From the NCBI GenBank assembly GCA_043228905.1, contig JBHGNT010000018.1, forward strand, positions 11,532,001-11,596,000: a stretch of DNA of 64,000 bases, in the 5' to 3' direction. Positions within the stretch are counted from its first letter, which is position 1. Each line of letters starts with the position of its first letter. The translations under genes and the position numbers were made by a program. The stretch is from Azolla caroliniana. Lineage: Eukaryota > Plantae > Polypodiophyta. The notes under the pieces are model-generated. The model was not told the DNA's origin. It was given only the letters and a program-made list of their open reading frames with translations, and made no database searches. Shown here piece by piece: positions 1 to 64,000 of this stretch.

Positions 1-2318
1 TATGACTCCCCCTGCATATGTCATGACGTATCCAGATGTAGATCGGCTGGTATCTACATCAACCGACATGTCTGAATCAATGAAGCCTTCTAGTTGGGGT
101 TTTCCGGAGCCGAATCGGAGGCACATGTTCGAGTTGCCTTTCAAGTACCCGAGTATCCACTTGACCGTGGTCCAATGTTCTCTTCCCGGATTTCTCATGA
201 GCCGGCTAACCACTCTGACTGCATATTTGATATCCTGTCGGGTATAAACCATTGCGTATATCAAACTTCTGATAGCAAAGGCATATGGTACATTCATCAT
301 CTCCGACTTTTCCGTCTTTGTGTCTCGGACAACTTGCAATTTGTCAGAAGTGTTGACCAGACTAGCTTCACATCCAACATGTTGAACCTTTGAAGCACCT
401 TTGTCACGTATTGTTCCTATGACAACCACAACTGCTTCTTCGACCGGTTCCGGATTATGTGCATCCCCAAAATCTATCTCGTTGGACCCATATCTTTCAT
501 TGCAAATGACTATATCAAGGCCTTCTTTAGCATTCCAATTTTGATATGGTCCCATCCTATGATCAACATGTCGTCCACATACAGTAGTAGTACTAGGAAG
601 TCTCCTCCGTCAAACTTCTTCACAAATACGCAATGGTCGGTCTGTGTCTTGTGGTATCCTTGGTCAGTCATGAAGGAATTGAACTTCCGGTACCATTTCA
701 AGGGAGCTTGCTTTAGTCCATATAAGCTCTTCTTCAATTAGCACACCAGGTGCTCCTTCCCTTTCTTTACAAATCCCTCTGGTTGTTGCATGCAGATCTC
801 TTCTTCGAGGTCACAGTGCAGGAACATCGTCTTGACATCTAATTGCTCGACCTCGAGGTCCATGCTTGCCGCAATGCTCAACACAGTCCAGATGGATGTC
901 ATCTTTACTACCGGGGAAAATATCTCATCGAAATCCACTCCTATCTTCTGTTGGAAGCCCTTCACCAGAATGCGGGCCTTATACCTTGGTGGATTTCCGG
1001 CATCTCCCGGTTTCAACTTGTACACCCACTTGTTCCAAAGCGCTCTCTTTCCTTTCGACGGCTTTGTCAGTTCATATGTGTGGTTCTCATGCAAGGAATC
1101 CATCTCATCCTGCATGGCACTTAACCACTTGCGGTTGTGGGTGTCTTTCTTTGCTTCTTCGAAGCTTTCCAGCTCCCCTTTGTCGGCCAATAAAACATGC
1201 TCTCCATCTGAAAATCTTCACGGGGGCTTTCTCTCTCTAAGGGGATATCTTTGTCCTTGGTTTTCGACCACCAGCTCCTCCGTCTATTCTTCATCCGAAT
1301 CCGATTCGGGGTCTTTTCCAGTTTCGGTGTTTGATTCTTATTCGGTCGTTCAGTTCTTTGTCTGATTCGGCCGGTTCATCATGGTATTCAACGGACATCT
1401 GGCTTCTAACCGGATGTGTCCTTGCATCCTCCAACCGATTTCTATCGGTCGACCCAGAGTCCACTGCCTTCTTCTCCAACTCCCAGTCGGCAATGCTTGT
1501 CTTCCTTGAAGACTATGTCTCGATTCCAGAGGACCTTTTTGTCGACCAAGTCCCACACTCGGTAGCCGAACTCATCATCACCGTATCCAAGGAATATGCA
1601 TGGCCAGGACTTCGGATCCAATTTTTGTCATCTTCTCCTTTGCTACATGCACGTAGGCAAGACACCCAAACACCTTTAGATGCCGGTAGGACACGTCTTT
1701 GCCGGTCCATACTTCCTACGGTGTGTCTCCTTCCAAGGGTGCTAAGGGTGATCTGTTTATCACATACGTCACTGTCATTGGCGCCACAACCCAAAACGTC
1801 TTGGGCAACTTTGCATGTGCCAACATGCTCCGGACTCTCTCCATCACAATCTGGTTCATTCTTTCGGCCAATCCGTTCAACTCCAGCGTCTTCGAGCCGG
1901 ATTCCCTTTGACCAACAATACTCCTCGAACTGCCCCCGGTATTCTCCTCCATTGTCCGCTCCAACCACCTTTAGCTTCCGACTAGTTTCTCTTTCGACTC
2001 TCACATGGAATTCCTTGAAGACAGATAATACTTGGTCCTTTGTCTTCAATGGTGAGACCCACAACTTCTGGTTGTGGTCATCTATGAACGGCATGAAGTA
2101 TTGTGATCCGACATGTGACTTCTTGTCCACTAGGCATACATCGGTATGCAGAAGCTCTAGCGGTGCATTCCGTCTCATAAGTGGTCTTGTCCGGAAAGAG
2201 GTTCGGTTTTGTGTGTCAGCTAAACAATCGGTGCACTTCTCAAGCTGCACTTCTTTCACCTCTGGAATGAGGTTATCTTCAGCAAGTTTATGCATCCCTT
2301 TCTCGCTCATGTGGCATA
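1..2318 (-). mobile_element. Decayed Ty1/Copia (family A, Tnt1/Tork-like) pol: GAG-pre-integrase, integrase, RT, start of RNase H
   Basis: ORF fragments (ELLHTDVC, ELNGLAERMN, RYKARILVKGFQQ, LLLYVDDML) are collinear with the intact polyprotein at 55654-59727; many stops and frameshifts. Confidence 0.95.
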
Positions 2319-2869
2319 GGATAAAAGCATGCGAGTGGAAACACTATTATAGCTAATTAGCTACTAAAATGGCCATAGCTAATTAGCTATTTGTTTAGCT
2401 AGTCTTTTTTGTGGGAAAATCAAATATTTGAAAAACTAATTTATGAAAAAACTCAAATATTTGAACTTTTGTTTCAGACGTAGTGGAACTTGGGGAATAG
2501 CACCATCATCTAAGGTCGACTTCAATGTCATCAATTTCCTGTTTAGCCTAAGTTTGATTTTGAACGCAGATGGAGTACTCAGAGCACGAATGTAGACGTA
2601 CCTCCCGCAGCAGTAGAAAATCAACATTGCAGATTGAGAGCTACAACACAGAACCCGCTTGATCATCGTCCAAGTATGTTTCAGTTACAGAAACCCCAAA
2701 CATTTGTTTTTTCTTTTTGACTACTGTGTGAACTTTGGTGCCGATTCATATTTCCCCAAAATCGAATAGGGCGAAGTCCTTGGAGTCCCATACAAGGATG
2801 TCTCGCAGATCGGGGAGTAGCAGCAGGTTGTTTATATTACTTTTTTTGTGTTTAATCCTGTCTTTAGTG

Positions 2870-3370
2870 ATGATTGGGGTTTCTGATTGAAATTTCTGAT
2901 TAGGGTTTTTGTTTATAAATTTCTGATTAGAATTTCTGATTAGGGTTTGTGATTATAAATTTCTGATTAGAATTTCTGAATAGGGTTTCTGGTTACAAAT
3001 TTTGATTACAGATTAGAATTTCTTATTAGAATTTTTGAATAGGGTTTTTGTTTATAAATTTCTATTTAGAATTTCTAATTAGGGTTTGTGATTGAAATTT
3101 CTGATTAGGGTTTTTTATTATAAATTTCTTATTAGAATTTCTGAATAGGGTTTCTGGTTACAAACTGCTGATTACAGATTTTGATTAGGGTTTCTGATTT
3201 CAAACTTCTGATTACAGATTTTGATTAGGGTTTCTGATTTCAAATTTCTGAATACAAATTATGATTAGGGTTTCTGATTTGCTAAGTTAAAGATTTTGCA
3301 CTATTTTTGTTGTTGTTGATTGGGGTTTCTGATTCTGACATATTTTGATTTTGCACTATTTCTGATTTCT
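2870..3370 (+). repeat. Telo-box (TAGGGTTT)-containing minisatellite in a putative 5'-UTR intron
   Basis: Repeated gattagggtttctgatt-like units between cag|GT (~2826) and tttcAG|ATG (3385/3386). Confidence 0.8.
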
Positions 3371-3385
3371 GAAATGATATTTCAG

Positions 3386-4712
3386 ATGGCTCGTTCCTCC
3401 GTATCCGAGAGTGCTAAACTTCACAAAATTTTGCGAGACAAAGGAGGACTTCCACAACACCTATGGTCTGTCACTCGAGGGTGTTGACCCTGCTGTCCTA
3501 AGTGATAAATTGATCAGTGATGTAGACTGGATGACAGTATATACAGTGCCTAGAGTCAAAGGCAAGGTCAAGCTGAAGCATGTACGAGCCGACTTGTACG
3601 ATGACTGCATGAGGCTGCACCAGAAAGTTCATCAGGAGATCCCAGTCAACAATGAGTTGTCAATTTCATTTGCTAGAGCATTTGCATATGAGTACTGCAA
3701 AACAACGAAGGAATCCAGAGACCCTAAAATGTATAGGGTAGCTTGGGCAATCTATGGTGAGGCATCGATAAAAAGATGCCAAAAGATGGGGACCTTGGCA
3801 CAAAAAATAGACAGATTTTGGAGCATGGCAGTTGTTGATGCAACTGCCGACTCCTAGCAAAACCGGGGGCATACACCACACCGACACCCAAGGAAAGCCA
3901 ATGTCGATGATACAGGTGAGACATTGGTTAGCTATATGCTAAAAAATGTCCATGAAGCCTATGAGACATTGGCATTTTTTAAGACTGATTTAGAGAAAGC
4001 CACAATGGCTTCTGCAATGGAGAGCAAAGTTACTTCCGTTGTTACAACGATTAGAAATAAGATTCAGGTAACTATTGTTTTGCTGGTATGTGATTGTGTT
4101 ATAAATAACTTTAAGGGTAAAATGTGCTAATCAAGCATTATCTGGAATAGGTTGTGCAACAGGAGCTTGAATTAGAGGGGCCACTAGATCCCCAACGTAA
4201 AATACAATTGCAAATAGAGATCCAGGTTCTTTCAATGAACCTGGACCTTCTAGGTGTAAATATTGTTGCAGATTACAATTTGGAAAAGCTTCAAGTAAGT
4301 TAATTATTCCTGAGCAAAGTTGGTGTATCTTTCTCAAACAGGAATAATTAATCGGTAAATTTCTCTGCTGCGTTGAAGGAACAATACATTCATCAAGAAC
4401 AGGTAGTTAGCTGCCTTAAGAAGCAGCTACATTTCGTGGAGGGAATGGTAAGGACCAGATAGGATTTGGACCTGAACATTCTTGCTCCCTTACCAAATGC
4501 AGGAGAACCAGAAAATGATTTATTGACAGTTCAAGCACGTTGCATCGCTTGCGGGTTAGGTGTGGAGGACAAAACTGCGTCTTTGTTGGTTCACCTACAA
4601 CCATGCAACCACACATACCATCTGCTTTGTTTTCAACATGCCTGTCGAATTGCTGCATTCTGTTTGGGAGATTGCAATACAACTCTACCAAATGAGTGGA
4701 GAAAACTAACAG
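3386..4712 (+). pseudogene. Transposon accessory gene: unknown N-terminal domain, helical linker, C-terminal RING-H2 finger
   Basis: ATG 3386 with a frameshift into the 3411 frame, which continues past one TAG to a donor at 4067/4068. Acceptor at 4162; exon 2 is in frame with ORF 4466-4732 (a few stops). RING pattern C-x2-C-x17-C-x-H-x2-H-x2-C-x10-C-x3-C at 4541-4675. Confidence 0.75.
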
Positions 4713-4724
4713 GTATACCATACT

Positions 4725-5448
4725 GTAGCTAATAAGCTTAGTCTTTTCTAATTAGCTAAGCCGTAAAAAGTATGGAAACTATTTTGTTGCTATCGTTGTA
4801 GTTGATTAGCTACTACCATAGTTGATTAAAGCAGCTAATAGCTATCCTATTAGCTAATTTGCTACTGCCATAGTTTACTACTGGCAGCTAATTAGCTAAG
4901 TGGCAGCTAGTTAGCTACTAGCTAATTAGCTATCCTACTGGCAGCTAATTAGCTATCCTAGTAGCTAATAAGCTATCCTAGCTACTCATAGCTAATTAGC
5001 TAGTACCATAGTTGTGTAAAGTAGCTAATTAGCTATCCTCCTAGCTAGCTAATTAGCTACTGGCAGCTAATGAGCTACTAGATAATTAGCTATCCTAGTA
5101 GCTAATTAGCTATGGTACTAGCTAATTCTCTAGTGCCATAGTTGTGTAAAAAAGCTAATTAGCTATCCCAGTAGCTAATTAGCTACTGGCAGCCAATTAG
5201 CTATCCTAGTAGCTAATAAGCTATCCTAGCTACTACATAGTTGAGAAAGTAGCTAATTAGCTATCATTGTAGCTAATTAGCTATCCTACTAGCTAATTAG
5301 CTACTGCCATAGTTGTGTAAAGTAGCTAATTAGCTACTGCCATAGTTGTGTAAAGTAGCTAATTAGCTATCCTAGTAGCTAATAAGCTATCCTAGCTACT
5401 ACATAGTTGAGAAAGTAGCTAATTAGCTATCATTGTAGCTAATTAGCT
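4725..5448. repeat. Palindromic TAGCTAATTAGCTA satellite array (left part of a putative intron split by the Gypsy)
   Basis: Dozens of copies of the 14-bp palindrome with short spacers. Confidence 0.95.
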
Positions 5449-5976
5449 TACTTTAGTACTTACATCTATAATATTTGGTCAATGTGGAAGTATTCCTTCA
5501 AGGATGTGGTGGTGTCTGTTCCAGACTCAACTCTTGCCCAGTATTTTGCGAAATAACTGTCATCAGGATACTTTCCTCGAAGGTGATCATAAAGATCTAA
5601 TGATATTTCAGTGAAGCTAAGCGTGTTAACTTCACGGATGCGACTTAGTGCATCAGCGACAATGTTCATGGAACCTTTACGATATCGTATGGAAAAATCA
5701 AAGTCCTGGATGAGATCAGCCCATCGTGCCTTACGACCTTTCAGGTCTTGTTGGTCACAAAAATATTTCAAGGACTCATGGTCCGTAGTTACCACAAAGT
5801 GATTTCCATAAAGATAATGGCGCCATGTTTTGAGCGCATGTATAACTGCAAATAATTCCTTTTCTTGAACGGTATACCGACATTGAGCAGAATCAAGTTT
5901 CTTACTCTCGAACGCTATTGGTTTACCATCTTGATATAAGACATCACCTATAGCATAATCGCTCGCATCGGTTTCA

Positions 5977-6236
5977 ACCTCAAAAGGTTTTGAAGGATCA
6001 GGTAAAAGAAGTGAAGGAGCCTTGCAAACTAGGTCCTTGAGTTCCTTAAAGGCGAGGTCTAGTGTACCATTCCACACAATAGGTTTTGTAGACTTACGTG
6101 TTTGACCTCAAAAGGTTTTGAAGGATCAGGTAAAAGAAGTGAAGGAGCCTTGCAAACTAGGTCCTTGAGTTCCTTAAAGGCGAGGTCTAGTGTACCATTC
6201 CACACAATAGGTTTTGTAGACTTACGTGTTTGACCT
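5977..6236. repeat. 128-bp tandem duplication in Gypsy pol
   Basis: Identical copies at 5977-6104 and 6105-6232, bounded by ACCT microhomology. Confidence 0.95.
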
Positions 6237-9200
6237 TTTAAAAGATCAGTAAACGGCGTCGTCAATTGGGAGTAATTACGAAGAGACTTTCGCAAAAACC
6301 CGACAAAACCAAGGAATGATCGAACTTCTCGAATATTCCGAAGAGTGGGCCAAAGCTTGATTTTCTCAATGTGAGAAGGATCAATTTCAACTCCTCATTC
6401 GGTTATGAGATGTCCTAGATAAGTAATTGATTTCTTGAAGAACTCACATTTTGAGATCTTTGCATAAAACTGTTTGTCACGCAATGTTTGTAAAACAAAG
6501 CGGACATGTCTAGCATGTTCTTGTAATGTACAACTATAAACTAAAATATCATCCAAGAAAATAACGACAAATTTTCCAAGTTGTTCTCGGAAAATGTCAT
6601 TAATTTCTTTTTGAAAAGTAGCCGGAGCATTGGTCAAACCAAAAGGCATAACCAAAAACTCGTAATGGCCATAGCGCGTACGAAATGCCGTTTTAGGAAC
6701 ATCGTCCTCACTTATTCGTATTTGATGGTAACCAGTACGGAGATCAAGTTTCGTAAAATACCGAGCTCCTTGGAGACGGTCAATTAGATCGTCAGCCCGG
6801 GGCAATGGGTACGAATTCTTGATCGTCACTTTATTCAAGCGTCGGTAATTAATACACATACGCCATGTGCCCTCTTTCTTTTTAACCAAGAGAATTGGTG
6901 CACCCCATGGAGATTTACTATAACGTATATAACCCATTCGTAAATAGTCCTTGAGTTGCTTAGATACCTCATCTTCTTCGGATCAACTTAAGCGATATGG
7001 AGGTATACTTATTGGTGCAACACCAAGTACAATATCTATACGATGGTCTATATTACGTTTAGGAGGTAACCCATCAAGTAGTTCACTTGGAAAAACATCA
7101 TGAAAATCATTTAAGATTTCATCAAGTTGTTGTTCAAAATATGATAATTGAACCAGGACATTATCGATATTGTAAACGTGAATGTCCGGATCAAGTACAC
7201 AATAAAATAACGTAGAACAAGACAACTCGGATATTGATGGACACGAGGAAACAATCGAGAGGGATTGTTTTTTTACACATTGAATAAATTGCGTACAATC
7301 GTTCAATACAAAAGAAATGGAATGGTGAACCCAATCAATAAATAAAGAAGAGTTTTTATTATAAAACCAGGGATAACCCAGTATTACATCAGTGGTACAA
7401 AGATTCATTACATGGAAGTCTACTTCCTTTATATAAGTATCAATAGAAATTCCTAATGAATGAATCGCCCCGTTGATGTATTGTACTCTTCCATCAGCCA
7501 AGTGCACCGTGTAGGTGTGATCACTTACGGTGGGTTGGATTCCCCATATCTGAACCAAATGATCATTCACAAAATTGTGTGAGCTTCCCGAATCAAATAA
7601 AAATTGTATGGGAGATCCATTGATATACCCGTTTGCTCGTAGTAAATCATTGGGACTCAATACATAGTGAGGGAAAGAACATTGACAATTACTTAAATGA
7701 TGTGTATAGACCTGAAGGACATTAGGAATCTGACCTTTATGGTCTGCAGCTTTAGCTTTGTTGTCGTGCTCTTTCCGTTGGAGCTTTCGACATTGATCTT
7801 TTGTATGACCCTTCTTTTTGCAGAATACACAAAAAGGATGTTGTCGCTTACAATCGCTATCCAGGAATTCGTTGGGTGTCTTGCGTTTCCCAACAAATTG
7901 CGACTGCTTAGTCCCGGGCGCTTCGTTGGGTTTGTTATGGTCCTTCTTCGAAGTGCGTTGATAGCGAAGAACTATTTCAACGGCCTCTTCGAAGGATTTT
8001 GGATCCTTATTGTGCACTATCCAGTGATAGTCCGAATTGGGGATGCCATTGACAAAACAAGCTATCAACCAATTGTCCCCTTCTAGACCCGATTTTTGGA
8101 TTTGGGTTCTAGCATGGTGAACATAGTCTTCTAGCGAGGAAAATTTCCTGCTAGAGAGGTTCATTAAAGCTTGTGCTGCCTCGGTTCAAGAGGGAGGTTG
8201 CAGAAATTGGCCCTTAAAAACCGTGACAAAATCTGTCCAGGTATCGGGCAATTTCCCCATAGTACGGAGCCCACGCCAACAGGCGGCGGCCTTACCCCCG
8301 AGTTCTCGGCCGACATATGCAATCTTCGTACTATCTGGCGTGGGATAGAGCTCAAAATGAGACTCCCATCGTCCCATCCATGTGCAGATTGCTTCTTCGG
8401 TTCTTTCCTTTTTGTCTCCCGTAAATGGCTTAACGACAAATGATGGTTCACCTTGTCGCTCATCAGGTCTATTAGTCTCACGTTGTAGACTAATGACACG
8501 TGCCTCGAGAGCACTTTGAGATTGCCGAAGTTCGGTCATCTGTTGAGCGGTGAAACTAAGGTATTGGGTTATTTGTGCCAAATACATCTCAGTGGACATT
8601 TGTCTAGGAGGATTCCCTTGAGTTCCTTCCTCTTGAGCGGATGACATCGGGTCGTTAATTTGAGCCATTAAAGATTATTTCTGGAAAAGAAATAGGACAA
8701 GGTCAGAAATATAGTCATAACATTATGTCGTGATGTAAACATATCATGGGCGAGCATTAATCGATATCATTATCTCACGTCAATACCCCTCTAGACGTAT
8801 GAGATGAGGTTCAAGATCAGGTTACTATGGTAACACAAAGGTGTTTTAAAAACCATGGGGGTGACAAATAAATGTCTTTCCCTGATCTCTATATCGATTT
8901 TTTCATGGTGGCTCCCCGAGGCTCAACCATGTATGTTCGCGTCATGAATTGTTTATACATGAAAAAAATGTTAATAATAAACTATGTTTCGGTGCCCACA
9001 TATGTGGTTTCGGCTCTTTAAGTCCTATTACGAGGACCCCGAGGTGCACTTAGACCTTAAGTCTAAACATGTGTTATAGTCATATGTATCAAGGACGTTG
9101 TATGCATAGTCTTGGTCATATTTGAACTCGAGACCTCGAGAACAAATACATTAAACACTTGAGGCAACCAAGTAAGTTGCTCTTCTCGAATGCTTAATGT

Positions 9201-10360
9201 TTGATGCGTATAAGAGATATGCGAGGCAATTGATCATATATGTTTTTTTTTTTTAAAAGAACATATATGTCAAGGGTCCTTATTTCGCCCTCATTTACCA
9301 AAACTATGTTGGTACGTTACCTAACCTCAAGTCTCGTAATTACGATGGCATACGCCAAACTGCAACCTAATGGTCAAGCCAAATGAGCCCTCGTTTCGTA
9401 GTAGGCTCATGTGGGCCATCACATGGTCACGCCATTACGAATGCCTCTCGTAAGAACGAGCTCATGGTGGCATCGTATCCATGTAACGAGGGAGGGATGT
9501 TGGATACGTGCGTCATTGGAGCGACCTCACTTGAAGTGGGTCAAGCCCTACGTACTTAACATCATTTTGGCTATTGGCGTTTCTTTACGTAACGAAATCG
9601 AGGTCGTCAACGGGGTTATCAACAATAAAACAATGTTGAAAAAGGGATGGTGACAACGCCATTCTCACAAAAATGTGAGGACGGCCACCAACATCCTTTT
9701 CCCGACAAGGACAACTTTCGATATAATCACGTAATAACGAATATACACATATGTTCACTTATCACATATATACGATCAAATACGTATATATGTGACCACA
9801 TATGCCTATATTAAACATATCGTTATATTAAATAGCCACAAATGATGTGATCGAGATACGTAATCGAGGTATATACCTCTACGCACACGAAACATCCACA
9901 AATAAGAGATCATCGTAATACGCAATTGAGGTATTGACCTCTTACGCATACGAGACCAACCGCATATCGTTTACTACAAATCAACAACTCATACGCAAAC
10001 ATAACATATGTTCGTGAACGTAATACGTAATTGAGGTATTAACCTCGTACGCATACGACACTCATCACATATTATTAATATGTCAAACGAGGTATTGACC
10101 TCGTGCACATATGTAAACGTTTTAGATAATCAATTAAAGACCACTACAACATTATTGACTTAATGAAAAACAAATGACATATAAACTAAACACATGATTA
10201 GATGGGAGAAGAGAGAATAGAAAAAAAATTCTGGAAAGAGTTACCGAAGTTCTTTGTTGATCGTTGTCTAGATCAAGGCCGACCGCACAATGATCGATCA
10301 ACATCAATCAAAAGACAAATGAAAAACAAAGAAACATTAGTACATAAATCTGATACCAAA

Positions 10361-10815
10361 TATTATAGATCTAAATATTAAAGTAAGCTTAAGATAAGGA
10401 TAAAGTAATAATAGATAGAAAGGAGAAAGAGAAAGAAGGGTGTCGATCCACCCGACGACCCCCGAGCGAAGGGATCGAGACGGACTCGAGCCTCGATCGA
10501 CGTCCCATACCACCGCCGTGGCGTCAAGTCGTACCTGGTGCTGGCGCGCTCGCTACAAGAGTTGACCCACCACACGAGCAGAGTCTCGATGTAGTCAAAA
10601 GATGATCAAATGAGGGTAGCTAGGCCTCTTATTTATAACGATACCCAAGGCCCCCAGGCAAGTTCACACTTGACCTAATGGGTTGTCTCAATCCCAAGGA
10701 TTAAAAGTAATCCTCCCCTTCTTTACACTCTCGTTTAACCCTCACACTTATCCACGTGTATAGAATACTACGGTAAATTCTCACCACGGGATATTATATG
10801 GTCATGCCCGTAACA
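10361..10815 (-). repeat. 5' LTR of the Met-primed Gypsy
   Basis: Starts TGTTACGGG on the minus strand, TATA-like box at ~10630, abuts the PBS. Confidence 0.85.
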
Positions 10816-11158
10816 CTAGCTACTACCATAGTTGAGTAAAGTAGCTAATTAGCTATCCTAGCTACTACCATAGTTAGTAAAGTAGCTAATTAGCTATCCT
10901 AGCTACTACCATAGTTGAGTAAAGTAGCGAATTAGCTATCCTAGCTATTACCATAGTTGAGTAAAGTAGCTAATTAGCTATTGTACTAGCTAATTAGCTA
11001 TCCTAGCTTCTACCATAGTAGAGTAAAGTAGCTAATTAGCTATCCTAGCTATTACCATAGTTGAGTAAAGTAGCTAATTAGCTATTGTACTAGCTAATTA
11101 GCTATCCTAGCTTCTACCATAGTTTAGTAAAGTAGCTAATTAGCTATCCTAAATAGCT
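10816..11158. repeat. TAGCTAATTAGCTA satellite (right part of the split array)
   Basis: ~36-bp higher-order units containing the palindrome, ending just before acceptor ttgtAG (11173). Confidence 0.95.
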
Positions 11159-11173
11159 GCCATGTTATTGTAG

Positions 11174-11709
11174 AATCTTGTGGATTAAGGACGGCACATG
11201 ACGTGTCTAGTGCTGATGACGTTGCAACAGATGAGGATATTGCTGCCAACATGGTTGAAAGTAAGAGTCCTGCTATCACATCTCCTTCACATCAGCTCCA
11301 CCCTATTCTTTTGGAACAGTGTACTGAATTAGGCAACGATGTGAAATGCCATGAAATAGTGGAAAGAACATGTAAAACTGAGGTTCACAACAACAGTGTT
11401 TATGAACACTTGATGCAACATTTCTTCGAATCTCAAGACCTTGATTCCACCCCACCGAGCCCAACTACTGAAAATGTCCAAACAGATCCCTCTGTACTTG
11501 AAAATCTAGTTCAAGAAACGGTTGATGTGCAATTAGCTGCTGAGACGATGGGAAGGTTGTTGGAGGAGGACACACTTGCGCATTGGGTGAAAGAAGCAAG
11601 GCTAAATGGGGAACCGACCAGATAAAGGCTGAAGAAGGGGCCACGATCGGGAACAAGACCAGTTACTCGGTCAAGGGGCCCAGACGTAGTGGAGCGAAAT
11701 ACTATTTAG
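11174..11709 (+). pseudogene. Acidic, low-complexity exon of a transposon accessory gene
   Basis: ORF 11203-11625 follows a 3' splice site; the frame continues past one TAA to TAG at 11709. Confidence 0.5.
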
Positions 11710-11958
11710 TTGGATATGATTGTTAGCTTAGGGATTTTGCTAGGGTTTTATGAAGTTTTACTATCCTGTTGGACAAGTAAAACCTTAGATTGGTTGTTGC
11801 TTGATCCACATTATGTAATGGAACTCTATGATGTTTTTCCAAGATAATTTGAAGAGTGTTGTTCTATGACTGAAACTCTTTGATGTTCAGGATGTTGTTT
11901 TCTGAGACTGTTAGTTACTTTGTGAGTGTGAATATGTTGGTGTTTTCTGATGTTGCAG

Positions 11959-12764
11959 AGTCTAAAGGGTTTGATTCTATTGCTCGTAAGGCCAATGGCA
12001 GTGTGGATACTGTTGATGTTGCGGCGTGTTTAAAGGGCCCCATCTTGAAAGTAGATGTAGCAACTAACACAAGTGATCTGGTCACACAAGTTGATCAAGC
12101 ATGTTGCACGGATGACTTGGTGTTGCAGGTAGATGCAGCATGTTGCACGGATGACTTGGGGTTGGAGGTAGATGCAGCATGTGATACCAGTGGACTGATA
12201 TCGAGCAGATCAGTAGCTACATGCACCGAGGTAATCCAAGGATTGATAACTAAGTCGACAAAACAAGAGCACCAGAATGTGAAGCCAGGCCCAACACAGT
12301 CGACTAGGGGTTTGAAGAGGAAAAGGACGCCAGTTGTGTCGGCCGAACCTGAGCTGATTGAGATTGATTGTGTCCTACCAGAAAATGGTGTAATAGCGGC
12401 TCAGTTTCAGGAATGGAAACCTAAACCACTAGAAGTTGAAAGAAGAGCCTTGATCTTGGAGCTTGATAAAGTCTTGATGAGTGTGAGATATATGCAGCCA
12501 AAGAGGGACACGAATGAGTTTCTAGAGTGGGTTGTGCAATACTTTGATTTGTTTATTTGGAGTGAAAAACCAAAATCAGATGTGTGAAAGTGTTTAGCAA
12601 GATTCTTCCCAAAATGGCGAAGTCGTTTTAAAGGTCAAAGGGCACGAGAAAATTGTGAGCAAATGGAAGCTGCAAGATTCAAGAGACTTTCTGATTTTTG
12701 GGCTACTTGGCCTGAATATAATGCCGACAACACATTGATTTTGGATACAGAACATTCCTCTTGA
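11959..12764 (+). pseudogene. Accessory exon ending in an FCP1/SCP (NIF, HAD-family) phosphatase-like domain with a degenerate catalytic motif
   Basis: RALILELDKVL...EFLEWVVQYFDLFIWS...(stop)...RENC...FKRLSDFWATWPEYNADNTLILDT follows the order of FCP1-homology motifs (LVLDLDxTL, EFL, F.v.vWS, KdL..vW, NTLLiDD). Confidence 0.7.
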
Positions 12765-14519
12765 ATATAACGTGCTCAGATGATTTACACTCCTCTTGCG
12801 GGCTTGATCGACAAATTGGGCACCCACATGTGCAAACTGTATTAGTTAGGGATGTGTTATGGTGACGTAGTAGATTAACAGAGTCCTTCAGAAAACCCAT
12901 CTGTACATGGTAAATGCAACAACATGTGTATCGATCCTTTAAGCGTCTCACAAAGTGTGGCTTAAGAGACTCGAATGTTCGTAGTTGAACTTTGATATTT
13001 GGATGCATTTGTTTGAACCTAATAAATAAATCGACCTGCGTAATAAAGGGGAATTAGTTATTCTCGTAACTAGCTAACTATCCTAGTAGCTAATTAGTTA
13101 TTCTAGTAGCTAATTATCTGTTCTAGTAGCTTATTAGCTATTCTAGTAGCTAATTAGCTATCATGGTAGCTAATTAGCTGTCCTAGTAGCTAATTATCTA
13201 TCATGGTAGCTAATTAGCTGTCCTAGTAGCTAATTAGCTGTTATAGTAGCTAATTAGCTGTCCTAGTAGCTAATTAGCTGGTCTAGTAGCTAATTAGCTA
13301 TCATGTTGGCTAATTAGCTGTCCTAGTAGCTAATTAGCTTTCCTAGTAACTAATTAGCTATCATGGTAGCTAATTAACTGGTCTAGTAGCTAATTAGCTA
13401 TCATGGTGGCTAATTAGTTTTCCTAGTAGCTAATTAGCTATCACGGTAGCTAATTAGCTTTCATAGTAGTTAATTAGCTGGTAATAACGAAATTAGCTAT
13501 CCTAGTAGCTAATTAGTTGTCCTGGTAGCTAGTTAGCTATCATGGTAGCTAGTTAGCTATTTTGGTGGCTAATTATCTGGTAGTAACTAAATTAGCTATT
13601 GAGAATAGCTAATTAGCTATCATGGTAGTAGCTATTGAGAGTAGCTAGTTACCTATATAGTAGCTATCCTAGTAGCTAACTGAGGTAAATGTAACTGATA
13701 AGCTAATTAGCTTTTCTGCTAACTGAGCTAATAACTTTCCGTGTAGAGTCAAAACAAATGTTGAGATAAATGTAAATACCAGAGGTACATCAAGAAGATG
13801 AATGGGATGCTCCTCGTATTGATTTCTTCCAACACATTTCCTGCATAAATCCTTTTTATTGGGTGAACTCTCATTAGTCCAAAACATTGTGATTACATCC
13901 TTGATTGCAAATGTTATGGGTGTCATTGGCTTACATCTTGTAGTTAGCTTTAGTAGACTAGTTCCTTCACCCGAGGAAATTATATGATTCATTGTATTAT
14001 ACACTGTTTTTCTACTAACACCAATTACCTTAGATAGCTCAATGATGTTTATATCGTCAACATCACTATTAAGTAACATCATTAGACTAGACCTTTTTAA
14101 GACAAGATTATCTTCTGACCTGCTCATGGATACGAAACTATTACGAAGATTATTTACTAAAACACATGATATGTTTGCATTAAGACCATCACAATCAACT
14201 AAGTCCTTTATCGATGGATCATTACATATTCCATAAAGTACTACCTTCTTTTCTTCATTGCTGATGTGCTTGGTTTGAACATTGAAATAGTCTACAACCT
14301 TTCTCTCTATGATGGTAGTCGCATTACTTACATTCTCAGCTAAACTATCCTTACCTTTACTAAGTGTGGCTTTCATATCCTTCAACAATGATGTTTCCTT
14401 TTTTTTCCTGCCCAATAGTTTTGTATGGCTTGTTGTGTCCTGATAGCATCATCCCTATCCTTATGATCATCGAGGGGTAATTCTAAACACCCTTCTTCCC
14501 CTTCCATTTGGCTGGACAT
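12765..14519 (-). pseudogene. Sola2-like transposase, N-terminal part; DDE core deleted
   Basis: ATG 14519, one frameshift in a poly-A run, GT-AG intron 13779-13036 joining HPIHLLDVPL|VDLFIRFKQMHPNIKVQLRTFESLKPHFVRRLKDRYTCCCIYH in frame. Confidence 0.7.
13053..13725. repeat. TAGCTAATTAGCT satellite filling the transposase intron
   Basis: ~20-bp period units such as tcctagtagctaattagctg. Confidence 0.95.
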
Positions 14520-14815
14520 ATTAAAACCCTAAATTTCCAGAAAAAAAAACAAGTATTTAAGATGGCTATGGGCAACAACAATACACAAAAATATTCCACA
14601 ATACACAAGATTAGACACAACAATACACAAGATAATCAATAGACAGAAAAGTTATTACAATCCAAGACCGAACAGTAGAGGAGTTCACTCCGTTGGATCG
14701 AACAGTTGAGGAGGCGATCCAGGACCTACCAATGGCGACAACTGAGTGTAGAATGTTGTCGTTGGATAAGTGAACTCCGTCAAATCGAAATGTGGAAGCA
14801 ATCCAGGACTGGACA

Positions 14816-15172
14816 ATAGCGGCCCCTGAGTTTAGAGTGGCACAGAGAAGAGAACCCCGTCAGATTGAACAACTCTTTGATGATGCTTGGAACGCACAGT
14901 AGCGGCCCCTGAGTGTAGAGTGGCATAGAGAAGAGAACCCCGTCAGATTGAACAGCTCTTTGATGATGCTTGGAACGCACAGTAGGGGCCCTTGAGTGTA
15001 GAGTGGCACAAAGAAGAGAACCCCGCCAGATTGAACAGCTCTTTGATGATGCTTGGAACGCACAGTAGCGGCTCCTGAGTGTAGAGTGACACAGAGAAGA
15101 CAACCCCGTCAGATTGAATAGCTCTTTGATGATGCTTGGAACGCATAGTAGCGGCCCCTGATGGTAGAGTGG
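14816..15172. repeat. 83-bp tandem repeat, about 4.3 copies, upstream of the transposase
   Basis: cagattgaa anchor at 14861, 14944, 15027, 15110. Confidence 0.95.
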
Positions 15173-15539
15173 CGGCAAGTGGACTCGATAGGGTTTAGCA
15201 ACAGTGGTAGCAACTAACCCACAATACTCAACTAGAGATGGCCTACGTGATGTGGCAAAGGATCATGCATAATGGACCTAGGAATTCGATATATAATTTA
15301 TGGTACACATTTATGGTGCACATATCAATTTATGTTGCACGTTTATGTTGCACATTTATGGCACTCATTTACATATGTAATTAAAACACTCTAATATTTT
15401 CAATGGTAGTTTTTTGCATAGTTAATTTATTAATGATGGCTTTTTACTAAAATGACTATTTATCAATGGTAGCTTTTTGCATAGCTAATTAGCTATGTCA
15501 AGGACATCGCTAATTGTTTCCACTCTCATGCTTTCACCC

Positions 15540-16847
15540 CACAACCTCTTGTACCACAACTCATCGGCATTGTCGGATGCCACGTTCACATCTTCTCGGC
15601 ATATCCAGGCATGCATCAGGTACAAGGTGTTGATCTTTCGGGCTCAGGCCACGATCAAGCTCCCTTTGCAAAACTTCATAACTCCGTTCTAGATGCTACC
15701 CGTGTAGCCTTCATCAACTAGACGACGAGCGGATATTAGATTCAACCGAACATCTAGAATGTGTCGTACATCTTTCAACAGCAATTTGCGTCGTCAACCA
15801 CACATCTCCTATGCCAACAATTCGGCATGCGCCTTCATTTCCCATCCGGACACAACCGTGATCTCCAGTTCTATAAGATGAGAAGCCCTTCCGGTCGGGG
15901 TTCAGATGGAACAACGCGCCAAAGTCAACCACCCATGTCGTCTCGTCGTGCATGGCACCTAACCACTTGCGGTTGTGGGTGTCTTTCTTTGCTTCTTCGA
16001 AGCTTTTTGGCTCCCCTTCGTCGGCCAATAAAACATGCTCTGCATCCAAAAATCTCTAGGGGGGCCTTTCTCTCTCTAAGAGGATATCTCTGTCCTTGCT
16101 TTTCGACCACCGGCTCCTCCGTCTATTCTTCATCTGAATCTGATTCCGGTGTCTGATTCTTGTTCTATCGGTTTAGTTCATTGTCCGAATGCAGCCGGTT
16201 CATCATGGTCTTCGGTGGACATCCAGCTTCTAACCGGATGTGTCCTTGCATCTTCCAACCGAATTCTTTCGGTCAACCCAAAGTCCACTATCTTCTTATC
16301 CGACTCCCAGTTAGCAATGGTGTTGTCTTCCTTGAAGACTATGTCTCAAATCCGGAAGAGTTTTTTTTCAACCAAGTCCCACACTCGGTAGTTGAACTCA
16401 TCATCATCATATCCAAGGAATATGCATGGTCGGGACTTCGGATCCAATTTTGCTCTCTTGTCCTTTGCTACATGCACGTAGGCAAGACACCGAAACACCT
16501 TTAGATGCCAGTAGGACACATCTTTGCCGGTCCATACTCCCTGCGGTGTGTCTCCTTCCAAGGGTGTTGAGGGTGATCTGTTTATCACGTACGTCGTTGT
16601 CATCAGCACCTCAACCAAAAATGTCTTGGGCAATTTTGCATGTGCCAATTTTCCATCACAATCCGGTTCATTCTTTCAGCCAATCCTTTCAACTCCAGCG
16701 TCTTCGAGTCGGATTCCCTTCGACCAGCAATACTCCTAAACTGCCCCCGGTATTCTCCTCCCTTTGTCCGCTCCAACCGCCTTTAGCTTCCGGCCAGTTT
16801 CTCTTTCCACTCTCGCGTGGAATTCCTTGAAGACGGATAATACCTGG
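15540..16847 (-). mobile_element. Continuation of Copia A: protease/pre-integrase (15540-~15942), then a duplicated integrase-to-RT-start block (~15943-16847)
   Basis: Fusion KWLGAMHDE|TTWVVD; the block is homologous to ~1105-2037. Confidence 0.9.
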
Positions 16848-17178
16848 TGTTGTCGGGGTGGGGAGTGAAGCCTAGAATGGCTTCACCCCCCTCCCAAGGG
16901 GGTCACGATAGGGAGAGAGCTAGAGAGAGAGACAAATAGGAAATGACACAAATGTGAGAGGGGAAAATTGTACATCCATTAGATGCCCCATAAGGGGTTT
17001 ATATAATACATAATGTAACGGTAATAATTGTTGTTACAAAAGAGACGACCGTTACACTCTTGTCACATGCACATAATTGTGCATGTGCTCACACATACTC
17101 ATTTACTTTACACATACACATCAACCACATCATTACACATACCCTTATGCCTCCCCATATATTCTTACGGGGGTAACA
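16848..17178 (-). repeat. Probable solo LTR (~330 bp)
   Basis: TGTT...AACA ends, TATA at ~17000, GA tract; flanks cctgg/catgg may be a TSD, but the host does not resume to the right. Confidence 0.5.
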
Positions 17179-18359
17179 CATGGCACGCCTGTGGGACAAT
17201 GCATTGCATGGTGAACCCACTCGCCATGGCAATTCTTCTCAACTGGAACTCCATCGGTCGTCTCAACGGTCAAAAATCCCTCGACCGGATCACTGCTCTA
17301 CGATCGATAATTTCGATTGGAGCTTTGCTTGACTCGAACCTTCTTGTTCGGTCAGCACAAGTCGCGATTGGATCATACACCAATCGGCTAGTACAATTTG
17401 GCATGGCTCGTGAAGTCGTGTTGTGCATTTGTGTATTCTTTCTTTCATCATGTGAAGTGAGTTTTATATTTTTTACCCTTTGGTCTTTAAAATATTCTAC
17501 CCTCAAAATTTTTGAAATTTTATTTTTGGCCCTTGTGTTTTCGAAATTTTGCATTCTGCCCTCCAAATTTTGAAATCTCATGTCATGCCCTTGAGTTTTT
17601 GAAATTTCATCTCATGCCCTTGAGCTTTTGAAATTTCATCTTCTCTGCCCTTATGTTTTTTTGAATGCCCCTCTCTTCTTGCTTCCATTCATATTCTCGC
17701 CTTTCACTTCTAGTGGATTGTGGCGGCGGCGACGACAATAGCGGTGGCATCAATAATAGCAGCGGCGACAACAATAGTGGCGGCGGCGGCAATGATAGCG
17801 ACAATGACGACAACAGTTGTGGCGGCGGTGGCAATGATAGCGGCAACGATAGCGGCAACGGCACGGTAGCAGCAACAACACTGATCTCTTTGATTTTGTT
17901 GGAATCGTCATTCATCATCTTTATTACTTGTAGTGCCATAGTTGTTACAAGTAGGCCACACAATTCTAGAGAAGTTACATACAAAACACAAGCCCTGGCA
18001 GAATCATCTTTTGCTACTGGAGCATTGAAGAGAGCTGAGATACTCAGAGAGACAATCTATGTTAACTTAATAAGTGGCGAGAAAATGTAGAACGTTCTTG
18101 TAGCTCAGTCGCCTCTCTGCTACACTCCTTATAATGACCTACATGAATGGATCAGAAACCCTCAGGTCAATCGAAGGATCAACGCAAGAAGAAGCAATGT
18201 CAACATCGAAAGATTTTGAGATGTTGTGAGAGGCCCATCCTAAGAGAAGTATCCGATGAGATCTCAAATGGAGATGGTGATGGTGTGGATGATAATGATG
18301 ATGAAGACATTAAAGCTTAGAGAATTCTCTCTGAATGCCTTTACTTTGGAGGTAGGAGG

Positions 18360-19647
18360 TGAATTCCTCAGAGAAGTACTCGCCTTCGTCCAATCGTAGG
18401 CATAGAATGTGCTGACCGGTTTATTTCTCCACTTGGCCCTTGAGCTTTTGGAAGTGGGAGAACACTTTGCTCTTCTTCTTCATCGGAAAGATCCATGTGT
18501 AGCGGGAGTGGTCGTCGATAAAGGTGACATAGTATTGGTATCCATCGATCATCGATGTTTGAGCCAATCCCCATACATCCGAGCTCTCCTTTGTAAATGT
18601 GAGTGAACGTTGTTTGCCGAGTTGAAATGCTTCGCATACTCGGTCAACTCATTTTGACTCGAATGCCGGAAGTACGATGATGACTCCCTTTGATTGCATT
18701 GCTCGAAGCCGTTGGAGGTTTATGTGGCCGATTCTATTGTGCCATAACTTGATGCTTGTCTTGGTTTTGAGACCTTTGGCATACATGGCTGATTTCACCT
18801 CATTGGAATCGAGGATGAATATGCGACCGTCTCTCCGTCCTTTGGCTATGAGTTGGCCATCTTTCTCGATGAAACAACCTTCGTTGTTGAAGCAGACTTG
18901 CATGCCTTGCTCCACGATTTGGCCAACCGAGACCAAATTTAGATTCGTTATTGTGGGCATGTGCATGACATTCTTGATGCAAGTTTGCTCACCTTCTTTC
19001 TCGAATGAGACATTGCCTATGTGTCGAATGGGGTGTGTGGTGTTGTCACCCATCTCTATGATGTCGGGTCGATCGGGTGTGCACAAATCACTGAACCAGT
19101 CTTCGTGGGATGTCATGTGATGTGAGGCGCCGGAATTGACGAACCACACGTCTTCCGAGTTGGAGATGCTCGTGAAGTCGGAGGCCGACATAGAGTTCGC
19201 TCTATGTCTCATCACGAATAGACCACCATAGTCGTCTTATTCGGAGTTGTTGGCGTAGTTTGTGAGGTGTCGGCTTGTCGAAGCTGACTCACTTCTCTTT
19301 CTCCGACACTCCTCTTCGCAGTGGCCGATTTTGCCGCAATAGTTGCAAGCAATGGACCACATTTGTCGACCTTGTTCGGCATGGAAACTCCCTCTTGTTC
19401 CGAAGGTCCGTTGATGGCTTCCATCTTGTTGTCGAAGGTTTGAGTTCCCTTCGTTTGATGGGTCGAATAAACCTCTTCTACCGCCTCGACCTCATCCTCG
19501 GCCACCATCCGAATTCTAAAAGAACATTTTTCCTTCCGATGCCTTGGTTCTAGATTGGACATGGTTCTCTTCAACCATTAGCATTGATTGAAGGTCGAAG
19601 AACGGAGGGTTTTCCCTCGCCAAGATTGCCGTCCTCAACGAGTCGAA
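18360..19647 (-). mobile_element. Copia family B fragment (gag end, protease, GAG-pre-integrase, integrase start)
   Basis: VWFVNSGASHHMT, LWHNRIGHIN; homologous to 51811-53013 and 60640-61845. Confidence 0.9.
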
Positions 19648-19669
19648 TGTCATAGACATATGCCACAAA

Positions 19670-19740
19670 GGTAGGTAGGGATTGAACCCAAGACCTCATG
19701 GTCTCTATTGAGCAAACCCTACCACTTGAGCTACATATGC
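19670..19740 (-). promoter_or_regulatory. tRNA-like Pol III A/B-box module in the Tcn1-like 5' LTR (second copy at ~24146-24216)
   Basis: Minus strand reads TAGCTCAAGTGGTAG...GGGTTCAATCCC; no acceptor stem. Confidence 0.75.
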
Positions 19741-21006
19741 ATCCTTGTATTTAATTCAACTTCATATACTGTAGATTGAACATTGGAAGTTCCTAGCTTA
19801 CATGCATTCTCATTCTCTAGCTTGCATGCATCATCATGCATTCTCTAGCTTGCATGCATCCTCATGCATTCTCTATTGCGTGCATCCTCATGCGTACTCT
19901 ATATTGCATGCATCCTCATGAACTCTATTTCTAGCTGGCTTACATAGCCCTACCCTCTTGTATAAATACTCATGTGCACCTTGATTCTAATCAAGGGGAA
20001 CAACACAAGTTACGGATTCTATAAGTTACGAATCAAGGGGATGACCAAGCCCTATGCAACCATTTCCATCGTGGTCTCCGAAATGACGTCAAAACTCTTC
20101 TCTTAAACTTCCCGGAGCCCACATCATTGTCTCAGGTAATCTCCCAAGCTGTCTAGTGTGACAATCGTCTTTTCGAACTTCATCAAGAAGAATGGGGGAC
20201 TCGCAGGTCTCAGGCTTCTTCTCGGAACGCAGCAATCACCAGGCCCTACTTGTCTCCCACGCCAACCTTACCATCAGACAGTGAAACCCATACCACAATG
20301 GAGGTCGATTCCCATACCCCGATGGAGATCGACCATGCTCGGTTCCAACCACTAACTGAAGCCCAACACCAACATCGTCGGGACAATGGACTCTGTCTCT
20401 ATTGTGGCAACCCCGGCCATGTCATCCGCCACTGCCCTGTACGAGGCCCTTGACACCAATTCCATCGTGCACGTCTTGTGGAGGTTCCTCGACAACAGGA
20501 AAACGACCAAGACCGGTGTAGTAGGAGCCATGCCGTTGGACACTTCCTGTTACTCACTTTCTCCATGCTCCTACACGTCCGAACCGCCATTAGGAGGGTT
20601 TTCTTTGCAAGTAAGTCTTTGTTTTGGTTCGACTTCAATACATTCTCATGCCTTGCTCGACTCTGGAGCATCTACTTGCTTTATCGATAAATCCTTTGTA
20701 TGCGCACATAATATCCCCACCGTCCGCACATCACAACCCATATCCGTTGAAGTGATCAACGGTCGGGTTCTCTCATTGGGGGCAGTTACCGAAGCCACTA
20801 TCCCATTGGTACTTCAAATTGGGGCACACCAGGAGGAACTGACGTTCTACCTCATCGTGACCCCTCGACATTCAATTGTGTTGGGGCTATCTTGGTTGGA
20901 GACACACAATCCGACAGTGGATTGGTGTAGCCGCTCCATCACTTTTCCAACAACGCCAATTCCTGCTCGGTCACGACACTCTTTTGATTTTGTTGTGGAC
21001 GAGTCC

Positions 21007-21393
21007 GGTTTGGTCGCTACACTAGCCGTTGTGTCGGGGAACGTCACAGTTCCTGTCACCAATTTACCCATCTGATATAGCGACTTTTCCGACATCTTCA
21101 AAAAGAGGAATGCCGATCGATTACCGGCTCATCGCCCCTACGATTGCCCAATAAAACTCCAAGCTGGCGAGCATCCCCCATTCGGTCCTATCTATGGTCG
21201 CTGGTTTGGTCGCTACACTAGCCGTTGTGTCGGGGAACGTCACAGTTCCTGTCACCAATTTACCCATCTGATATAGCGACTTTTCCGACATCTTCAAAAA
21301 GAGGAATGCCGATCGATTACCGGCTCATCGCCCCTACGATTGCCCAATAAAACTCCAAGCTGGCGAGCATCCCCCATTCGGTCCTATCTATGG
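21007..21393. repeat. 191-bp tandem duplication with 5-bp filler (tcgct)
   Basis: Copies at 21007-21197 and 21203-21393. Confidence 0.95.
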
Positions 21394-24289
21394 GTTATCC
21401 GAACCTGAACTTGAGGCTCTCCGCACATATTTGGCTGAGAATCTCGCGAAGGGCTTCATTCAACCCTCCAAATCACCAGCCGGGGCACCAATCTTATTTG
21501 TCATAAAGAAGGACGGCTCCTTACGCTTATGTGTCGATTATCGAGGTCTCAACAAAGTTACGGTACATAATCGTTACCCCTTGCCCTTAATTCCAGCGCT
21601 CCTTGATCGACTCCGAATGGGGCATATCTTCTCCAAAATTGACCTTCGGGGCGCCTACAATTTGGTGCACATCAAGCCTGGGAACAAGTGCAAAACAGCT
21701 TTTCGGACACGCTATGGACATTTCGAGTACAAAGTGATGCCTTTCGGCCTTACCAATGCTCCAGCCATCTTCTAGCACATGATGAACAATATTTTTCGAG
21801 AGTATCTCGATCATTTCGTGGTCATCTACCTTGACGACATCCTAGTTTTTTCTTCCAACTAGGAGGAGCACACACACCACGTTTGGCTGGTTCTCACCAA
21901 ACTCCGAGAATATGGGCTCTTCGCCAAAAGTGAGAAATGTGAATTCGATCGTACCTCTGTGGAATTCCTGGGTTAAATGATCTCACCTATCGGGATCACA
22001 ATGGATAAATGCAAGGTCGCCGCAATCACTGATTGGCCTCTCCCGACTCGGCTGAAAGAGGTACAATCGTTTCTTGGTTTTGCAAATTTTTATAGACGAT
22101 TTATAGACACCTCTCATCCCTAGTCCAACCTCTCATCCAAGTTACCCGGAAAGATTCTCCATTTCTTTGGACCCTCGCAACACATAATGCTTTTAATGCC
22201 CTCAAAGCAACTTTTCTCTCTGCCCCCCTGTTAGTCCACCTAGACCCCACCCGCCCTTTCCAGGTTGAAACCGATGCCTCCGACTTTGCCATAGGTGCGG
22301 TCTTGTCCCAACCTGATGACGATGGCACCCTACATCCGGTTGCCTTCTACTCTTGGAAGTTTACAACCCCGGAAATCAATTATCTTGTCTACGACAAGGA
22401 GCTCACAGCTATCATCTTGGCCTTCGCTGAATGGCGATCCTATCTGGCTGGGGCGCAACATCGTATTTAGGTGGTGACTGACCACAAGAATCTCATCTAC
22501 TTCACCACCACTGGTACGTTGAATCGGAGGCAAGCTCATTGTTCATCTTTTCTTGCCAACTATGACTTCGAAATCTTGTTCCGACTCGGTGTTCAACATG
22601 GGAAAGCAGATGCTCTCTCTCGGCGGCCCGATTTTGCATTGCGCCCAAGCAACGACACTTATTCTCAGCAATCACATTGTTTATTGCAGCCCGATCAACT
22701 CCACATGTTCGCAACCTATCTGTTGCACGATGATTCCTTGCTCAACGAGATTGCCCAAGCAACCACGTCGGACCCTTTCGCTACTGACATCATGGCGCGC
22801 TTCAACAACCCATCCCAAGAACGGCAAAGCTCAGATCTCAGTCACTTTACAACTCACGATGGGCTACTCTATCGTAATCACCTCCTTTACGTACTAGATG
22901 GCCCATGTTGCCTCCGAGTTCTACAAACTTGCCATGACGATCCTCTTGTCGGACACTTTGGGCTTGCCAAAACGCTAGCATTGCTTTCTTGGGGGTTTTG
23001 GTGGCCTCAACCTTGGAAATTGGTCAAAGAATTTATCAAAACTTGTGACATCTGTGCTCACTCCAAAGCGGCTCACCATCGTTCATATGGCCTTCTACAC
23101 CCACTTCCAATCCCCAGTCGACCTTGGGCATCTCTCTCCATGGACTTTATCACTGACCTTCCTAGAGTTGGTGACCATGACAGTTCTAGTGGTCGTCGAT
23201 CGATTTTCGAAGATGGCCCACTTTGTCCCATGTTCAAAAACCATTTCGGGGGAGGAGACAACTACCCTTTTTCTAAAAAATGACATCTGCCTACACGGTT
23301 TGCCTGAGGATGTCACTTCTGATCGAGGTCCTCAATTTTTCTCCCACTTTTGGCACTGACTGCTACAGACATTCGGACTTCTATGAACTTGTCAACCGCA
23401 CACCAACCTCAAACTAATGGCCAAACCAAAAGAGTCAACCAAATCCTCGAACAATACCTCCGTTGTTTAGTTAGCTACCAACAAGACGATTGGGTGGACC
23501 TCCTTGCCATGGTAGAATTTGCCTACAATAACAGTATCCATGCCTCAACTAAAGTTTCCCCATTCTTTGCAAATTACGGTTTCCACCCTCGTTTCAGCAT
23601 TTCCATTCCGGAGATATCCATCAATCTGTCAGCCGAGAAGCGTGCCCACACCTTACAAGATGTCCACCGTGACCTCTCCCTCGAGCTCCGTGCCACTGGC
23701 AAACAGTATAAAGCTCATGCCGACCGACATCGCTTAGTCGCACTGACCTTCGTAGTCGGTGACATGGTTTGGTTGCTACATCAGCATATCGTAACCACCC
23801 GTCCTTGCAGGAAGCTCGACTACAAACAACTAGGCCCCTTCTGTATCCTCGAGCACGTTAACCTAGTCACCTTCTGGTTAGCGCTTCCCCCCACATTTCG
23901 GCTTCACAATGTTTTCCACGTCTCTCTCCTCGAATTCTATCATCGTTCTCGCATTCCAGGACGCCAACCTCCGTCGTCGCCGCCCGTGGAATTATTGACG
24001 GGTGAGGAGTATGAGGTTGACTGGAGTCGAGCAAAATGCACCGGAGGCAATTCGTGCTTTTCACCAACGATATCCCCATAAACCAGTCACGGGTGTTAGG
24101 AGGTGGCCTTAGAGGGAGGATAATGTCATAGACATATGCCATAGAGGAAGGTAGGGATTGAACCCAAGACCTCATGATCTCTATTGAGCAAACCCTACCA
24201 CTTGAGCTACATATGCATCCTTGTATTTAATTCAACTTCATATAGTGTAGATTGAACATTGGAAGTTCCTAGCTTACATGCATTCTCAT

Positions 24290-26622
24290 CGACGGTCAAG
24301 TACAACACCGACGGCTCGGTCAACCGATACAAGGCCCGGTTAGTGGCAAAAGGCTATGCGCAAAAACACGGCATCGACTACGATGAGACGTTTGCGCCGG
24401 TCACGAAGATGACGATCGTCCGTGTTTTGCTCGCGGTAGCTGCGGCAAAGTGGTGGCACTTACATCAGATGGATGTAAAGAATGCGTTCTTGCAAGGTGA
24501 GCTTGAGGAACAGGTGTACATGGTACAACCCCCCGGATTTCACTCCGGAACGAACACGTCGGCAGTGTGCCGATTGAAGAAGACCTTTACGGACTGAAGC
24601 AAGCCCCGCATGCCTGGAACGCAAAAATCACGCAGCAACTGCGTCGGATGGGCTTTGCAACATCAAAATCGGACTCTTCCCTGTTCATCCGGAAAGGTCG
24701 ACTCGGTCCGGTCAGTATTTTACTATATGTTGATGACTTGTTCATCATCGGTGCCGACCTAGAAGAAATTGACCGTGTGAAGCTCCAACTTGCGGCATCG
24801 TTTGACATGAAGGATCTGGGGGATCTTCATTACTTCCTCGGGATCGAAGTGATTCGTACCCCCAAAGTCATATTGATCAGCCAACGCCATTATGTGTTGA
24901 GTATGCTCTTCAAATTCGGGATGGCCGACTGTAAGCCCGTCTCGACTCCTCTAGATAGAACCGTCAAGCTTCGCCCCAATTCCGGACAGGTATGCGACCT
25001 GACAAGGTTCCAATAAATTGTCGAAAGCCTTATCTACTTGAAAATCACCCCACCCAATCTCAGTTATCCGCCCAGGGTGATCAGTCAGTTCATGGCACGA
25101 CCTACCGAGGAGCACCTTCAATGTGCGCAATGCATACTGTGGTACGTAAGCGGAACTAAGGACCGGGGACTGCTATATCGGACCAGTACAGTCTCGTAGT
25201 TGGTCGGCTACACTGATGCTGATTGGGCTGGCAATGCCGCCGATCGCCGATCCACGTCCGGATACGCGTTCTCTCTTGGGAGTGCCGCGATAGCGTGGAG
25301 CAGTAAGAAGCAGCCGACAATTGCACTGTCGAGCACTGAAGCTGAGTACCGAGGAGCGGTTGTCGCGACATGCGAAGCCATATGGTTGAAGCGGCTACTT
25401 AAGAACCTGCAAGAGGAGGTGTCCGATCTGACGATGATCGACTGTGACAACCTCAGCAACATCCAGCTCACGAAAAACCCCGTTTTCCACGCACAGACCA
25501 AGCACATTGAGGTGCACTACCATTTTATCCGTGAGCGTGTCCTTTCTGGTGAAGTCGAACTTCAGTATGTTCCGACGGATCGGCAAACTGCCGACATCTT
25601 CACCAAGCCCCTTGGTCTGGACAAGTTGCAGCAATTCTCAGGTGCGCTTGGGTTGCGTCACCTCGATGTGCCCAACTTGAGGGGGAGAACAGTCTCGAAA
25701 GACTGAGCAAGGGAGTAGGAAGGGAGCGGAAGAGGCCATGACACTGAGTCGGATGACGAATTCAACTTCGGATCGGCTGAAGAAGCCAAGGGCGGATCCG
25801 CGGAAGAGTCCAAAAGTGGACATAAGGGGAGGAACCGAAAGAAAGAGCCAAAGCCAACCAAGCATGGGGGAGATGACGCCGTCAAGGGCGAGAAAACCGA
25901 AGACGAGTTGGAGACAGCCAACTCGGACGAGGGCGAAAACCGATCTGAGGTAGCCGAGTCGGTTCAGATATTTGATTCGGATACACTGAATCAACTGAGG
26001 GCCAAGCGGAAAAGATGGCAGCAGGAGAAGCGCCAACACCACGACAGCAAGGGAGATGTCAAGGGCTGTGGGAGGAGACAAGCCGACCGGAAGGGTCGAA
26101 GCGCGCAGTGTCGAACAAGCCGAGGAGCGCGAGCGAGGCGTGGAGTGAGGAGGAACCAGAACGGTGACCCAGAAGATCCCAAAGAGCCTCAAGTTGAGCT
26201 TGCGGGAGAGCGTTGAGAGACAAGCTTAACATCGGCCGGATTGGCTGAGCAAGCCGAGGACGGGATCGGTTGGGACCGATCAGTTAGGCCAGATCGGTAC
26301 CGGTGCGTAGGAAGGCCGGATCGGTCTAGAAACAGTGAGGCCATCGGAAAGATATTCCGCAAGGAATACATTTGGGAGTTAGTGTAGGGTCTCCTTAATG
26401 AGCATTGAAGTACTGTCAGTACTTCTGTCAGTCCGAAACGGACTTGTATAAAAGTGTTCATTGAACACATACGATGTATAGATTGAGTATTATTTTGAAT
26501 ATAGTTCTGGTTTTTACTCTCTCAGTCTCTCCCACGCATACTCTGCAAACCTAAGCTTTCCATTAAACCTGTGTTTTCTGTTGTTCGGTTTCCTATATTG
26601 CTTCTGCACGCCATTCTTTTCA
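24290..26622 (+). mobile_element. Copia family B 3' half: RT, RNase H, C-terminal extension, PPT and 3' LTR (26211-26622)
   Basis: [25 protein letters not shown]; the LTR is homologous to 53824-54226. Confidence 0.93.
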
Positions 26623-28239
26623 GGTCGGCACATCCGATTTCTCGTGCGAAGAACGTGAAAGCCTTCCCATGTCTCTCAAGCTTATCGCGAAAGATTCGCT
26701 CCTCTTCAGCGAGAAGGAAACCCTCCTTTCCAACTCGTAGCTTCCCCTTCGTCTCTTTGGTGAAGACATGACCTATCATCTTCGGATCTCTTAAGCTTGG
26801 ATCGTTAGCGACTTCATTCATCTTTTGCCAGCTATCTTCTGGTAGCGGAACCGCAACTAGCTTGATCTTCTTATCCATTGTTTTATATTTCGTGTTGATT
26901 TCAGCTTCCTTCATCAAGATGCCACGACGGTATTCATCGATGATAGCCTACATGTTGACAGAGTTAACCGAAATCACGTAATCATCGTGACGATCGCTCA
27001 AATTCACGATTTCCTAGATTTCGCCGATGGTGTCGTTAAATGAGGCTTCTTCCATAATATGAGTCACAAACTCTCCTTCTTCTATTATATTTTCTTCTTT
27101 CAACATCTTCTCGAATTCTTGTATCCAACGTTTGTCCTTCTTGTTGGGTAGTACTAGTTTACATGCACCACTAGGTCTGACACATGTTGCTTCTCCTCGC
27201 AATCCACACACTCTTCTTTCTTGTGGGGTCTTGTGATTGCTCGGACTATTTGTGCCCCATGCTTCATTAGTCCGCTCTAAAAATCTGAGGATTCGCCTCC
27301 GACACTATCTCGATTCCTTTCATGATTGGCTTGTACCGTTAGGAATTGGACCAATCTTTGGTTGTCAAGACTCTTTATTCGTGTGAAGGCTGCTCCATTA
27401 TCGAACACTTTGGTCTCCATCCGAGATGAATTGATATACGGTTGTTCTAGGATGACAGGATGTGACGCCGATTCTTGCACGAAGAAGTGTTGATCCATCT
27501 CCACATCCCCGATCGTGACTTTGACATTGGGACAAGCTCCGTACAAGTCCTCCGTAGACTTTGTTGCCGTGCGAATCTTCCATCCATGGTTTGTATTGAT
27601 TGGCCATCTTCCTTTCTTGTAGAAGTCAGTTGACATGAAGTTGATCTCCGAGCTGTGGTCGATCAAGGATACCACGGTCTCTTTCTTCTCCCCGATCTTC
27701 ACCGGCGTCTCCGTTGTCGCTTGTGCCCAATGAGGTCGAGTATAGTGGTTGTCCACCATTTCTTCATCAACTTCATCCCTCGCCATCGTTATGGCATTTG
27801 TTTTTGCTTTTAGCGGCCTTTCTTCTTCCTCGTCCGATTGTTGTCTTTTTCTCTTTACAAGGTTCACGATCGTGTCATGGAACTCCAAGGGCAACTGCCC
27901 TTTATGCTATTTACAGAAATAGCCCGAACTTGACGGGATCGACTTGATGACACCGACTTGACGGGATCGACTACCACGGAGAAAGCAAGACCACCGAAAG
28001 TAGCTGAGCCACCAAGACAAAGTAACGTGGAAGAAAAGAAGATTGATGACGACATCATCGAAGAGCTAGCGAAGATGTTCGAGAAGGTCATGTTAGCCAA
28101 CATGAATCATCGGGGACCTAAAGGAAAAGAACCCTCTAGATGCGTGTGGTGCAATAGCATGGACCACATGAGAAGGGATTGCGCGAGCCTATGAGAGGCG
28201 ATCCGACAAAATATCGTATACATAGAGGACAACGTGATC
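26623..28239. mobile_element. Fragments of a Gypsy related to the Trp-primed element: protease/pre-RT on minus (26623-~27900), gag zinc knuckle on plus (~27900-28239)
   Basis: RPHWAQATTET...GRWPINTNHGW matches ORF 41838-42554; CVWCNSMDHMRRDC lies on the opposite strand. Confidence 0.85.
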
Positions 28240-31200
28240 TTACCTAAACCCTTTTACCGAGACGGGCGAGTGATCATAAATGATCGCACTACTAACTGAT
28301 GGCGTGTGGCCCATGTGACAGAAAATGCACTTAGGATGACCCTATGGAATTGTAATGGCGCACTCTGGGCACACCCCGGCCGCCTAGAGGAGATACTAAA
28401 GGTATCTGATATACTTTTCTTGGTAGAAACACATCAGAGCCCAAATAGAGGACTCCCACGGGTCGAAGGATTCCGTTGGGAGTCCGCTTTTAGACAAACC
28501 TCACGTCGACACACTACTAGGGGATCTAGAGGTGTCGCGATACTATTTCGTAGAGAGCTACATAATAGGATAGAAATAATGAAGATAGACCCAGAAGCTC
28601 GTTTTATGTGGGTGAAAGTCTCCACAAGCAAAGACCATGCAGTATTTTTCGCCATTTGTTACTTTCCCCCAAAAGGATCCCGTTATAATATTAGTGGCTT
28701 GACGAGATTAGTCGATGAAGGAATGCCACATGGGCCTTCTCCATACGAACCCCTATCGGATGACATAATCCGATATTCTTCCCAAGGAGAAGTATTTCTT
28801 GTAGGAGACTTCAATGCGAGAACCCAATCCCGACAATGCACAGTATTTCAGATGAATAGAAACCTAGAAATGGTAAATGTTGATCCTCTAGACATAGGCA
28901 CCACACGTAGATCAAAGGATCAAGGTGCGGACGCCACAAGCTTTGGCCATCATCTGCTCGAACTTGGCAGTCGGCACCAGATGGTCATATATAATGGTTT
29001 AGCTAAGTGGCCGGGCTCGGAAGAGCTCACATGTTTCCCACATGGAGGAGGGGAAACCACAGTTGACTATCTAATAGGGCGCCCGGAAACTACCCACATG
29101 ATTAACTCCTTCTGAGTGGCCCCATGCCCTATTGGCGCAGACCATAGTTTCTTATACTTCGAGCTAAAATGTGATATCTCTAAGGTCACCAAGTCTAGTC
29201 AACCATGCCATCACACCACAATACATTTCACACATGAGCTCTCTGACATATACTCTCAACATGTTCAGGCCCATCTCCCCTCCATTGATCCCTCCCTACC
29301 GTTAGAAAGCCTTAGTACAAAACTCACACACATCCTTCACTCCGTAGCAGCTAGCAGTTTCCCATATACAAAACACTCAAATCAAGGTAGATCAGGATCA
29401 ATGCCACAAAATAAATGGTATGACGAGGATTGTAGGGACCTACATAGACAACTTACAGTATCGCAACTCAATGGTAGTATTCCCTCCATACAAGCTCGCA
29501 AAGAAATGCGTAAGATGACACGTCGTAAGAGACGAGCATGGGAGGCATCCCAATACTAGGAACTCTACCATATGCTCATGAGTAGCGATTGTGCCACGGC
29601 ATGGAAGAGACTACGAGAGCCAAGACCACAAACACCCATCGAAGATCCCGAAACTTGGCACACATATACAAAGAGACTTTACCAAATCCCAAACCAACCA
29701 CCTTTTCCAATGCCTCCCACACCCCGGCCTACCACGGGGACACTTTTCACGACCTCTAGGGTCATGAAGGTCATAAAGAAATTACAACATAGGAAGTCCA
29801 TGGACCACACAGGATTGCGAGCAGAACACATTATATATGCGAGAGAGTGCCTAGCTCCCTTGCTAACTCTAATCTTCAATCGTGCCCTTGCGGAGGAGGG
29901 TTTTCCACCACAGTGGACTATGAATACAGTGGCCCCCATACATAAAGGGGGGGACCCCATGGACCCAAATACATATAGGACCATTATGATAGGCCATACC
30001 CTTGCTAAGTTATATGGTGCAGTAATGGAAGCAGAGCTTAGCGACTACATGGAGACCCTAAACCTTCGTGCACCTGAACAAGCTGGCTTTAGACGAGCCT
30101 TCTCCACTATTGATCACATCTTCACACTTAGATGCCTAATTGACCAAACTAAGGCTCACAAGAACAGATTATATTGTTGTTTTGTGGACTTCCGCAAAGC
30201 CTTTGACACAGTCCCTAGAGATCGGTTGTTTGATAGACTTAAAAGCTTGAGGATACCAGATGATATGGTATGGGCCATCTACGCACTATATGAACAAGTG
30301 TCCGGGTGTGTCCGATGCCCAGGTGGCCTATCCAATCGTTTCACTAGCACTATTGGTGTAAAACAAGGTTGCCCCCTATCACCGACGCTTTTTGGGATCT
30401 ACATTGATGAGATCACAGATTTTATTGCTCGTGAGGGAGGCACCGGAGTGGTCCTTGGGGATACGTAGGTTCGTATCTTGCTCTATGCGGATGACATAGT
30501 TTTGCTCTCTGAATCCGAACACGACCTACAGAGGCACCTTAATGCCTTAGATGACTTTTGTGTACAACGAGGATTGGTAGTGAATCTAGGGAAAACGAAA
30601 GTCCTTATCTTCCACACATCGGCCCAAGTTAGAGCTAAGTGTCACCTAACTATCTCCCATAGCCCAGTCGAGGTGGTTGGATCGTACGTCTATCTCGGAG
30701 TCACTTTTAGTGCCCGCTCAGGTAAATTTTCGATGACACAGGCAGCGAAGGATAGACTCACGAGAGGACATGCATCCCTCTCACTCCTAGAGAGACAATG
30801 CCACCAAGCACACTTTCAAGAGCCACGGATCCTATTCCTTCCTGTTGAGCACTCCTTTTTCTTGAAGAAGTGGAAAGAGAGGTTGTCCCCCCATTGTAGG
30901 AGCGAAGAAAGCTAGTAATTTTCACACACGAAGGAAAGTCCTAGTAGATCACTACAATGTCGTAGTGACATCTTTGTGTGGGTTTGTAATCGATAAAGTG
31001 TACGGTAATTTCGATTACTTTAAACAAGCCATAAATCTTAAGATGAAACAGTGCTGCTTTCAAATTACATGTAGCGACGACAGAGCCGCTGGAGAGGAGA
31101 GGAGAGGAGAGGAGAGGAGAGGAGAAAACTATGCGTTGACATAAATTAGAAATCACTATTAAAATATTTTCGTGGTCTTATCTACCACTTAGGGATCCTT

Positions 31201-33032
31201 CAGGTCGGCCGGAGTTCACTATACTCCGGTCACCTATTATTTTCTTTCGAGAACCAGTCCAAGCAACCTAGATATGTTTGCTATTAATTGCTGTAGTTTA
31301 TTTGATCTTCAATTTTGTTGGTTGTTGGGCATAAGTACAATACCCACGCCGAAAGTTCACGCTAACTTGCGTCCTGGACATATCGTCACGTGCTGAGATA
31401 TTAAAAGAAGAGTCGGATATTGAATCATTCGGCCCTTTCTTGTGCAATCTGTCGTCTTGGCAGGATGGAGGCCTTGGACCTAGTATTTGAAAGTTTAAGG
31501 CTGTTTATTCTGTCTTTTCAGACATCATTAGGGCACTGGAAAGGGTAGTACTTGATATACGCCAGATACCGATGGTTACTGGTTCCAGTCCTCGGCTGTT
31601 CCAGACTTCGGGGCCTAATGCCTAAACGGACTAAAGGGTGGCTCTTTGACTCATTAGTGATCCCCTCCCTCATGTATGCATCAGCGGTTTGGGCTCTAGG
31701 ATTACCATCCTTCATGTGGACGCAATTAGAGAGACCATTGGTGATGATGCTATCACGCCAACTCCGAAGCAAATCGACTGTACCACATGACATTATTAGG
31801 GCCGAGTTCACGTTACCCCCAATGCTAGTAGAGGCACTTTTTCAACTTGTAGTCTTTATTGATAGGATACATAGCCAACCACATGATAGAATATCTCATC
31901 AAGCCTTTAAGGCCTCTCGATCATTGTATGAGTCCGGCTATACTAGCTCATGGTATGGCATGATGGTGACTTGGCTTCTCGCGAATGGTCTAGACATTAA
32001 TAACCTACCTCCCCTTAGGTACAACCACACGAGTGATAACACCTTAATCTCTCATGAGAACCGCAATAAAGTAATACGCCAAGAAATATGGCAAATTTAC
32101 ACTCGGTGTAAATGGATCACCCCACTAGAGACACTCCCATCTAAAATGTCGTACTAGCACTTCTCTGAGTTAGGTTTTATCACACGGCCAAAATATCTAG
32201 ATGTATTCTTACCACATGCACTAAGGGTTGCCATTGGACAACTTAGAATATCATCTCACCAACTTGAGATTGAAAATGGCCGTACTAGTGGAGTCCCTAG
32301 GGAGGAAAGGATATGTAGGTTATGTCACATAGAGATAGAGGATGAGTACCACTTTACATGCAAGTGTCCAACCTATGCCGAGATAAGGGCAAAATACCAA
32401 GACATACTTGGTCCGTCTCCCACCCTCCCCAAACTATTAGATACTCTAGATATAAAGAAATTAGGCAAATACATTCTAGAGCTAAAACAACACAGAGAGA
32501 ATAAATTACAAAATGTTGACAATAATGTTGCTAATGATCACGAACATGTAACAAATGCAGTTTTTCAGGAACCTGAGGAGACAACGAATGCCGACACACT
32601 TGCACCACTCGGCCTTTCCATTGATGAGGCAGAAAACCAGAGAAGAACCATACGTCCTCGGGTGTCGGGTTTCAAAGCAACTCAACGGGATGTGGAAGCA
32701 ATATTGAAAATAAGGGAACGTGAGCTACACCGCCTAGAAGCCATGGCTAGGGCACTCTCTACATTGGAACCCACATCAAGACCCTTTGACCCCCCACTTC
32801 TTTTCGAGAGGCTTGGGTGGAAATAAAATTAGGCTTAGTGTATAGTCACTTTCGAGTATACTACATATTGTACACTACTAGAACTCTTTTAGTTTAAGTT
32901 CTATTTTTTTTTACTTAATTTTATTTTAGTTATGATGACTGGATAAATACTCTATTGTTGTAAACCAATTGTCTCATGGGCCAAAATTGGCCTTAGAAGA
33001 CGTGAATACATCTTTCTTTCTTTCTTTCTTTC
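28240..33032 (+). mobile_element. LINE, RTE-X-like, 5'-truncated and decayed
   Basis: AP endonuclease (WNCNG, LVETH, VGDFNAR, VDY), RT (EQAGFR, VDFRKAFD, GVKQGCPLSP, YADD), LRISSHQLEIENGR...CRLC...EDEYHFTCKC finger, 3' hairpin ggccaaaattggcc and (TTTC)n tail at 33011-33032. Confidence 0.9.
30830..31625. mobile_element. Unclassified 796-bp non-coding insertion with a 5-bp TSD
   Basis: ACGGA at 30825-30829 and 31626-31630; removal restores LINE QEPRTKGWLFD. Confidence 0.85.
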
Positions 33033-33795
33033 TCTCTCCCTCTGTGTCTATCTTGCTTGCGCATACACAGGTTCTTCTTCATCACGAATGCTGCTTGCAA
33101 TTTCTCACTGACGGCCTTGTCCCCAACATTTGGTATCAGAGCGTTGGAGGTTCTTCAACCCGTTGCCGGTCGTTATCGCACAACATTCTGTTTTTCGTTT
33201 TCTTTGAAGAATAGAGAAGGGAGAAGAAAAACAAAAAGCTTGCATCTCACTGTGTTAAATCACAAATTGGAGTAAGCTAGTCGGTTATACTCTGTTCCTG
33301 CAATTGTAACCGCCTAAGGGGAGCTCCTTGACAAACAACCAACCACTTCGTGCTTCACTCGGCTGATCGACAATTGGAAGGATCAGTCGGATCCGTCCCT
33401 CTCATCGCTGCAGTCATCCGAAGCTCGGCCCAAACAATCGGTTTCGTGTAATCGGTGTTCCGCATACAATCGGAAGCTAACCGGGCTCACTCCAACTCGG
33501 CAACATTCGGGAAGACCAGCCGGTTCTATCCCTCAAGTTACCGGAGTCACTCCGAACAAGTATTCGAAACCAAATCGACTCGGGTTCAAAACCGACTAGA
33601 ACGATATCGGGTGAGCCAACCGGCTGCACCCCTCTAAGATTCGTAGTCAACTCCGAACCGAGCATTACCAACCGAAACCGAAGCGGATGGCATCAACATC
33701 TGGCTCATCGGAGATGAGTCTAAGGAGGTTCGACGGCTCAAACTTCAACTTCTGGAAGGAAAAAATGCAGGACTATCTCATAGTCAAGAATCAAA
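33033..33795 (+). mobile_element. Copia family C 5' remnant: LTR end (33128), Met PBS (33131-33142), leader, gag start (33687)
   Basis: ...ccaaca-tt-TGGTATCAGAGC; FDGSNFNFWKEKMQDYL. Confidence 0.85.
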
Positions 33796-35806
33796 TGTTG
33801 GGAGACAGGTCCCTCCGGATGGGAAGAGAGAAGAAGAGTGCCAATGAACAAACTAGGCCGAGGCCGGAACCGGATGAGGAGTACCCGGCTACGGAGAGCC
33901 GGATGACGCAGACCCGGTGAGAACCGGATGAGGAGTACCCGGATATGAAGAGACGGATGACGCAGACGCGGTGAGAACCGGATGAGGAGTACCCGGCTAC
34001 GGAGAGCCGGATGGTGCAGACCCGGTGAGAACCGGATGAGGAGTGCCCGGCTACGGAGAGCCGGATGGTGCAGACCTGGTGAAAACCGGATGAAGAGACA
34101 TATTCGTAAATATGTTTCTGAGAGTCCATCGAGGCTATATTTGTAAATAGCCAAAAAGTCATATTAGTATAAATATGACTTAGGGCAAACTTATAGTAAT
34201 GGTAGTTGTTGTTGTTGTCAATTTTTCTTGTTGGTGCAAGAAGAAGAGAGAGCACGTAACAGTGTATAGAGAGAGAGAGAGAGAGAAAGAGGTTGTTGCC
34301 TCTGTTGTAAATGCCGCCTGTGGCGAAGATCGTGAGCACGAGGTCGTTGCCTCCGTGAACTCACTGTTTTGTACATTCCAACATAGTGATAGTTTGCAGC
34401 CTGTGGGCTGTCGTGGTTTTTCCCTTAGTTTGGTTTTCCACGTAAACATCCTGTGTACCTTTTCTCTCCTTTGTGTCGTGCTTTTCCGTTTCCTGTTTTT
34501 CTGTGTATGATTCTAAGCTCGGTTGTGGCCGAGCGTTGTGCATAAGGAGCCTTGAGTTCCTAACAAGTGGTATCAGAGCGAAACGACACAGAAAATGGAC
34601 GAATCGTTTGGCGGCATGTTCAAGCTCACCGGCTCCAACTATTCAGTGTGGAAGTCGAAGATGGGGGACATGCTCGTGGTTAAAGACCTCTGGCTGCCAG
34701 TTCAGTTCGGGGACAAGAGACCGGACAAAATCGACGCCGCAATATGGGAGGTGATGCACATGAAGACAACAACGTACATACGGTGCTTCATCGACATGAG
34801 CCTGTACAACAACTTCAATGAAGAGAGCAAGGCTCATGAGCTCTGGGAGAAGATCGGCATAATGTTTCAAAACAAAAATGTTGTTTATCAGGTTTCGGTA
34901 TTCCGGAAGCTAGTAAGACTCCGGTACCAAGATGGCTCCAGCATGGCGGAGCACATGAATGCCTTCCAGGGGCTGATCCACCAAGCAACATCATTGGAAG
35001 TACCTCTCGTCGATGAGATACTAGCGCTACTCCTGCTCGGTTCCGTCCCGGATAGCTAGGAGACATTGGTTGTCACTTTGGGCAACGCCGGGCCGGAAGG
35101 AAAACGGTTATCCCTAGCAAGAGTGAAGTCGAGCTTGCTAGATGAGGAGGCGCGTCGGAAAGATAAAGATACGAGCTCCGACTCCAAAGCGCTCCTTACC
35201 GAATCAGAACGCGGAAGACAAAGAAACTGTAGTCCCCAGAACCGGGAGAAGTCGGGGACACGGTCAAAGTCAAGGGGGAGGCCTACTTGCTTCTATTGCG
35301 GCAAGCTGGGTCACTTCCAAAAGAACTATCGGCATTTCCGAAAACACAAGGAAACCGACGGTACCGATTCGAAGCGGACCCCGGACCGGAATGGTAAAGA
35401 CCGGAGGGGGCCGGACCGGAAGGGAACGACGGCAATCACGGCAAGTGAAGAAGAGTTGATGCTCATAACCGAGGAGAGTGAGATAAACCTTGCCGGCGAC
35501 AAGATGACCTGGGTGGTAGAATCCGGAGCATCGTTCCACCTTACCCCGGACCGGAAATGCTTCTCATCCTACTCAACCGGTGATCACGGCTGTGTCCGGA
35601 TGGGGAATGAAGGTACATGCCGAATTGTCGGCATAGGAGACGTGTGGCTGTCGACACCAACCGGATGCAAGTTGCTTCTGAGGGATGTCCGACACGTTCC
35701 GGAGGTTCGACTGAACCTGATATCAGCCGGTCGGCTAGATGATGAGGGCTACACGGGTAGCATCCGGAACGGTGTCATGAAGTTTAGCAAAGGGAGCCTG
35801 ATTGTA
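33796..35806 (+). mobile_element. Copia related to family A: 5' LTR 33796-34565, PBS 34568-34579, gag-protease; truncated
   Basis: TG...CA LTR, TGGTATCAGAGC, LTGSNYSVWK, CFYCGKLGH, WVVESGASFH. Confidence 0.92.
33867..34097 (+). repeat. 54-bp tandem repeat, about 4.3 copies, in U3
   Basis: (g)aaccggatga anchor at 33867, 33921, 33975, 34029, 34083. Confidence 0.95.
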
Positions 35807-37020
35807 TCAAGGAACTTCGTAACGTTCCTTCCATCAAATTGACCCTCGAGCTCTACGACACGGTCGATGGCCTTCTCCACGCTTGCATCGTTGTCTCGAG
35901 ATCTCATCATTTGTTCAACGATTAGCATCATCCTTTCGAGCTCACCCGCTTGGTTACTTGAGGACGCCATCTCCAAGTATTAATCTCGGCTTAATTCTTC
36001 GTACCGCCTCTTTCACGTCGGGTTCACCACTTAATTATGTCGTGAAGATCCGTCACTAGGCGCGGATCGTGAGGCGGAACCATCGGGGTTCTGGACCGGA
36101 AGGATTCGAAGTTGGTACAAGCTTTAGTGAGGAAGTATTTAAGATAGATTAGGAAAGAGTGAAATTTAGATTAAACGCTTGACTTTAGATTGAGAGCGAT
36201 TGATTGAACTTTTATCTTTAGATTTAAGAAACAAGTTACACGATCAATTCGATAACGAATTTTCTTCTTCTTAATTTCATAACCAAAAGAGCCTAACCCT
36301 TCTTCTTTTTTCATCCCTTCTTTTATAGATGCTCTCATGCATATGATAAATGTGTGGGTACACGACATGCATAAAATGCATGTTTGCCATTTGGCACTCA
36401 TGTATTACATGTGGTGCATGATAACCATGTCACTCATTTTAGCTCTCATGTATGATAATTTACATGTAAAAGTACAATGATAGAAATATAAATTCAACTA
36501 AATGTCATGGCTTAGTGGTAAGCCTATTGACTCTTAACTAGGAGGTGCAAGGTTCGAATCCTCACTTGCCCTCCTTAATTTGGTCGCCGGATCACTGGCT
36601 CCGCCGTCGGATCGCCAGTTACCGTCCAGTTCTGTTTCGGTTGGCCAAAACCTTTACAAGTGGCTAGGCCACCTCCACTCTTAGTTCAAGTTACCTTGAC
36701 CTCTCTATGCTCCACACATAAACACAAAGATAATAACTTTTGCTCTACCTTATATATGGTGAGAGCCTTATTCGTCCTGCCTATGTGGGATATCTCACAA
36801 TTTTCTCTTTTTCTTTCGCAACTTCTTACCCACATAAGTTGACACTTAGATGTCCGTTTCTTATGTATTAAAGTGCATCTCTTCAAGATCTTCGTCTTTT
36901 GTACTAAGAAATTAAACTTACTTAGAATTAGTATATTCACTATTATTGTTTTATATGATTGAAACTTGATTTCGTACGTCTTATGTGATTTTCACACCAT
37001 TGCCGAAAATCTTCACGACA
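35804..37020 (-). mobile_element. Trp-primed Gypsy 5' remnant: 983-bp LTR (36038-37020), PBS (36012-36029), gag start
   Basis: 12-bp terminal inverted repeat TGTCGTGAAGAT; PBS complementary to the plant tRNA-Trp 3' end (TTCACGTCGGGTTCACCA); gag QFDGRNVTKFL resembles 43494-43745. Confidence 0.9.
36501..36572 (+). promoter_or_regulatory. tRNA-like Pol III module inside the LTR
   Basis: TGGCTTAGTGGTAAGCC (D arm), CTCTTAA (Lys-CTT-like loop), AGGTTCGAATCCT (T arm/B box). Confidence 0.75.
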
Positions 37021-37665
37021 ACGTTCAACTTGTCGGGTGTCAGCACCTTGGTCAGCATATCCGACTGTTCTCCTCCATGTGGATCTTCGTCAGCACAAAC
37101 TCTCGATCTTCTACTCGCTCCCGGATCGAGTGGTATTTGTGCTAGATGTGCTTCGTCTGGGAATGGTAGGCCGTGTTCATTGCAAGGTGGATGACACTCT
37201 AACTGTCGCAGTAGAGTTGGTATTCCTCTTGCCAGATCCCTAGCTCTCCGAAAGTCCTTCATCCATAATATTTCCTTGCCGGCTTCCACAACTGCCATGT
37301 ACTCCTCTTTCGTGGTTGACGACGCAACTGTCTTTTGCAGCCTCGACTGCCACGAAACGGCTTCCCCTACATAAGTCATTACATATCCAAATGTAAATCG
37401 GCCGATGTCCACATCAACACAGATATCCGAATCGGTAAATCCTTCCATGAAGGGTTTACCGGACCCGAATCCTAGAGTATCCATTTCACTGCGTTACAGT
37501 GCTCTCTGCCGAGATTGCTCATGAAACGGCTCACCACTCCTACTGTGTATCCGATATCTAGTCATGTACACACCATTGCGTACATTAAGCTCCCTACAGT
37601 AGAGGCATATGGAATCTTCAATATATCCGCCTTCTTTTCCTTCATCTTCGGGCTTTGCTTATCGG
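37021..37665 (-). mobile_element. Copia A-like RT-end/RNase H fragment
   Basis: GFTDSD, VSWQSRLQKTVA, SDMLTKVLTPDKL. Confidence 0.9.
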
Positions 37666-40600
37666 TGTCGCGTTGTTACGCGCGTGCGTGGAGAAACGAG
37701 GCGGGACCACCGGGGTCTTGAACCGAAGAGCAGGTGATAGAAGGGGAAAGAGAAAGAGAGAGACGCCCGGTCACGTACGAGCAAAGAAACGCAAGGGAGG
37801 CACGGCCCGTCCACACAGAAGACGCGAATGGACACAGAGACAGGGAGACACAAGTGTTTGTATATTAACGAATATCAAATACACAACAGACCACGCGAGC
37901 GGTTACAACCGAACAGGCCGGCGAACAGATGTCGATGCCTGTTCGTCTGCGCACGAAAGGAGAAAAGGGTGGAGGTGTTGTCGGAAGCACACGGGCGTTC
38001 CTCGAAGCAGCGCAAGCCTCCCGAAAACCCTGCAGAGAAGAGCGATGGAGAACGAACAGAGGAGAAGCGTTCGGTTACGGTCCGACAACACTTCGTCCTC
38101 CTTAATGCGCGATCCCTTTCTTCCTGCGTCTCCCTCTCCTTTATAGCTTCAAGAAGGGAGCCGTCTCCCTCATTTACTTCCTACCTACCGAATCTAACTA
38201 CCCGGATATGCCTTTGTACTTAATTCCCTATTATATACATTAAGGGCGTGCACACGTGAAGAGCCGGTTCACGCGCGTTATGCATCGATTGCGCCAAGGG
38301 ACGGTTTTCTTCACGATATCCGCCCCCACCTAACCGCGCATCCACCAGTATGCGCCAAAATTGGGTTCTGGTTGGAGAAAACCGGCCCGGGTTCCGTTTA
38401 TTCGTCCATCGGTTCGTCCTCCGTTTCGGACTGTTCGTTTTCGCTGTCCAGGCCTCTTAGATCCGGTTCGTCGTCGTGGCACTTCTTGAACTCTTTGATC
38501 CGCTTCCCTGCTACCGGTATTGCCATCCTCGTACCATCGAGTTCCGCCAGGTGATACGTCCCGTTGTCGTTGGCGCTCGTTACCACGTAAGGCCCGAACC
38601 ATCGCTTCGCAAACTTCCGCTTTGCTCGGTGCTGGTTGTCGAGGCTGCTGTCGTAGACTAGCACCCAGTCGCCTTCCTCGATTTTCTTCGGTCGGAGCTG
38701 GTGCGTTCGGTCGAACCGGGCTTTGTTCTTCATCCTCGCCGTCTGAAGTCTCTCCGCCGCTCGTTCCACGTCCTCTGGCCTCCGCTTAGCTGCCGTATAT
38801 GCGCCGCTAGCAGTTCTTCCTGACCCATCTCGTCTCTCCACTCTATTGTCGCCCAAGAGGAGATCGTCCGTTCCATCGGCATGATCGGCTTCTGTCCAAA
38901 CATGAGCTCTGACGGCATGAACACGGTTACCGAACTGTGCGTTGTCCGGTCCTCCCACAAGGCATAGGGTAACAGTCAAGGCCAGTTCCCGACCTGTCCT
39001 TCGCACACCCGGACTAGCGCTTTGACGATTGGTCCGTGCCCGCGCTCCACCTTCCCGTTCGCCTCCGGATTGTACGCTGTGGTGAGCGAGAGCTTGACCG
39101 CTAACCGGTCGAACAGCTCCTCAGCCTCTTCGGCGTCCAACTCCCCGCGGTCAGCCACGATCTTTCCGACGCACCTGTACCGGCATATCATGTCCTCGAT
39201 CAGGAACCGACACACGGCCGCGGTCGTTTTGTTCTGCAGGGCTCGGCCTTCCACCTGGTTCGTCAGGTCCTCCGGGCCAGCACCAGATATCGCATCTGCC
39301 CTACGCCCATCGGCATCGTCACCAAATCTACCATCCATTTGAAGTGGATGGTCGGAGGGTATGTAGGGTGAAGCTCGTCCCGATGTCGGACTATGGAGTG
39401 CATCTGACAGCTATTGTAAGTTTATGGACCTTACGGTCGGAACAAGGAGTGCGGAATGGTCGATAATCGGCGTGGCCCACGTCCCACGGTGCCCAGCCCA
39501 GGGGCTGTCGTGGTAGGCCTTCAGCAACTCCTCTTGTTCCTCCATCACCACTACTCGGAGCGGGATGCCGTTTCTCTTCTTCGGGTGCTTCCACAAGTAT
39601 CCGTCCCGGAGAAAGAATCGGTACGCTTTCTTCCGGATCCGGTTGGCCTCGTCCTTTGTCCATGACGCGTCCGGCGTCATCGTCCTCAAGAATCCCCCAA
39701 TCTGCAGCCACTCCCCGTCGTACTTGCTCTCGTTGAAATCGTTAAGCGCCGGAGTGCTCCCTCCCTCGAAGAAGTCCACGCCGACTTCCTCGTCTTCCGA
39801 AACCATGCCGCCCTCGTCGTCGAATCGCGCCCTCGAAAGCATGTCGGCCATGGCATTGTCTTTCCCGAAAATGTGTCGTATTTCCAGATCCAGGGACTTG
39901 ATGTACGCTATCCATCTGAGCATTGCCAGGTTCGGGGTTGCGCATCCGGAAACCATGCCGAGAATCGACAGGCAGTCCGTCTCGATAATCACCTCTGTCC
40001 CAATCAGATAGTCTTTATCGGCCTTTACTACCAAAATGATACCCCAGAGTTCGCGTTTAACCTGGGCGTATCCTTGCTATCGCTCGTTGAGGACCTTCGC
40101 ACCGAACCGGATTGGGAACCGAATGCCGTCCTCATATTCTTGGTTGACGACCCATCCGATCCCGGTCGGACTTGTATCTACCGTTATGTAGATGGGAGTG
40201 CCTTTCTCGTAGACAGCCTTCCGGAGTGCCGGAGCTACAGCAAGAGCCTCCTTCATCTTCCGGACTGACTCCGTATGCTCGTCTTGCCACTCGAATCTTC
40301 GCCCCTTTTTCAGCAACCCGTATAGCGGTTCGGCAACGTGGGCGTAATGCAGGATCCATATGTGGTAGAACGCGCATGCTCCCAAGAACCTCCATGACCG
40401 AGTTACAGTCAGGCTTCATTGCGGAGATGGCTTCCACCTTGGCCGGAGACGGTTTCCGGCCATATGGTCCGCATAGATGTCCGACGACCATGATCTCTGA
40501 TTGCCCGAAGGCCGATTTCTCCCCGGAGAAGGTGAGCCTCGCGTCCTCTAGCCTCTGCAGCACCCTCTCACAGTCGTTAATGTGTGTCGCCACGAATTTC

Positions 40601-43600
40601 CGGCATCCGTCCGGTTCGATCGTTTCGTCCTTTTCTTCCACCGGACACCCCTTGATCGGGATGTCGTCCAAGAATGGCATGGTGATGTCTGGGATACAGT
40701 CCCTCAGCACCTTGTTCATCGCATTCACCATGTGGGCCACCGAGTTCGTCCCTCCTTGTGGCAGGGTACACATCCACATTAGGCCGAGAGGAGTCCGCAT
40801 CGTTGTAATGTCTCTGCTCTCTACGGCTAGTTGGAACTGATCGTACCCCGAGTACAGATCCCCGACCGAGTAGATCGACCTTCCGACGAAGGCCTCCGCG
40901 AACTCGTCTATCGTTGGTCCGATTCCTGCATTCCGAATGGTCACTCTATTGACCGGTTGCAGGTCTTGAATGAAGCGCAACGTCCCGTTCTTCTTCGGCA
41001 CGGTAAACCACCGGTTCGAGTACGGGGCACTCGACGGTTCGAGGATGCCCATATCGACTTTTTGCCTCAATAGCTCCATCAACTCCGGGATGTGAGCTCT
41101 CGGTACCGGAATTGGTTTGAGATTCCACGGCACATGCGGTACCGTGAATATCACCATTGGCTTTACGACTGTCGGGTCTACGCACCCGATTTCTTCTGGT
41201 GAGAATGCGAAGGCTTTCCCGTACCTTCCGAGCATTCTCTGAAACCGGTCTTCTTCCGCCGGTAGTAGGAACCCGCCCCCACCGATTTTGAGCTCCCGTA
41301 GCGTTCTGTCGGTGAAGGTGTGTCCTATGCAGGCCGGATCTCGTAAACTGGGGTCCGACGCGACCCCCTTGATTCGCAACTCGCTGCCCTTCGGTAAGGG
41401 TGCCGTGACTGGCCTTACCTTCCGGTCCACAGTCTTGTACTTCGTGTTAACCCGGGCTGTCCGTTCCGACTCGAGCCCTCGACTGAAGTCCGCGATGACT
41501 TCGTACATTTCTTCTGAACAAACCAGTATCGTCCGGTCCTCTTTAAGGCCCTCTCCGACCACCTCTCGCAGTATTCCCAAGGTATCGTCGAAGGAGACCG
41601 CCTCCACGGCTCCGTTGATTTCCTCGCTGGGCTCGAGAACTCTGAGCGCCCGAAGTCGCTCTTCTGCCCTTGTCTTTTCTCAGCCTACGACGCCGACTAT
41701 TGTACACCCTCCGTTGTCGGAGAAACAAAACTTCCTACTTATGGTACAAGGTTTCTTCGGTTTCGCTTCTATCGTACATTTGTGGGGTTTTCCCGGAGTG
41801 TCCGGACTGTCGCGGCCCCACGCCTTGGCAACCCTCTCTAAAAATCCTCTCGGTCCTCGCCATCGAGGGACTCGCGGTTTCTCTCGTGGTTCGGTCGCAC
41901 CGTCAGGAACTGGACCGAATGACGCCCGTCCTGACTCTTGACCCTTGCGTAAGCCGACCCGTTGTCCAGCACCTTGGTCTCCATTCGCGTTGCCGTTATG
42001 TACGGTTCTCCCAGTATGACCGGGTGCGAGGACGTCTCCTGCACAAAGAAGTGTTGGTCTATCTTGACGTCGCCGATCTTGACTCGCACGTTTGGGCAGG
42101 CCCCGTGTAGTTCGTCGGTGGCGCGCGTCGCCGCCCGTATCTTCCACCCGTGCTTAGTGTTGATCGGCCATTTCCCCTTCTTGTAGAAGTCCATGGACAT
42201 CAGGTTTATTTCCGAACTGTGGTCCACCAGCGCCACCACCGGTTCCCGAACATCTCCGATCTTCACCGGGGTTTCCGTGGTCGCTCGGGCCCAATGTGGC
42301 CTCGAATAGTAGCTCTCCGCCCACTCGTCTTCCAGCGCCATGTCCTCTATGTGCGCCGTCCGCACCTCCACCGGCCTTTTCGGTTCTGCCTCCGTCGACA
42401 GCCTCTTCCTCTTCACCAAGTCCACGATGGAGTCGTGGAACTCCTTCTTGGCGATTCCAAGCACCTCCCGCAACGACAGTTCCACTTTGCTATCAAGGAT
42501 TCGTTCTTCCAGGACCTTTCGTAGGTCCGTGGTCCTTTCGATCTTCGTGCCCAAACAGTACCCGCCCTTCTTGTGGTTATCCCGGGCACTGGACTCACCG
42601 GCCTCGTTCCGTTTCGGCCCGAATCGGGTTTCGTATCTCTGTGAGGGTCCGGCCCCTCCGGTTTTACCTACCCGTTTGTCTTCAACCAGAGCCTCGTAGT
42701 TCTGGCAAGCTGCTTCGACAAAACCCGTCTTTTCTTCGACTGGGTCACTCCACCCGGTTACCTCCTGGACCCGCTTCTCGCCCGTCGTTTCGGTTCAGGG
42801 CCCTCCGGGTATCGCTGGCGTGCACCCGACCTTCCCACAGGTACACTACCCGGCTCCTTAAAGCCTCCATAAAGTCCCCGCAGTCTTTCCGAATGTGGCC
42901 GACCTCGTCCCATCACATGCACCTACTTCCTGTCGGAGGCCGTCGGTCACGAGCCTGATCGCCACCTTCCCTCCGAGCCTGGGCGATCTGGAGATCCTTT
43001 ACCACTCGCGGCAACTCCTCCAAAGTTGTTCCCCCGGACGAGCCTCTGATCACGCCGGTCAAAGCCGACCCGGTCTCGAGCCACTCCCGGGTCTCTTCCC
43101 TTCGCGCATGCAGTATCGGTTGGAGCTTCCTTGCTGCGACAAGTCCCGCCCCGGTCGCCTCTGTATCAGCCCACTCCCACCACTTGTCAAAACGGCCGCA
43201 GACTCTTTTTACCGCGGCCCAGTCGGCCGTCAGCCCGTCTTCGGTTTCCAGTAAGGAGCCCACTTGCCCCCGATCCCGCGCGTCAACCGATTTGACAAAC
43301 AGTAGGACACGACTTGTGTCCAGAACGGTCCGATCGAGCGCCGAAAGGCGCGCAAAGCGTTCCTCAAACTCCCAGAGGAGTACCGACGCATTTCTTCCTT
43401 TTTAGGGGAGTCCACCCACTCCATGAAGCCCCGCTTCGAAAGTCGAAGCGCGTCATCCCGCCCGTATTTCTCCAGGAGCCGTCCTTCGAACTCCTAGGTC
43501 CGGCTCTCTGCCCGGACTTCGAGCACCTCCGCATGGATGCCCGGCATCGCTACTCGAGGGAATCCGGCAAGACGCCTCTCTTCCGGAATATCCCTCATCA

Positions 43601-44470
43601 ACATCTCCGCCTGGTAGGACGCCAAATAACTCGTGGCATCCTTTCCACTAAACTGGCCGATCATACCGACGATCACCTCAATAGCCCTGTCAAGGGCGCC
43701 GGTGCCCTCGCGCGCGCTCACTATCCGGTCCACGGCCGAAGCCATGGCATGGCCTCTGCAAGTTCCGACCCCCTCATCTTCTGCTCCTCTGTCGCCTGTT
43801 TCACGTCGGGTTCACCAAAGATGTTGCGTTGTTACGCGCGTGCGTGGAGAAACGAGGCGGGACCACCGGGGTCTTGAACCGAAGAGCAGGTGATAGAAGG
43901 GGAAAGAGAAAGAGAGAGACGCCCGGTCACGTACGAGCAAAGAAATGCAGGGGAGGCACGGCCCGTCAACACAGAAGACGCGAATGGACACAGAGACGGG
44001 GAGACACAAGTGTTTGTATATTAACGAATATCAAATACACAACAGAGCACGCGAGCGGTTACAATCGAACAGGCCGGCGAACAGATGTCGATGCCTGTTC
44101 GTCTGCGCATGAAAGGAGAAAAGGGTGGAGGTGCTGCCAGAAGCACATAGGCGTTCCTCGAAGCAGCGCGAGCCTCCCGAAAACCCTGCAGAGAAGAGCG
44201 ATGGAGAACGAACAGAGGAGAAGCGTTCGGTTACGGTCCGACAGCACTTCGTCCTCCTTAATGCGCGATCCCTTTCTTCCTGCGTCTCCCTCTCCTTTAT
44301 AGCTTCAAGAAGGGAGCCGTCTCCCTCATTTACTTCCTACCTACCGAATCTAACTACCCGGATATGCCTTTGTACTTAATTCCCTATTATATACATTAAG
44401 GGCGTGCACACGTGAAGAGCTGGTTCACGCGCGTTATGCACCGATTGCGCCAAGGGACGGTTTCCTTCAC
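37666..44470 (-). mobile_element. Near-full-length non-chromoviral Gypsy, tRNA-Trp-primed, decayed
   Basis: LTRs 37666-38318 and 43822-44470 (about 19 differences by hand count, ~97%), PBS 43800-43817, PPT next to 38319, gag, protease (LVDHSSEIN), RT (FLDD), RNase H, integrase with GPY motif, no chromodomain. Confidence 0.95.
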
Positions 44471-44814
44471 ATCAATGAGCGAAAAACTTCGGCATTCTTC
44501 TAGAGAGAAGAATCCCGTCACTCAACTCAACTACAACGAGTACATGGCCCATCATTATGCCTTCGCGATGAAGGTAGCAGCCGAACAAGGTCATGGGTTG
44601 AAATCGTTCTGAAGCCATACCATGCTATATCATGAAAAAATCGGAATCAACGATAGTTGTTGCTGTCTCAATCCAACTATATTGGATGTGTCTTAGAACG
44701 CTCCCAATTAGTCAGCCAAATCTACTTCAACCCCGCTCCCAATTAGTCTTTGACTGTCTCAGCACGACTACCCAACATCTAGTCTGGAGGGGGAAATTAT
44801 GAAGTTGGTACCGT

Positions 44815-46451
44815 TGTCGCAAAAATACGACGAGGATATGTGAACTTGAGGAAGGTCCCCAGGGCCTCCGACCGGAAGATATCAGATTCGTATGATTATA
44901 TTAAACAATTAATACAAAATGAGAAAGATTCACAAATTTCATTAATAAAGGGAAATAAAGATTACAATCAATCTCAATATTGAGATTACAAAAAGTTTAG
45001 TTAATGGAGATTACTAGAGTAATAGATAAGAGGAAATTAAGATATGAATTCTATAGAAAATTAGGATTTTTGGCTTTGATAAGAGATTATGGTTTTATGA
45101 GTTGAATACCTTCTGTATGGAAATTTAGGGTTATGAGTAAGATATGGCTTCCGTAAGGAAATTAGGGTTTACTTGAGAGATATGGCTTCGATAAGAAAGG
45201 GGAGCTAAGAAGGTCGACCCGCTTTCTACCAGGCGTGCGGAAAGCGATGAAAACCTAACTAAACTAAAGATCCAATTTTCTGGCTGCCTTATGGTTGAAG
45301 CAATGTTCGGTGGCCCGGCGACTAGTGGATGTGGGACGTGTAACTATCCGATTCTGAAACGAACGTCGATGGTCTCATTGACCCAATTTACCGAGAGAGA
45401 ATTCCGCTATTTATTTGCATCTATTTTTAGTTGCATCTATGTTTAGTTGCATGGGTTTTTCTTTTAGTTGCATGCGACCGTCCACATGACCTTTACTTTA
45501 GTTTTCTTCACTTCACTTTAATTAGCCACATGATCCTATCATCTGTTCGTCTCGATCGTCGCCAGTTGTCGGATCCTCCCGGTTTCTGACACCATCCAAT
45601 TGCCGATTTCGCCGGTTCTGGATTGCTTACCGGCCGGTTTTGGATTGCTTACCGGCCGGTTCCGGATTGCTTACCAGACGGTTCCGGTTTGCTTTCCGGC
45701 CCGTTCCGGTTTGTTTTCCGGTTCACAAAATGAGAATGATTATATTAAACAATTAATACAAAATGAGAAAGATTCACAAATTTCATTAATAAAGGGAAAG
45801 AAAGATTACAATCAATCTCAATATTGAGATTACAAAAAGTTTAGTTAATGGAGATTACTAGAGTAATAGATAAGAGGAAATTAAGATATGAATTCTATAG
45901 AAAATTAGGGTTTTCTGCTTTGATAAGAGATTATGGTTTTATGAGTTGAATACCTTCCGTATGGAAATTTAGGGTTATGAGTAAGATATGGCTTTCGTAA
46001 GGAAATTAGGGTTTACTTGAGAGATATGGCTTCGATAAGATAGGGGAGCTAAGAAGAAAATATATATATATATATAATATGGAGAGAGGATGAGTGTGGG
46101 AAAAAATAGAATATATATGGAGTTCTGGTTTTGCTTACGAGCCCGGTTCCGGTTTTGCTTACCGACGGGTTCTGGTTTTGCTTACCAGCCGGTTTCCGAG
46201 TTTTGGGAACTTGGCCACTATCATCCATCAAGACAAAGTGGCCAAAGTGTTCTTAGCACAAATGAAAAATGAGGGATCTCAAGGTGCTTATATAGCCAGA
46301 GCCTTAAGTTTCTTATCTATGTGGGATAAATCATAGTTCTACTTTCCCTATCTTCTCAAACATCCATCTTTCTACAACATACCATTAAGCTAATATAAAG
46401 TACTTATTTTATAATTTATTTTTTACATAGTGTGAGAAGATTCACACGACA
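44815..46451. repeat. Solo or composite LTR of TGTCG...CGACA type with a ~320-bp internal duplication
   Basis: TGTCG/CGACA ends, 4-bp TSD ccgt/tcgt; 44892-45212 is repeated at 45736-46056. Confidence 0.8.
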
Positions 46452-46704
46452 TCGTATGCACCAACAATCGGGTCCTTATGTACGCGATGGTCGCAACACG
46501 ACCTGACATTGCTCATGCCGTAAGAGTCATCAACATATTCATGCACAATACTGGTTGATCGCATTGGAATGCAGTAAAGCATGTGTTCAAATATCGGGTA
46601 GGCACAAAAGACTATGGCATCTTATTTAGCCCGAATGACACTTCAAGCGTAGTCGGATACACCGACTCGGACTTTGTTGGCTGCTTGGACAATCGAAAAT
46701 CGAC

Positions 46705-46957
46705 AACCGGTTATTGTTTCAAATTCGGTAATGGAGCAATCTCGTGGAAATCGAAACTTCGGGAATGCTCTGCCACATCAATGAACAAGGCCGAATATGT
46801 AGCTACGTCCGACGCAGTGAAAGAGGCCTTAACAGGTTATTGTTTCAAATTTGGTAATGGAACAATCTCGTGGAAATCAAAACTTCAGGAGTGCATTGCC
46901 ACATCAATGACCCAGGCCGAATACATAGCTACATCCGATACGACGAAAGAGGCCTTA
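46705..46957 (+). repeat. Old in-frame 126-bp (42 aa) tandem duplication in RNase H
   Basis: TGYCFKFGNG.ISWKSKL...KEAL occurs twice, diverged. Confidence 0.9.
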
Positions 46958-47799
46958 TGGCTTAGTCGGCTGGCTTGCACGTTTCGACAAGTCGAAGCCA
47001 ACTCGGCTCCGATTGTCTATAGCAACAGTCAGGGCGCTGTCGCTTTGTCGAAGAACCTGGTTCAACATAACGCCTCGAAGCACATCGACGTGAGATATCA
47101 CTTTGTTCGAGACTACACCATTTCGGGGAAAATCGGCCTCGAGAGAATACCTACAATCGATAATGTCACAGACGGGATGACCAAGTGGCTTTCGACGAAT
47201 CGATTCTGATAACTACGACACCAGATGGGTGTAACGAATAATCAGTCTAACTGAGTCGGAGATTCAGAATGGTTTCGAATAATCATCATCAACAGTTCGA
47301 AGTTCGGGCTCCATTCCTCCGACTCTGGCCGATTCGCCCATCTGTTTTTCGGAGTTTACTGACTTGAACAAAAATCTGATTTGTTCAACAACTTTGTACA
47401 AATATGTATTGTTCACTTATATTACAGATTTCGAATGTATACACCCATTACGGGGGACTGTCAAATATGACTCTCTAATGGACGTATTCACATTGTCCCA
47501 CATGTAGACACTAGGTTTAGGCCATTTTTGTAAATACGAAGAAGGTTAGTTGCCCTAAGTTAGTCAGTATATAAACTAACTGACTTAGTAACCTAGCAGA
47601 GTGGTTGTTCATTTTGTAAATTGAGCCGTTGAGGTTGAGTAATAAAGTTCATCTTGTGCCTAACTTTCTGTTCTCTCCTTCTTGCATTCGTGTTGATCTT
47701 GTTACATGATTCACTTGTTTATAATCATCAATCTACTCGACTTGTGCCTATTAATGATCTTTCACTAGAGGATGCCAAGATTGTTCCACACACTAGACG

Positions 47800-49265
47800 G
47801 CCGCGATCCCAACACATCTCACTTCCGATAGAAAAGCTCGATAGGAGAAACTACGTGTCTTGGTTCTACAAGATGCACCAATACTTGCTTGGGCACAAAT
47901 ACTGGAGTTATCTGGAAGGAGCAAATGATGTAGAGTCGGAGCCATCACATAGAGACTTTCTAGCCTGGGAGCAAGCGACAAGCCGAGTCTTGTACTGCTT
48001 CGCATCCTATGTGAGTGACTAGATGCTCAGCTACATAAAGTATGCAAAGTCGTCGAAGGATGCTTGGGGAAACCTGAAGAGTGTATTTTTAGCTAACACC
48101 ACAACCCGTAAGTTGCAGATCAGATAGGAGCTCAACAACGTCTGACAAGGAGGCATGTCGGTAATTGACTACACTACAAAGATAAATGAGATTTGTGATG
48201 CACTTGGGTCAATTAGTGTTACTATGGATGAGGACGAGATGGTGTTGATCTGCCTTAGTGGGTTAGCTCAGAAATACGGGCCTATTCGGATGGCTATCTA
48301 CACAAGAGAGAAGCCTCCGTCATTTTTTGACTTATAAATAATGCTCCTTGTAGAGAAAAACCACACGGGTGTGTCAACGAGTACGCATGCCGATAGCAAG
48401 ATGTTGTACACATAGGCGGATCGGCCCTGTGGTTGTGGCGAACGAGGTAGATCGGCATGCATTGGAGGTGGTCAACAGGAGCAAAACTCGAGGCATAATC
48501 GAAATGTCGACAACAGTTCCGCACCCTCCACGAGCAAGGGGAGTCAAGGCGGCGCTGGAAGCCGGCAAGGAAGGACCACGAAGGATTGTTGGTACTATGG
48601 CAGAAAGGGCCACAGAGAGAGCAAGTGCTGGAAAAAGCAAGCCGAGTCAGATAGATTTGCACCGAGTTGTGGTGACATAGATAGGCATCAAAGATGGCAC
48701 TACGTTGAAGGCTCATGGCGAACCAGAATGGACCCCCCACCTTCATCATGAAGCACAAAGCCAACTCGATGGCGGCGAGCACCTCGAAGTCGAGTAAGGT
48801 GTGGTATGTGGATTCCGGAGCATCGAACCATATGACGAATCACAAGGAGTGGTTCTTGACGATAGAGAAGCTAGAACAGTCAGGGGTCGTCGAAACTGGC
48901 TATGACATCCCTCACTCCATCGAACATATCAAAGATGTCCACTGATCCATGTCAGTCAGAGAGGAATCATGAGAAATATTTGCATGTGTCGACAATCACC
49001 AAGAACTTGATGTCGATCAAACAAATTGTCGACTAGGGCATGCAATTTCAATTTAATCACCTCGGGTGCTTCATATCTAAGGAAGAAGACAAGATTATTG
49101 CGCAAGGGAAATGGGAAGGGAGGATGGTCATCCTCAAGGCAAACTACATAAGTGCCACTATGTTTGCCAAAGGGAAAAGGGTTGAGTTGGATATCGACCT
49201 ATGGCACAAGCGATTTGGCCACGTCAACTTCCTACAGCTTCAAGAGATGTAGACGAAAAACATTG
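47800..49265 (+). mobile_element. Copia family B gag-protease-pre-integrase fragment
   Basis: EKLDRRNYVSWFYKMHQYLLG, WYVDSGASNHMT, LWHKRFGHVN. Confidence 0.9.
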
Positions 49266-52200
49266 TGTAAAGAATCGATGGTGATTCTTGTGTAGTGGAA
49301 TAGACTAGAGATATGTGTCTGAAGATTCGTAGTGATATGTGGAAGGTCGACATCGCCAGCCTAAACACGCTCTTGAATGAAGTGATAGTGCACTTCGATA
49401 TGCTTCGTGTGTGCGTGGAACACCGGGTTCCGAGCCAGATAAATACTGCACATGTTGTCGCAGTAAAGGGAAATTTGATCTTTGATGGGAATGCCCAAAT
49501 CCTTCAATATCCTCTTAAGCCATACGGCTTCACATGCAGCCATCGTCGCGCCTCTATATTTGGCCTTGGTGCTCGAAAGAGCGACGGTTGGTTGCTTCTT
49601 GCTACTCTAGAGATGGCTCCACTTCCGAGGGAGAAAACGAAACCAAAGGTTGATCGTTGGTTGGCTTTGTAGTCTGCCCAATCGGCATCTGTGTACCCCT
49701 CAAGTTGAATTGGTGTGGCTAACTTATAGAGAATGCCATAGTCCATCGTTCTGCTCATGTATCATAGTACTCTCTTAGCACAATCCAAGTGGATATCTCG
49801 TGGCGATTGCATGAACTGGCTAAGAAGGCCGACCGGATAGTTCAGGTCTGGTCGAGTGATCATGAGGTAGATAAGACTACCAATCAGTTGTCGATACTGA
49901 GTCGGCTCACACTCTATGGTGCCAGAATTGGCATGTAGTTTGAGGTTTCAGTCCAGAGGTGTTGCCACAGACTTGCACTCAATCATCCCGAACTTGTATA
50001 ACAAGTTGAGAATGTAGTGCCGTTGGGAGATCATAATCCTGGTTGGAGTTCGAATTACCTCGATGCCAAGGAAGTAGTGGAGCTCTTTCATGTCCCTCAT
50101 CTTGAATTTGTTGGAAAGGAGGGATTTGACCTTGTTGATGTCGACTAGATGCTCACCTCCAATGACCAGATCATCTACGTATAGGATGATGATGATCGGA
50201 CTTTCGGAATCGTTTCTTACATAGAGAGAATTGTTGGATTTTGACGTTCAGAAGCCGATTCGATGAAGATATTGTGTTATCTTCGAGTGCCAAGCACGTG
50301 GTGCTTGCTTAAGGCCGTAGAGAGGCTTCTTTAGTTGGCAGATGGCTTTCAGATGAATGTTGGATTCGAAGTTGGGTGGTTGTACCATGTACACCTCCTC
50401 TTCTAATTCGCCTTGAAGAAAAGCGTTCTTGACATCCATCTGGTGGAGGTGCCACCCTTTCGCTGTTGCAAGCGCTATCACTATTCGCACGGTTGTCATC
50501 TTTGCCACAGGGGCAAAGTTCTCTTCATAGTCAACGCCCTGTGTTTGTGCATAGCCCTTTACTATGAGTCGAGCTTTGTAGCGGTTGACAAAACCGTCGG
50601 CATTATACTTCACCTTGTATATCCATCTGTAGTCGAAGTTCTTCTTGTGCGGTGAGTGAGGGACGAGATCCCATGTTTCATTCTTGCTGAGAGCTTGCAT
50701 CTCCTCATTCATCGTTTCGACCCATCGCAGATCTTTAGTGGCTTCGACAAATCTCTCTGGTTCTCGAACTACTGCCACCTTCATCATAAAGGCATAGTGG
50801 TATGCCATGTAGTCATTGTAGCCGAATCGGCTAATCGGATTCTTCTCTCGGGTGGAGTGACGGAGTTTCTCATTTGTTGATGTGAGTGCTTCTCAACTCC
50901 GGGTGACCTCATAAGAAGCACATCAAAGCCATCGAACTCACTATCGAGTGAATGAGTCGATTCGTTGCCGTCGAAGTGGTCGTCTTCATATTCCAGCATT
51001 TTGGCCTTCCCTTTGTCTATCTATGGACTTGGCCGAGATGAGCTTTGGTTGCTCGGAGGCTCTTGTGGTCCGCTCAATTTGGTTCAGATTGGACTCTCTT
51101 TGAGTATTGGCCTTAGTTGATCATCGTCTTCTATGTTGTCGAGGTCATTCGTACATGGCTCGGGAGGAGTCGGCTCGGGTTTGTGCCATGATGTCAATTC
51201 TTCAAAGATGACATCCCGACTTACACGAGTCTTCCGAGTAGAAGGGTTGAAACACTTGTACCCCTTTTGCTCCAGCGAGTACCCCACGAGGATGCACTTC
51301 TCTAATTTTGGGTCAAGCTTCTGCTGCTTCTTATCGGGAATGTGCACATATGCAATGATATCCTTACATGGGATAGATCCGGCTTCTTCCAATAGTATTT
51401 CTCGTGCGGGGTGACCTCGCGCACTCTGAATGTTTTGCACCGGTTCATGAGGTAGACGAGAGTATTTGCAGCTTCTGCCCAATATGATTTAGGCATATGC
51501 TTCTCGTTGAGCATGGCCCGTGCTACCTCGAGGATGTGCCAATTCTTTCGTTTGGCTACACCGTTCTGTTGCGGTGTGTGTCGGCAAGTGAATTCTTGCC
51601 GAATTCCTTCTTTTCGAAGATATGCTGTGAATGCATCGGAGAAGTATTCCTTTCCTCCGTCTGGCCGAAGACATCGTACATGACACCCAGTTTTCTTTTC
51701 AACTTCACTTTTGAATTTTAGAAGTGTGTAAACACTTCTCTCTTCATCCTCATGGGAAAGATCCATGTGTATCTAGAGAAGTCATCGATGAAGGTAACAT
51801 AGTACCGACATCATCTGAACGTATCCGTTTGTGCCGGTCCCCACACATCCGAGTGGACTACGTCCAATAGACCTTTGCTCACGTTCCTCTCCTTCGGGAA
51901 TGGGTGCCAATGTTGCTTGCCGAATTGGCATGCTTCACATACTCCTTCAATCTCTTTCTCTTCGAAGGTTGGGAGCTCAATGACGACTCCTTTCGATTGC
52001 ATCGCCTTGAGTTTGTTGAGATTGATATGGCCGATTCTTTTATGCCATAGCTCTATGTCGGTGTCGGATTTGAGGCCCTTTGCGTACATGGCCGATTTCA
52101 CTTTGTTTGACTCCAGGATAAACATTCTACCTTCCCTTCGACCCCGAGCGATGAGTCGTCCTTCCTTCTCGATGAAGCAACCACCTTGGTTGAATCGAAC

Positions 52201-53823
52201 TTGCATCCCTTGCTCCACAATTTGGCCGACCGAGACCAAATTCTTCATTATGGTGGGTACATGTAATACATTTTTGATGCAAGTTTGTTTGCCATCTTCC
52301 CCGAATTGGACATTGCCAATATGTCCAATAAGATGAGTGGTGTCACTTTGTTCTCGGCATAACCAGGTCGATCCGGCTCTCATAAGTCACAGAACCATTC
52401 TTGACGGGATGTCATATGGTTCGTAGCACTAGAGTCGACAAACATACATCTTCCGGATTGGAGGCATTAGTCGAAGTAGAGGCCAACATAGAATTACCTC
52501 TATGTCTCATCTCGAACATTCCGCCAAGGTCTTCATAATTGGAGTTAGTGGCATAATTTGTGAGTTTTCAGCTTGTGGAAGCCGACTCGCGCTTCTTCTT
52601 CCGGCACTCTTCTTCATGATGGCCAATTTTCCACAATATCCGCATTCGATTGAGTTTTGTCGACTCAAACCGAAATGGAAGCTCCCCCTTCTTCCGAAGG
52701 TTCCTTGATGGCTTCCATCTTGTTGCCGAAATTGGGAGTTGTTGTCGTAAGTCGGACCTCATCCGCCGCCTTGTCCTTGGCTGAATCGGCCTCTTGCTCG
52801 GCCGCGTCCTCTTCCTCCATTCGAATGAGTGTAGATCATGTGGCCTTCTGAGGCATTGCTCCTTGTTTGAACATGATTCTCTTCGACCAATAACATAGAT
52901 TGAAGATCGAAGAAGGAGGGTGGATTCTCCCGTGCTAGTACGACGGTCCTCATCCCGCCGAATTGTGGTGCAAGGCCGCTGGGGCATATTTGCACCATTT
53001 CTTCATCCTCCACATTGACGCTTATTGAACCGAGTGCATCACAAAGCTCCTTGATCTTGTTGGATGTTGTTCAAGCTTCCTCGCGGTCGTGTTGGCGGCG
53101 AAAATCTTTTGTAGATATTCCCATGCTTCCTTTGGCGTCTCCGCTTCTGGAATGTACCCGAGCATGTGGTCGTGAACACATGTCGCCAAGCAATACATTA
53201 CTCGACTCGCCGCTTGCTCCCATGTTGCATCGTCGGCGTCTTTCAGGTCGGGTCGGTTTTCTTGTGCTTCTTTGATGTAGCTCCAATAGCCTTGACCGAC
53301 AAGGTATTGATGCATCTTGTACTCCCAAGATGCGAAGTTGTTTCGGTCCAACTTCTCGTTGGGAGAGTGCTCCCCATTTGAGTATTCATGTTGTTCGATG
53401 TAGATTTCTTTCTTCTTCTTCTCTCTCGAATACGAGTTATGTAGTCGCACTATGATAGCGATGAGCCGGTTCTTCTTGAAGTCGGCGTAGAGCTCAACAC
53501 ACACGGATGGGCGAGATCAAGCTACCAAACCGCTCTGATACCATGTAAAGAATCAATGGTGATTCTTGTGCAACGGAATAGACTAGAGATATGTGTTGTG
53601 AGTGTGTGTGTGTATGAGAGAGAGAGAGAGAGAGAGAGAAACAGATTTTAAAAAACAATAGAATACTCAAGACGATGTATATTACAAGGGAGATTAACTG
53701 AACTAATTACAAAGTAGGAGGAGAGTGCTTTATATAGTCACTCTCTCTCTTCATTAACTACCGAAGCTCATGAGTCATGGGGGATGTGAAAACTCATTAG
53801 TTATGTGTCATAGAATATGATTC
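49266..53823 (-). mobile_element. Copia family B element, decayed; 3' LTR remnant 49266-49318; 5' LTR from 53544, interrupted at 53824
   Basis: PBS gctctgatacca 53532-53543; both LTR ends start tgtaaagaatc; gag, PR, INT, RT and RH motifs in Copia order. Confidence 0.92.
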
Positions 53824-55002
53824 TGTTGAGAGACAAGCTCAACATCGGCCGGATCGGCTGAAGAAGCCGAGGACCAGATCGGTTGGGACCGATCGGTTAG
53901 GCCGAGTGCGTAAACCGGGAGGCCGTTAGGAAAGATATTCCGTGAGGAATATATTTGGGAGTTAGTGTAGGAGCTCTTAAAGAGCATTGAAGTACGGTCA
54001 GTACTTCGGTCAGTCCTTCGAGGACTTGTATAAAAGTGTTCATGGAACACACATATGTATAGTGTAGTGAATTGAGATCTTTTGTTGAATATAGTTCTTG
54101 TATTTTCTCTCTCTCACCCTCTCTGTCTCTCCTGCGTATACTGCGTAAGCTCAAGCTCTCCATTAAACCTGAGTTTTCTTCCTTCTGTTCAGTCTTCATA
54201 CTTGCTTCTGCACGTTACTTTTTACATGGTATCAAAGCTCGAGAGTTGAGAACCTCTCTGCAGCCGACACAGCTTGACGAAGAAGAACAAGAAGAACGAT
54301 GGATAGAAGCATGGCGAGCTCGCTTCCAACAAAGAAGCTCGACAGAACCAACTACGCGTCTTGGTCTTACAAGATGCACCAGTACCTGCTCGGGCACGTC
54401 TACTGGAGTTATGTCGAAGGAGCTAATGACGCGGCACCCGAATCTACACACAGAGACTTCCCGTCGTGGGAGCAATCGGCGAGTAGGGTATTCTACTGCT
54501 TCGCGTCGTGTGTGGGCGAACAACTATTGAGCTATGTTCGGGATGCAAAGACGCCGAAGGGTGCGTGAGAAAATATGAAGAAGATCTTTGCCGCGGGCAC
54601 CACAGCCAGGAAGCTTCAGCTCCGACAGGAGTTGAGCAACCTACGACAACGCGACTTGTCGGTGGCGGACTATACCTCGAAGATCAAGGATATCTGCGAC
54701 TCCCTCGCCTCCATAGAGGTGAACATCGAGGAGAGCGAGATGGTCCAGATTTGTCTCGGAGGTTTGGCGTCGAAGTTCAGAGCGTTCCGGACGGTTGTGT
54801 GTACCCGGGAGAATACGCCGTCCTTTTTCGACTTACAGTCAATGCTCCTGGTAGAGGAGAACCACGCGGGTGCATCTACAAGCACCCACACCGACAGCAG
54901 AATGTTGTACACGGAGGGAGATAGGCCCCGTGGACGTGGAGGACGAGGTGAGTCGGCGTGCAATGGAGGCGGCCGACGAGATCAAGGAAGAAGGCACCGA
55001 AG

Positions 55003-58000
55003 TGTTGGGATTTCGGTCCCTTTCGGATGGGATGGTCGGATATCGGAGATGAATGCCGACAAGCCCGGTTTCGGTTTCGGATCCGGATGACGAAGACCCC
55101 GGCTTCGGTGCCGGATGACGAATGTACCCGGAGAGCGATCCGGATGCAGGGACATATCCGTGAATATGTTCGCTACGAGCCCCCTGAGGCTATAGTTGTA
55201 AATAGCCCAAAGTCATATAAGTATAAATATGACTTAGGGCAAACAGTTTTACGTTGCTTCTCATTTTTCTGTTTTTCCACTTTAGAGGAGTGAAGAGGGA
55301 GCAGCCGTGTGAGTGAGAGAGAGAGAGAGAGCGCGAGAGAGGAAGAGGTCGACGCCTCTGTGTAACACCGCCGCCTGTGGCGAAGGAAGCGAGCTCAAGG
55401 TCGTTGCCTTGCAGCTCGCCATTGTAAATCTCTCTGTGCATAGTTTGGTTTGGAGTCTCGCACTCCCGTGGTTTTTCCCATATAGGGTTTTCCACGTTAA
55501 TCCTTGTGTACTCGCGTTTCTTCGTTTTGTTTCTACGTGTGTTTCCTATTTTCTGCTCCATTGATCCGCGATTAATCGGTTGTGGCCGAGGGAAGAAGGT
55601 AAATAGAAGCGTCTATTCCTTTCAAATTGGTATCAGAGCGACTGTTGCAGAAAATGGAAGGCGGCGGAAGCGGGCAGCCGATGATGATGGTGCTGAATGC
55701 ACAGAATTACGCCGACTGGAAGATCAAGATGGAGGATCTTCTGATTGTTCGGGACCTGTACGAACCGATTGACAGGTCGGAAATACCGAAAGGGGTACTT
55801 GAGTCGGAGTGGAAGCTCCTGAACCGGAAAGCCGTAGCGACGATCCGACAATATGTCGATGTAAGCGTCCTACAACATGTGGCGAACGACACCAACGCAT
55901 ACGAGATGTGGAAGAAGCTGTCGGGCCTCTATGAGAGGAAGAATGCGTTGAACCGGACCTCCCTGATGAGGAAGATAGTGAATCTCAAGTACCGGGACGG
56001 CGAGAGTATGGTGGAACACGTAAGCACGTTCATGGGATTCGTGAACCAGCTTGCGGCGATCAAGTTCCCGTTGGAGGATGCAATGCAAGCCATCATCCTG
56101 ATGTGTACATTGCCGGACAGCTGGGAGAACTTGGTGGTGACTCTCAGCACCTCCTGCACCGAAGATAACTTGTCTCTACAAACGGTAAAGACAAGTATTT
56201 TGAATGAAGAAGCGCGTCGGAGAGATAAGGAACCGACCTCCGACCCGAAGATGTTGTTTACCGAATCGGATCGGGGAAGACAATGGAACCGGAGTCCGCA
56301 AAGACGGGAGAAGTCGGGGACCCGGTCGCAGTCAAGAGGAAGGCCTACATGCTTCCACTGTGGGAAGCCGGGGCACTTCCGAAAGAATTGTCGGCATTAC
56401 CGAAAAGACATTGGAACCGACAACACCGATTCGAAGAAGTCACCGGAGAGAAACGGTGCATACCGGGGAGCCACGGACCGGAATGGTTCGGATCGGCGAG
56501 GACAGGACCGGAAAGGAACAATGGCACTCGCGGCAAGTGAGGAAGAAATCATGCTCATCACCGAAGAAGGTGAACTAAACATTGCCGGCGATGAGACGAC
56601 CTGGGTGGTCGATTCCGGAGCATCGTTCCACCTGACCCCGGAGAGAAGATACTTCTCATCCTACACAGCCGGTGAGCATGGCTGTGTTCGGATGGGAAAC
56701 GAAGGTACGTGCCGGATTGCCGGCATAGGAGACGTGTGGTTGACAACCCCGACCGGATGCAAAATGCTGCTGAAGAATGTCCGACACGTTCCGGAGGTCC
56801 GACTGAACCTGATTTCGGCCGGGAGGCTAGATGATGAAGGCTACACGGGTAGCATCCGGAACGGTGTCATGAAGTTCAGCAAGGGGAGCTTGATAGTGGC
56901 TCGGGCCCGGAAGGTCAACACACTGTACCTGATGAATGCCCGGCTATGTCCGGAAGAGCTGAATGTGGCAGCCGACACTGCCGGTGAGCTGTGGCACAAA
57001 AGACTGTGCCACATGAGTGAGAAGGGGATGAAGAGGCTTGCAGAAGACAACCTTATTCCAGTGAAGCACGTGCACCTGGAGAAGTGCACCGATTGCCTGG
57101 CCGGTAAACAGAACCGAACCTCCTTCCACTCAAGGCCACCGACGAGACGTAGCGCACCATTGGAGTTGGTGCACACCGACGTGTGTCAGGTAGAAGCGAA
57201 GTCACATGGCGGAGCCCAGTACTTCGTAACATTCATAGATGACCACAGCCGAAGACTGTGGACGGCACCTTTGAAGACAAAGGACCAAGTATTGTGCGTC
57301 TTCAAAGAACTCCACGCGAGAGTGGAAAGAGAATCCGGCAAGAAGCTGAAAGCGATACGAGCGGATAACGGAGGAGAATACCGGGGACAGTTCCAGGAGT
57401 ACTGTCGCTCGAAGGGAATCCGACTCGAGTTTACTGTGCCGAAGACGCCGGAACTGAACGGGCTGGCCGAGAGGATGAACCGGACCATAATGGAGAGGGT
57501 CCGGAGTATGCTGGCGCATGCGAAATTACCCAAGGGATTTTGGGCTGAGGCAATGTCGACGGCGACATATGTGATAAACCGATCACCCTCAGTACCTTTG
57601 GACGGAGACACGCCGCAGAGAGTGTGGACCGGTAGAGAAGTATCCTACCGGCATCTAAAGGTGTTCGGGTGTCTCGCATACGTGCATGTGGCAAAGGACC
57701 GGAGAGGAAAGCTAGATCCGAAGACCCGGCCATGCATATTCCTCGGTTACGGCGACGACGAGTTCGGCTACCGAGTATGGGACCCGGTCGACAAGAAGAT
57801 ATTCAGGAGTCGAGACATCATCTTCATGGAGGACAAGACACTCGCCGACTGGGAGTCGGAGAAGAAGATGAAGAGCTCCAAGTCGACCGGTGAGGATCAA
57901 CTCTACGAGGAGCAGTCCCGACCGGCAAGGGACCGGTTAACACTCGAGGATCCGGCCGAAGACGGTGAAGAAACAGAACCGGCCGAAGAAGACGAAAATG

Positions 58001-60360
58001 ATACCGGAACCGGCCCCGATCCCGAAATGGATTCGGATGAAGAAGAATCGGAAGAACCGGTTACCGAAGCTCCCGAACGGAGATATCCTCTAAGAGAGAG
58101 GAGGGCCCCCCGGAGATTTCCGGATCCAGAGCACGTGCTGCTAACCGACGAGGGGGAGCCGGAGAGCTTTGAAGAAGCAAAGCACGACACCCAGAGCCGT
58201 AGGTGGTTGAGTGCCATGCAGGACGAGATGGATTCCCTGCATGAGAACCACACATATGAACTTGTGAAGTTGCCGAAAGGAAAGCGGGCACTTCGAAACA
58301 AGTGGGTGTACAAGCTGAAACCGGGAGATGCCGGAAACCCCCCGAGATACAAAGCCAGGATCGTGGTGAAGGGGTTTCAGCAGAAGAAGGGCGTCGACTT
58401 CGACGAGATATTTGCCCCGGTAGTGAAGATGACCTCCATCCGGACGGTGCTGAGCATAGCGGCAAGCATGGACCTCGAGGTAGAACAGATGGACGTGAAG
58501 ACGGCATTCCTTCACGGCGACCTCGATGAAGAGATCTACATGCAGCAACCGGAAGGATTCGAGAAGGAAGGGAAGGAGCACCTGGTATGCCGGTTGAAGA
58601 AGAGCCTTTACGGACTGAAGCAGGCTCCCCGGCAATGGTACCGGAAGTTCGACTCCTTCATGACCGACGAAGGGTACCTCAAAACGCAGTCCGACCACTG
58701 CGTGTTGGTGAAGAAGTTCGAAGGAGGAGACTTTCTAATACTCCTCCTGTACGTGGACGACATGTTGATCGTCGGACGGGACCAGGTCAAGATACGGATG
58801 CTGAAGAAGGCTCTTCACCGAACCTTCTCAATGAAGGACCTGGGTCCGGCGAGGCAAATACTAGGGATGCACATCATCCGGGACCGGAAGAAGAAGCAGT
58901 TGTGGCTGTCACAGGAGAAGTACGTGACGAAGGTGCTTCACCGGTTCAACATGTCGGAAGCAAGACCGGTCGGATCGACCCTCCCGGCAAACTGCAAGCT
59001 GTCCAGCAAGCAAAGTCCCAAGACAAAGGCTGAAAAGGAGGATATGACGAAAGTGCCGTATGCCTCAGCCGTCGGGAGCTTGATGTACGCCATGGTGTGT
59101 ACGAGACCTGACATAGGATATGCAGTCGGAGTGGTGAGCCGGTACATGAGCAATCCCGGCAAAGAGCATTGGAACGCGGTCAAGTGGATACTCCGATACC
59201 TGAAGGGCACGGCAAACGTGTGCCTCCGATTCGGCTCCGGTAAGCCCGAACTCGACGGTTTCACCGATTCGGATATGTCGGCTGATGCAGATACCAGCCG
59301 GTCCACATCAGGGTATGTGATGACGTATGCAGGGGGAGCTGTTTCATGGCAGTCGAGGCTGCAGAAGACGGTTGCGTTGTCAACCACGGAGGCGGAGTAC
59401 ATGGCGGCTGTTGAAGCCGGCAAGGAAGTAATATGGATGAAGGACTTCATTCGAGAGCTCGGTATCCGGCAGGAGGAGTACCGACTCTACTGCGACAGTC
59501 AGAGTGCAATCCACCTTGCGAAGAACGCGGCCTATCACTCCCGGACGAAGCACATCCAGCGAAGATATCACTGGATCCGGGAAAGGATAGAAGACAAGGA
59601 GTTCGTGCTGACGAAGATCCACACCGACGAGAACGGGTCGGATATGCTGACCAAGGTGCTCACACCCGACAAGCTGGAAGCATGCCGGAAGAGGATCGGA
59701 TTGGAAAGACATCCCATGCCGAAGTGAAGGGGGAGTTTGTTGGGATTTCGGTCCCTTTCGGATGGGATGGTCGGATATCGGAGATGAATGCCGACAAGCC
59801 CGGTTTCGGTTTCGGATCCGGATGACGAAGACCCCGGCTTCGGTGCCGGATGACGAATGTACCCGGAGAGCGATCCGGATGCAGGGACATATCCGTGAAT
59901 ATGTTCGCTACGAGCCCCCTGAGGCTATAGTTGTAAATAGCCCAAAGTCATATAAGTATAAATATGACTTAGGGCAAACAGTTTTACTGTTGCTTCTCAT
60001 TTTTCTGTTTTTCCACTTTAGAGGAGTGAAGAGGGAGCAGCCGTGTGAGTGAGAGAGAGAGAGAGAGCGCGAGAGAGGAAGAGGTCGACGCCTCTGTGTA
60101 ACACCGCCGCCTGTGGCGAAGGAAGCGAGCTCAAGGTCGTTGCCTTGCAGCTCGCCATTGTAAATCTCTCTGTGCATAGTTTGGTTTGGAGTCTCGCACT
60201 CCCGTGGTTTTTCCCATATAGGGTTTTCCACGTTAATCCTTGTGTACTCGCGTTTCTTCGTTTTGTTTCTACGTGTGTTTCCTATTTTCTGCTCCATTGA
60301 TCCGCGATTAATCGGTTGTGGCCGAGGGAAGAAGGTAAATAGAAGCGTCTATTCCTTTCA
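55003..60360 (+). mobile_element. Intact Ty1/Copia (family A, Tnt1/Tork-like)
   Basis: LTRs 55003-55624 and 59738-60360 differ only by a 1-bp indel; TSD CGAAG; Met PBS 55628-55639; PPT gaagggggag. Confidence 0.99.
55654..59727 (+). CDS. Copia Gag-Pol polyprotein, 1357 aa
   Basis: Uninterrupted ORF: CCHC, DSGA protease, HHCC, DDE integrase, YVDD RT, RNase H; first ATG at 55654. Confidence 0.98.
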   Translation: MEGGGSGQPMMMVLNAQNYADWKIKMEDLLIVRDLYEPIDRSEIPKGVLESEWKLLNRKAVATIRQYVDVSVLQHVANDTNAYEMWKKLSGLYERKNALNRTSLMRKIVNLKYRDGESMVEHVSTFMGFVNQLAAIKFPLEDAMQAIILMCTLPDSWENLVVTLSTSCTEDNLSLQTVKTSILNEEARRRDKEPTSDPKMLFTESDRGRQWNRSPQRREKSGTRSQSRGRPTCFHCGKPGHFRKNCRHYRKDIGTDNTDSKKSPERNGAYRGATDRNGSDRRGQDRKGTMALAASEEEIMLITEEGELNIAGDETTWVVDSGASFHLTPERRYFSSYTAGEHGCVRMGNEGTCRIAGIGDVWLTTPTGCKMLLKNVRHVPEVRLNLISAGRLDDEGYTGSIRNGVMKFSKGSLIVARARKVNTLYLMNARLCPEELNVAADTAGELWHKRLCHMSEKGMKRLAEDNLIPVKHVHLEKCTDCLAGKQNRTSFHSRPPTRRSAPLELVHTDVCQVEAKSHGGAQYFVTFIDDHSRRLWTAPLKTKDQVLCVFKELHARVERESGKKLKAIRADNGGEYRGQFQEYCRSKGIRLEFTVPKTPELNGLAERMNRTIMERVRSMLAHAKLPKGFWAEAMSTATYVINRSPSVPLDGDTPQRVWTGREVSYRHLKVFGCLAYVHVAKDRRGKLDPKTRPCIFLGYGDDEFGYRVWDPVDKKIFRSRDIIFMEDKTLADWESEKKMKSSKSTGEDQLYEEQSRPARDRLTLEDPAEDGEETEPAEEDENDTGTGPDPEMDSDEEESEEPVTEAPERRYPLRERRAPRRFPDPEHVLLTDEGEPESFEEAKHDTQSRRWLSAMQDEMDSLHENHTYELVKLPKGKRALRNKWVYKLKPGDAGNPPRYKARIVVKGFQQKKGVDFDEIFAPVVKMTSIRTVLSIAASMDLEVEQMDVKTAFLHGDLDEEIYMQQPEGFEKEGKEHLVCRLKKSLYGLKQAPRQWYRKFDSFMTDEGYLKTQSDHCVLVKKFEGGDFLILLLYVDDMLIVGRDQVKIRMLKKALHRTFSMKDLGPARQILGMHIIRDRKKKQLWLSQEKYVTKVLHRFNMSEARPVGSTLPANCKLSSKQSPKTKAEKEDMTKVPYASAVGSLMYAMVCTRPDIGYAVGVVSRYMSNPGKEHWNAVKWILRYLKGTANVCLRFGSGKPELDGFTDSDMSADADTSRSTSGYVMTYAGGAVSWQSRLQKTVALSTTEAEYMAAVEAGKEVIWMKDFIRELGIRQEEYRLYCDSQSAIHLAKNAAYHSRTKHIQRRYHWIRERIEDKEFVLTKIHTDENGSDMLTKVLTPDKLEACRKRIGLERHPMPK

Positions 60361-63300
60361 CGAAGTGATGCCGACAGCAACTCCGGACCCTCCGGAAACA
60401 GGGGGAGTCGAAGCGATGAGAACCGGCAAGGGAAGGCCATCGCGGAGTGCTAGTACTGTGGCAAGAAAGGCCACAGGGAAAGTGAGTGCTGGAAGAAGCG
60501 CGCCGATTCGGAGAGAACCGGTTCCGGAAATGGCTCTGGATATACCGACAAGGGAAATCGGCAGCGATCACACTACGCCGAAGACTCCGGGAGAGCCAGA
60601 GAAGGGTCTGCCTTCGTTACGAGACACGAAGCAAAGTCAATGAAATGGATCACCCCGAGATCGGACGAGGTGTGGTACGTAGACTCCGGCGCGTCAAACC
60701 ACATGACGAGCCATAAGGAGTGGTTCTCGTACCTTGAAAAACCGATACAACCTGGAGTAGTCGTAACTGGAGACGACACTCCGCATCCGATCGCGAATGT
60801 CGGAGAAGTTCCCCTTAGCCATGTCGGGCAGAAAGGGAAACTCATGAACGTGCTGCACGTTCCGACAATCACGAAGAACTTGGTCTCGGTCGGACAGATC
60901 GTCGACCAAGGGATGGAGGTTTGGTTTACACACCTCGGGTGCTTCATTGAGGAAGAAGGCCGTGTGATTGCGCAAGGGCGCAGAGACGGGAGGACGTTCA
61001 TCCTCGACTCCACTGACGGTGGCACCTCAATGTTCGCGAAGGGAAGAAAAACCGAGTCGAACATCGACTTGTGGCACAAGCGGATAGGCCACGTCAACTA
61101 CCAACGGCTTCAAGATCTACAATCGAAACAGGTAGTGTTCGGATTGCCCAAATTTAGTGGCCGAAAGGCACAAATTTGTGAAGCCTGCCAGCTCGGCAAG
61201 CAACTCCGACTTCCTTTCCCCAACGAACAAAACCGGAGCCGGAATAAGCTCGACCTTATACACTCCGATGTATGGGGGCCAACACAAAACGTTAGTCTTG
61301 GCGGGAGCCGATATTTCATCTCCTTCATCGACGACCACACGTGGCACACGTGGATCTACCTCATTGAGAGGAAGAGCGAAGTCTTCGACTGTTTCCGGGC
61401 CCTCAAAGGGTTCGTGGAAACGGAAACGGGACGAAAGATCAAGTGCCTGTGGTCGGATGGCGGGAAAGAGTACTTTTCTGGTCAATTCAACGGTTATCTA
61501 CAACAAATGGGAATTCGGCGCGAATTCAATTGTAGATACACGCCGGAGCAGAACGGTGTGGCCGAGAGGAAGAATCGGTCAGTTGTGGAAGCGGCACGAG
61601 CAATGTTGGAGGAGAAGAGCTTGCCCAAGTTCTATTGGGCCGAGGCGGTAAGGACCGTGGTATACATCCAGAACCAGATCGGAGACAAAGTGTCGGCGCA
61701 CGAGCTGTATTTCGGAACGAAGCCGAACTTGCGACTCTTGAGGGTGTTCGGTAGCATTGCGTATGTGCATGGACCGAAGGAGAAATGGAGGAAACTGGAC
61801 GCAAAGGCCGAGAAATGCATCTTGGTCGGTTACTCGGACGAGTAGAAGGGTTATAAGTGCTATAACCCTTGCACCAAACAAGCGCATGTCAGCCGCGACG
61901 TTGTGTTTGACGAGTCCGCATCCTGGTACCAGCCCCCGACTCCGAACCCCGACTCCAATCCGAGCTCTGACGATGAGGTCAGCGAGGCCGAGATGCCTCC
62001 GGATGAGCCCGAAATCGAGACCCGCGAAGAGAGTCCTATTTCACTCCGTTTAAGTGGACCAATTGGACGACTGAGTCGGTACGACTAGTCCGATGAAGAG
62101 CCGGCGAGTAGTGGAAACTCGGTCGTGCATTCCCCGCGCAGGAAGCCGAGGAGACGGCTTACGCGCAAAGAGAAAGGGAAGAAGAAGGTATCGGATTCCG
62201 GCACGGATAAGAACGAGTCAGAACGACGCGAGTCCGACTCCGAGGGAACCGGTGACGGGCCTTTAAAGGTGGAGACCGCGTCGACCAAGAAGGCCTCGAC
62301 ATCGGCTAATGTGAGATTACGCCGATCTACCCGCCAGAAGAATCTTATTTTGTGGTTCGGATACAACTAGTACATGGCGCACCAAGAGGGGTAAAACTGA
62401 TCGGGTGTAGGTGGGTGTACAAGGTCAAGTACAACACCGATGGCTCGGTCAACCGGTACAAGGCTCGGCTAGTGGCAAAGGGCTACGCGCAGAAACACGG
62501 CATCGACTACAATGAGACGTTTGCGCCGGTCACGAAAATGACGACCGTCCGTGGTTTGCTCGCAGTAGCTGCGGTGAAGGGGTGGCACTTACATCAGATG
62601 GATGTAAAGAATGCATTCCTGCAAGGTGACCTTGAGGAACAGGTGTACATGGTACAGCCCCCCGGATTTCACTCTGGATTGAACTCCTTGGTAGTATGCC
62701 GACTGAAGAAGTCCCTTTACGGACTGAAGCAAGCCCTGCATGTCTGGAACGCGAAGATCACGCAACAATTGCGTCGGATGGGCTTCGTCACGTCAAAATC
62801 GCACTCTTCCCTGTTCATCTGGAAAGGTCGACTCGGACCGGTTAGTATTTTACTATATGTTGATGACTTGGTCATCACCGGCGCCGACCTACGTGAAATC
62901 GACCGCGTGAAGCTCCAGCTTGCGGCATCATTCGACATGAAGGATCTGTGAGACCTTCATTACTTCCTCGGGATCGAAGTGATCCATACCCCCGAAGGCA
63001 TATTGATCAGCCAACGTCACTACGTGCTGAGTATGCTCTTCAAATTCGGGATGGCCGATTGTAAGTCAGTCTCGACTCCTCTGGACAGAACCGTCAAGCT
63101 TCGTCCCGATACGGGAACGGTATGCGACCCGACGAGGTTCCGAAAAATTGTCGGAAGCCTCATATACTTGACCATCACCGGACCCGACCTCAGTTATCCA
63201 GTCGGAGTGATCAGTCAGTTCATGGCTCGACCTACCGAGGAACACCTTCAATGTGCGCAACGCATACTTCGGTATGTCAACGGCACTAAGGACCGGGGAC

Positions 63301-63668
63301 TGCTATATCAGACCGGTGCAGCCGCGCAGTTAGTCGGCAACACCGATGCTGACTGGGCTGGCAACGCCGCCGATCGCCGATCCACGTCCGGATACGCGTT
63401 CTCCCTCGGGAGTGCCGCGATCGCGTGGAGCAGTAAGAAGCATCCGACAGTTGCACTGTCGAGCACCGAAGCTGAGTACCGAGGAGCGGCTGTCGCGACA
63501 TGCGAAGCCATATGGTTGAAGCGGCTACTTAAGGACCTGCAAGAAGAGGTGTCAGATCCGACGACGATCTACTGCAACAACCTCAGCAACATCCAGCTCG
63601 TGAAAAACCCCGTTTTCCACACACGGACCAAGCACATTGAGGTGCACTACCATTTCGTCCGTGAGCGT

Positions 63669-64000
63669 TGTCGTGAAGAATGTGCTTCACGATATAAAAA
63701 TGAGCTTAAATGTTGTATTTAATAATATTTGAGAGACTTGAACCCACATCCTTATATACGATGTACAATGTACATACCACTAGGCTAGGCTATTTATTTG
63801 TAAAAGTGTGTAATAAATGTGCTTTATGATATAAGAATGAAGCTATATATTGTATTAAGTAAAATTGAGGGACTTGAACCCTCAACCTTGTATACCAAGC
63901 ACCAAGCACCAAGCATACACCACTAAGCTAGGTTCGTTATTTTAGAATGCATTTTCATCATTATACTTATCCCATATCTATTTTCATACATAGCCATCAT
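63669..64000. repeat. Start of a TGTCGTGAAG-type LTR with two tRNA-like modules (63731-63793 and 63865-63935, minus strand)
   Basis: Same 10-bp terminus as 36038; interrupts Copia HFVRER|V; modules TAGCCTAGTGGTA...GGGTTCAAGTCTC and TAGCTTAGTGGT...GAGGGTTCAAGTCCCTC. Confidence 0.75.

Follow-up and report, generated by a model that had tools for sequence, protein, structure and literature searches.

Positions 2319–15539 of the window, the 64,000-nucleotide stretch of Azolla caroliniana DNA analysed here, very probably form a defective copy of a high-copy family of Sola2-type transposons, the intact members of which carry a conserved RING/NIF unit opposite a two-exon transposase. Judged from its reading frames the copy in the window is dead and immobile. 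The catalytic core of the transposase is lost, and the RING and NIF frames contain stops, frameshifts and a 3′ deletion. From left to right, the element and its flanks comprise the following features (+ and − give the strand, where there is one):

2315–2318, left TSD copy CATA (target CACA), from the alignment to the Copia paralogue at 56589–57867
2319–2343 (+), left TIR, 25 bp
2350–2389, two subterminal copies of a 14-bp palindrome, TAGCTAATTAGCTA
2833–3334, 13/40-bp tandem repeats preceding the accessory gene (repeat families D3, D12 and D13)
3378–4127 (+), conserved domain at the N terminus, then the first part of the coiled coil, with a private TAG at 3855 (tblastn with the RING proteins of relatives L002, L008 and L009, 1e-14 to 5e-33)
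4367–4712 (+), RING-H2-like finger exon, CIAC...CNHTYHLLC...C..DC, with a private TAG at 4460
4750–5479, first part of an array of TAGCTAATTAGCTA palindrome units, a probable accessory-gene intron
~5480–10815 (−), nested truncated Gypsy with gag, protease, RT and RNase H, lacking integrase and an LTR pair
10816–11173, second part of the palindrome array, ending in the conserved acceptor TTGTAG/AATCT (slash, splice junction)
11174–11640 (+), linker exon lacking a start codon, with an acidic stretch and a basic RKRLKKG motif; stop at ~11623 in the window copy
11856–12761 (+), NIF/FCP1-like pseudo-phosphatase exon, in which LILELDKVL replaces DxDxT; frameshift near 12585
12724–12951 (−), remnant of the transposase catalytic exon, the first 76 of 585 residues
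13059–13620, palindrome array within the transposase intron, 20-bp period
13711–14519 (−), transposase exon 1, helix-turn-helix; frameshift near 14400
14730–15220, 83-bp subterminal tandem repeats (repeat families D10 and D16)
15482–15495, subterminal copy of the 14-bp palindrome on the right side
15515–15539 (−), right TIR, 25 bp
15540–15543, right TSD copy CACA, from the alignment to the Copia paralogue

The 25-bp TIRs recognized in the preliminary description do bound the element at 2319 and 15539. They are imperfect, with 22 of 25 positions identical between 2319–2343 (GGATAAAAGCATGCGAGTGGAAACA) and the reverse complement of 15515–15539 (compared right end, GGGTGAAAGCATGAGAGTGGAAACA), and the termini of this copy are GGGT/GGAT. 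The 20-nt core of the TIR is found at only two places in the 64 kb, both of them element ends, where chance predicts 0. The flanking tetranucleotides, CATA on the left and CACA on the right, match at three of four positions. The window also contains an uninterrupted Copia paralogue (56589–57867), which reads ...CTCATGTGG-CACA-GTCTTTTG, and on alignment to it the interrupted Copia has exactly 4 extra bases at the insertion site. This establishes a 4-bp TSD of CACA in which one C was afterwards changed to T. The length of the duplication splitting the Copia motif is thus as described earlier, but the two copies are not exact. When the element is excised in silico together with one TSD copy, the Copia reads in frame again as ...KRLCHMSEKG (GAG-pre-integrase/integrase).

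Intact relatives are present on public contigs in four lineages (L001, L002, L008 and L009), all with the arrangement transposase(+)/NIF(−)/RING(−). A DDD transposase converges on a NIF-like gene, which is followed by a RING-H2-like gene; the RING and FCP1-like parts, whose recurrence was in question, are thus found again with neither order nor orientation changed. Intact members of the family are 10–12 kb long. Their TIRs, GGGT..GCATG..GGTGG, are alike across lineages and measure 23–29 bp in L002 and L008. L002 is flanked by TCCA/TTCA, matching at three of four positions, while no TSD is seen in the flanks of L008 (AAGC/AATT). At least three organisms carry the family at high copy number, with thousands of contigs per run. 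A tblastn and motif scan of the Cryptomeria and Klebsormidium loci found neither accessory domain.

The transposase of the intact relatives is encoded by two exons, and has an N-terminal helix-turn-helix followed by an RNase H-like DDD core. The catalytic triad D187/D270/D311 is conserved in 22–25 of 25 diverse homologues. In an AF2 model (pLDDT 85.7) D187 is located on β1, D270 after β4 and D311 on the following helix, and Foldseek matches this model solely to RNase H-like nucleases, integrases and transposases. The spliced minus-strand transposase-like gene noted earlier is present in the window, but its DDD core has been deleted, leaving the helix-turn-helix exon and the short catalytic remnant. 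The deletion removes ~2.1 kb between that remnant (12724–12951) and the NIF gene.

The assignment to the Sola2 superfamily made in the preliminary description is supported by the 4-bp TSD, the DDD enzyme, and the order and spacing of its motifs. As described in two reviews (PMC10741241, PMC4455052), Sola2 elements (Bao, Jurka, Kapitonov & Jurka 2009) have a 4-bp TSD, short TIRs, a length of up to >10 kb and a DDD transposase, all of which the present family shares. The blocks S.F..P..V...C..C, DF.EN, F.SD...H, WSDGA..FK and HGK...D follow the order seen in Sola2_DFa-2 and Sola2_PPa-1, and the D-D-D spacing is 83/41 here vs 87/43 in Sola2_DFa-2; this is a visual comparison with the printed sequences (PMC3627910 supplement 3) and not a computed alignment. 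The transposase could instead belong to another superfamily, be it a sister ‘Sola-like’ DDD group or one not yet described, in which case the 4-bp TSD would be shared by coincidence with Chapaev, Ginger or Academ-type elements. No Pfam model matches the transposase, Foldseek pairs it with RNase H-like folds of a generic kind, and the published Dictyostelid Sola2 elements have GAA/GAG and TGTT termini where this family has GGGT. Such an affiliation is nonetheless unlikely, given that five ordered blocks and a near-equal D-D-D spacing match two published Sola2 transposases and that the TSD has the Sola2 length. The distant matches in echinoderms and insects, and the closest feature-based look-alike clusters in molluscs, rotifers and cnidarians, also fit the patchy distribution usual for Sola. 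Dictyostelid proteins are absent among the best 120 matches of a profile search with the transposase.

Within Sola2 the family differs from known elements in its streptophyte hosts (Klebsormidium, liverworts, ferns and gymnosperms), GGGT termini, N-terminal helix-turn-helix exon, palindrome-filled introns and conserved RING/NIF accessory unit. The premise that Sola elements are transposase-only was wrong, since Sola2-Fanzor1 chimeras were published in 2013 from Dictyostelium fasciculatum and Polysphondylium pallidum (Bao & Jurka 2013, PMC3627910). Those elements (10–15 kb, 4-bp TSDs) are similarly multi-gene, the transposase being accompanied by another large ORF, and derivatives without most of the transposase gene occur. 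Their passenger is a TnpB-like Fanzor nuclease, whereas here it is a RING-H2-like/NIF-like protein, and their TSDs are AT-rich (AWWT) in contrast to the target CACA.

Of the plus-strand spliced RING exons reported previously, a RING-H2-like ORF is confirmed, but it is mostly one ORF with private stops and not a neat exon set. Both stops, at 3855 and 4460, are CAG>TAG changes private to the window copy, and almost every family contig has C at 3855. The zinc-ligand pattern C-x2-C-x14-17-C-x-H-x2-H-x2-C-x9-11-C-x2-4-C is found in five lineages, the last cysteine pair being C-x3-4-C in most. Pfam matches to RING (zf-RING_2) all lie below the cut-off (E 0.002–0.1). The RING model resembles the RING domains of HRD1 and RNF165, with TM values of 0.70–0.78 by target and weak E-values.

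Conserved phase-1 splice sites, as predicted from sequence, suggest a single gene with both RING and NIF among its exons. Every RING ORF ends with a phase-1 donor, and the next ORF has a phase-compatible acceptor and lacks an ATG. The candidate phase-1 donor at the end of the window RING exon is ACAG/GTATAC at 4712/4713, while L002 and L009 have the consensus donors G/GTAAGT and A/GTAAGT, also in phase 1, immediately before the stop of the RING ORF. The acceptor TTGTAG/AATCT is shared by the window, L001 and a further contig, L010. It is possible, though less probable, that the RING and NIF proteins are instead products of two separate accessory genes and not a fusion. In favour of two genes, the RING frame of L002 is complete (551 codons, closed by a stop of its own), ATG starts were called for the NIF ORFs of L002 and P0001–P0004, and in a liverwort relative the RING protein is present while NIF is not detected. 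The donors preceding the RING stops argue against this, as does the NIF-side ORF of L001, which opens from the conserved acceptor in a compatible phase and has no ATG. Moreover the ‘ATG’ of P0001–P0004 falls within an apparent polypyrimidine tract before an AG, and the NIF starts were called by a prokaryotic-style gene caller on assembly contigs. No RNA runs with the element were found.

The FCP1-like domain of the preliminary description corresponds to a NIF/FCP1-like ORF on the plus strand, but the ORF is broken and its nearest solved relative by sequence profile is UBLCP1, not FCP1/SCP. In the window NIF is cut at residue 288 of 360, the last ~70 codons being deleted; the preceding linker exon is 83% identical to L001 68–589. 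The Pfam model PF03031 matches the ORFs of L001 (31.7 bits) and L002 (38.2 bits) above its cut-off of 21.8, and the ORF pieces of the window alone give no match to it. In a search of the PDB with the NIF profile, UBLCP1 and CTDNEP1 (PDB 3shq, 8ujl) are matched with E-values of 4.3e-7 and 0.0047, UBLCP1 being the closest solved relative. The profile alignment pairs ‘LVLDLDETL’ of CTDNEP1 with ‘ildldkvL’ of NIF, fixing the position of motif I. The motif I sequence DxDx(T/V), providing the nucleophile Asp and the general acid Asp+2, is not found in any lineage. It is replaced by ELDKV (window, L001, L010 and P0001–P0004), DMNGV (L002), DMNGL (L009) or DLQGV (L008). Motifs II (WS[SE]) and III (K) are kept, and motif IV is DD in three lineages and DT in that of the window. 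The element proteins thus share a profile match and motifs II, III and partly IV with the NIF-family HAD phosphatases UBLCP1 and CTDNEP1, and differ from them in motif I. Because motif I is replaced, and the window lineage also has DT for DD, the NIF fold is probably a catalytically dead phosphatase. It is unlikely to act on Pol II as a CTD phosphatase, since motif I is absent in every lineage and UBLCP1 is the nearest solved relative.

The NIF part is under purifying selection, with dN/dS of 0.40 (CI 0.28–0.55) for L001 vs L010. Full-length intact NIF ORFs exist at 67–93% identity, while between lineages the NIF proteins are barely alike (BLASTP 9e-5, 26% identity). Capture of host-gene fragments is common among plant DNA transposons, and the RING and NIF ORFs might be such Pack-type cargo, functionless for the element; both are broken in the window, and the RING matches fail the Pfam thresholds. 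This is largely refuted, and we consider it very improbable. Both domains are kept in the same order and orientation across four lineages with transposases 46–59% identical, the NIF ORFs remain intact at the identities given, and the upper bound on dN/dS is not neutral. All 15 of the NIF ORF database matches listed are unnamed proteins of ENA assembly contigs, with no named plant gene among them, and the two matching contigs retrieved (L001 and L010) are element copies. The earlier proposal of a cargo-carrying lineage, as opposed to a one-off capture, is upheld by this recurrence and by the dN/dS.

The palindrome arrays are lineage-specific, with a TAGCTA core; they adjoin both TIRs and fill the introns. 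In L001 an array occupies the equivalent position in the transposase intron (4113–4632). Family contigs diverge from the window sequence at 5479, and by this comparison the Gypsy at 5480–10815 is a secondary insertion private to the window copy. Once the Gypsy is subtracted, about 7.9 kb of the element remains, in agreement with the ~7.8 kb first estimated. In the proposed history the transposon entered the integrase region of Copia, creating the 4-bp duplication, and after this insertion the truncated Gypsy was acquired and ~2 kb with the transposase catalytic core lost.

The accessory unit of intact members runs from the N-terminal domain through a long coiled coil, the RING-H2-like finger, and the linker with its basic, nuclear-localisation-like motif to the NIF/FCP1-type HAD fold. 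The TAGCTA-core arrays may be binding sites for the helix-turn-helix domain of the transposase. The accessory protein is a putative E3 ligase, in which the dead phosphatase fold might hold a phosphorylated protein of the host or the element; such a role would aid transposition or blunt silencing, and would not involve dephosphorylation of Pol II. A more specific version is doubtful: a transposon-encoded ubiquitin ligase, in which the NIF fold traps a phosphorylated host protein and RING marks the target, acting as a counter-defence or transposition-licensing module in Sola2 since early land plants. The trapped protein might, for instance, be a silencing factor, a Pol II/IV/V CTD or, by analogy with UBLCP1, a subunit of the proteasome.

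Accessory proteins of plant TIR transposons include VANC (VANDAL21), MURB (MuDR), the Myb-like ORF1 (PIF/Harbinger) and TnpA (CACTA) (PMC12973397). The present unit resembles these as a fast-evolving second protein kept by selection, with lineage-specific repeats near the ends. None of them has a RING finger or NIF fold; the VANC-style anti-silencing analogy drawn earlier is not supported.

Reviews describe Sola as uncommon in plants, with Physcomitrella Sola1 the sole named case (PMC10741241, PMC4455052), and a Ceratopteris repeat table contains 2,739 ‘Sola’ copies (PMC6890710). No structural description of plant Sola elements was found there. The elements described here constitute a Sola2-type lineage, high-copy in fern-like genomes and ranging from charophyte algae to gymnosperms. 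Its second gene, with an E3-ligase-like finger and a pseudo-phosphatase, is kept in several diverged branches under purifying selection, and the RING/NIF unit is a new type of accessory gene for eukaryotic cut-and-paste transposons. There is a consequence for annotation, in that ORFs of the element with a RING or ‘FCP1 homology’ domain will be mistaken for host genes when ferns and gymnosperms are annotated. The family offers a testable case of the interplay of large non-angiosperm genomes with their DNA transposons.

The element is bounded by terminal inverted repeats (TIRs). The left TIR at 2319-2343 is equal at 22 of 25 positions to the reverse complement of 15515-15539, so that both of the ends placed by the preliminary description are borne out. 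The 20-nt core of the TIR has no further occurrence in the 64-kb window, where none is expected by chance. The element is flanked by CATA on the left and CACA on the right. The two flanks were joined and the resulting sequence was used as the query in a search of the window. This recovered an uninterrupted Copia paralogue at 56589-57867, 77% identical across the junction. The paralogue site reads ...CTCATGTGG-CACA-GTCTTTTG, compared to which the element-bearing site has exactly four extra bases. The target site duplication (TSD) is therefore 4 bp, with CACA as the target and a later C>T change in one copy; the proposed 4-bp TSD stands in its length, but its two copies now differ. Removal of the element together with one TSD copy regains the Copia reading frame KRLCHMSEKG, located between the Pol beta-barrel domain and the integrase core, and the insertion thus lies in Copia coding sequence as proposed.

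The Copia sequence used as the empty-site reference is part of an uninterrupted second copy of the same family (56589-58228, opposite strand, 72-77% identical). The insertion-bearing Copia contains a direct repeat of ~0.9 kb of its own coding region that flanks the insertion site (1103-2036 and 15941-16848, 85-86% identical), and both repeat copies correspond to one part of the paralogue (57290-58228). The Copia sequence at the insertion site is therefore better read as two copies that overlap or have recombined than as one simple element.

Within its ends the element comprises an accessory unit on the plus strand, a transposase gene on the minus strand and a nested Gypsy fragment, as follows.

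Features of the element in the window
3378-4127, plus strand: conserved N-terminal domain of the RING protein
4367-4712, plus strand: RING-H2-like finger
about 5480-10815, minus strand: Gypsy fragment with gag, protease, RT and RNase H, lacking integrase and an LTR pair
11174-11640, plus strand: linker ORF
11856-12761, plus strand: NIF-like ORF, with a frameshift near 12585 and the last ~70 codons gone
12724-12951, minus strand: remnant of the transposase catalytic exon, the first 76 of 585 residues only
13711-14519, minus strand: HTH-bearing transposase exon, with a frameshift near 14400

The minus-strand transposase-like gene originally described is thus present in its HTH exon, but its catalytic exon is cut to the 76-residue remnant. 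Similarly, the RING-H2 and FCP1-like exons described on the plus strand were both located, but their reading frames are broken by stops, a frameshift and 3′ loss. In the RING gene there are TAG codons at 3855 and 4460; nearly all family contigs have C at these positions, so these are CAG>TAG changes private to the window copy. Further stops lie in 4128-4366. The copy has also lost about 2.1 kb between its NIF and transposase remnants. Contigs from other copies of the family diverge from the window sequence at 5479 and go on with sequence that is missing from this element; the Gypsy event is therefore private to the window copy and deleted element DNA. The Gypsy fragment itself contains a perfect 128-bp tandem duplication (5977-6232) within its RNase H region. 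The window copy is dead, and could have moved only with transposase supplied in trans.

More intact relatives were found in public sequence. Used as query, the NIF ORF matched 15 proteins from contigs of ENA assemblies, and four of these are full-length (347-389 aa, 67-93% identical). L001, the 6.6-kb contig on which one of the full-length proteins lies, carries the linker ORF, an intact NIF ORF of 350 codons and a converging ORF of 585 codons. It also has the HTH exon, an intron bearing the same palindrome as the window, and the TIR GGGTAAAAGCATGCGAGTGGAAACA. A second contig, L010, has the same linker and NIF ORFs. The 585-residue ORF, which is the intact catalytic exon of the transposase, has >100 homologues, including proteins from Klebsormidium, the liverworts Calypogeia and Riccia, Adiantum, Cryptomeria and Taxus, with more distant ones in sea cucumber, crinoid and cockroach. 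The nearest named proteins are Adiantum fragments.

Association of RING and NIF genes with the transposase recurs in other copies. Three loci with transposases at 52% (L002), 49% (L008) and 46% (L009) identity share one layout, in which the transposase occupies one strand and the opposite strand has the NIF gene followed by that of the RING protein. L002 has both TIRs, GGGTATATGCATGAATAGGTGG, giving an element of 12.4 kb, and L008 likewise, GGGT[TC][GA]AAGCATG[AG]ATAGGTGGTACAAAA, giving 10.0 kb; both are visibly related to the window TIR. The flanks of L002 match at three of four positions (TCCA/TTCA), while L008 has no TSD (AAGC/AATT) despite its clear TIRs. In L008 (10987-11531) and L009 (10949-11728) the stretch from the RING gene to the element end contains long (CA)n and (GA)n microsatellites. 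The protein at the equivalent place in the Calypogeia locus combines a coiled coil with a RING finger, and its N-terminal domain matches the profile of the other lineages weakly (hhalign E 1.7e-4). No NIF sequence was detected at this locus by tblastn or motif scans, and by the same means neither NIF nor RING was detected in L006 (Cryptomeria) and L007 (Klebsormidium), which showed transposase only. Two distant transposase homologues are annotated in one protein with other domains, an OTU cysteine protease domain in P0115 (818 aa, Logan contig) and LRR repeats in P0225 (Klebsormidium nitens, 1180 aa); they represent either additional kinds of cargo or fused gene models.

A 14-bp palindrome, TAGCTAATTAGCTA, occurs 28 times in the window, always between 2350 and 15495. 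In this lineage it adjoins both TIRs, and both the transposase intron and the presumed RING-linker intron are filled with it. L002 has its own palindrome, GGTAGCTACC, which occurs 25 times and in all three of these settings (14320-15494, 7708 and 17505). The palindromes are putative binding sites for the HTH domain that may have spread into arrays. The two share a TAGCTA core, as if binding sites had co-evolved with the element.

Assignment of the transposase to a superfamily was not provided by standard searches. Pfam searches with all the ORFs of the element in the window gave weak RING and HTH matches but no transposase family, and the intact 585-residue ORF matched nothing in Pfam or PDB sequence searches. 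The 103 HMMER matches of the HTH exon are mostly short unnamed exon fragments of no use for classification. The clusters that an Atlas look-alike search returned for a 116-residue exon are unnamed and from animals, DUF7869 being a weak lead; a PF20700 ‘Mutator’ match in the cockroach protein P0119 (residues 602-660) is below cut-off. No dictyostelid Sola2 proteins are among the best 120 of 174 profile-search matches. An AlphaFold model based upon 25 homologues is confident (pLDDT 85.7) and has an RNase H-like core. In it D187 lies on strand 1, D270 comes after strand 4 and D311 is in the next helix; all three are conserved in the homologue alignment. Foldseek returned only RNase H-like enzymes with weak E-values (NurA, retroviral integrases, IstA, P element transposase and Metnase). 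This result fits a DDE/D transposase that has no solved relative.

The transposase was also compared with the two Sola2 transposases printed in the supplement of Bao & Jurka 2013 (PMC3627910). These have in common with it, in the same order, the blocks S.F..(F/L).P..V......C..C, DF(A/K)EN, F.SD...H, (F/V)WSDGA..FK and HGK(G/S)..D, matched by eye rather than computed, in a comparison that covered Sola2 alone. The D-D-D spacing is 83/41 in the element family and 87/43 in Sola2_DFa-2. Taking these blocks and the spacing together with the 4-bp TSD, the earlier Sola2 call is very likely correct and is the best assignment, while its motifs remain matched by eye.

The RING finger has a C3H2C3 ligand pattern in all lineages, scoring under the Pfam cut-offs. 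The modelled L002 RING protein comprises a confident helical N-terminal domain of ~140 residues (145-285), a coiled coil (319-454) and a C-terminal finger that superposes on the RING domains of HRD1 and RNF165. Fold searches with the whole model were dominated by the coiled coil, and an Atlas look-alike search with the N-terminal domain found no match.

Just before the end of every RING ORF is a splice-donor-like site in phase 1 (window ACAG|GTATAC; L002 ATTG|GTAAGT; L009 TTTA|GTAAGT; L008 CTAG|GTGGGG or TCGA|GTATGT). The acceptor at the start of the next ORF fits this phase, being TTGTAG|AATCT in the window, L001 and L010 and TATGCAG|AGTCT in L002, both yielding ...|E-S..... The ORF after RING has no ATG in L001. 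From the donors, the phase-fitting acceptors and the missing ATG, we therefore favour RING and NIF being parts of one multi-exon gene as the likelier arrangement; the exons were searched one by one. The linker keeps a basic motif (RKRLKKG, KRRKLKKG or KRTPKRQR; L001 470-560, L002 13522-13824, L009 7446-7772) resembling a nuclear localisation signal.

Both L001 and L002 have a NIF ORF that scores above the Pfam NIF cut-off. Searched singly against PDB, the NIF ORFs gave no match; only a profile built from seven of the elements' NIF proteins succeeded, matching UBLCP1 (3shq, 4.3e-7) and CTDNEP1 (8ujl, 0.0047). In the latter alignment ‘ildldkvL’ lies on LVLDLDETL, fixing the position of motif I. 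The DxDx(T/V) of NIF phosphatases is absent from every lineage, replaced by ELDKV in the window lineage, DMNG[VL] in L002 and L009, and DLQGV in L008; motif IV of the window lineage has DT in place of DD. Since the profile matches NIF phosphatases yet these motifs are altered, the fold is retained and the phosphatase chemistry probably lost. The dN/dS check proposed at the outset gave 0.40 for the NIF ORF between L001 and L010 (bootstrap CI 0.28-0.55), with the N-terminal and NIF halves alike, compared to 0.09 for the transposase between L002 and L003.

The element was found in no RNA runs, a result that proves nothing. In four DNA runs of three coded organisms, contig coverage of 2200-5600 runs into the thousands, with 85-99% likeness, so the family is high-copy and common to related species. 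Sola is rated rare in plants (PMC10741241, PMC12973397), and is present in a fern repeat table (PMC6890710). The view of Sola elements as transposase-only does not hold, because Sola2-Fanzor chimeras likewise carry a second gene (PMC3627910). In the part of the literature that was covered, no transposon was found described as having a RING/NIF accessory gene. In our preferred reading, the putative accessory protein would be an E3 ligase in which the pseudo-phosphatase may act as the substrate-holding module.
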